Assembly (NCBI GenBank): GCA_964423845.1
Contig: CAYRGU010000045.1
Span: forward strand, 1-37,561
Source of the DNA: an uncultured Nitrospirota bacterium
GTDB lineage: Bacteria; Nitrospirota; Nitrospiria; SBBL01; SBBT01
DNA length: 37,561 nucleotides
Direction: 5' to 3'
Position numbers and translations under genes: made by a program
Notes under the pieces: generated by a model
Told to the model about the DNA's origin: nothing
Database searches by the model: none
What the model saw: only the letters and a program-made list of their open reading frames with translations
In this document: positions 1 through 37,561 of the stretch, one piece after another
How positions within the stretch are numbered: position 1 is the first letter of the stretch
Layout of the letters: every line of letters starts with the position of its first letter

Positions 1-284
1 GCTGCCATCTTGTCGTTGGCTTCTTTGGCCGTTTTTTCAATATCAAGCGTAATAATCGGTTGCGTCATAATTGACGTGACCGGTGTTTCCTCTGGCGATA
101 ATCCTTCCGCCAGGGCCCTGCGGACAAAATCAGTTTCACTGACAATTCCGATGGGTTCCTCCCCTTCATAAATGAGGAGGGATCCAACCCCCTTTTCGCG
201 CATCTGCTGTGCCGCGCTGCGAATCGTTGTTTTGGGAGAGACCTGCTGAATCTCTCGATGCATCAGAAGCGCTAAGGGAGTCAT
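1..284 (-). CDS. CBS-domain protein; only the N-terminal 94 codons are visible and the rest runs off the 5' window edge
   Basis: Not in the ORF track because it is open-ended. Minus-strand ATG at 284-282 is preceded by AAGGAG (295-290). Translation: MTPLALLMHREIQQVSPKTTIRSAAQQMREKGVGSLLIYEGEEPIGIVSETDFVRRALAEGLSPEETPVTSIMTQPIITLDIEKTAKEANDKMA. The G.LLI...G..IGIVSE.D pattern is typical of CBS pairs. Confidence 0.75.
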   Translation of the reverse strand, partial: MTPLALLMHREIQQVSPKTTIRSAAQQMREKGVGSLLIYEGEEPIGIVSETDFVRRALAEGLSPEETPVTSIMTQPIITLDIEKTAKEANDKMA

Positions 285-346
285 GTCATCTCCTTAAAAT
301 TTATTCTTAATGGGGGATAGATCGATCCCTCTTCTGCAACAATAGG

Positions 347-376
347 TTGCAAGATTTGTTTTGAAAATGCTACATA
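347..376 (+). promoter_or_regulatory. Possible sigma70-type promoter for the PMM/rml operon
   Basis: TTGCAA (347-352), an 18-nt spacer, then TACATA (371-376). It lies inside the 5' extension of track ORF 361..1815, which argues for the downstream GTG start at 469. Confidence 0.25.
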
Positions 377-468
377 ACGTCAATTTTAAAGAGAGAGTCT
401 GCCGCACTCGAAACCGGGACGCATCTTACATCAATCAAGGATTCAATTCAAAACTCAAGGGAGGGTGC

Positions 469-1815
469 GTGTCGATCTATCGGGAATATGATATCCGGGG
501 TGTTTATGGGAAAGATCTTACCGAGGCGATTGCGACAGATATTGGCCGCGCGTTTGGCACATGGCATCGTCGGTCCGGGGGGCATTGTATTGCCCTCGGT
601 TATGATATTCGTTTAAGCAGCCCTTCGCTGCGGGCGGCCTGCCTCTCTGGTATCCTTTCAACCGGGGTAAATGTGGTGGATATCGGTACTTGTCCCACAC
701 CGGTCCTTTATTTTTCGCTCTTTAATTTAAAAGTGGATGGCGGGATCATGATTACGGCCAGCCATAACCCTTCCGAGTTTAACGGGTTTAAGCTCTGTCA
801 TGGGACGCAGACCCTTTTTGGGGCTGAAATCCAACAGATCAAGACCCTCATCGACCGGAAAGACTACGATGAAGGGGTGGGCACCCTCGTCTTTGAAGAG
901 GATTTTTTGACTGCCTATTCTAATTATTTCATGACGCATTTCGGGTCGTTTCAAGACAAAAAGGTTGTGATCGATTGTGGTAATGCGGCGGCGGCGTTGA
1001 TTGCCCCACAGATCTTTAAGCGTCTTGGCTGTGAGGTCATTCCCCTTTACTGCGAGCCGGATGGACGTTTTCCGAACCATCATCCCGATCCCACGGTGCC
1101 AGAAAATCTTGTCGATCTTATCGCGACCGTTAAGAAAGAACAGGCGGATGTCGGGATTGCTTTTGATGGGGATGGCGATCGCCTCGGCGCGGTGAATGAG
1201 AAAGGAGAGATGATCTTCGGGGATATGCTGACCCTTTTCTTCGCGGTGGAAATCCTGAAGGGAGCCCCGGGCGCGACGATTATTTCGGAGGTCAAGGCCT
1301 CGCAGGTTTTTTACGATGAGGTGGCCCGGTCTGGCGGGAAGGCGGTCATGTGGCGGACCGGCCATTCTTTGATTAAGGCGAAGATGAAAGAGACCGGCGC
1401 GCTCCTCGCGGGGGAGATGAGCGGCCATGTTTTTTTTGCGGACCGATATTTTGGCTATGATGACGCCATTTACGCGGGTTGCCGTCTGGTGGAAATACTG
1501 ACCCAGGGCGGGAAGCCGCTGTCTTCCTATTTTGAGTCTTTTCCCAAGACCTGTGTCACGCCGGAGATTCGGGTGGATTGCCCGGACGAGACAAAATTTC
1601 AGGTGGTCGAGCGGTGCCGGGATTATTTTTCGAAACAGCATCCAATTATTGATACCGATGGCGTTCGGGTTATCTTCCCGGAGGGCTGGGGTCTGATTCG
1701 GGCGTCGAATACCCAGCCGGCATTGGTCTTGCGTTTTGAGGCCAGGGATGTGGTTGCGCTACAGCGCATCCGGGATCGGGTGGAAGCAGGCTTAGGGAGG
1801 TTCATTCAGGCGTGA
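469..1815 (+). CDS. Phosphomannomutase/phosphoglucomutase (alpha-D-phosphohexomutase family)
   Basis: Track ORF 361..1815. Active-site loop TASHNPSEFNGFK, Mg site FDGDGDR, GEMSGH sugar-binding loop. I place the start at GTG 469, preceded by AAGGGAGGG at 457-465, because family members begin near ..YDIRG. The upstream 36 codons look non-homologous. Confidence 0.9.
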   Translation: MSIYREYDIRGVYGKDLTEAIATDIGRAFGTWHRRSGGHCIALGYDIRLSSPSLRAACLSGILSTGVNVVDIGTCPTPVLYFSLFNLKVDGGIMITASHNPSEFNGFKLCHGTQTLFGAEIQQIKTLIDRKDYDEGVGTLVFEEDFLTAYSNYFMTHFGSFQDKKVVIDCGNAAAALIAPQIFKRLGCEVIPLYCEPDGRFPNHHPDPTVPENLVDLIATVKKEQADVGIAFDGDGDRLGAVNEKGEMIFGDMLTLFFAVEILKGAPGATIISEVKASQVFYDEVARSGGKAVMWRTGHSLIKAKMKETGALLAGEMSGHVFFADRYFGYDDAIYAGCRLVEILTQGGKPLSSYFESFPKTCVTPEIRVDCPDETKFQVVERCRDYFSKQHPIIDTDGVRVIFPEGWGLIRASNTQPALVLRFEARDVVALQRIRDRVEAGLGRFIQA

Positions 1816-2891
1816 AGGCCTTAATCACAGCAGGGGGACGGGGGACACGCCTTCGTCCAATTACCCATACCGAAAATAAGCATCTCATTCCGATTGCCAA
1901 CAAGCCGATGATCTTTTACGCCATTGAGTCGGTGGCGGCGGCGGGCATCCGGGAGGTTGGGATTGTTGTCAACCCGGAGACGCATGCCGAAATTGCCCAT
2001 GCCTTGGGCAACGGGGAACGATGGGGGGTGCATCTTCAGTATTTGATCCAGGAGCGGCCTTCGGGGCTTGCGCATGTGGTGAAGGTGGCCCAGAATTTCC
2101 TGGGGAGAGAGCCCTTCGTTTTCTACCTGGGGGATAACGTGATTGTGGGGGGGATTCAGCATTTTGTGGAAGAATTTCAACGCCAATCCACCCATTGTCA
2201 TCTGGTGCTCTCGCTGGTGAAAGACCCACAGCGATTCGGCGTCGCGGAGGTTAGAGAAGGGCGGATCGTTGGCATTGAAGAGAAGCCAGATCGGCCGAAA
2301 AGTTCGTATGCGGTGACCGGAATTTATATCTATGACCACCATATTTTTGAGGCGATTGACGCGATCCATCCGAGCCGGCGCGGGGAATTGGAGATCAGCG
2401 ATGCCCATCAGTACCTCATCAACAAGGGGTATACGCTCACCTTCTCGGAGGTCACCGGGTGGTGGAAAGATACCGGGCAACCGGAAGATCTTCTGGAGGC
2501 CAACCGTTTCGTCCTGGATCGGATTGTGGAGAGTCCAAGTGGCCCGATCATTCGTGGCCAGGTGGATGCTGGAAGTGATCTTCGTGGCAAGGTGATTGTC
2601 GAAGAAGGGGCGCAGGTGATCGCCAGCCAGATCCGCGGTCCGGCGGTGATCGGTCGCGGAACGCGTATTGAGAGAAGTTATATCGGGCCCTATACCTCAA
2701 TCTATCATGACTGCGAGATCAGAAACAGCGAGCTTGAATACAGTATTATCATGGAGCGGTGCAAGATTACCGATATCGATATTCGGATTGAAAAGACATT
2801 GCTGGGCCGGGAGGTGGTCATCTCACGGGGGCAGGTGCGACCTCGGACCCAGAAGTTTATTATTGGCGACCAGGGCCAGATTGAGCTTTAA
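1812..2891 (+). CDS. rmlA: Glucose-1-phosphate thymidylyltransferase, long form (nucleotidyltransferase plus C-terminal left-handed beta-helix)
   Basis: N-terminal GGRGTRLRP motif. The 359-aa length and hexapeptide-like C-terminus fit the long form. GTG start overlaps the upstream stop (GTGA, 1812-1815). Confidence 0.8.
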   Translation: MKALITAGGRGTRLRPITHTENKHLIPIANKPMIFYAIESVAAAGIREVGIVVNPETHAEIAHALGNGERWGVHLQYLIQERPSGLAHVVKVAQNFLGREPFVFYLGDNVIVGGIQHFVEEFQRQSTHCHLVLSLVKDPQRFGVAEVREGRIVGIEEKPDRPKSSYAVTGIYIYDHHIFEAIDAIHPSRRGELEISDAHQYLINKGYTLTFSEVTGWWKDTGQPEDLLEANRFVLDRIVESPSGPIIRGQVDAGSDLRGKVIVEEGAQVIASQIRGPAVIGRGTRIERSYIGPYTSIYHDCEIRNSELEYSIIMERCKITDIDIRIEKTLLGREVVISRGQVRPRTQKFIIGDQGQIEL

Positions 2892-2948
2892 CGCTTTAAT
2901 CCCTATCGTTTCAGAGGTTCCCCTTAAACAAAGCGTACGAGGTGTCCG

Positions 2949-3956
2949 GTGAGAACGGTTCTTGTCACAGGTGGCGCGGGGTTTATCGGAAGCAATTTTG
3001 TCCGCTATTTCCTTGAGAACAATCCGTCCTATTCCGTCATTAATCTGGATAAGCTGACCTATGCCGGGAACCTTGAGAATTTAACGGATATCGAGGGCCA
3101 TCCACGGCATCGGTTTGTCCGGGGCGATATTAGCGATCGCAAACTGGTTGAGGGGTTGGCCCGTGAAGTGACGGCCATCATTCACTTCGCCGCCGAGACC
3201 CACGTCGATCGATCGATTGTCCAACCGGATGAATTTGTTAAAACCAATGTGTATGGGACCTATATCCTCCTGGAGGTGGCTCGAACCTTTCGGCACAGTC
3301 GCTTCGTCCATGTTTCAACGGATGAAGTGTATGGCAGCCGCCTGGAAGGGTTTTTCAAGGAAGGGGATTCCCTCACGCCGAACAGTCCGTATTCGGCGAC
3401 CAAGGCATCGTCCGATCTTTTAGCCACCGCATACCACAAAACATATCACTTGCCCGTGGTCATCACCCGTTGTTCCAATAATTATGGGCCGTATCAATTT
3501 CCGGAAAAGCTGATCCCCCTGGTGATTACGAATGCCCTGGAGGATAAGCCCATTCCCGTCTATGGCGATGGGCGCTACATGCGGGACTGGCTCTACGTCA
3601 TGGACCATTGCAGTGCCATTGATCGTGTTTTTCACCAGGGCAAGCCGGGGGAGATTTACAATATCGGGGGGCAGTCGGATAAAACAAACCTGGAGGTGAT
3701 TGATCTGATTTTGGAAATGTTGGGAAAGACGAAGTCGCTGATCCAATTTGTGAAGGATCGGCCTGCCCATGACCGCCGGTATGCCATTGATCCGGGTAAG
3801 ATTATTCGAGATCTGGGATGGCGGCCTTCTTATGCGTTTGAGGAGACGCTTGTCAAGACGGTCTCGTGGTATCGAGATCATCCACACTGGTGGCAGCGGG
3901 TGAAGTCGGGGGCCTATCTTGCGATGTATGAAAAGATTTATGGGGTGCCACGATGA
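2949..3956 (+). CDS. rmlB: dTDP-glucose 4,6-dehydratase
   Basis: GGAGFIGS Rossmann motif, catalytic YSATKA, and STDEVYG, all typical of RmlB/RfbB extended SDRs. Confidence 0.95.
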   Translation: MRTVLVTGGAGFIGSNFVRYFLENNPSYSVINLDKLTYAGNLENLTDIEGHPRHRFVRGDISDRKLVEGLAREVTAIIHFAAETHVDRSIVQPDEFVKTNVYGTYILLEVARTFRHSRFVHVSTDEVYGSRLEGFFKEGDSLTPNSPYSATKASSDLLATAYHKTYHLPVVITRCSNNYGPYQFPEKLIPLVITNALEDKPIPVYGDGRYMRDWLYVMDHCSAIDRVFHQGKPGEIYNIGGQSDKTNLEVIDLILEMLGKTKSLIQFVKDRPAHDRRYAIDPGKIIRDLGWRPSYAFEETLVKTVSWYRDHPHWWQRVKSGAYLAMYEKIYGVPR

Positions 3957-4789
3957 AGGTGTTGTTGACGGGCGCGAATGGGATGCTGGCCCGGGCCTTT
4001 TTGAACAAGCAGCCCAGGGGTTGGGAGTTACGGGCGATGTCGAAAAATGAATTGGATATTGCTGATGAGGTTGCGGTGGCGCGTGAGGTGGCGCAATTTT
4101 CTCCCGAACTCATGATTAACTGTGCGGCCTATACCAAGGTGGACGACTGCGAAACAAACCGCGATCAGGCCTTTCGGATCAATGGGGTTGGCGTGGGCAA
4201 CCTGGCCCGGGCGGCAAAAGATGTGGGGGCGTGTCTGGTCCATTTCTCGACCGATTATATTTTTGGTGGGGGGAAGAACAAGGCGTATGTGGAAGAAGAT
4301 CCCGTGGCCCCGATGAATGTCTATGGCGCTTCAAAATGGGAGGGAGAGTGTGCGATTCGGGCCCAGGGTGACAATCACTTGATCTTAAGGACACAGTGGC
4401 TTTATGGCCACGGCGGCCCCCATTTTGTGAAGGCGATCCTCAATCAGGTTGGGAAGAAGGATTCCATCCGGGTGGTGGACGATCAGATTGGTTCCCCCAC
4501 CTGGACGGAGGACCTCTCGGAGGGGACTCTGGCGCTCATTGAAAGGGGGGCACGCGGCACCTATCATCTGGTGAATCACGGCGCGTGTAGCTGGTTTGAT
4601 TTCGCCGCCCAGATTATGAAAGAATCGGGCCTGTCGATGGAAGTGATTCCCTGCACCTCCGCAGAGTATCCCCGTCCCGCCCGGCGCCCGACCTACTCTG
4701 TTCTTTCTACCGCCAAGACGGCGAGTCTTTTAGGGGGGCCGCTCCCGTCCTGGGAAACGGCGCTCCACCGCTTTCTCCGTTCTGTATAA
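3953..4789 (+). CDS. rmlD: dTDP-4-dehydrorhamnose reductase
   Basis: Start overlaps the rmlB stop (ATGA). N-terminal LLTGANG, YGASKWEGE catalytic region and DQIGSPT motif are typical of RmlD. Confidence 0.9.
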   Translation: MKVLLTGANGMLARAFLNKQPRGWELRAMSKNELDIADEVAVAREVAQFSPELMINCAAYTKVDDCETNRDQAFRINGVGVGNLARAAKDVGACLVHFSTDYIFGGGKNKAYVEEDPVAPMNVYGASKWEGECAIRAQGDNHLILRTQWLYGHGGPHFVKAILNQVGKKDSIRVVDDQIGSPTWTEDLSEGTLALIERGARGTYHLVNHGACSWFDFAAQIMKESGLSMEVIPCTSAEYPRPARRPTYSVLSTAKTASLLGGPLPSWETALHRFLRSV

Positions 4790-4835
4790 CCCGAATTTCT
4801 GTAGAGGTGGCGGGCCGTGTGGTGTAGCGGTTCCT

Positions 4836-4872
4836 CCGAGGGGTTGCGACCCCTGCGGCAGGTTCATTTTTT
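4836..4872. terminator. Hairpin between convergent rmlD and malQ; candidate bidirectional terminator
   Basis: CCG-AGGGGT (4836-4844), loop TGCG, ACCCCT-G-CGG (4849-4858), followed on the + strand by a T6 run (4867-4872). The T run overlaps the last malQ codons. Confidence 0.35.
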
Positions 4873-6582
4873 GGAGGGGGGCGTTTGATGCGCAGGCACA
4901 CCACTGGCCGGCGACTGGGCCACCCGTACGGGAATGGGGGGATGGCGTGATCTGGGCTGGATGAGGGGGACAAAGGCCCAGTATCGTTGGTGTCGGTCGA
5001 TTATTTTTTTCAAGACCTGTAGTTTTTCCCGATAGGGCGATTTCTGTTGCAGGACAGAGAGTGTGGCCGGCAGCCGATATCGCCAGTTGTGGTCCCCAAC
5101 CGTCGCGGGTTGGTTGATCTGCTCCTGGAATCCGAAAACATCTTGAATCGGAAGGAGGACCAGCGCCGATCCCGCGCCCATCAGGCGGTCCAGAATGGCG
5201 GTGTGCAGCGCTTCCGAGAGGTGTCCTGTCGGCGCTTCTTGGGTGAGATTGGCATCAATCATGGTCAGAAATGTCACCCGCTCCTCTTGCGGGAGTGATT
5301 TCCACCAGGTCACCAGGGTGTCCGTATCATGCGTCCCCGTGGTGGCGAGTGAAAGAAACGGAAACTGCCTCGGATCGGCATACTGACCCTGCAGGGATTC
5401 AGGTTTCTCCCATCGCAGAATTTTGTGGCCCGCGATTTTTAATTCTTTCAATGAGCGCGCGACGAAATCAGGAATAACGCCGAGATCCTCCGCGATCGTG
5501 AGGCAGGGTCCCGCCTCGTCGAGGATGGCGTGGAGTAGCTTGGCGCCCCGTCTGGCTTGCTGCTCGGTCTGATGCGGCTGAAAATAAGGGGCCCCTTTTT
5601 TTGGGATGACCCAGATCCGGTAGAATCCCACCACATGATCCAGTCGGATGAGATCGTAAATTTTTCTGAATTCACGCACTCGCATCCGCCACCAGAAGAA
5701 ATCTCTTTTTTCCATCTCCTCCCAATGGAAGACGGGGAGGCCCCAGTCCTGGCCGGTTTTACTGAAGGCGTCCGGCGGGGCCCCGAAGGTGTCATGACTG
5801 CTGAAAACGTCCCGATGTCCCCAGACATCCGCGCTGTCCTGACTGACAAGAAAAGGAAGATCTCCCATCAGGAGGACGTTTCTTTTGTTGACGTGCGTGC
5901 GAACCTGTTTCCATTGTTCCCAGCAGGCCCATTGAAGATATTTAATGAAGAGGAGACGGTCTTTTTCTTCATGTTGCAGTGTTTGAATCGCGACCGGATC
6001 TCGATCCCGGTGATCTTTCGGCCAATGGAACCAATGACTCCAGTTGTTTTTCTCCTTGATCAGGCGGAAGAGCGCGTAATCTTCAATCCATGCGGACTTT
6101 TCCGTGATAAAAGTCTGGAGGGACCGGGCGCGACGGGTTTGTTGTTCCCACTCTTCCTTGATGAAGTGCTGAAAAGCCAGGGTCATGAGTCGGGTCTTAT
6201 ATCGTCGGATCGCCTCATAACAAACCTTGTCGCTTTCACGCCATCCCCGAAGGTCGGCCTGACTTTCGGGGGAGACGAAATCTTCTTGGGCGATGGGACT
6301 TTTCTTGAAGTCAGGCCACTCCGTCACGGAGAGATAAATCGGATCGAGCGCGATGCCGCTTAAGGCCAGATAGGGGCAGGTCTCCATGGGGCTTGTTTCG
6401 CAGATCGGGAGTATTTGAAGGACATGCAGATGGTTTTCAGTCATCCAGTCAATCAGAGGGATCAGATCGAGGATCTCGCCCACTCCAAAATTTTTATTTG
6501 TTTTGACTGAAAAAAGGGGGAGGAGAATTCCAGAGACCTTCCGGCTGAAAAACGGTGGGAGGTCACTGATTTGATCGGACAT
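4864..6582 (-). CDS. malQ: 4-alpha-glucanotransferase (amylomaltase, GH77)
   Basis: 572-aa ORF. The N-terminal G.LLPLFS....FGVGE..DL motif and WGLP / GTHD-type segments are typical of GH77. Confidence 0.9.
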   Translation of the reverse strand: MSDQISDLPPFFSRKVSGILLPLFSVKTNKNFGVGEILDLIPLIDWMTENHLHVLQILPICETSPMETCPYLALSGIALDPIYLSVTEWPDFKKSPIAQEDFVSPESQADLRGWRESDKVCYEAIRRYKTRLMTLAFQHFIKEEWEQQTRRARSLQTFITEKSAWIEDYALFRLIKEKNNWSHWFHWPKDHRDRDPVAIQTLQHEEKDRLLFIKYLQWACWEQWKQVRTHVNKRNVLLMGDLPFLVSQDSADVWGHRDVFSSHDTFGAPPDAFSKTGQDWGLPVFHWEEMEKRDFFWWRMRVREFRKIYDLIRLDHVVGFYRIWVIPKKGAPYFQPHQTEQQARRGAKLLHAILDEAGPCLTIAEDLGVIPDFVARSLKELKIAGHKILRWEKPESLQGQYADPRQFPFLSLATTGTHDTDTLVTWWKSLPQEERVTFLTMIDANLTQEAPTGHLSEALHTAILDRLMGAGSALVLLPIQDVFGFQEQINQPATVGDHNWRYRLPATLSVLQQKSPYREKLQVLKKIIDRHQRYWAFVPLIQPRSRHPPIPVRVAQSPASGVPAHQTPPSKK

Positions 6583-6707
6583 AAAAAATCCCCACTTGGA
6601 ATGTTCCGCTATTTATGACAACAAATAAAAATCATGTCAACACACTGCATATAGATCCATCATGTAGGCGGACTACAATAAGTGGTCTTTTCTCTATTTT
6701 TTAAGTC

Positions 6708-6735
6708 TTGATTTAAATTTTACAATTGTTATAAT
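6708..6735 (+). promoter_or_regulatory. Sigma70-type promoter upstream of scpA
   Basis: TTGATT (6708-6713), a 16-nt spacer, then extended -10 TGT-TATAAT (6727-6735). It lies in an AT-rich 177-bp divergent intergenic region, with the scpA ATG at 6760. Confidence 0.45.
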
Positions 6736-6759
6736 TCGATAAACTTTTTATGCTGATAT

Positions 6760-7515
6760 ATGGAAACAAACGAAGCGGGCCATTGCGTGAAAATTGCTGC
6801 CTTTGAAGGGCCGTTGGATCTCCTGCTGCATCTGATCAAAAAAAACGAAGTCAACATCTATGACATCCCGATTGCCCTGATTACGCAACAGTATATCGAA
6901 GCCCTTGAACTAAGGCAAACCCTCAACTTATCGATTGCCGGCGACTATTTGGTGATGGCCGCGACGCTGCTTTATATCAAGTCGAAGACGCTGCTGCCCT
7001 CTTCCGGAGAGATGGAAACGGTGGAGGAAGAAGACCCCCGTCTTGAGTTGGTCGCACGCCTGCTGGAGTACCAGTCCTTCAAAGAGGTGGCGCGGTTTAT
7101 GGAAGCGCGGGAGGCCCATTGGCAGGATGTTTTTGGAAGGGAGTCGACCCCGGTGGATCTGCCCCCCGATGAAATCGGGCTTTCGGAGGTGACCCCGTAT
7201 GATCTTCTGGATGCCTTAAAAAAGGTGATGGCGCGTCTTCCGAATCCGCAATTGCTGCATATTACCGTCGAGGAACTCTCCGTCAAGGATCAGGTCCAGT
7301 TGATCCTTCAACAGATGGAGATTCATCCGAGCATTCTTTTTGAGCAACTGTTTGAAGGGGCGTGTACGCGGCATCGGGTGGTGACGACATTTTTGGCGCT
7401 CCTGGAGGTGATTCGTCTGGGACGGATTCGTGTTATTCAAGTGGAGAGAGGGGGAGCGCTTCGAATATGGAAGATGGACTTACGCGCTGATGGAGGAGAA
7501 GATGGAACGGAATGA
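6760..7515 (+). CDS. scpA: Segregation and condensation protein A (kleisin)
   Basis: FEGPLDLLLHLIKKNEVNIYDIPIA..ITQQY is the canonical ScpA N-terminus. scpB follows. Confidence 0.9.
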   Translation: METNEAGHCVKIAAFEGPLDLLLHLIKKNEVNIYDIPIALITQQYIEALELRQTLNLSIAGDYLVMAATLLYIKSKTLLPSSGEMETVEEEDPRLELVARLLEYQSFKEVARFMEAREAHWQDVFGRESTPVDLPPDEIGLSEVTPYDLLDALKKVMARLPNPQLLHITVEELSVKDQVQLILQQMEIHPSILFEQLFEGACTRHRVVTTFLALLEVIRLGRIRVIQVERGGALRIWKMDLRADGGEDGTE

Positions 7516-8161
7516 ACTGAAGCCAATTGTTGAGGCGTTGCTGTTTGTCTCTGGGGAGTCCCTTTCGCTCAATCGTATTTATGAGGTCATCGGGAGGGAG
7601 TATCAGCAGGAAATCCAGGAGGTGCTTCTTGATCTCCGCCAAGACTACGGCGGCGTTGGGCGGGGATTGCAAATTGTTGAAGTTGCCGGAGGATACCAAA
7701 TCACAACGCGGGTTGAGATGGCGCCATGGATCAAGGGGATGGAAAAGACGAAGACCACGAACCGCTTATCCAGGCCAGGGCTGGAAACCTTGGCGATTGT
7801 TGTGTATAAACAACCGGTGACACGCGCCGAGATTGAGGCCATACGGGGTGTGGATGTGGCCGGTGTGCTCAAAACGCTGATGGAGCGTAAGCTGATCAAG
7901 GTTGTTGGAAGGAAGGAGGTGGTGGGGCGTCCGATCGTGTATGGCTCAACGCAGGAGTTCCTCCAGTATTTAGGTCTTCCTAATCTGTCTGCCCTGCCCA
8001 CGCTCAAGGAGTTTTCCGATCTCCTCGAATCCACAGAAGGTGCGGAGATAGAGGCGGAGGGGCAGGCGCTGTTGGCATTTGAAGAGATCCCTGTCTCTGA
8101 TGCGGAACGGTCCCAGATTGAGGCGCAGACAGAAACGATTCCGGTCCCCCTGTCTGCGTGA
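7502..8161 (+). CDS. scpB: Segregation and condensation protein B
   Basis: Track ORF 7430..8161. IVEALLFVSGESLSL and the double winged-helix pattern fit ScpB. I prefer ATG 7502, preceded by GGAGGAG at 7492-7498 and overlapping the scpA end. ATG 7490 is also possible. Confidence 0.88.
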   Translation: MERNELKPIVEALLFVSGESLSLNRIYEVIGREYQQEIQEVLLDLRQDYGGVGRGLQIVEVAGGYQITTRVEMAPWIKGMEKTKTTNRLSRPGLETLAIVVYKQPVTRAEIEAIRGVDVAGVLKTLMERKLIKVVGRKEVVGRPIVYGSTQEFLQYLGLPNLSALPTLKEFSDLLESTEGAEIEAEGQALLAFEEIPVSDAERSQIEAQTETIPVPLSA

Positions 8162-8212
8162 GTGGCGAGTCTTTAACAGGTCAATAAATCTTCAAAAATA
8201 AGGGGATTGCTG

Positions 8213-8737
8213 ATGGTTGATATTTTGTTTCCGGGAATTGCCGCGCTTCAGAATTTGCATCCTCTCTTTGTCCATTTCCCGATTGCTTTTTTCACGGGGG
8301 CCCTTCTTATGGAGGGGATTGCCATTGTTTACGATGAAAAATGTCATCTTGTCGCCACGTGGATGTTGTACCTGGCGGCCTTGACGGCTGTTGTGACTTT
8401 AATAACCGGATTGATCGCTGAATATTCTCTGGCAGCGGCCGATCCTATGGGGCACCACAGCCCTGCGCATGATCCCATCCACGTACACCGAAACTGGATG
8501 GTGACCGCCACGTTTTTTGGGCTTTCCATGGCAGGTTATTTCTTTTGGATTAACCACAAAAAGCGATGGGCTACGCATTATTGGCGCCTGTTTCTCGGAC
8601 TCATTCTTTTGGTGCTTGTGGTTTCGATGGGGGCGGATCGGGGGGCTCGTCTCGTCTATGAATTTGGTTCCGGGATCAATCCGAATCTCTTAAAAGAAGC
8701 CCCCCACGAAGAGCACCCTGAAGGGGATCATCATTAA
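8213..8737 (+). CDS. DUF2231-like integral membrane protein with a His-rich C-terminal tail
   Basis: LHPLFVHFPIAFF motif near the N-terminus and about 4 predicted TM segments. C-terminal tail is HEEHPEGDHH. The track starts at TTG 8207; ATG 8213 has GGGG 7 nt upstream. Confidence 0.6.
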   Translation: MVDILFPGIAALQNLHPLFVHFPIAFFTGALLMEGIAIVYDEKCHLVATWMLYLAALTAVVTLITGLIAEYSLAAADPMGHHSPAHDPIHVHRNWMVTATFFGLSMAGYFFWINHKKRWATHYWRLFLGLILLVLVVSMGADRGARLVYEFGSGINPNLLKEAPHEEHPEGDHH

Positions 8738-8757
8738 TTCATTGATCCTTTTGTTTT
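8725..8757 (+). terminator. Weak intrinsic-terminator-like hairpin after the DUF2231 gene
   Basis: GGATCA (8725-8730), a 12-nt loop, TGATCC (8743-8748), then TTTTGTTTT (8749-8757). The stem is short and overlaps the stop codon. Confidence 0.3.
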
Positions 8758-8970
8758 GGCTCCGTATTTTTTTTCTTCGTATCATTCCTTAAGTAAACCC
8801 AAGGCTCTGCGTGCCCCTGTGGGGAGGCTTCCCCGTTCCCTGACAGGGTTGGCTTACTCCCAGTGATCATGGCCATCTGGCACAATGTTTCCTCCGTCTG
8901 CTATACTTAAGCCGTCTTGACCTGTGTCAGACAGAGAAGCCCTATTTCTGTTCCGTCCTAAGGTTTGCAA

Positions 8971-10320
8971 ATGATTCGGATTTTTAACCGATATATTTCC
9001 CTCCGTAACTCTGTTTATCTGATTATTGAAAATATCCTGATTCTTACCTTCCTCCTTTGGGGGGCGGCTTCCGGCCACATTACTCCAGAAATAGCGTGGT
9101 TTTATCCCCTTGCCAGTCTTTTGATTTGCCAGTTTTCGCTTTACTGTAGTGACATTCACCTGCCGGTTCCACGGTTTTCGCTTCGTCGGTTTTTATGGGA
9201 TCACTTCCGCGTTATCATTTGGCCCATTCTGGCGCTTTTGTCGGTTTTTGTTCTTGTTTCATCTCCTACGCCTTGGCAGCCTTTACTCTGGCGGCTGATC
9301 CTTTTCCCTTTTCTGATCATTGGCTTACGGCTTGTCTATCAGGTGGTCACGGAAGTTCGCTACTGGGATACAACCGTCCTGATTATCGGATCCGCGCCCA
9401 TTGCCGGTCTCATTAAAAATATTTTATTTTATGATCGTAGTCTGGGCTATCGGGCGCTCCATTTTCGATGGGAACTCACGTCGCCAGATACCCTGGCTGA
9501 AGAGTGGCAGAGGCTTTCCCATGTTGTTGCCACGCATAAAATTAAGAAAATTTTAATTGCTCTCCAGGATCGGCGCGGCCAATTGCCCGTGGAATCACTC
9601 CTTAGTCTACGCGTACAGGGGGTTGAGGTGATCGACGCAGTCTCGTTTTATGAAAATCTGACAGGCCGCTTACTGGTCTCATCCATTCATCCAAGCAGTC
9701 TTATTTTTGGAGAAGGATTTTTCAGGCCCAGCCTCTTACGAACGTCGAAGCGATTGATCGATCTGTTCTTTTCCATCATCGGCATGATTGTGGGTATCCC
9801 TTTTTTTATTATTTTGCCGATTTTAATCAAAATGACTTCAAAAGGGCCGGTCATCTATTCTCAAGAGCGTGTTGGAGAAGGAGGAAAGCCATTTATGGTG
9901 ATGAAGTTTCGGTCGATGTATGAAGATGCCGAAGTTAAGAGCGGGCCGGTCTGGGCCTCTAAAAATGACCCACGGGTCACCCCGCTGGGGAGGGTCATGC
10001 GATCCCTTCGTTTTGATGAAATTCCACAGTTACTGAATGTCTTACGTGGAGAGATGAGCCTGGTTGGGCCTCGACCTGAACGCCCGAACTTTGTCGAGCG
10101 ATTAAGAAAAAAAATCCCTTATTACGCCCTTCGTTTTTCTGTGAAGCCGGGTGTCACCGGATGGGCCCAGGTGAAATATCAATACAGTTCAACCGAAAAA
10201 GAGTCGATGGAAAAATTGGAATATGACCTGTACTATGCCAAGCATCTTTCTTTGCTGTTTGATCTGACGATCCTTCTTGAAACCATTCGTGTTGTCTTCA
10301 CCCGTAAGGGAGCGTATTAA
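8971..10320 (+). CDS. Polyprenyl-phosphate sugar phosphotransferase (large 'bacterial sugar transferase', exopolysaccharide priming enzyme, WbaP/EpsB-like)
   Basis: C-terminal catalytic block KRLIDL..., GPVIYSQERVG, KFRSM, NDPRVTPLG, DEIPQL.NVL.GEMSLVGPRP. An N-terminal multi-TM region and a central Rossmann-like region are present. An MIRIFNRYIS start resembles PEP-CTERM-associated EpsB-type enzymes as I recall them, so I start at ATG 8971 rather than TTG 8965. Confidence 0.88.
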   Translation: MIRIFNRYISLRNSVYLIIENILILTFLLWGAASGHITPEIAWFYPLASLLICQFSLYCSDIHLPVPRFSLRRFLWDHFRVIIWPILALLSVFVLVSSPTPWQPLLWRLILFPFLIIGLRLVYQVVTEVRYWDTTVLIIGSAPIAGLIKNILFYDRSLGYRALHFRWELTSPDTLAEEWQRLSHVVATHKIKKILIALQDRRGQLPVESLLSLRVQGVEVIDAVSFYENLTGRLLVSSIHPSSLIFGEGFFRPSLLRTSKRLIDLFFSIIGMIVGIPFFIILPILIKMTSKGPVIYSQERVGEGGKPFMVMKFRSMYEDAEVKSGPVWASKNDPRVTPLGRVMRSLRFDEIPQLLNVLRGEMSLVGPRPERPNFVERLRKKIPYYALRFSVKPGVTGWAQVKYQYSSTEKESMEKLEYDLYYAKHLSLLFDLTILLETIRVVFTRKGAY

Positions 10321-10502
10321 CCGGCGATTGCTAAAAGATTGTTAAAATCGTGCCCTTTTCCATCTGTATTTTAAACAGTCTCTCCGTTTTATGTATTTTC
10401 AAGCAATCTGACCGTTAATCTCCGAAAAATCCCTCCCCGCTTTTCTTGCAATTCTTTACCTCGTTATGATGGAATGCTCTCTTTATTTTGGAGCCTGAAC
10501 CC

Positions 10503-11795
10503 ATGTCCGATTCATCCTCGCAGGATTACCTTCATCGGCTACAGTGGCACGGAATCCGTCCTGGGTTAGAGCGGATGTCACGTCTTTTATCCCTTCTGGG
10601 GCATCCCGAAAAACAATTCCGGTCTGTTCATGTTGCGGGCACCAACGGCAAGGGCTCAACGGCCGCCATGATTGCCTCGGTTTTGCAGGCTGCAGGCTAT
10701 CAGGTGGGGCTTTATACCTCCCCGCATTTGATTGATTTTTCTGAGCGGATTCGTATCAATGGTGTTCTTATTTTGAGCGAGGAGGTCATTCGCTTAACGG
10801 GCCGCTTAAAAACGATGATCGATGCGCATGCGGAAGATTTTTCGGAGACGCTGACCTTTTTTGAGTTTACGACTGCGCTGGCCTTTTTTTATTTTGCAGA
10901 GGCAAAGGTTTCCTGGGCTGTTGTGGAAGTGGGGCTCGGAGGGCGACTCGATGCCACCAATCTGCTCTCTCCAGAGGTGTGCGCGATTACCAATATTGGT
11001 CTGGATCATCAGGAATATCTTGGGGAAACCATCGCGGAAATTGCGAGTGAAAAAGCAGGCATTATCAAGTGGAAAACCCCTGTGGTGACCGCAGTCAGCC
11101 AACCTGCGGCCCTATCCGTCCTAATGGAACTGGCCGAGAAGCAACAGGCCCCACTGATTCGTGTGGGCAGTGACATTTTCGTGGAAGGGCCTTCTCCGGA
11201 AGATTTCTTGTATCGAGGCGAATGCACGTTACAGATTCACTGTCCACTTCTGGGGGCGCATCAGAGGATCAATAGCGCGGTGGCAATTGGTGTGATTGAG
11301 GCCCTTCAAAGGAAGGGTGTGGTGGTGTCGGATCAGGCCATTGTGGCCGGGATTGAAGGCGTGGTCTGGGAGGGGCGTTTGGAGGTTGTGCGTCGCGATC
11401 CCCTGGTTCTGCTGGATGGCGCGCACAATCCAGCGGGCGCGCGGGCTCTGGCCGACTTTCTGACGGGTGTAGATCCGGAGAGAGAGGGGCGACACTGGCT
11501 TGTTGTGGGCATCATGAAAGATAAAGACATCGCGGGCATTTTAGAGCCGCTTCTCCCTTGGGCGGATGATCTGGTCTTTACCCGCCCGAACGCGGAGCGT
11601 GCCGCAGATCCGCTCTTGCTGAAAATAGCTTCAAAGAGGCAGGGGGCGATTTATGATACCGTCTCACAGGCCATCGAGGGGGTTGAATCCACCCTGGGTC
11701 CGCGCGATACCGTGGTGATGACCGGTTCCCTCTATCTGGTGGGAGAGGCGAAGGCGATTTATTCAGGCCTGGCACCCTCTCCCCTTCGGGGATGA
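10503..11795 (+). CDS. folC: Bifunctional folylpolyglutamate synthase / dihydrofolate synthase
   Basis: P-loop HVAGTNGKGST, a Mur-ligase-like central domain and DGAHNP motif. The track starts at TTG 10488; ATG 10503 has GGAG 9 nt upstream. Confidence 0.9.
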   Translation: MSDSSSQDYLHRLQWHGIRPGLERMSRLLSLLGHPEKQFRSVHVAGTNGKGSTAAMIASVLQAAGYQVGLYTSPHLIDFSERIRINGVLILSEEVIRLTGRLKTMIDAHAEDFSETLTFFEFTTALAFFYFAEAKVSWAVVEVGLGGRLDATNLLSPEVCAITNIGLDHQEYLGETIAEIASEKAGIIKWKTPVVTAVSQPAALSVLMELAEKQQAPLIRVGSDIFVEGPSPEDFLYRGECTLQIHCPLLGAHQRINSAVAIGVIEALQRKGVVVSDQAIVAGIEGVVWEGRLEVVRRDPLVLLDGAHNPAGARALADFLTGVDPEREGRHWLVVGIMKDKDIAGILEPLLPWADDLVFTRPNAERAADPLLLKIASKRQGAIYDTVSQAIEGVESTLGPRDTVVMTGSLYLVGEAKAIYSGLAPSPLRG

Positions 11796-13978
11796 TGGGA
11801 CGACGTCTGCTTCTCTTCTCATATTTTCTCTCCTATTGTGTCGTGGTGCTGATGATCTTGGCGTCTGCGGCCCTGGCAGAGGTCGTGCCCCGGGCTTTGG
11901 CACCCACGGCATCCTCTGATTCTCCCATCCGCTTATCTGCGGACCGGATCGAATATTTGAAAATGGAGGACGTCTATCGGGCAGACGGCGGTGTTCTGGT
12001 GTTCTGGGAATCCATGAAGATTCAGTCGAATTCCGCGCTATTGATGAATAAGACCCGCCGGCTGATCGTTGAGGGAGACATTCATGTCACCGAAGACCGT
12101 GGAGAGGTCAAGGCGTTGAGAATGGAGATTAATCTCGATACGAAACTCGGTGTTTTAGAGCAGGGGAGTCTCTTTATTCGAGAGGAAAATATGTCTATTG
12201 AGGGACGTGAGATGAAACGGTTTGAAGCAAACCGGTATGCCTTCCATGAGGCCTCGATGACCCCTTGCGACTGCCCGGACCCTGACTGGCATCTCCGCGC
12301 CGGGGAGGCGCATCTGACCCTTGATGAAACCCTGGTGGCGCGTGATGTCACCTTTTATGCGGGTGAGGTGCCTGTTATCTACCTCCCTTATCTGATTGTG
12401 CCGATGCGACGTCAGACGGGTTTGCTGACGCCGCGTTTAGGGTATAGTTCGCGATATGGATTTAAAATCAGCCAGCCGATTTTCTGGGCCATCTCTTCAA
12501 GCCAGGACGCCACGTTTGTTCTGAATCATCGGGGTCAGAAGGGGAATGGCATTGACACAGAGTATCGCTATGTTTTTTCGAACAGATCGCGCGGGAAATG
12601 GGAGGCCAATTATTTCCATGACGAGGAAAAGCAAGTCGGACGTTGGGATATTCGATACAACCATGCGCAGCGCTTTAGCGATCGGGTCACGAGCAAGCTT
12701 GACCTTCGGTATATCAATCAACAGGACACTGTTCTGGAACTTTCAGAACAGATCCTGGACCGGTCTCAACAGAACATCGAATCGAACGTGATTGTCGCCT
12801 TCCGAGGAGAGGCCTCGTTCGCCTATCTTTTGGGACGCTATACGCTTGATCTGACCCGACCGAATAATGATACCACGCTTCAACGGGTCCCAGAGTTGGG
12901 GTGGACTCTTCAGGAATATCGCCTGGGGAAGACGCCCCTGTTTCTGAATGTGGAGTCGACGGCTGTTTATTTCTGGAGCGCCAAGGGAGTGAGAACAGAG
13001 CGAATCGATTATTACCCAAGACTGTCCTGGCCCATTTCCACCAGAGGGGGGCTTACACTGGTTCCCTGGCTGGGATTTCGAGAGACCTGGTATCACCCAC
13101 AGCCCACGCAGGGCTCGCAGCCCACGCAGGCGGGCGATTGGCTCAAAAGAGAAATTCTTCCTGCGGGAATCAATTTACAGGGGCGGTTCTCCGGGTCTTT
13201 TGATGGGGGAATGGTTTCTACGGTTCCGATTTTGATGTATGAGTCGATCGCGGTTTCCCCGCCCACGCAGGGCTCGCCGCCCACGCAGGGCTCGCAGACC
13301 TCGGGGCTCCCTCAACTTGATGATCTGGATACCCTGGCGGACCGACAGAGCCTCACCTTTTCTATCACACAGCGTTTTTTTGACCACCCACTTCACGGAC
13401 CTGCCACAGAGCGGCTCTCTCTCCGTCTGACGGAGAGCTACAATATACAGGAACCCCTGTCGGGCCCCGGCGCCAATACAGGGCGATCTCCTTATTCCGA
13501 TCTGCGGGGGGAGTGGAAATTTAAGCCGGCCTCTTTTGTTTCTGTCGATCTGGATTCCTTTTATAACTTCCGGGATCACCGGATGAGCGCGTTGAACACG
13601 GATGTTAAGATTTCTCCGCCCTCTTTTTTAACCTTCTCGCTCGGCCAGAGATTTTCCCGAGCCGGTTTTATCCCCAAACGGGGAGATCGGTTTAATCCGC
13701 TCTACATTGGAGAGGTGGAGGCGGTTGCAAGAACACAATTCTGGACGGGGCGTTTGATGATCAAAACGCCTTGGAAGGTCGATCTGGCGTATCGGGGTTA
13801 CTATGATGCGGATCAGGACCGTTTCGTCGAGCAGGACTATGGCCTGCGATATCAACGGCAATGTTGGGATCTGACGCTCACCTATCTTGACCTGCACGAT
13901 CGACAGGAAGTGACTTTCTCGCTAAATTTAAAGGGGCTGGGGGGGGTGGCCTCACGAAAGTGGATGACGCTTTTTTAG
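11792..13978 (+). CDS. lptD: LPS-assembly outer-membrane protein LptD (OstA family)
   Basis: Signal/TM-like N-terminus, then an OstA-like N-domain (IRLSADRIEY...). The GEVPVIYLPYL..P..RQTGLLTPRLGYSS..GF....PIFWAISSSQDATF block is typical of LptD, followed by a long beta-barrel-like C-terminus ending in F. Start overlaps the folC stop (ATGA). Confidence 0.85.
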   Translation: MMGRRLLLFSYFLSYCVVVLMILASAALAEVVPRALAPTASSDSPIRLSADRIEYLKMEDVYRADGGVLVFWESMKIQSNSALLMNKTRRLIVEGDIHVTEDRGEVKALRMEINLDTKLGVLEQGSLFIREENMSIEGREMKRFEANRYAFHEASMTPCDCPDPDWHLRAGEAHLTLDETLVARDVTFYAGEVPVIYLPYLIVPMRRQTGLLTPRLGYSSRYGFKISQPIFWAISSSQDATFVLNHRGQKGNGIDTEYRYVFSNRSRGKWEANYFHDEEKQVGRWDIRYNHAQRFSDRVTSKLDLRYINQQDTVLELSEQILDRSQQNIESNVIVAFRGEASFAYLLGRYTLDLTRPNNDTTLQRVPELGWTLQEYRLGKTPLFLNVESTAVYFWSAKGVRTERIDYYPRLSWPISTRGGLTLVPWLGFRETWYHPQPTQGSQPTQAGDWLKREILPAGINLQGRFSGSFDGGMVSTVPILMYESIAVSPPTQGSPPTQGSQTSGLPQLDDLDTLADRQSLTFSITQRFFDHPLHGPATERLSLRLTESYNIQEPLSGPGANTGRSPYSDLRGEWKFKPASFVSVDLDSFYNFRDHRMSALNTDVKISPPSFLTFSLGQRFSRAGFIPKRGDRFNPLYIGEVEAVARTQFWTGRLMIKTPWKVDLAYRGYYDADQDRFVEQDYGLRYQRQCWDLTLTYLDLHDRQEVTFSLNLKGLGGVASRKWMTLF
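13103..13130 (+). repeat. In-frame 18-bp repeat block A inside lptD (PTQGSQ-PTQ)
   Basis: cccacgcagggctcgcag cccacgcagg. On the minus strand it reads as 9-mers CTGCGTGGG / CTGCGAGCC. Confidence 0.9.
13262..13297 (+). repeat. In-frame 18-bp repeat block B inside lptD (PTQGSP-PTQGSQ)
   Basis: cccacgcagggctcgccg cccacgcagggctcgcag, two full 18-bp units. It starts 159 bp (53 codons) after block A. Confidence 0.9.
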
Positions 13979-14007
13979 CCGGCTGTTTACGACCCCGTCC
14001 GCCGCGT

Positions 14008-14036
14008 TTGACAGTCTTTTTAGGAACGTGTTAGAT
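14008..14036 (+). promoter_or_regulatory. Possible promoter for tRNA-Lys
   Basis: TTGACA (14008-14013), a 17-nt spacer, then TTAGAT (14031-14036), about 37 nt upstream of the tRNA 5' end. Confidence 0.35.
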
Positions 14037-14072
14037 ATGGCCCCCGCAGAAATCAAATTCCATCCTCACTCC

Positions 14073-14145
14073 GGGCCGCTAGCTCAGTTGGTAGAGCACC
14101 GCCCTTTTAAGGCGGGTGTCCCGGGTTCGAATCCCGGGCGGCTCA
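14073..14145 (+). tRNA. tRNA-Lys (anticodon UUU)
   Basis: Hand-folded 73-nt cloverleaf. Acceptor GGGCCGC/GCGGCTC (one G-U). D arm GCTC-AGTTGGTA-GAGC. Anticodon arm CCGCC-CTTTTAA-GGCGG. T arm CCGGG-TTCGAAT-CCCGG. Discriminator A. CCA is not encoded. Confidence 0.92.
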
Positions 14146-14173
14146 CCCCTATCTTAAAACGACCGATTCTTGG

Positions 14174-14202
14174 TAGAAATCAAATGGGGCGAAAGGTATA
14201 AT
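14174..14202 (+). promoter_or_regulatory. Possible promoter for the FecR-like/HK/RR operon
   Basis: Perfect TATAAT at 14197-14202, with TAGAAA (14174-14179) 17 nt upstream. Confidence 0.35.
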
Positions 14203-14240
14203 CGTAATATTTGGTGTCCATGGATATTTACGGGGAGTCT

Positions 14241-15617
14241 ATGACCGAAGAGAAGAGGCGTTCGCGGAACCCGGTTCCACAGGAAATGAGGGATGTCCCC
14301 GAGCAGTTTTTTAAAAAACGGAGGAGAAGGCTTCATAATTTATGGATTGAAATTTTTCTTACCTTGGCAGGTATTGGGGTTTGTCTTGCTGTTTTCCTGT
14401 TTGGTTTAAGCCAGGTCTTCCCTCATTTTAGTCTTGTCAACAGTTGGTTTAATGACGCGGGTCCCTCGGTTGCAGGGGGGGGCGAAAATCAGAACGCTGG
14501 ATCAGTGCCTGTCCTATCGGAGGGACAGTCGGCGGTCATTGCCCATCTCACGGCGATTCAGAATGATGTCAAAAGCAAACGGGATGGCGAGGTTGTCTGG
14601 TCGCGCGCCCAGGAGGGGCTAAAGCTCTATGGCCGGGATGCGATTCGCACGCTCTCTCGCTCCAATGCAGTGGTTACTTTCGACGATCATAACTCCCTCG
14701 ATATCGGGGAGAACTCTCTTGTTTTACTGAAATATCATGGGTATGACTCCAAGCAGGGGATTCAGAAATCGCTCATGGAGCTCGTTGACGGACAGGTCAG
14801 AAGCCAGATTGACGGGGATCATGAGGCCAAAGTGGGAATGGAAATTATCACGCCATCCGCTTTGACGGAGATCCATTCCGACGGGGGGGATCACCAGAAG
14901 GCAGATGTTCAGGTTCACGTTAAACCGGACCAGTCTGCGGCAGTGATGGTGTACGCGGGAAGGGCGAAGGTGACGGCCCAGGGGGTGACCATTGATGTGG
15001 CGCGCAACCGGGTGGCCCATATTCCTGTGGGGCGGCCTCCCCAGCCGCCGCAGGGACTCCCAGGGCTGCTGACGGCCCTCTCTCCGGAAGAAGGGGGGAT
15101 CTATTTTTATAGAGAGGGGCCTCCAGAGGTGGCCTTTTCCTGGTCTCCTTCCGATGCGAAGATGTCTTATCACCTTCAGGTGTCCTCCGCGTCGGGTTTT
15201 AAGAATCGCCTTTTGGATGAAAAGGTTCCTGTCGCGGCCTTTTCATCTCGCGCGCTCAAGGAGGGGAGATACTTTTGGCGAGTCGCGGCGGTTGATGCCG
15301 AGGGGATTGAAGGGGGATGGAGTGTGGTGAGGAGCTTGGAGGTGGTCAGAAGCGGTGTTTTTGCCGTTCTCCGCCTCTACGCGCCGAAAGACGGCCAGGT
15401 GGTTTTTCAGGAGACGGTCCTTGTGGAGGGAGAAACCGATCCTCGATCGGAGGTTTACCTGAATGGCAAGGCGATCCCTGTGAGTGATGTGGGGTATTTC
15501 AGGAAGGAGATTCTGTTAAAAATCGGGGACAATGAGGTGCAAGTGGAATCGGTGAATCAGGCAGGCGCCGCGAGCTTTCAGCGCCGCATGGTGAGGCGTC
15601 AGCGTTTCAAACCCTGA
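14241..15617 (+). CDS. FecR-domain membrane-anchored protein with C-terminal Ig/FN3-like repeats
   Basis: Track ORF 14211..15617. One TM (IEIFLTLAGIGVCLAVFLFGL), then a FecR-like segment (GEVVWSRAQEGLKLYGRDAIRTLSRSNAVVTFDDHNSLDIGENSLVLL). YHLQVSSASGF...GRYFWRVAAVDAEG...W is an FN3-like pattern. ATG 14241 has GGGGAG 5 nt upstream. Confidence 0.7.
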   Translation: MTEEKRRSRNPVPQEMRDVPEQFFKKRRRRLHNLWIEIFLTLAGIGVCLAVFLFGLSQVFPHFSLVNSWFNDAGPSVAGGGENQNAGSVPVLSEGQSAVIAHLTAIQNDVKSKRDGEVVWSRAQEGLKLYGRDAIRTLSRSNAVVTFDDHNSLDIGENSLVLLKYHGYDSKQGIQKSLMELVDGQVRSQIDGDHEAKVGMEIITPSALTEIHSDGGDHQKADVQVHVKPDQSAAVMVYAGRAKVTAQGVTIDVARNRVAHIPVGRPPQPPQGLPGLLTALSPEEGGIYFYREGPPEVAFSWSPSDAKMSYHLQVSSASGFKNRLLDEKVPVAAFSSRALKEGRYFWRVAAVDAEGIEGGWSVVRSLEVVRSGVFAVLRLYAPKDGQVVFQETVLVEGETDPRSEVYLNGKAIPVSDVGYFRKEILLKIGDNEVQVESVNQAGAASFQRRMVRRQRFKP

Positions 15618-15638
15618 CAGAAATTTGTTCATTTTTAA

Positions 15639-17513
15639 GTGAAAAGAGCCTTTTTGATGCGTGATATTCCCAGACATTTTTTTTGGTTCCCAATCCGTTT
15701 AAAGCTGTTGTTTACCATGTTGTTGGTGGTGACCATCGCGGTGAGTGTCATCACGGTGACGATGGGAACCATTTTCAAGAAGGATAAAACGACTTATGTC
15801 CTGGATCTGACCTCGACGATGGCCCTTCACATTGCGGAAGAGACCGAGACGACCCTGCAGTTTTATCAGGAGCAGTTAAGGGTTTTCTCCCGTTTGCTTC
15901 TTGCGGAGGAGATTCTTGAAGCCAAGAGAGAGGAGTGGATCCGTCAGTTTTTTTCGGATTATCAGGATTTTCTGTCTGTTTCTTTGAGTGATCAGGCTGG
16001 AAAAGAACGTATTGTTGTCTACGATACCGCTAAATTCAGTGAGGTGGGGCTTGACAAGGAAGAAGTAGAAAAACACCGACGACCCGTCTCAATCGGAAAG
16101 TTAAAAATGGGAGAAATCCTGGTTAGAAATTCAAATCTCTCCCCAAAACTCCCCTCTTTTACCATGACGTTCCCAATGATCTACAAGGGGGAATCCCTTA
16201 TTCTTTCTGCGGAGATTTACTTAAGAAAGCTTCTTCGGCTTGGACATAAACCCAAGGGATTTGAAGTCTTTTGGGTGGATCGGGAGGGGAACCTGTTGAA
16301 GACGCCTCACCTTGGATCAGGCCCAAAAGTTGAGAATGTTCTGATGATCCCGATGGTGGGGGCTTTTCTGGAGGGGAAGACGTTGGCCGGGGCGATGGAG
16401 TATTCTCTTTCTGGGCACCCCTACCTGGGGGCTTACGCGCCGGTTGAATCGGGGCACCTGGGGGTGATGGTGCAGGCCCCCCAGGAGGTTGCCTATTTAA
16501 CGGCCAGGGAATTGATTGAGACGTTGGTCCTGGTCTCCCTGGGGGTGCTTGTTTTTTCCGCTGTCGTGAGCTTTATTCTGGCGAGAAGTATTACCCGTCC
16601 GATTCAGAAGCTTGCCCAGGTGATTCCCGCTGTGGCGGCGGGGAATTTTGATGTCTATCTGGAGGTAAAAAGCCGGGATGAAATCGGGTTTTTGGCTGTT
16701 TCCATGAATCAAATGGCCGATGAGCTTAAAAAGAGAGAAGATAGATTGAAATTGGCCAGTGCTGCCCTCCTGCAGTCCGAGAAGATGGCGGCCTTTGGAC
16801 AATTGGCAACAGGGGTGGCCCATGAGTTAAGGAACCCTCTGGCGGGGGTCCTGGGCTATGCCCAGTTGGCCTTGAAAAAGGTGGGCCAGGAGGGGCCCAT
16901 ACGGGCGCAATTGTCCATTATTGAGGGGGGCGTGAAGCGGTGCTTGTCAATTATTGAACGATTGATGAAATTTGCGCGTCAGGAGAAAGTTGATTTCTCT
17001 GCCATTGATTTAAATCTCCTCGTTGAGGAGACCATTACACTGGTGGCTCACCTCATGGTGAGCAACGGCGTCGTGATCGAGAAGGCCCTTTCTTCTCCCT
17101 TGCCAAAAATGAATGGGAATGCCAATGAGATCATGCAAGTGGTGATGAACCTAATGATGAACGCGCAGCAGGCCATGCCAGAGGGGGGTGTCATCAAAGT
17201 GGCCACGCTGTTTAAGGAGGATCATATCGAGTTTCTTGTCACGGATAGCGGGACCGGTATTCCAAAGGATCTTCACCAGAAGATTTTTGAGCCTTTTTTT
17301 ACAACGAAACAGGCTGGGAAGGGGACAGGGATGGGGCTCTCGGTCTCTTATGGGATCGTACAGGAACATCAGGGGAAAATTCACGTCGAAAGTGAGGTGG
17401 GTCAAGGGACCACTTTTACTGTAACTTTCCCCATTTTAGGGGTTGGTATTCCTGAAATCAGCCAGGCTTTTGCCGGCGATACAGAGGCTTTGGAGCATAA
17501 AACAAACGCTTGA
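15639..17513 (+). CDS. Sensor histidine kinase (extracytoplasmic sensor domain, HAMP, HisKA, HATPase_c)
   Basis: Two TM segments flank a sensor domain of about 270 aa. HAMP is ITRPIQKLAQVI....GNFDV.LEVKSRDEIGFLAVSMNQMADEL. H-box is GVAHELRNPL. N-box is NLMMNAQQA. G-boxes are DSGTGIP and GKGTGMGLSVS. ATG 15657 is an alternative start. Confidence 0.9.
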   Translation: MKRAFLMRDIPRHFFWFPIRLKLLFTMLLVVTIAVSVITVTMGTIFKKDKTTYVLDLTSTMALHIAEETETTLQFYQEQLRVFSRLLLAEEILEAKREEWIRQFFSDYQDFLSVSLSDQAGKERIVVYDTAKFSEVGLDKEEVEKHRRPVSIGKLKMGEILVRNSNLSPKLPSFTMTFPMIYKGESLILSAEIYLRKLLRLGHKPKGFEVFWVDREGNLLKTPHLGSGPKVENVLMIPMVGAFLEGKTLAGAMEYSLSGHPYLGAYAPVESGHLGVMVQAPQEVAYLTARELIETLVLVSLGVLVFSAVVSFILARSITRPIQKLAQVIPAVAAGNFDVYLEVKSRDEIGFLAVSMNQMADELKKREDRLKLASAALLQSEKMAAFGQLATGVAHELRNPLAGVLGYAQLALKKVGQEGPIRAQLSIIEGGVKRCLSIIERLMKFARQEKVDFSAIDLNLLVEETITLVAHLMVSNGVVIEKALSSPLPKMNGNANEIMQVVMNLMMNAQQAMPEGGVIKVATLFKEDHIEFLVTDSGTGIPKDLHQKIFEPFFTTKQAGKGTGMGLSVSYGIVQEHQGKIHVESEVGQGTTFTVTFPILGVGIPEISQAFAGDTEALEHKTNA

Positions 17514-17558
17514 TGGCAAGGAGGGATTGATCGGTGCGCTGGGAGAAGGAGTGATGCG

Positions 17559-18989
17559 ATGAACAATGCAGTGAAGCCGTCGATTTTAGTGGTGGATGAT
17601 GAGCCATCATTTCGTTCCGTTATTGTGGATTTTCTTTTGGAGGAAGGGTATCTGGCCATTGGCGCGGAATCTGCGGAGAAAGGGCTCTCTTTAATGGGTC
17701 AGGGCCAGTACGGTATCGTTTTCAGCGATATTCATCTTCCCGGCATGAACGGGCTGTCTTTTTTAAAAGAAATTAAGAAACGATCTCCGGATGTGGAAGT
17801 CGTTATGATGAGTGGACACGGAACGTTTAATTTCGCACTCGATGCCCTCCGCTGTGGGGCGTATGATTATGTCGTCAAACCCTTGAGCGAAATTGAACTG
17901 GTTCTGATGATTGTCAGACGTGTCTCCGACAAAATTGGCTTGGAAGCCGAGAAAAAAAGGCTCGTGGAAGAGCTTCAGGAGAGCAATCGGAGGTTAGAGG
18001 AAAGTCATATTAAAATTGTTCAATATTCAGAAGATATTTCGGCGCTTTATGTGGCGGAGAAGGAATTACTCTCCGGATTGGATCTGGTTGAAGTGTTCCG
18101 GCGGACGACCAACTGTCTCTCCCGTCTGGTTGGATTTTACCCGGCCATTATTTGGACTTACTCTGAATCTTTAGATACCTTGATTCCCCAGGCCCGGAGT
18201 GGGTTGGATCAGATGAAAGATCAGGAGTGGGTCATTCCTCTGACGGGGCAGATCTCCCGTCCGACACAGAATATGGTCGCCCATTTGGAGGAGACCTTCG
18301 CGTCGATTGTCTCTGCGGGATCTGTTTTCTTCCAGCCGATTCTTGGACGGGATAAACCGTTTGGCTTTTTATCTATTGTTGGAGACAAAAAAGGGATTTT
18401 TTCTCTGAGAGAGCGTGAAATTCTCTCTCGCTTTTCGACGTCTGTGGCGATGGCCATCGAGAACGCGAACCTATACCAGGAGGTGAAGGCCCTCTCCATT
18501 CGGGATGGCTTAACGGGTCTTTATAACCGCCGTCACTTTGAAGAGGTCCTGGGAACGGAGGGGTTTCGATCGGTTCGTTATCAGCATCCGGTTGCGCTGA
18601 TCTTTCTGGATGTGGACCACTTTAAAACGTACAACGACACCTATGGACATCTTTGCGGCGACGAGGTCTTAAAACAAATTGCCACCCTTATCGTGAAGCG
18701 GATTCGCGTCGCGGACATTGCCTGCCGGTACGGGGGAGAGGAGTTCACGATTGTGCTCCCAGACACGGATACGAAGAATGCGCGATCGGTGGCTGAAGAC
18801 ATCCGGATTATGGTGGCCTCCTATCCCTTCCCCCACGTGGGGCAATGCCCTGGTGGATCGCTGACGATCAGCGCCGGCATTTCGGAATGCCCCACTGACG
18901 GGAAGAGTCTTTCGGATATTGTGGCCGTTGCGGACAAGGCCCTTTATCGGGCGAAGCTTGCAGGTCGGAATAAGGTCTGCTGCGCCTGA
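17559..18989 (+). CDS. Response regulator with REC, a central GAF-like region and a GGDEF diguanylate cyclase domain
   Basis: REC: ILVVDDEPSFR ... FSDIHLPGMNG ... VKP. GGDEF domain has an intact GGEEF active site and an RVAD I-site (RxxD) five residues upstream. A strong RBS (GGAGAAGGAG) precedes the ATG. Confidence 0.9.
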   Translation: MNNAVKPSILVVDDEPSFRSVIVDFLLEEGYLAIGAESAEKGLSLMGQGQYGIVFSDIHLPGMNGLSFLKEIKKRSPDVEVVMMSGHGTFNFALDALRCGAYDYVVKPLSEIELVLMIVRRVSDKIGLEAEKKRLVEELQESNRRLEESHIKIVQYSEDISALYVAEKELLSGLDLVEVFRRTTNCLSRLVGFYPAIIWTYSESLDTLIPQARSGLDQMKDQEWVIPLTGQISRPTQNMVAHLEETFASIVSAGSVFFQPILGRDKPFGFLSIVGDKKGIFSLREREILSRFSTSVAMAIENANLYQEVKALSIRDGLTGLYNRRHFEEVLGTEGFRSVRYQHPVALIFLDVDHFKTYNDTYGHLCGDEVLKQIATLIVKRIRVADIACRYGGEEFTIVLPDTDTKNARSVAEDIRIMVASYPFPHVGQCPGGSLTISAGISECPTDGKSLSDIVAVADKALYRAKLAGRNKVCCA

Positions 18990-18993
18990 CCGG

Positions 18994-20382
18994 CTAATCC
19001 GCTTTTGGTTTTAACAGGACAAAGAAGGCCCTGTTTTCGCGGCTCACTCGAAGCAGGAGCCCCTCGGTTTTATTGGCTTTTTCAATGAGTTTTTTGAAGT
19101 CTTCGCCGTTGTTCACTTTCTCCCTGTTGACCTCTTTAATTAAATCACCCTCTTTAAGCCCTTCCGATTCTGCGGGACTTCCGCTTTCAACGTGGGTGAT
19201 GAGAATCCCTTTCTCCTCTTTCACTTTATACCGTTCGGCCATTTCCGGGGTGATGTCCTGAATGTTCAACCCCCAAAAAAACTCCGGTCTTTTTGGAAGC
19301 GAGACCGGCGTTGCCTCATCGCGTTTTTCCACCAGTTCGATGGTCAGCGTCTTTTCCTTTCCCTCTCTTAAGACTTCGATACGGGGGGTCTCTCCCGGGG
19401 AAAATCCTGCAATGATTCTGGCCAGGGTATTGGGGGTATCCACACTTCGTCCATTGACCTTGAGAATAATATCTCCAGGCATCATGCCCGCTTTGTCGGC
19501 GGGATCCCCTTCAAACACTTCATTGACCAAAACGCCTGTATTTTCCTTAACGCCGAATTTCTCCGCGAGGTCGGGCGTTAGCGTCTGAATCCCTACGCCG
19601 AGCCAGCCTCGAATGACCTTCCCTTTGGCCATGAGTTGGGTCGTGACGGTTTGCGCCATGTTGGAGGGGATGGCAAACCCGATTCCTTGCGCAAAATTAA
19701 TGATGGCAGTGTTGATGCCGACAACCTCTCCATGGATGTTAAACAGGGGCCCCCCCGAATTCCCCGGGTTAATGGAGGCGTCTGTCTGGATAAAATCTTC
19801 ATAGCGGGAGAGGTTGACATTTTCACGTCCGAGGCCGCTGATGACACCCAGGGTCACGGTTCGATCCAGGCCAAAGGGATTCCCGACGGCAATGACCCAC
19901 TGCCCCACTTTGATTTTGCTGGAATCTCCCAGGGTGGCATAGGGGAGGTCATTCGGGGCCTCAATTTTTACCAGCGCAAGATCGGTGTCGACATCTTTCC
20001 CCACGACCTTTCCCCTGAACTTTGTCTTGTCAGAAAGGCGGACCTCCACTTCATCGGCGTTTCCAACGACATGGTTGTTGGTGAGAATGAAGCCTTTTTT
20101 ATCGATGATGACGCCCGATCCGGAGCCGGGGGGTGTTTCCGGGGCCTTTCCACGAGGCGATTCACGTGGACTCTCATTGGGGCGAGAGGTGGGGTGAGGC
20201 TTCCCGGTGGCCGGGAAGATATTCACAACGGTTGGCTGAACCTCTTCGGCCAAGGCAACGAGCGTATTCTGTAGTGTTTCAAGGAGTTGTACTCCTTTCT
20301 GCCCCTCTTTGGCATCGGCGAGGGAGGTCAGATGGGTGATAAAAAATAAAAAAACGGAAAGACAAATTATTTTTCTGTTCAT
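18994..20382 (-). CDS. htrA: Periplasmic serine endoprotease, HtrA/DegP/DegQ family (trypsin-like domain plus 2 PDZ)
   Basis: Signal peptide, then the catalytic triad context TNNHVV (His), DLALVKI (Asp) and GNSGGPLF (Ser). Two PDZ-like segments follow. Confidence 0.9.
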   Translation of the reverse strand: MNRKIICLSVFLFFITHLTSLADAKEGQKGVQLLETLQNTLVALAEEVQPTVVNIFPATGKPHPTSRPNESPRESPRGKAPETPPGSGSGVIIDKKGFILTNNHVVGNADEVEVRLSDKTKFRGKVVGKDVDTDLALVKIEAPNDLPYATLGDSSKIKVGQWVIAVGNPFGLDRTVTLGVISGLGRENVNLSRYEDFIQTDASINPGNSGGPLFNIHGEVVGINTAIINFAQGIGFAIPSNMAQTVTTQLMAKGKVIRGWLGVGIQTLTPDLAEKFGVKENTGVLVNEVFEGDPADKAGMMPGDIILKVNGRSVDTPNTLARIIAGFSPGETPRIEVLREGKEKTLTIELVEKRDEATPVSLPKRPEFFWGLNIQDITPEMAERYKVKEEKGILITHVESGSPAESEGLKEGDLIKEVNREKVNNGEDFKKLIEKANKTEGLLLRVSRENRAFFVLLKPKAD

Positions 20383-20437
20383 GAATTTCTCCTGCCCTGA
20401 AGGTTAACGCACTGACGGCTGACCGGTGGAAAAGGGG

Positions 20438-20510
20438 TGCCGAGACGCAGAATCGAACTGCGGACACAAGGCTTTTCAGGCCTCTGCTCTACCGACTGAG
20501 CTATCTCGGC
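20438..20510 (-). tRNA. tRNA-Phe (anticodon GAA)
   Basis: Hand-folded 73-nt cloverleaf on the minus strand. Acceptor GCCGAGA/TCTCGGC. D arm GCTC-AGTCGGTA-GAGC. Anticodon arm GAGGC-CTGAAAA-GCCTT. T arm CGCAG-TTCGATT-CTGCG. Discriminator A. Confidence 0.92.
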
Positions 20511-20520
20511 GTACGGGCAT

Positions 20521-20549
20521 AATTAACAAAGGTATCGGGAAATTGTCAA
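20521..20549 (-). promoter_or_regulatory. Possible promoter for tRNA-Phe (and possibly htrA)
   Basis: Minus strand: TTGACA (20549-20544), a 17-nt spacer, then TTAATT (20526-20521), about 10 nt upstream of the tRNA 5' end. The -10 element is weak. Confidence 0.35.
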
Positions 20550-20555
20550 CACGCT

Positions 20556-21641
20556 TTATGCTGATTCGAGGCGCCACCAGAGGTAGATGCCGAGCAGTAA
20601 GAAAAAGAGGTTGCCCCCCCATGCCGCAGGAAGGGATGAAAGCACGCGCGTATATCCCAGTGCGATCATGGCCGAAGAGATGACCCAATAGGAAATGCCA
20701 ATGACAATCCCTACCGCAAAGCAACTTGTGCTACCTGCTTGTCTGGCCTGTTTTACAGAGAATGGAATTCCAATGAAGGCCATGATGAAACTGGCCACTG
20801 AAAAGGCCCCTCTGGCCTGGAGATCCACCTCATAGCGCGTGGCGTTTATGCCATCTTCAGTGAGTCGCTGAATATAGGTTTGAAGTTGTCGATCGGTCAT
20901 TTCCGTGGGAATCACGGCGGCCTGTCGAAAATCCTCTGGGGTCCTGTTGAGTGGAATGTTTTTTTGTATAAATGGCGTTGTTTCCAACGATCTGTTCGCG
21001 AGAAAACGGGTTTGAATGCCTGAAGCGAGCGTCCAGGTCTGGTTCGCATAGGTCATCGATTTGGCCGTGATCTCCTCCTTCAGGGAGAAGTCCTCGTCAA
21101 CGGTATAGAGATGAATCCCCTGCATCGTCCCGGAAGAAGGATCAATTTCACGGGCATAAAAAAATTCTTTGGGGGCGAATTGAAGCCATACCTTACTCTG
21201 TATAAAGTGGGTGGAGGGATCTCTTCTCTCTATTTCTATCTCTTGAACGGCCCGGGCTGTTTTTAATCCATAGGGGATGAGCGTGCCGTTTAAATGGAAA
21301 CCAAGCAGGCTGATCAAGAGGGAAAAGAGAAGGATGGGCCTCGTCAGGGTGAACAGGCCAATGCCGGCCCCCATGAAGGCGAGGAGTTCGTTATTTTTCG
21401 AGAGCCGAACCAGGGTAAAAAGCGTTGACAAAAGAATGGCGAGTGGCATGACCTCGAGGAGGATTTTTGGAGACTTGAGCACAAAATATTGCAGAATCCA
21501 GATCAATGCCGCGTCATGCTCGGAAAATCGGCGTATTTTTTCAAGGAAATGAAGCACCAGAAAAACGGTGGCCAAGGCCGGCAGCACCACGGCAAAGAGC
21601 CGTAAATATTCTTTAAGCAGATAGCGGGTGATGAGACGCAT
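20556..21641 (-). CDS. lptG: LPS export ABC transporter permease LptG (YjgP/YjgQ family)
   Basis: N-terminal RYLLKEYL, six-TM topology with a large periplasmic loop. It is the second of two tandem YjgP/YjgQ paralogues. Confidence 0.82.
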   Translation of the reverse strand: MRLITRYLLKEYLRLFAVVLPALATVFLVLHFLEKIRRFSEHDAALIWILQYFVLKSPKILLEVMPLAILLSTLFTLVRLSKNNELLAFMGAGIGLFTLTRPILLFSLLISLLGFHLNGTLIPYGLKTARAVQEIEIERRDPSTHFIQSKVWLQFAPKEFFYAREIDPSSGTMQGIHLYTVDEDFSLKEEITAKSMTYANQTWTLASGIQTRFLANRSLETTPFIQKNIPLNRTPEDFRQAAVIPTEMTDRQLQTYIQRLTEDGINATRYEVDLQARGAFSVASFIMAFIGIPFSVKQARQAGSTSCFAVGIVIGISYWVISSAMIALGYTRVLSSLPAAWGGNLFFLLLGIYLWWRLESA

Positions 21642-21644
21642 CGG

Positions 21645-22763
21645 CTACGATTGCCGTGCGGTGATGAGACCGAGATAAATCGTGGCCGGAATTAAAATAA
21701 AATGGGGGAGTCCTGCGGTCACAAAAGGGGGCGCGATGCGAAGGGTCAAGAGGGAGTCCCCCAGGATATTCAAAAGATAAAAAAGCAGAATGATCCCCAA
21801 GGCCGACGCAAAACCGCTTAAGCGACCCAACCTTCCAAACAGAATCCCGAGTAGCGTGCCTGTTATTCCGAAGACAAAAGCGGCGAGAGCAAAAGAATAG
21901 TTTTTATAAAATCCAGCTAAAAGACGCAGATCAGAAAGGCGACTCTTGTCGGGGGAGATGACTTTTTCCTGAATCTCGGAATAGGAGAGGCCCGATGGTT
22001 CCAGGGGAGGCGACTCCGAGTCAGTCGCTACGTCAATCTTGAAGTCATACGTGGAGAAGAAGAGGTGTTGGCGTTCGATTTCATTGCGGCTTTTACGATA
22101 AAGCTCACCGTCCTGAAGATGGAGTTCGACCGTTCCTGTGTCCGGCAGGGAGAGAAGGGTCCCACGCCTGGCCGTGATCAGAACGGGCTGCTCTTTCTTG
22201 CGTTCGTCGTGAATGAAAATGCCACGGAGTTCTGTGAAGGTGGGCATCGCTTCCACATAGATCACGATGTCGGAGAATGTCCCGTTGAACTGACCCGCGT
22301 GAATTCCAATGCCAGCTTGCTTTTTTAAAAGGTTCATGGAAAGTGACTTCAAGGAAGCGCCGCCCCAGGTGGGGGCCACGCTTCCCATGACGACGGCCAT
22401 GAAGCCAACCAACACCGAAAAGACCAGCACTGGCATCAGGATTCTACGGAGACTGATCCCAGCGGCATACATGGAGAGGATTTCATTGTCTGATGCGAGC
22501 CGGTGAAAGGTGATCGCGGATGAAAAACAGATCGCAAGGGGAATGGTGAGGATAAGAAAAGAGGGAAGAAGGTGTAGAAAAATATTGATGACGCTTGCCG
22601 GATGAACCCCCTTGTCAAGCACCCACTCCATCATCTGCAGCATCTGCTGAATCAAAACGAGCGAGGTGAGGATAAAAACGGCAAAGAGGAAGGGGATGGC
22701 CAGTTCCTTAAGAATATAGCGATCCAGCGTCTTCACCATGGAGGCGCCACTATAGTGAATCAT
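21645..22763 (-). CDS. lptF: LPS export ABC transporter permease LptF (YjgP/YjgQ family)
   Basis: LDRYILKEL near the N-terminus and YjgP/YjgQ topology. It is the first of the tandem pair. The true start may be the internal ATG at 22739 (MVKTLDRYILKEL...). Confidence 0.82.
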   Translation of the reverse strand: MIHYSGASMVKTLDRYILKELAIPFLFAVFILTSLVLIQQMLQMMEWVLDKGVHPASVINIFLHLLPSFLILTIPLAICFSSAITFHRLASDNEILSMYAAGISLRRILMPVLVFSVLVGFMAVVMGSVAPTWGGASLKSLSMNLLKKQAGIGIHAGQFNGTFSDIVIYVEAMPTFTELRGIFIHDERKKEQPVLITARRGTLLSLPDTGTVELHLQDGELYRKSRNEIERQHLFFSTYDFKIDVATDSESPPLEPSGLSYSEIQEKVISPDKSRLSDLRLLAGFYKNYSFALAAFVFGITGTLLGILFGRLGRLSGFASALGIILLFYLLNILGDSLLTLRIAPPFVTAGLPHFILIPATIYLGLITARQS

Positions 22764-22770
22764 CCCGTGA

Positions 22771-22815
22771 CTTGTAAATAACAGGCTTGTAAATAACAGG
22801 CTTGTAAATGACAGT
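22771..22815. repeat. 3 x 15-bp tandem direct repeat (CTTGTAAATAACAGG x2 plus CTTGTAAATGACAGT)
   Basis: Read directly. It fills most of the 69-bp spacer between the MFS stop (22833) and the lptF start (22763). Confidence 0.95.
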
Positions 22816-22832
22816 CTGTTGAATCCGTCTGG

Positions 22833-24209
22833 TTATTCTTCGGAGCTCTTTTTTCCGATAAAGGGGGTGCCCTCGCTCATCAGGGTGTAAAGATCTCTCG
22901 CAATGAACGGTTTCACGTCACGGGTTTCTTTGAGGCTTGGGAGAAACCGGAGGGCGATCGCGAGCCGTAATGCTGCGGAGAGAACAAAGAGCATCTGGAG
23001 ATTGGAGAAGTGTAGGAGAGAACTTCCAAACAGCGCCAGGGTCTCTGGCAGAAAGATGAGGAGGAGTCCCCCCAGGGATGAGCCGAAGAAAATGCCGATG
23101 GCGTTTGCGGAGTTGTAAATGGCCACACACTGGGCCCGTTTGGGGGGCGAAACGGCATCGAAGACGAAGTTTCCCATCGAGAGGGTGAAGCCCGCCCAAA
23201 TCACCCCGGCAAAAAGCTGAATCCCCACGGCCCAGATCAGATTGGTTGCAAAGACCCAGAGCAGGGGGATGATGGCCAGCGTCAGGCCAGTCAGCGTCAG
23301 CGTCCGTTTGTTGCCAAAGTGATCTCCGAGCTTTCCCCAGAGATGAAGCGTGAGAAATTGTGAGAGGACAATCGCGGCGGTCGCGATCATGAACTGAAGA
23401 TAGCTGAAATGAAGGTTACGCAGCAGATAAGGGGTGATAAACGGACCGGAGACGGTAACCGCGAAATGGGTGAGCGCGGTGTAGGTCACAAACCGGCCAA
23501 AATTTGTCTTCCGTCCATCCCGAATGAATTGTCCGATGGAGAAGTGATCCGCGTCGTGGCGAAGATAGGGGGGATCGATCATCCGGGAGAGATAAGAGGC
23601 GGAGATCAGCCGACTGATTAACGCGGCGACGAAGAGGACGACAAATCCTGCCGCGACTTTCCCGCTCTGTTGCGCCTGATGGAGAACGAATCCCGCGAGG
23701 GCCAGGGCCCCCAGGTGGGTGATACTGATCCAGCGGTTGCGTCGCCCGAAGTAGTCCCCGCGCTTGTTGGCGTCCACCAGGTCTCCCATGAGACTGCTCC
23801 AGGGAGGGTTCGCGAAGCTGCCGAACATAAAATAGAGGGTGACCATTCCGGTGAGGCAAAGCACCTGCTGTTTTGAGGAGAGATCTGGGATGAAGGAAAG
23901 GGTGGCGATGATTGGCCATACGGCGGTTTGGCCGATCACTCCGATCAGGATAAGAGGTTTTCTTCGGTGAAGGAAGTGCAACAGGGAGACGGAGGCAAAC
24001 TGAAACAGGGCCCCTACGAGCTGGGGGAGCGAAGAGAGGAGGGCAATTTGGGGGTCGGTGGCCGCGAGAAAGACCGCAAAGGCGATCAGGTAGCTCTCCC
24101 CGGACCCTGTCATCACGGCATAAAAAATACCATCCCAGATGGAATAGTTCAGGCTTTTTTGAACCCGGTCAGGATCGATCTCTCCGGGAGAGGGTGCGGT
24201 TTCACTCAT
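22833..24209 (-). CDS. MFS transporter
   Basis: 458 aa with about 12 hydrophobic segments and a central cytoplasmic loop. It is a typical MFS_1-like layout; the substrate is not inferable. Confidence 0.75.
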   Translation of the reverse strand: MSETAPSPGEIDPDRVQKSLNYSIWDGIFYAVMTGSGESYLIAFAVFLAATDPQIALLSSLPQLVGALFQFASVSLLHFLHRRKPLILIGVIGQTAVWPIIATLSFIPDLSSKQQVLCLTGMVTLYFMFGSFANPPWSSLMGDLVDANKRGDYFGRRNRWISITHLGALALAGFVLHQAQQSGKVAAGFVVLFVAALISRLISASYLSRMIDPPYLRHDADHFSIGQFIRDGRKTNFGRFVTYTALTHFAVTVSGPFITPYLLRNLHFSYLQFMIATAAIVLSQFLTLHLWGKLGDHFGNKRTLTLTGLTLAIIPLLWVFATNLIWAVGIQLFAGVIWAGFTLSMGNFVFDAVSPPKRAQCVAIYNSANAIGIFFGSSLGGLLLIFLPETLALFGSSLLHFSNLQMLFVLSAALRLAIALRFLPSLKETRDVKPFIARDLYTLMSEGTPFIGKKSSEE

Positions 24210-24235
24210 GATGTTTTAGCCGGCTGTTGAAGGGG

Positions 24236-24307
24236 TTGCGAACCCTGCGAACCCTGCGAACCCTGCGAGACCTGTGAGGTCTGCGAGGTCTGCGAGGTCT
24301 GCGAGGG
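24236..24307. repeat. 8 x 9-bp tandem repeat (TTGCGAACC, CTGCGAACC x2, CTGCGAGAC, CTGTGAGGT, CTGCGAGGT x2, CTGCGAGGG)
   Basis: Read directly. It begins 27 bp upstream of the MFS start codon (24209, minus strand), inside the 365-bp divergent MFS/cstA intergenic region. Confidence 0.95.
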
Positions 24308-24505
24308 TCGCCGACCCACAGGCCCTCTGCTCGGTTCTCAATCGCTCGCAATCCTCACATCCTCTCCTCCTCATCTATAGTACGCCCCGGTTGCTGACTT
24401 GTTCGGGCCTTGCATTTGGGACCTTTTTGAGCCGCATGAGCTTTTCAACAACCGATCAGGTCATATCACACTTGAATGGGCTGACTCAATTTCAGGGGGG
24501 GTATT

Positions 24506-24535
24506 TTGACAACGATGCGATGAACTCCGTAGAAT
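24506..24535 (+). promoter_or_regulatory. Sigma70-type promoter upstream of cstA
   Basis: TTGACA (24506-24511), an 18-nt spacer, then TAGAAT (24530-24535). GAGGGGGG RBS at 24558-24565 and ATG at 24575. Confidence 0.4.
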
Positions 24536-24574
24536 CCGGCCCTTAAATCGGCATGTTGAGGGGGGCTTATCCTG

Positions 24575-26221
24575 ATGGGTGTTCTGACCGTTGTCCTGAT
24601 TGTCATTGCCCTTTTTTCCATTGCTTACCGCGTATACGGACGGATTTTAAAAGGCGAGCTTAAGGTGGATAACGGCCGGATCACGCCGGCCCGGATGATC
24701 AATGACGGGGTGGATTATATGCCGACACCGCTCCCCATTCTGTTGGCGCAGCATTTCTCCTCAATTGCAGCGGCAGGGCCGATCGTGGGCCCGATCCTGG
24801 CGGGCCTTTGGTTTGGCTGGCTGCCCGCACTGCTCTGGATTGTCATTGGAAATATCTTTATTGGCGCCACCCATGACTTTTCCACTTTAATGGCCTCGGT
24901 TCGCCATAAAGCGGGTTCCATCGCGGAGGTGGTCAGGGAAGAGATCAGCCCACGGGCCTACCTGCTTTTTCTTTCCTTTATCTGGGTTTCTTTAATCTAC
25001 GTGATCGTGGCCTTTACCGATCTGACCGCGTCGATTTTTGTGGTCCATCAGGTTGGCGGGGGGGTGGCCAGTTCGTCGTTTCTATATCTTCTTCTCGCGA
25101 TGGGGATGGGATGGGCCATGACCCGTGGGAAGGTCTCCCTTTCTCGTGCGACCTTCGTCGGGCTCCCGCTACTTATCCTGATCATCTGGGGGGGGCAGAA
25201 GATTCCCATGGTGCTTCCGGAGGGGATTCCTTTTGGCCCGGCCAAAGCCTGGACGGTCATCATCCTGGCCTATTGTTTCCTGGCATCTGTGCTGCCGCTC
25301 TGGCTACTTTTGCAGCCCCGTGGCTATCTCGGAGGCTATTTTCTTTATGGGACATTGGGGGTGGGGGTTGTCGGGCTCCTGTTCGGCGGATATCCCATTG
25401 AATATCCCGCTTTTATCGGATTTAACAGTCCTAAAGGTGCCCCGTTGTTCCCGATGTTATTTATTACTGTGGCCTGTGGCGCCTGTTCCGGATTTCATGG
25501 ACTGGTTTGCAGCGGAACCTCTTCCAAGCAGCTTGAGAAGGAGGGAGATAGCCACGCTGTTGGCTATGGCGGGATGTTGCTGGAGGGCCTGGTCGCGATC
25601 TTCGCATTGGCCACGGTGATGATCCTTCCCCTGGACGATGCCCTGTTAAAGAAAGGTCCGACGGAAATTTATGCCCATGGGCTGGCAAGATTCGCAAATC
25701 TGTTAGGCGTTCCGATGGAAATTGCCCTTCAGTTTGGGCTGCTGGCCTTTGCCACATTTGTTTACGATACGCTGGATGTGGCGACCCGTTTGGGGCGGTA
25801 TATTTTTCAGGAGTTGACGGGATGGGAGGGGCAAAAAGGGAGAATCGTGGCAACCCTGGCAACCTTGGTGCTTCCGCTCTTTTTTCTGATGATCACAAAG
25901 GAGGCGGCCTATCTGACCTTCTGGCCGATTTTCGGGGCAAGCAACCAGCTTCTGGCAGCGCTGACGCTTCTTTTTGTTTCCGTATGGCTTTATAAAACGG
26001 GTCGGAACCCCCTCTACACGATTATTCCCATGGGGTTCGTCCTGACCATGACGTTATGGGCCCTGACCTATTTTCTAAAACCTTGGTTCCAGGGGCTCAA
26101 GTTTGACGACTTCCAGGTGAACCTTATCTCCAGCGTGGCCCTGATCCTGATCGCGATTGCGCTATTTCTATTGGTCGAGGCCATTGCTGTGGTTCGCCGT
26201 GGGAGGCACCGGGCGACCTGA
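24575..26221 (+). CDS. cstA: Carbon starvation protein CstA family transporter
   Basis: The N-terminal block PTPLPILLAQHFSSIAAAGPIVGPILA...GW.PALLWI..G.IF.G..HDF is characteristic of CstA. The protein is polytopic. Confidence 0.82.
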   Translation: MGVLTVVLIVIALFSIAYRVYGRILKGELKVDNGRITPARMINDGVDYMPTPLPILLAQHFSSIAAAGPIVGPILAGLWFGWLPALLWIVIGNIFIGATHDFSTLMASVRHKAGSIAEVVREEISPRAYLLFLSFIWVSLIYVIVAFTDLTASIFVVHQVGGGVASSSFLYLLLAMGMGWAMTRGKVSLSRATFVGLPLLILIIWGGQKIPMVLPEGIPFGPAKAWTVIILAYCFLASVLPLWLLLQPRGYLGGYFLYGTLGVGVVGLLFGGYPIEYPAFIGFNSPKGAPLFPMLFITVACGACSGFHGLVCSGTSSKQLEKEGDSHAVGYGGMLLEGLVAIFALATVMILPLDDALLKKGPTEIYAHGLARFANLLGVPMEIALQFGLLAFATFVYDTLDVATRLGRYIFQELTGWEGQKGRIVATLATLVLPLFFLMITKEAAYLTFWPIFGASNQLLAALTLLFVSVWLYKTGRNPLYTIIPMGFVLTMTLWALTYFLKPWFQGLKFDDFQVNLISSVALILIAIALFLLVEAIAVVRRGRHRAT

Positions 26222-26364
26222 CAGGTTGTTGAAAAAGTCCTATTCTTTCAATTCTTGACAATGGGTGTTGGCTATGTTAGTCATCTGCCGTGTTTTTCGT
26301 ATTTCTGGTTTTTTAAATGTCTGTAAATGCCTAAATTAGGTTATCGTAACCGCTTGTTTAGCGC

Positions 26365-27273
26365 GTGGGAATGATGGACAAGAAAGAAGAGGGGTATTCC
26401 GTATTCGTTCTCCCCTTGGGGTTGGCCAAGCCGTACTGCTTTACCATCAAAAAAAAGGCGGTTCTGGGGGTATTGGGGATTCTCTCGGTCGCTTCTTTCG
26501 TTTTTTTGGGTTTGATTGTTCAATATGTTCTGGCTTTGGGGCAACTCGGCGAGTTGCGTGGCCTGCTTCAGGTTACGAAGGATCAGCGGGTAGAGATTCA
26601 GAGCATTATGCTGAAGGTCGATGGCTTCAAGAAACAGATGTTGCAGTTGAAAGAGATGGATCAGAAATTAAGGATTATTGCCGGGTTGTCTCCCCAAAGT
26701 GGGGGATCGGGCCTCGGTGGGCCGGAGGCGTGGCAGAGTTCTCAAGTATCGCAATCCGGTATCATGAATTCGGTACATTTCAACGTGGAGGACCTGCAAC
26801 GACAGGCTTTACGACAGGAAGAAAGTTTTCAGGAATTGGCGGCGGCGATTGTTCAGCGCCAGTCTGTTTTAGCTTCAACCCCATCTATTTTACCTACAGA
26901 TGGTTTAGTTCTCTCTCCTTTTGGAAAACGGATCTCTCCATTTACAGGTCGGCTTGCGATGCATGGCGGCATTGATATCGGTGCCCCGTATGGGGCTGCC
27001 GTTATCGCGTCGGCTGCTGCGACGGTTATTTATGCCGGGTTTGACGGTAGCTTCGGAAAGGTTGTGAAGTTGGCCCATAGCCGTGGAATTCAGACGATTT
27101 ATGCGCATCTGTCGAACGCGGCGGTGAGGGTGGGGCAAAAAGTGAAACGGGGGGAAACGATCGGCTTTGTGGGCACCACAGGTCTTTCCACCGGTCCACA
27201 TCTCCACTACGAAGTTTATGTCAACAGTGTGCCAGTTGATCCGATGGGGTATGTTTTTCATGAAAGATCATAG
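26365..27273 (+). CDS. M23 family metallopeptidase (murein DD-endopeptidase-like) with an N-terminal TM and coiled-coil
   Basis: HGGIDIGAPYGAAV (HxxxD) and GTTGLSTGPHLHYEV (HxH) motifs. ATG 26371 or 26374 are alternative starts. Confidence 0.85.
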   Translation: MGMMDKKEEGYSVFVLPLGLAKPYCFTIKKKAVLGVLGILSVASFVFLGLIVQYVLALGQLGELRGLLQVTKDQRVEIQSIMLKVDGFKKQMLQLKEMDQKLRIIAGLSPQSGGSGLGGPEAWQSSQVSQSGIMNSVHFNVEDLQRQALRQEESFQELAAAIVQRQSVLASTPSILPTDGLVLSPFGKRISPFTGRLAMHGGIDIGAPYGAAVIASAAATVIYAGFDGSFGKVVKLAHSRGIQTIYAHLSNAAVRVGQKVKRGETIGFVGTTGLSTGPHLHYEVYVNSVPVDPMGYVFHERS

Positions 27274-27311
27274 CCAAGAGGCTGAAGGCTTCTTTGAAAC
27301 TATGAGAAGCG

Positions 27312-27336
27312 GGAGAGGGGATTCTCTCCGTTTTAT
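27312..27336 (+). terminator. Possible terminator after the M23 peptidase gene
   Basis: GGAGAG (27312-27317), a 6-nt loop, CTCTCC (27324-27329), then G-TTTTATT. Confidence 0.35.
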
Positions 27337-27395
27337 TAACGCCCGGTATGATTTCTTGGAGAGATCAATTGGGAAAGAGGAGGTAAGGTAGTCCG

Positions 27396-27602
27396 ATGGG
27401 AGTCAAAGGTAAAGTAAAATGGTTTAATGAAAAAAAGGGATATGGATTTATTGAACGCGATGAGGGCGGCGATGTGTTTGTCCATTTCTCGGCGATTAAG
27501 GGAGATGGCTTCAGGACGTTGGCTGAAGGACAGGCGGTTGAGTTCGAGATTGTCCAGGGAGATAAAGGGCCCCAGGCATCGAATGTGTTAAGGGCTTCCT
27601 AA
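27396..27602 (+). CDS. cspA: Cold-shock protein (CspA family, S1-like OB fold)
   Basis: [15 protein letters not shown] (RNP1) and DVFVHFSAI (RNP2); 68 aa. Confidence 0.95.
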
Positions 27603-27627
27603 AACCACTCAAGTTTCTGACCTAAGT

Positions 27628-27663
27628 AAAAACCCCGACACGAGGTTCGTGCCGGGGTTTTTT
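27628..27663 (+). terminator. Rho-independent terminator after csp
   Basis: A-tract, then CCCCGACACG (27633-27642), loop AGGTT, CGTGCCGGGG (27648-27657; one mismatch), then T6 (27658-27663). Confidence 0.8.
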
Positions 27664-27711
27664 ACTTCTTGAAGAAAACAGGGGCCATCAGAAGAGGTAT
27701 CGCAAAGGGAA

Positions 27712-30348
27712 ATGTTCAGGGCATTTTTAAGAAGAATCATTGGAAGTCGAAATGACCGGGAACTTAAGCGGCTTTGGCCGATCGTTGAGGCCGTTCATGG
27801 CCATGAGGCCTCGATTTCTGCCTTGTCCGATCAGGGATTGCGCGAGAAGACGGCGTCCTATCGCAAACTTCTCGCCGGGTCTCCCTCTGATTTAGAGCGA
27901 TCCAGCCAGCTTTTTATGATTCTTCCGGAGGCGTATGCCGTCGTCCGGGAGGCCTCGCGGAGGGTGCTTTCCATGCGGCATTTTGACGCGCAGATTTTGG
28001 GTGGAATCGCCTTGCATGAAGGAAAGATTACGGAGATGAAGACGGGTGAGGGAAAAACCCTTGTGGCCACGCTGCCGGTCTACCTGAATGCTTTGACCGG
28101 GCGGGGGGTTCACGTCGTGACGGTGAACGATTATCTGGCAAAACGGGACTCAAAATGGATGGGGGAGATTTATCGATTTCTGGGCCTTTCCGTGGGTCTG
28201 GTTCAACATGATGCCCCAGATTTGGAGCGGCAAGCCGCCTATGGTTCGGATGTGACGTATGGGACGAATAATGAATTCGGGTTTGATTACCTGCGCGATA
28301 ACATGAAGTTTGATTCGAAAAAATTTGTTCAGCGGGAACTCAACTATGCCATCCTCGACGAGGTGGACAGCATCCTGATTGATGAGGCGAGAACCCCCCT
28401 TATTATTTCAGGGTCTTCAGAAGAATCAACCGATCTTTATCATCGTGTGAACCAGATCATCCCGCTTTTGAAAAATGAGGAAGACTTTACCGTTGAAGAG
28501 AAGACTCGGACCGTCACGCTCAGCGAAAGTGGTAATACGAAGGTTGAACGGTTACTTGGCCTGGACAACCTTTATGATCTGGCAAACATGACCTTGGTGC
28601 ACCATGTATTACAGGCCCTGAAGGCGCACACCCTTTTCAAGTGCGACGTGGATTATGTGGTGAAAGACGGAGAAGTGATTATTGTGGATGAATTTACGGG
28701 GCGACTGATGCCAGGGCGCCGCTGGAGTGATGGCCTTCATCAAGCGGTCGAGGCAAAAGAAGGGGTGAAGACGGCCAATGAGAACCAGACGTTGGCCTCG
28801 ATTACCTTTCAGAACTATTTCAGGCTCTATCAGAAACTTTCGGGGATGACCGGTACCGCCGATACCGAGGCGGCCGAATTTTCAAAAATATATAACCTGG
28901 AGGTGATGGTCATTCCTCCAAATCGTCCGATGGTTCGAGAGGATTTCGCCGACTTGATCTATCGAACCGAAAAGGAGAAATTCAATGCCATTGTGGATGA
29001 GATTGTCGAGTTGAACAAAACAGGACATCCCGTTTTGGTTGGAACCATCTCCATTGAAAAATCGGAGCGGCTCTCTGCGATGCTCAAGCGTCAGGGCGTT
29101 CCCCATTCGGTTTTAAATGCCAAGTATCATGAAAAAGAGGCGGAGATTATTGCCCAGGCAGGACGCCGTGGGGCGGTGACTATTGCCACCAATATGGCCG
29201 GCCGTGGGACAGATATTCTCCTGGGGGGAAATCCTGATTTTTTAATCAAGCAATATGAGGCACAGCATCCTGATGCGGAGTCGTCTGTGCTGCTTGCGGC
29301 CCGGGAAAGTATTTCTGCGGCGAGTGAAGCAGATCGCCTGGGGGTGATTGCCCTGGGTGGACTTCATATCATTGGGACCGAGCGGCATGAATCCCGGCGG
29401 GTGGATAATCAGCTCCGAGGGCGCGCCGGTCGACAGGGAGATCCGGGCTCTTCCCGGTTTTATCTGTCGCTTGCGGATGATCTTTTACGTATTTTTGGAT
29501 CGGATAAAATCTCAAATCTCATGGCCAAATTAGGCATGGAAGAAGGCGTTCCCATTGAACATGGCATGGTCACGCGCGCGATTGAAAATGCGCAGAAACG
29601 AGTAGAAGGACATCACTTCGATATCCGTAAGCAGCTTTTGGAATATGACGATGTCATGAATCAGCAGCGAACGGTGATTTATCACCGCAGGCGGGAGATT
29701 CTTCCAAGGGAGTCTGTTTCTGACGATCTCCGGGAGATGATTCTTGAACAGGTTGAGGAGATGCTCCCGACCTATTGTCCGGAAAAGGCCTATCCAGAGG
29801 CCTGGGAGGTGGATGGCCTGATTGAGGCGATCACCCACCGGTTTAACCTCACCCTTTCCAAGGAGGTGTTGGGGTTCCCCTCCGTCGGCATTGAGTCGCT
29901 CAAGGAGACGATTCAGCGGGAGGTGGGGCAGGCTTATGAGAGGAAGCGGTCAGAAATAGGGGAAGCGGCGGCCTGCTTTCTGGAAAAGCAGATTTTTTTA
30001 CGAATGATTGACACCCATTGGAAGGATCATCTCCTGGCGATGGATCACCTGAAGGAGGGGATTGGCTTACGGGGTTACGGCCAGAAAGAGCCTCTTTCTG
30101 AATATAAGCGGGAAGGTTTTCAGATGTTCTCGGCCATGATCGAGCGGATTAAGCAGGATACCCTTGAGCAGCTCTTTCGGGTTCAGGTGACCTCCGATCC
30201 GATGCTTCCCGCCCCCAAGGTCCAGCCGGTCCATTTGAATCGTGGAGAGTCAGTCCCTCCGGCGCGCCGGGAGACAAAAAAGGTGGGGAGAAACGACCCT
30301 TGTCCTTGCGGAAGCGGCAAGAAATATAAAAAATGCTGTGGGGCGTGA
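27712..30348 (+). CDS. secA: Preprotein translocase ATPase SecA
   Basis: [14 protein letters not shown] Walker [24 protein letters not shown]-like box and [10 protein letters not shown]. The C-terminal zinc-binding tail is [14 protein letters not shown]. Confidence 0.97.
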
Positions 30349-30443
30349 CAGGGGGTGGTTGGGCGCACTGACGGAATGCCCCGCCAATCCCAGCCGGGTC
30401 GACAGAGAATCCACATTCGTACCAGGACAAGGCGACACACGCA

Positions 30444-34018
<3,575 letters not shown>

Positions 34019-34022
<4 letters not shown>

Positions 34023-35578
34023 CCACGGAACTCCACGTTTTCGTCAGCTCCGTGCAAAAGGAATTGGAAGACGAGCGACTCATTGTCCAGAATCTAATGA
34101 ACACCGACCCGTTCCTTTCCACGCATTGCGTTCCGGTGCTCTACGAATTCGAGCCGGCCTCACCTGATAAGGCCTCGGAGGGATGTATTAAGGCGCTCGA
34201 CCGTTGCCAGGTCTATTTGCTTATGGTTGGCGTCCAATACGGCGCCCTGGTGCGTAAACTCTCGATCACGCACATGGAATATCGCCGGGCCAAGCAAAGG
34301 AAACTGCCCATTCTTGCCTTCGTTAAGGGTGGCCGCGGCGTGAAACGTGAGGAAGGAACCGGCGCATTCCTCAAGGAACTCGATGACGACGGCCTCAAAT
34401 ACAAGCGTTTTGGTAATGTCATCGAGCTGCAAAAGGAGGTCCGTGCCGCGCTGGTGAATCTCCTCGCAGACCGGTTCGGCATCGTCCCCACCAGCGACGA
34501 GAATGTAATCGCTGAGCAGACGATTGAGGCGACGTCTCCTTTCGAATCGCAGCGGATGGATCGGGTCCGGTGGAAAAACCTCGACCAGGGAGTAGCGAGA
34601 CAATTGATCGCGACGGCATCGGATCTGCCGCCCCAAGAGTTAGCGAGTACGGATGTTCTCGAAGGTGCTGCAGCACGCGGGCTGGTCTGGTTCAACGCGG
34701 ACTCTGGCGAACACTTCGCTACTGCGGCCGGTATCGTGCTTTTAGCGAAAGACCCTTCGGCTGTCTTTCCCCAGTGCCGTATCCTCGCTGACGCCTACCG
34801 TAGTACCGAGCCCGATGGTGACCCACGTGACCAAGAGGATATCCGGGGACCAATGCCCCTGGCGATTGACCGCGCCATTGCCTTCGTCGACCGAAACACC
34901 CGCCATCCCATGAAAGTGGTCGGCCTCAACCGCGTCCGGCTCGACGAGTACCCTGTTGAAGCCCTGCGAGAAGCGCTGGTCAACGCTGTGTCTCACCGTC
35001 GATACGAAGATGCCGGGCGCAAGATCATGCTGGAAGTCTTTTCCGATCGTGTGATCATCGCCAGCCCCGGTCTGCCGCCCGCGCCGATTACCCTCGCCAG
35101 CCTCCGCAAAGGGAAATATCGGCCCTGCTCGCGCAACCCTGTTCTGGCCCAGGGCCTTTCTTACTTTCACCGCATCGAAGAGCGCGGCAGCGGCTTCCGC
35201 CGGATGCACGATCAGATGCTCGACCACGGTCTGGATCAGCCGCTGATCGGCACCGATACGGGTTACTTCCAGATCACCTTCCCGGGGCCGGGCGACGCCA
35301 TCGAGCGGATCCGCGTACCCGAGAAACAGCTTGTAGTGACTCCGGCGGTTGAGGCGCGACTCAGCGACCGGCAGAGACGGATTCTCGGGGAGGCGCTAAG
35401 GACAGGCTTCGTTACCCGGCGTTGGTGCGTGGCCGAGTTCGGGGTGGCTAACGATACGGCCGGGCGTGACCTCAAGTCGTTGGTAGACATAGGATTGCTG
35501 TTGTCAGAGGGCCGGGGGCGGGCCGTGCGTTACCTGCTGCCGCCCCCCGAATCGACCGGGAAACGACCGACTCGCTGA
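34019..35578 (+). CDS. DUF4062-like N-terminal domain fused to a COG2865-like (HATPase_c_4) module and C-terminal winged HTH; putative sensor/regulator of the module
   Basis: ATG overlaps the helicase stop (ATGA, 34019-34022). The N-terminus ([14 protein letters not shown] ... [11 protein letters not shown] ... [10 protein letters not shown] ... LPILAFV) matches the DUF4062 pattern as I recall it. [20 protein letters not shown] ... VIIASPG.LP ... [23 protein letters not shown] matches the 'RecG-like' HATPase_c_4 module of COG2865 proteins. [45 protein letters not shown] is wHTH-like. No AlbA_2/Schlafen N-domain is present. Confidence 0.8.
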
Positions 35579-35639
35579 GGAAATCGCCCGATGGAGAATC
35601 GACCGATAATCGACCGACGGCCCCCCGGAATCGACCGAC
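35549..35639 (+). repeat. Cluster of six AATCGACCGA-like direct repeats spanning the 3' end of the wHTH gene and the spacer before the methyltransferase gene
   Basis: Perfect copies at 35597-35606, 35608-35617 and 35629-35638. 9/10 copies at 35550-35559 and 35582-35591. A one-base-deleted copy at 35562-35571. Longer shared context CCCCCCG(G)AATCGACCG at 35543-35558 and 35621-35637. Confidence 0.9.
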
Positions 35640-35652
35640 GAAGGAAGGACTG

Positions 35653-37561
35653 ATGACCAGGACGCATAAGAAACTCATCGAAGTCGCCCTGCCGCTCGAC
35701 GCCATCAACACGGCCTCGGCGCGGGAAAAATCCATCCGGCACGGCCACCCGAGCACGCTGCACCTGTGGTGGGCGCGGCGGCCGCTGGCGGCGGCGCGGG
35801 CGGTGATCTTCGCGCAGATGGTGGACGACCCGTCGGCGCACCCGGACCTGTTCAAGACCGAGCAGGCGCAAGAGAAGGAGCGGCTGCGGCTGTTCAAGAT
35901 CATCGAGGACCTGGTGCTGTGGGAGAACACCACGAACGAGACGGTCTTGCAGGCGGCGCGCGACGAGATCTGGGCAAGCTGGCGGCGCGCCTGCGCCGAG
36001 AACGCCGACCATCCGCGGGCGAAGGATCTGTTCGACCGCAACAAGCTCCCCGCCTTCCACGATCCCTTCGCCGGCGGCGGCGCGCTGCCGCTGGAGGCGC
36101 AGAGGCTGGGGCTGGAGAGCTACGCCAGCGACCTGAACCCGGTAGCGGTGCTCATCAACAAGGCGATGATCGAGATCCCGCCGAAGTTCGCGGGCAAACC
36201 GCCGGTCAATCCGAAAGCAAGGGGAAACATGGGCCACTCGGGGAGCTGGCACGGAGCACAGGGATTGGCCGAGGACGTGCGCTACTACGGCCAGTGGATG
36301 CGCGACGAGGCCGAGAAGCGCATCGGCCACCTCTACCCGAAGGTCGAGGTCACCGCCGAGATGGTGAAGGCGCGGCCGGACCTGAAGCAGTACGCGGGCC
36401 GGAAGCTCACCGTGATCGCCTGGCTCTGGGCACGCACGGTGAAGAGCCCGAACCCGGCCTTTGCCCAGGTGGACGTGCCGCTCGCCTCGACCTTCATGCT
36501 CTCCACCAAGCCGGGGAAGGAAGCGTACGTCGAGCCGGTGATCCTGGGAGCGCCGGCGTCCCCGCCGGCAGGGAAAGAACAAGCCGCCGGGACGGCGGCG
36601 GTCCCAGGCTACCGCTTCACGGTGAAGATGGGGAAGCCGAAGGATGCGGAGGGGGCGAAGAACGGCACCAAGCTGTCGCGCGGGGCGAACTTCCGTTGTG
36701 TGATGTCGGGCACACCGATCGCTACCAACTACATCAGGGCTGAAGCACAAGCCGGACGCATGGCTGTGCGGTTGATGGCTGTCGTAGCAGAGGGCGAGCG
36801 TGGGCGCGTGTACGTGACGCCGCAGTCGGAAATGGAATCTGTCGCCCGATCAGCCTCGCCAGCATGGAAGCCCGATCTCAAGGTGCCCACGCCGTGTCAC
36901 GACGTTGACCGACTTCCGATGTACGGCATGCCGACGTGGGGTGACGCTTTCACCCCCCGCCAGCTCGTGGCGCTGACGACCTTCTCCGACCTGGTGCAGG
37001 AAGCGCGCGAGCGGGTGCAGCGCGACGCCCTCGCCGCCGCCCTCCCCGACGACCCCAAGCCCCTGCGCGACGGCGGCACCGGCGCCACCGCCTACGCCGA
37101 GGCGGTGGGGGTGTACTTGGCTTTTGCGTTGAGCAAGCAGGCGGACCTCGGCAACAGCCTTTGCCGATGGGAGCCGATCGCCCAGTGCCCTCGACAGCTT
37201 TTCGGTCGCCAGGCGATCCCGATGATCTGGGACTACGCCGAGGGCAACCCGCTCGGCGACAGTTCGGGCGCATGGGTAGTTTTCGTGGACGGCATCGTCA
37301 AGGCGTTCACGAAGGCGTTCGAAACCGTGAAGGCGACCGCTGTGGGTCACGCTGAACAAGCCGATGCAGGAATGCAGAGCGTCGCTCTCGGGAAAGTCGT
37401 CTCCACCGACCCGCCGTATTACGACAACATCGGCTACGCCGACCTGTCGGACTTCTTCTACGTCTGGCTACGCCGCTCGTTGCGACCCGTCTTTCCCGAC
37501 CTCTTCGCCACACTTGCGGTGCCCAAGGCGGAAGAGCTGGTCGCCACGCCCTACCGCCACG
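35653..37561 (+). CDS. DUF1156-type (COG1743-like) DNA amino-methyltransferase; the 3' end is truncated by the window edge (636 codons visible)
   Basis: Absent from the ORF track because there is no in-window stop. I translated it by hand from ATG 35653 (RBS AAGGAAGGA at 35641-35649): [51 protein letters not shown]... The HLWWARRP signature is at 35761-35784. SAM motif I DPFAGGG is at 36061-36081. Catalytic motif IV DPPY is at 37408-37419. The frame stays open to 37561. Confidence 0.9.

Follow-up and report, generated by a model that had tools for sequence, protein, structure and literature searches.

The question raised by this locus is why the nucleotide composition changes abruptly directly behind secA, and whether the DNA that follows was acquired by the host or was joined to it during assembly. 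The window investigated in this study, that is, the whole stretch of DNA of 37,561 nt, is one entire contig (C45) of a metagenome-assembled genome (MAG) with 177 contigs and 1.77 Mb, and the bin has a GC content of 53.7%, a completeness of 97% and a contamination of 1.9%. An initial annotation had noticed the break and had proposed either a horizontally acquired island with its mobility functions or its other boundary past 37561 or, if the contig were metagenomic, a chimeric join; that the contig is metagenomic holds true, as the window is a whole MAG contig.

The host-side 30 kb of the window are made up of housekeeping genes, among which Pfam recognized the rml genes, ScpAB, LptD/F/G, HtrA, CstA, the M23 peptidase and SecA (Table 1). 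It had been stated that secA ends at 30348 with its normal tail and that the next gene starts from GTG 30444, and both statements were confirmed: the SEC-C tail runs to the stop codon at 30346-30348, the GC and GC3 of secA are 0.519 and 0.579, and an ORF start is present at the GTG. The tRNA-Lys and tRNA-Phe genes are located at 14073-14147 and 20436-20510, 10-16 kb away from the junction, and are, as annotated, not the insertion site. A 20-nt coding word of the SEC-C motif at 30306-30325 recurs identically in another contig of the bin (C141:4640-4659), which suggests that a second SEC-C-tailed protein may be encoded there. The bin harbors 108 period-18 tandem arrays, mostly of a hairpin repeat with a consensus of about GGGGTCGCACCCCTCGCA, at approximately one array per 16 kb; two were detected in the host part of the window (13259-13295 and 24237-24306) and none in the GC-rich tail. 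This 18-nt repeat was tried as a test of linkage between tail and host and was set aside, since only about 0.45 arrays are expected in the tail and their absence is therefore uninformative.

Table 1. Features on both sides of the compositional break, in coordinates of the window
Feature	Coordinates	Strand	Evidence and remarks
M23 peptidase gene	26365..27273	+	Pfam Peptidase_M23; conserved partner upstream of secA; host DNA
secA, complete	27712..30348	+	All SecA Pfam domains and SEC-C; host-like composition to the stop codon
Spacer holding the compositional junction	30349..30443	.	Change-point 30417, interval 30354-30469
hmaA, first gene of the cassette	30444..34022	+	PADLOC HmaA (PDLC00659), 1690 bits, residues 1-1190
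Embedded gene between hmaA and hmaB	34019..35578	+	Pfam DUF4062 and HATPase_c_4
Spacer before hmaB	35579..35652	.	Short GAATCGACCG-type direct repeats
hmaB, first 636 codons, cut by the contig end	35653..37561	+	PADLOC HmaB (PDLC00660), 1015 bits, profile 6-624 of 967

Profiling of GC, GC3 and tetranucleotides, which had been proposed as a check, upheld the break. The GC content rises from 0.521 over positions 1-30348 to 0.651 over 30349-37561, and the other 7-kb stretches of the bin reach a maximum of 0.591. Nothing in the bin departs further in composition than this 7.2-kb tail, which has a tetranucleotide distance of 12.6 SD from the bin mean and a TUD correlation of 0.48 versus a mean of 0.93; the four chunks of host DNA on this contig display a typical bin tetranucleotide profile. 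The reported jump in GC3 was likewise observed, from 0.58 in secA to 0.84-0.86 in hmaA and hmaB, where the individual values are 0.49-0.69 in the 21 host-side genes, 0.844 in hmaA, 0.692 in the embedded gene and 0.862 in hmaB. The embedded gene is thus of intermediate composition, with a GC of 0.60. A Markov-model change-point analysis placed the transition in the spacer or at the hmaA start (3-nat interval, Table 1). No other insertion above about 60% GC was found in the bin as a precedent. The cassette is therefore compositionally foreign and would come from a GC-rich source.

The tail encodes a copy of the anti-phage system Hma that carries one embedded gene and breaks off where the contig ends. 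Its hma genes were recognized with two of the three PADLOC models considered, PDLC00659 (HmaA) and PDLC00660 (HmaB), the third being PDLC00662 (HmaC), and hmaA, one embedded gene and hmaB lie on the same strand (+) in the order of the Hma system. HmaA is a SNF2/DEAH helicase of 1192 aa with a C-terminal PD-(D/E)xK (NOV_C/DUF3883) nuclease; Pfam assigned SNF2-rel_dom, Helicase_C and NOV_C, and the motifs GAGKT131, DEAH231, QRFGR616 and D1098...E1116-V-K are all present. The start of the embedded gene overlaps the hmaA stop, and the two genes are translationally coupled. HmaB carries the Pfam domain DUF1156 (DNA methyltransferase) and displays the motifs FAGGG139 and DPPY586. Between the embedded gene and hmaB, two 47-nt direct repeats of GAATCGACCG-type units (repeat family D2, 35549-35642) straddle the embedded-gene stop and fill the pre-hmaB spacer, within which TRF reported a period of 11 at 35597-35617.

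We searched the bin for the remainder of hmaB and for further Hma DNA, and none was found. The gene hmaC is expected past the contig end, following hmaB as it does in L136, a locus with the full set of genes: HmaA, an embedded gene of this kind, an HmaB of 962 aa and an HmaC of 1119 aa that carries HEPN_Swt1 and DUF499 and matches PDLC00662 with 1167 bits. Since the complete cassettes of L136 and of L040, described below, are free of mobility genes at both of their ends, the DNA beyond 37561 would most likely comprise just the remainder of hmaB together with hmaC, about 4.5-5 kb without an integrase.

The cassette also looks mosaic. Among the loci compared (L035-L037, L042, L055, L096), those with the closest HmaA (88%) harbor an HmaB just 54-73% identical, and the closest HmaB segments (85-90%, partial matches) come from loci whose HmaA is 71-79% identical. 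Together with the lower GC3 of the embedded gene (0.69), these identities suggest that recombination may have taken place within the cassette.

The left edge of the cassette coincides with the hmaA start, as it does in other genomes. DNA similarity to 160 Hma loci (L035-L194), in which a variable slot of 0 to about 8.4 kb separates hmaA and hmaB, starts at 30439-30450 and never extends further upstream into the spacer, and the score of the spacer is neutral between the host and cassette Markov models. No word of at least 21 nt from 30200-30600 recurs elsewhere in the bin, where the 20-nt SEC-C word in C141 is the only repeat, no junction word is shared between the window and the 160 loci, and no meaningful direct or inverted repeat was detected at the junction. 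A search of the spacer for a terminator, a promoter, a significant fold or an Rfam family returned none of these, by which the spacer was ruled out as a functional element. Nor does the spacer contain any remnant of the Omp85-like gene, the neighbor of secA in relatives. Integrase and transposase families gave no match against all the ORFs of the window, in agreement with the initial annotation, which had recognized no integrase, transposase or repeat at the visible boundary. On the visible side, therefore, the classical signs of an integrase/tRNA island, namely a mobility gene, a tRNA target and a boundary repeat, were all looked for and not found.

What follows secA in related genomes was compared, as had also been proposed. 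The pair of M23 peptidase and secA is conserved in nine of the ten relatives inspected, and the next genes are a GGDEF gene and/or a convergent Omp85-like gene, followed by Methyltransf_28; Hma follows secA in none of the ten, none of which is of the same genus. In this bin, the Methyltransf_28 ortholog was found at C40:1421-2566. Contig C40 starts inside a host-like protein, repeat-rich and OmpA-tailed, which is cut by the contig start and is not island DNA. All that the bin retains of the Omp85-like gene is an N-terminal scrap of 40 aa with which contig C37 begins (C37:1-117), beside glyQ. Because Methyltransf_28 sits behind the OmpA-tailed protein and the Omp85-like gene is reduced to a scrap, the region after secA is rearranged in this genus. 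Placing the right boundary by synteny was tried and failed: with a host-like start of C40 and an Omp85-like gene nearly absent from the bin, synteny cannot locate it. We also considered secA as a recurrent neighbor of Hma. One case was noticed, in a Pseudomonadota MAG (L074), in which a secA (6054-8711, minus strand) with a 52% identical product lies 1.3 kb upstream of hmaA (10001, plus strand) in divergent orientation; about 0.8 cases were expected by chance, and we regard it as a coincidence.

The relatives of the cassette are spread over different phyla. Proteins of Verrucomicrobiota, Betaproteobacteria, Chloroflexota, Acidobacteriota, Krumholzibacteriota and Cyanobacteriota share 82-88% identity with HmaA, and these values across phyla are higher than the identity of the host SecA within its own family (76%, with 76-78% to its nearest relatives). 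When 71 HmaA sequences were placed in a tree, the window fell into a 98%-supported clade of 12 rows, labelled with four named phyla and "6 more groups", and the phylum labels require 41 changes on the tree versus 47.8 for shuffled labels. Of the 67 plasmids on which relatives of HmaA were detected (best identity 79%), 28 are mobilizable or conjugative; on phages, none were found. Among the 36 other genomes of the order, an HmaA-like gene was found in one, as a distant copy (561 bits) located elsewhere in the genome. In L055, L100, L123, L129, L134, L135 and L136, the slot between hmaA and hmaB is taken by relatives of the embedded DUF4062 gene with 48-75% identity. The best DNA identity of the cassette to other loci is only about 82%, and therefore no donor is at hand.

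Cassettes with equally bare edges were observed elsewhere. L040 (CP089922.1, a cyanobacterial MAG chromosome deposited as complete) harbors a 10-kb block of 64-70% GC in a genome of 44% GC. It starts with the ATG of hmaA, immediately upstream of which the DNA, the RBS included, is host-like and AT-rich, and it ends about 45 nt beyond the last stop. This block lies between proS and an APH-family gene, and its flanks were found to contain no integrase, transposase, tRNA or flanking repeats. Within it (13600-19977), hmaB appears to be split into two overlapping ORFs and hmaC into three, which reflects either decay or sequencing/frame errors in the record. In L136, no mobility gene was detected among the four flanking ORFs scanned. 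Of ten loci with a significant GC contrast, seven have their left change-point at most 150 nt from the hmaA start, and the left edge in the window lies at -109 by the same estimator. A target-site duplication was considered and rejected: direct words bracketing the cassette reached p <= 0.05 in 3 of 50 loci, versus 2.5 expected. Isolated bracketing words were noticed in L056 (17 nt, flanks of 10881-23233), L136 (11 nt, at 9893 and 22448) and L069 (10 nt, at 9968 and 21254).

Taking these data together, we consider it most likely that the Hma cassette was genuinely acquired by horizontal transfer and that the break is its left edge directly after secA. Continuity with host DNA is seen on the left side only, the contig stopping in hmaB, and it speaks against acquisition that the tail is the only stretch of such composition in the bin, from which the rest of the cassette is missing. 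These same observations would fit a chimeric contig, in which a host contig ending with secA was joined to an Hma contig from a GC-rich member of the community, the host itself lacking the cassette. Such a join is conceivable in a MAG as fragmented as this one, in which the window is a whole contig that breaks within hmaB and no stretch outside the tail exceeds about 60% GC. Besides, no second assembly of the species was found: exact-protein look-ups of SecA and HmaA gave no match, the protein clusters of SecA, HmaA and the embedded gene are each singletons from this contig, and the M23 peptidase sequence had no entry in the protein-cluster collection. However, the junction falls in the 95-nt gap between two complete genes, at the very edge of the cassette seen in independent genomes, where by our estimate roughly 1% of random joins would land. 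A mis-join in the assembly graph requires a word that is shared, and at the junction no word of at least 21 nt is found again in the bin or in the 160 Hma loci; the contig is free of Ns, and Hma cassettes of equally sharp GC contrast are present in L040 and on long contigs. We therefore regard a chimera as unlikely.

The acquisition of the cassette must also be set against two further readings, namely an old resident and a classical integrase-borne element. If the GC-rich genes after secA were an old, vertically inherited feature of the clade, they should be shared by relatives. We found no support for this; the relatives carry GGDEF or Omp85-like genes and never Hma after secA, by which this explanation is refuted for the genomes searched (the secA context in 10, and HmaA in 36 of the order), the only HmaA-like gene of the order being distant and elsewhere. 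The composition is moreover unameliorated, with a GC3 of 0.84-0.86 versus 0.49-0.69 in the host, and the nearest HmaA relatives are in other phyla, so that a vertically inherited resident retains practically no probability. A classical integrase-borne genomic island or integrative element, with its integrase, att repeat or tRNA target past 37561, could be hidden by the contig end, since the right side of the cassette lies beyond it, and 3.1% of Hma-embedded genes are mobility-associated (bioRxiv 10.1101/2024.01.29.577857). Against it, the complete cassettes of L040 and L136 end within tens of nt of the last hma gene and are free of mobility genes on both flanks, the number of loci with flanking direct words above chance is close to the expected one (3 of 50 versus 2.5), and the junction is without a tRNA; we hold such an element to be highly improbable. 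Of the island put forward by the initial annotation, the acquisition is thus favored, by a known and widely transferred cassette, by its absence after secA in the relatives searched and by a junction that leaves both genes intact at the edge typical of this cassette, and mobility functions past 37561 are improbable, given L040 and L136.

As for how the acquired cassette came to lie behind secA, it would have arrived bare from a GC-rich source, without mobility genes of its own, since the complete copies in other genomes are likewise free of integrase, transposase, tRNA and consistent flanking repeats. Delivery was probably on a plasmid or by transformation with free DNA. Recombination may then have placed it in the intergenic DNA downstream of secA, where it could be transcribed by read-through from secA, because the spacer showed neither a terminator nor a promoter. 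Judging from the literature and the intact motifs, methylation by HmaB would mark the host DNA and the HmaA helicase-nickase would attack invading DNA; the embedded gene may, as the literature suggests, add a second layer of defence.

It is also conceivable that Hma cassettes spread between phyla as bare, ORF-bounded blocks by an undescribed and possibly cassette-encoded integration, for instance by the HmaA helicase-nickase, rather than by illegitimate recombination after uptake of plasmids or DNA, and we consider this very unlikely. If it were true, Hma blocks would land beside housekeeping genes, secA here and proS in L040, without an integrase, a transposase, a tRNA target or a target-site duplication. 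The compositional break is an ordinary signature of recent transfer, and nothing fundamental is changed by it, since the Hma system, the patchiness of its distribution and the embedding of genes in it have already been published. What this study presents is one more defence cassette lying bare beside an essential gene with sharp compositional edges, a pattern that recurs in other genomes. For annotation, the 7.2-kb tail should be labelled a truncated Hma locus that includes an embedded gene, with a flag that the DNA is foreign and that reads are needed to support its linkage to the host.

With reference to known systems, the cassette shares with classical tRNA-linked islands an atypical composition and a sporadic occurrence among relatives. 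It differs from them in that the window shows no tRNA target, visible integrase or boundary repeats, and the comparator cassettes are without them at both ends. Hma, which comprises a helicase, a methylase and an ATPase, has been reported to occur patchily in 26 phyla, a distribution described as "indicative of horizontal transfer" (Payne et al. 2021, PMC8565338). The window copy resembles the published system in strand, gene order and patchy distribution, with an end-to-end model match for HmaA and a match for HmaB over profile positions 6-624 of 967; it differs in ending within hmaB, before HmaC, and in lying in a small genome of 53.7% GC, where its GC content is conspicuous by 13 points. 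The nickase domain of HmaA confers protection against T4, and the hma region of Halomonas meridiana is an insertion hotspot (Liu et al. 2024, PMC11232893), while genes are embedded between hma genes in 62.7% of Hma systems (Payne et al. 2024, bioRxiv 10.1101/2024.01.29.577857). The co-oriented extra gene between hmaA and hmaB in the window agrees with these embedded genes (10.1101/2024.01.29.577857; PMC11232893), and its type, DUF4062 with HATPase_c_4, goes unmentioned in the main text of the preprint (10.1101/2024.01.29.577857).

Our data goes slightly past the publications consulted in that Hma cassettes recur with ORF-exact compositional edges beside housekeeping genes and without a mobility apparatus. 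The closest parallel to the window in this respect, L040, differs in having no embedded gene, both edges visible, and an hmaB and hmaC apparently split into several frames. Like the cassette in the window, it is devoid of integrase, transposase, tRNA and flanking repeats, its GC block (66% versus 44%) begins at the hmaA start codon, its neighbor is a housekeeping gene, proS in place of secA, and its HmaA is 82% identical to that of the window.

Follow-up and report, generated by a model that had tools for sequence, protein, structure and literature searches.

A predicted DUF4062 NADase on a GHKL-winged-helix chassis between hmaA and hmaB, its winged helix covarying with repeats at the stop codon of its own gene

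Introduction

DUF4062 domains have been described as TIR-like NADases that serve as effectors of abortive infection, and the defence systems built on them include Swarozyc (KpSwz), Evangelion (Eva01), and the NIR-domain systems PsAvs2, Vulcan and Vesta (bioRxiv 10.64898/2026.05.01.722283, 10.64898/2026.06.25.731849 and 10.64898/2026.09.04.749371). According to these three preprints, E97 of KpSwz and E87-Y88 together with F11 of Eva01 are needed for defence or NADase activity, and in Swarozyc the NADase is activated when a multivalent ligand engages the auxiliary domain. The canonical Schlafen-HisKinase-HTH proteins have also been reported as defence effectors (PMC13056530; bioRxiv 10.64898/2026.05.29.728809). 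For DUF4062 NADases as for prokaryotic Schlafens, the demonstration of an anti-phage effector role dates only from 2025-2026. Numbering in the tens of thousands, GHKL-wHTH genes rank with those most often embedded in R-M, BREX and Hma loci, and our search of the literature on HATPase_c_4 and COG2865 found no functional study of this chassis. For Hma, it has been reported that 62.7% of the systems hold assorted embedded genes and that known independent defence systems account for 22.8% of the embedded genes (Payne et al., bioRxiv 10.1101/2024.01.29.577857). Here, we describe an Hma-embedded gene in which a DUF4062 domain is joined to the GHKL-wHTH chassis. Coordinates are those of the window, the whole 37,561-nt stretch of DNA that was analysed, and all features described lie on its forward strand.

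Results

The target gene (34019..35578) encodes a protein of 519 aa with a predicted DUF4062 NADase domain, a GHKL (HATPase_c_4) module and a wHTH, as delimited by ORF analysis, Pfam and an AF2 model with a pLDDT of 90.5. The model was built on a deeper alignment, a shallow one with 72% mean identity having given a pLDDT of 30-55 over aa 170-440. The ORF starts with ATG and stops with TGA at 35576-78, and its start codon shares bases, in an ATGA overlap, with the stop codon of the upstream 1192-aa ORF, hmaA (30444..34022), encoding an SNF2/DEAD helicase with a NOV_C domain (PADLOC HmaA, 1690 bits, full length; Pfam). The target is followed by hmaB (35653..37561), encoding a DUF1156 adenine methyltransferase (PADLOC HmaB, 1015 bits; Pfam DUF1156), which runs off the end of the window, and all three genes are co-oriented. 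HmaA and HmaB are the Hma components in the window, which stops within hmaB and upstream of any hmaC position; in the related locus L052, hmaC comes after hmaB (HmaC, 1054 bits). The target matched none of the PADLOC Hma models and none of the HEC/PDC models in PADLOC-DB v2.0.0, the sole matches being weak ones to pAgo-associated and SoFic models. A promoter and terminator scan of the locus gave nothing beyond the shuffle expectation.

The N-terminal DUF4062/NIR TIR-like domain (aa 1-150, 34019..34468) was recognised by Pfam, by phmmer against the PDB and by Foldseek. PF13271 (DUF4062) matches aa 7-91 with 62.8 bits against a cut-off of 24.7 (E 3.6e-17), and aa 5-107 align to the KpSwz structure, PDB 10wc. 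In the AF2 model, aa 1-165 have pLDDT values of 80-98 and adopt a TIR-like, flavodoxin-like α/β fold, and Foldseek retrieved TIR domains (7fcc, 4c6r, 7uxu and 8fz9) and nucleoside 2-deoxyribosyltransferases for the N-terminal domain, with E-values of only 1e-2 to 1e-3 and with similar results for Ras-like folds. Across 113 homologs, the catalytic motif E87-Y88 (34277-34282) shows no or almost no variation, and neither does F8 (34040-42). E87 lies opposite E97 of KpSwz, while E87-Y88 and F8 correspond to E87-Y88 and F11 of Eva01. An invariant His85 was considered as a substitute for the catalytic Glu, with 'SFTE' in KpSwz set against 'SITH' in the target, and was ruled out: the PDB chain is the E97A mutant, the offset (chain index equal to residue number minus 13, which D71 also fits, and which gives A84 as the E97 position) places E97 against the invariant E87, and the Eva01 motif agrees. 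The Q/W/E motif of Evangelion and Swarozyc is not kept, the aligned target residues being A52-S53-E54, in which the Glu alone is retained. The N-terminal domain is predicted from these alignments to be an NADase with E87 as its catalytic residue. The first-pass annotation had listed an effector among its options, and that option is now backed by the 2026 work on DUF4062 as a TIR-like NADase.

The linker and the GHKL-type module (aa 151-425, 34469..35293) were assigned from Pfam and from the profile and fold of PDB 3LMM. HATPase_c_4 (PF13749) matches aa 333-421 with 78.9 bits against a cut-off of 26 (E 3e-22), and 3LMM is matched both as a profile (E 6.5e-29, over positions 286-430 and 461-515) and as a fold (Foldseek, E 2.6e-14). 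The N-box residues E318 (34970-72) and N322 (34982-84) are invariant among 67 diverse sequences and equivalent to E314/N318 of RzAgo, which have been published to bind Mg-ATP; the GHKL module of a related Schlafen-Argonaute protein has likewise been published to drive ATP-dependent oligomerisation. By this equivalence, the target module is predicted to bind ATP. The weak PADLOC matches to pAgo-associated models arise because SLFN-pAgos contain the same PF13749 GHKL domain. These matches had prompted the idea of a divergent AlbA_2 domain concealed in aa 173-351, which was ruled out: Pfam gave no signal for AlbA_2 (PF04326) in the target even at E <= 0.1, and the canonical COG2865 relatives P0221 and P0249, which carry AlbA_2 at aa ~3-124, align with the target only from its aa ~224. 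Depending on the relative, the N-terminal slot of the GHKL-wHTH chassis holds Schlafen/AlbA_2, a cytidine deaminase or DUF4062, and this position is a general swap slot. A word-seeded homolog search with aa 150-519 returned the same close family only.

The C-terminal wHTH (aa 446-506, 35354..35536) is defined by three helices in the AF2 model (aa 450-462, 467-474 and 478-490) and a wing, by the 3LMM alignment and by the covariation with the repeat core described below. It is modelled at a pLDDT of about 90-97 and matches the C-terminal wHTH of 3LMM by profile and MarR, AspA and CzrA by Foldseek; the Pfam HTH matches at aa 449-502 stayed below threshold. It is also the most variable part of the protein.

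Much of this architecture had been anticipated by the first-pass annotation. The ORF at 34019-35578 is real and overlaps the helicase stop codon as it had noted, and the profile-HMM check that it had suggested finds both DUF4062 and HATPase_c_4 in Pfam above the cut-offs. Its proposal that DUF4062 stands in place of AlbA_2/Schlafen agrees with the missing AlbA_2 signal and with canonical relatives that align only past their AlbA_2 domain, its COG2865-type module from aa ~230 with homology to canonical proteins that starts at aa ~224-230, and its winged HTH at aa ~447-506 with the AF2 model, the 3LMM profile and Foldseek alike. The motifs that it had listed are all present, and most are invariant among the 113 homologs, in which the invariant residues are F8, S10, S11, E15, L16, E19, R20, Y66, Y74, G75, S82, E87, P97, L99 and F101 in the DUF4062 region and E318, N322, H326, S349, P350, G351, R372, N373, P374, E387-G390 and G392 in the chassis.

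The same annotation had called the fusion unusual, and this is contradicted by its distribution. The DUF4062-GHKL-wHTH family forms >1,300 clusters at 90% identity and has relatives in at least 125 species-level genomes, archaea included, with ~70% identity across bacteria and archaea; the combination of DUF4062 and HATPase_c_4 was moreover already listed, without discussion or testing, as CLU_00184 in Table S7 of Payne et al. 2024 (bioRxiv 10.1101/2024.01.29.577857). Hma is present at 34/82 homolog loci (~41%), and at the 48 without it (59%), the gene stands alone, is carried on a conjugative element or has type I or type III R-M genes as neighbours. The suggested coupling to the helicase thus stands as far as the overlapping stop and start codons in the window are concerned but is not specific to the helicase. 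This distribution bears on the idea that one Hma subtype has the protein as an integral fourth subunit, which is coupled to HmaA in translation and works together with the helicase. Such an idea would fit the ATGA overlap, the overlap or abutment of HmaA and target in 19 of the 28 loci that keep the HmaA C-terminus, and an HmaA identity of 77-79% among the Hma-type target loci. It is nevertheless quite improbable, given that ~70%-identical proteins occur in the loci without Hma, that Hma systems so commonly hold assorted embedded genes, some of them known independent defences, and that the target has no PADLOC Hma model.

The most informative feature of the locus, which was absent from the first-pass annotation, is an array of 10-bp direct repeats (AATCGACCGA in the window) arranged as two triplets over 35550-35638. 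The first triplet (35550..35591) is degenerate, with AATCGACCGG, AAACGACCGA and AATCGCCCGA starting at 35550, 35561 and 35582, and covers the last codons and the stop codon of the target gene. The second (35597..35638) consists of three perfect copies of AATCGACCGA starting at 35597, 35608 and 35629 and ends 14 nt 5' of the hmaB ATG. The spacing of 11 and 21 bp puts the repeats on one face of the helix. Six repeat matches fall within 90 nt, and the whole window has 13 against an expected 4.0±1.7. Under strict criteria, a stop-codon triplet was found at 66/82 related loci and at 0/40 shuffled loci; a detector anchored on AATC under-called loci, and by eye most of the 'negatives' hold degenerate or shifted triplets. 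Nearly all relatives have repeats that start at the stop codon of the gene itself. Each locus has one repeat core, common to all its copies, and the core differs from locus to locus. Distant DUF4062, AlbA_2 (Schlafen) and deaminase relatives have analogous arrays with the same geometry and other motifs, and two canonical AlbA_2 genes in locus L026 showed no obvious array.

An array in this position might be taken for an operator. In such a case, the protein would be a transcription factor for its host system, its wHTH binding in front of hmaB/hmaC (or of an R-M methyltransferase) and its DUF4062 and GHKL domains acting as ligand sensors and not as effector. The array does occupy the spacer before hmaB, where no separate promoter or terminator was seen, the next gene in many loci encodes a methyltransferase (HmaB, type III Mod or HsdM), and the family goes under 'predicted HTH transcriptional regulator' in databases. 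The array is, however, tied to the stop codon of the target (median offset 0, IQR -1 to +4), whereas the next gene follows at a variable distance (median 200 nt, IQR 81-558 nt) and on the opposite strand in 18/60 loci, and the stand-alone loci L001 and L003 retain the array. An operator positioned for hmaB was set aside on account of this anchoring. The residue that serves as catalytic Glu in a proven NADase family is also invariant here, and the N-terminal slot holds effector-type domains (nuclease, deaminase or NADase). We consider a transcription factor unlikely.

The repeat core covaries with the wHTH. Identity over the wHTH was 0.695 for pairs of proteins with the same core and 0.454 for pairs with different cores (Δ 0.237; reached in 0/1000 permutations), while Δ identity was ≤ 0.011 in the regions outside it, i.e., the core covaries with the wHTH only. 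In an independent metagenome set, the nearest wHTH allele predicted the core correctly in 35/42 cases. Since the DNA coding for the wHTH and the repeats are physically adjacent, some covariation is expected from co-inheritance alone. Along the protein, the signal sets in near aa 446, is highest over helix 2 and the recognition helix (aa 461-475) and declines toward the C-terminus, which is nearest the repeats, and this profile is the opposite of simple linkage decay. From this pattern, the wHTH is predicted to be the specificity module of the protein, binding the 10-bp repeat. We found no description of a wHTH-repeat pairing of this kind in the literature.

Arrays with the same cores also occur without the gene, at 18/76 metagenome loci and on viral contigs, and they may therefore have a role beyond binding the target protein. 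The target gene was not found on the viral contigs searched, and the viral arrays had no adjacent wHTH homolog. It is conceivable that the triplets are cassette junctions or recombination sites not read by the protein, the covariation arising only because the 3' end of the gene is transferred together with its flank. Several arrangements are in line with this: triplets in L026 after HmaA and after two ABC-ATPase cassettes, runs of as many as six triplets whose cores differ (L020, L121, L177 and L224), an array joined to an HmaB N-terminal fragment in L231 and to a truncated target in L201, and a viral-contig array ~480 nt from an integrase gene. We nonetheless give little credence to recombination sites as the explanation, because the covariation starts sharply at the wHTH boundary and peaks in the recognition elements instead of beside the repeats, a single core for all copies in a locus implies a sequence-specific reader, the repeats are spaced in phase with the helix, there is no consistent linkage to a recombinase, and distant chassis genes share the geometry with unrelated motifs. 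The two ideas, that a protein reads the array and that the array marks recombination, are not mutually exclusive.

Discussion

We consider it rather probable that the target, lying between hmaA and hmaB, is an embedded, self-contained and horizontally mobile anti-phage module, a predicted NADase whose wHTH recognises the array at the gene's 3' end, rather than a regulator or subunit of Hma. In the mechanism that we propose, the DUF4062/NIR NADase (E87, E-Y motif) would fill the effector slot, where relatives have either a Schlafen tRNase or a cytidine deaminase, and the GHKL module (E318/N322) would be the ATP-binding part, oligomerising as in the Schlafen-Argonaute relative. The C-terminal winged helix would read the direct repeat at the gene's own stop codon, and freshly made protein may dock in cis, head to tail, onto its own array in a resting or autoregulated state. 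Infection might then shift this docked state, either through loss, occupation or out-competition of the array or through ATP-driven oligomerisation of the GHKL module, whereupon the TIR-like domains would gather, NAD+ would be hydrolysed and the infected cell would arrest in an abortive infection. The activation of Swarozyc by a multivalent ligand argues against a purely inhibitory tether. With this opposing precedent, the arrays that occur without a gene and the linkage of wHTH and repeats, the direction of control is a guess, and the array may tether, regulate or activate the protein.

A broader and more speculative extension, which we regard as possible but clearly less than probable, is that the whole GHKL-wHTH ('Schlatpase-HTH'/COG2865) class uses the pairing of wHTH and array as a device for docking on self-DNA. 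Each protein would be loaded in cis on its private array, and its effector (NADase, tRNase or deaminase) would be fired when the array is destroyed, occupied or out-competed in infection. If so, the diversity of repeats and wHTHs would reflect an arms race with mobile or viral DNA whose arrays serve as decoys or triggers, and the stacked orphan arrays would be a record of successive module turnovers.

Winged helices of the PhoB/OmpR type bind 11-bp tandem direct repeats, and comparable arrangements are found in iteron or cis-acting Rep systems, e.g., RepA of plasmid R1. The target would resemble these in having a winged helix on head-to-tail repeats with a period of ~11 bp, sites beside the gene of the binder and co-diversified specificity. 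The likeness is one of analogy only. The target locus has no origin of replication, the protein has no response-regulator receiver domain, and its presumed sites are at the gene's 3' end.

Among the DUF4062 defences, the target shares with the Swarozyc, Evangelion and NIR systems an N-terminal DUF4062 core, the catalytic Glu of the E-Y motif, an N-terminal aromatic residue and the combination of a conserved NADase core with a variable auxiliary region, as well as horizontal spread and association with defence loci, and the auxiliary domain of KpSwz also has an HTH/winged fold. In contrast to KpSwz, the auxiliary region of the target consists of GHKL and a COG2865/DIP2311-type wHTH and is not homologous, only aa 5-107 being matched; a portal-binding auxiliary domain of the KpSwz type was not found by phmmer against the PDB. 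Unlike in these systems, the ligand would be the DNA repeats at the gene's end and not a phage portal or replication protein, and the Q/W/E motif is not kept. The DUF4062-GHKL-wHTH architecture is not mentioned in the main texts of the three 2026 preprints.

The position of the target between hmaA and hmaB, its co-orientation with them and its occurrence outside Hma follow the 'guilt by embedding' pattern of Hma-embedded systems, although no named HEC/PDC candidate corresponds to it (Payne et al., bioRxiv 10.1101/2024.01.29.577857). The chassis itself is that of the Schlafen-HisKinase-HTH ('Schlatpase'-HTH, COG2865, DIP2311, PDB 3LMM) proteins (PMC13056530; bioRxiv 10.64898/2026.05.29.728809), with the same GHKL PF13749 and wHTH and the same N-box Glu/Asn. 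These proteins are likewise located inside R-M, BREX and Hma loci (Payne FAM_00002), and sampled members also have 3' repeat triplets. What sets the target apart is that the Schlafen/AlbA_2 nuclease domain is absent and a predicted NADase stands in its place, so that the predicted output is depletion of NAD+ and not cleavage of tRNA. The GHKL-wHTH chassis thus appears as an effector-swapping platform for a nuclease, an NADase or a deaminase, with a wHTH-array pairing that has diversified into many specificities. For this largest class of Schlafens (GHKL and HTH), the target locus offers a candidate ligand of the C-terminal part that can be predicted from sequence. The stop-codon array is a simple DNA signature for annotating such modules and possibly a handle on the turnover of embedded cassettes, and the role of COG2865 proteins inside R-M, BREX and Hma loci becomes a directly testable question.

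Results

The ORF at 34019 to 35578 on the forward strand was confirmed as a real gene encoding 519 aa. Pfam detected DUF4062 at aa 7 to 91 (62.8 bits; E = 3.6e-17) and the GHKL domain HATPase_c_4 at aa 333 to 421 (78.9 bits; E = 3e-22), with subthreshold HTH matches at aa 449 to 502, and the high-confidence structure model had a pLDDT of 90.5 and a pTM of 0.79. The motifs listed in the first-pass annotation were all found, most of them invariant in 113 homologs; its description of an ORF joining DUF4062 to a COG2865-type module is confirmed. The start codon and the stop codon of a preceding 1192-aa ORF share the sequence ATGA; this ORF is HmaA (full-length PADLOC match; 1690 bits), and the downstream DUF1156 methyltransferase, which starts at 35653 and extends past the window end, is HmaB (1015 bits). 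The PADLOC HEC/PDC models gave no match to the fusion protein itself. Directly after secA, which extends to 30348, the GC content jumps from ~0.50 to ~0.65 (0.61-0.67; shift at ~30.1 kb), and hmaA begins at 30444; the Hma locus is therefore suggested to be a horizontally acquired island. The window stops short of its right end and of any integrase, and no tRNA flanks the locus, the two tRNAs of the window being at 14073 and 20436.

The fusion had been described as unusual and as coupled to the helicase, and neither description was borne out. The family combines large size with unusual uniformity: it has >1,300 clusters at 90% identity, of which the top 120 are 72 to 81% identical and 511 to 522 aa long. 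Relatives with 63 to 75% identity are encoded by at least 125 species-level genomes of Desulfobacterota, Verrucomicrobiota, Actinomycetota, Acidobacteriota, and Planctomycetota and of the archaea Methanosarcina, Methanoperedens, and Methanoculleus. Only 34 of 82 nonredundant family loci (41%) were Hma loci, usually ordered HmaA-fusion-HmaB-HmaC and sometimes with extra embedded genes. Elsewhere, the gene lies upstream of type III Mod/Res genes in elements with a TrwC relaxase, a coupling protein, and a serine recombinase, adjoins type I HsdM genes or integrases, or stands alone. Because the family is large and most loci (48/82) are non-Hma, the fusion is neither rare nor helicase bound. The less likely alternative that the protein is an integral Hma subunit would fit the overlap or abutment with HmaA in 19 of the 28 loci retaining the HmaA C terminus but would have to accommodate those 48 loci; a further, also less likely, alternative is a regulator of Hma. 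Embedded genes are present in 62.7% of Hma systems, known defense systems make up 22.8% of these genes, and several new candidates have been validated experimentally; Table S7 of the same study places DUF4062+HATPase_c_4 proteins of 514 to 518 aa (CLU_00184) in the COG2865 family FAM_00002, a cluster that is neither named nor discussed there (Payne et al., bioRxiv 10.1101/2024.01.29.577857). The gene is an autonomous module occupying a known embedding slot. Two related loci, L018 and L019, lie ~39 kb apart in opposite orientations on one Verrucomicrobiia contig (JBAPQW010000022.1) and are two copies of one relaxase/fusion gene/type III R-M element: the gene order is the same, and the two fusion proteins resemble the query to an equal degree. 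A recent duplication, or an element that is actively moving, would fit this.

With the GHKL-wHTH chassis (aa 150 to 519) as the query, an exhaustive search (E ≤ 1e-3) found 8,508 representatives. Among ten full-length matches scanned with Pfam, all carried HATPase_c_4 and most a detectable HTH, while the N termini differed: SLFN_AlbA_2 in P0221 and P0249, DUF4062 in P0166, a cytidine/dCMP deaminase in six (P0213, P0216, P0239, P0240, P0244, and P0253), and a weak OMPdecase-like match in P0229. Canonical AlbA_2 proteins, whose AlbA_2 domain is N-terminal of this point, align to the fusion protein only from ~aa 224, and Pfam gave no PF04326 signal in the latter; for these reasons, the earlier proposal that DUF4062 replaces the AlbA_2/Schlafen domain is correct. 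This replacement is one instance of a general effector swap. The chassis itself resembles DIP2311 (PDB 3LMM), which was matched by a 67-sequence profile along the GHKL region as well as the wHTH (E = 6.5e-29) and by the structure model in Foldseek (E = 2.6e-14), and E318 and N322 do not vary in the 67-sequence alignment. They match E314 and N318 of RzAgo, a related Schlafen-Argonaute protein in which these residues bind Mg-ATP and the GHKL module drives ATP-dependent oligomerization. Schlafen-HisKinase-HTH proteins constitute 19.2% of prokaryotic Schlafens, and their Schlafen domain is a defense tRNase (PMC13056530; bioRxiv 10.64898/2026.05.29.728809). The deaminase fusions (loci L089, L232, and L234) form a sizeable group with AID/APOBEC-like matches, and we found no description of this architecture in the literature. 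Also noted were a 2918-aa protein in which the chassis matched in four separate stretches (P0254) and a 660-aa close family member fused to a PDDEXK_3 (GxxExxY) domain (P0096).

The follow-up also revealed a repeat array that was outside the original observation. Six copies of the 10-mer AAWCGMCCGR lie at 35550 to 35638, grouped as two triplets in which the starts are 11 and 21 nt apart, and the array stretches from the final codons of the gene to a point 14 nt short of the hmaB ATG; the whole window holds 13 matches, against 4.0 ± 1.7 expected, and six of the 13 are in the array. Under strict criteria, 66 of 82 related loci have the same module ([AATC-core-RA]-N-[same]-N11-[same]) starting at or overlapping the stop codon, in every case on the coding strand, versus 0 of 40 shuffled loci; in most of the other related loci, degenerate or shifted copies were visible by eye. 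The array belongs to the fusion gene and not to hmaB, because the first copy is anchored at the stop codon (median offset, 0; IQR, -1 to +4) while the next gene varies in distance (median, 200 nt; IQR, 81 to 558) and strand (opposite in 18/60).

All copies within a locus share one core, but at least 18 cores (ATCC, GTCA, TTCC, GACC, GTCC, and others) occur between loci, every core being paired with a wHTH allele of its own. The identity over aa 446 to 506 was 69.5% for same-core pairs versus 45.4% for different-core pairs, a difference of 0.237 that was reached in none of 1,000 label permutations (maximum, 0.034), while the DUF4062, middle, and GHKL regions gave nonsignificant differences of ≤0.011. 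Along the protein, covariation was zero up to ~aa 445, +0.27 to +0.35 at aa 451 to 485, and +0.17 at aa 491 to 505, so that the wHTH part closest to the repeats gave the weaker signal, the opposite of a decay of physical linkage. Mutual information with the core was highest for residues 471, 473, 478, 482, 485, and 487, in helix 2 and the recognition helix, and in an independent metagenome sample the nearest wHTH allele predicted the core correctly in 35 of 42 loci. As the covariation is limited to the wHTH and peaks in its recognition elements, we infer that the wHTH reads the repeat, a pairing for which no description was found in the literature. PhoB/OmpR-type winged helices bind 11-bp direct repeats head to tail on one face, and by analogy the 11- and 21-bp spacings would put head-to-tail protomers on one DNA face.

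Arrays of a similar kind, built on unrelated motifs, also accompany more distant chassis genes. In a DUF4062 relative with 35% identity, AATTGACAAC occurs three times, at -13, -2, and +20, and two canonical AlbA_2-GHKL-wHTH genes have GTGCAACAATT-type and ATGAGGCAATT-type triplets at the stop codon (L090, 2862 to 2900 and ~3000 to 3040; L233, 1565 to 1610), one overlapping it. Their spacing is 20 then 12, the reverse of the 11-then-21 order in the DUF4062 family. Deaminase-fused genes have 3' 22-nt tandem repeats (L234) or recurring adjacent pairs, and no array was seen for two canonical genes in L026. The whole chassis class appears to share the pairing of wHTH and 3' repeat.

When metagenomes were scanned for the pattern without bias, triplets of this type turned up in 76 loci: 50 with a chassis ORF ending there, 8 without upstream sequence, and 18 orphans. 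The orphans include a truncated fusion gene joined to an array (L201), an HmaA C terminus followed by arrays (L173), an array attached to an N-terminal piece of HmaB (L231), and tracts of several arrays. Six triplets with different cores lie 3' of the gene in L020 (9095 to 9616), tracts of up to six, again with different cores, occur in L121, L177, and L224, and L026 has triplets at 4606, 6404, 8610, and 11582, including some behind HmaA and behind two ABC-ATPase cassettes; such stacks look like relics of module turnover or cassette-junction sites. Homogeneous triplets of the same geometry (cores GACC, GTCC, TTCC, and xACC) also occur on IMG/VR viral contigs, at oriented positions 1531 (L092), 5043 (L095), 7065 (L096), 2298 (L104), and 6679 (L106). 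No fusion gene or recognizable wHTH was found near them, and their neighbors, assigned by eye only, include prim-pol/helicase, tyrosine integrase, and large terminase genes and a TROVE/vWA gene beside a tRNA; these arrays could be decoys, triggers, or relics. The less likely rival view of the arrays as recombination sites could draw on the junctions and stacked tracts, and it would have to account for covariation that peaks in the recognition elements of the wHTH and not next to the repeats. Orphan and viral arrays together fit relics of module turnover and are also compatible with arrays that serve cassette exchange or act on mobile DNA as decoys or triggers. The generic pattern also catches AATCCCCCGA triplets in the palindromic context TCGGGGGAATCCCCCGA on six related IMG/VR contigs (L091, L094, L099, L100, L109, and L111) and AATCAATTGA triplets recurring in several metagenome samples, with about half of the loci from Ga0126342 (L112, L137, L149, and others); both are probably unrelated repeat families.

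Discussion

The best-supported reading of these sequence comparisons is that the gene would act as a single-gene abortive-infection module, with DUF4062 as the predicted NADase effector and ATP-dependent GHKL oligomerization as the putative switch. Through its wHTH, the protein would dock on a private array located at the 3' end of its gene; we propose that this array may sequester or autoregulate the protein, or alternatively it could scaffold its activation. The Swarozyc NADase is activated by a multivalent ligand (bioRxiv preprint, 2026 DUF4062 set), which cautions against a purely inhibitory array.

In Swarozyc, Evangelion, Avs2, Vulcan, and Vesta, DUF4062 (NIR in one preprint) is a TIR-like NADase whose depletion of NAD+ leads to abortive infection, each system having an essential catalytic Glu and sensing through a variable auxiliary region (bioRxiv 10.64898/2026.05.01.722283, 10.64898/2026.06.25.731849, and 10.64898/2026.09.04.749371). 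These preprints bear out the earlier suggestion of an effector, the activity of the present protein being predicted; of the first-pass interpretation, the replacement and the effector thus stand, while the rarity and the helicase coupling do not. The modeled domain matched TIR domains and nucleoside 2-deoxyribosyltransferases in Foldseek. In the alignment to the solved chain of Swarozyc (KpSwz), an E97A mutant whose chain index is the residue number minus 13, an offset also backed by D71, E97 lies opposite E87. This residue is invariant in the 113 homologs and is followed by Y88, the equivalent of the E87-Y88 catalytic region of Evangelion (Eva01). H85 (34271 to 34273), at position -2 from the catalytic Glu, does not vary in the family; KpSwz has E95 there. 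This His may influence catalysis or the choice of substrate. In place of the Q/W/E motif, the protein has A52-S53-E54. F8 matches the N-terminal aromatic motif. By its sequence, the protein is a predicted DUF4062 NADase defense protein on a Schlatpase-type chassis.
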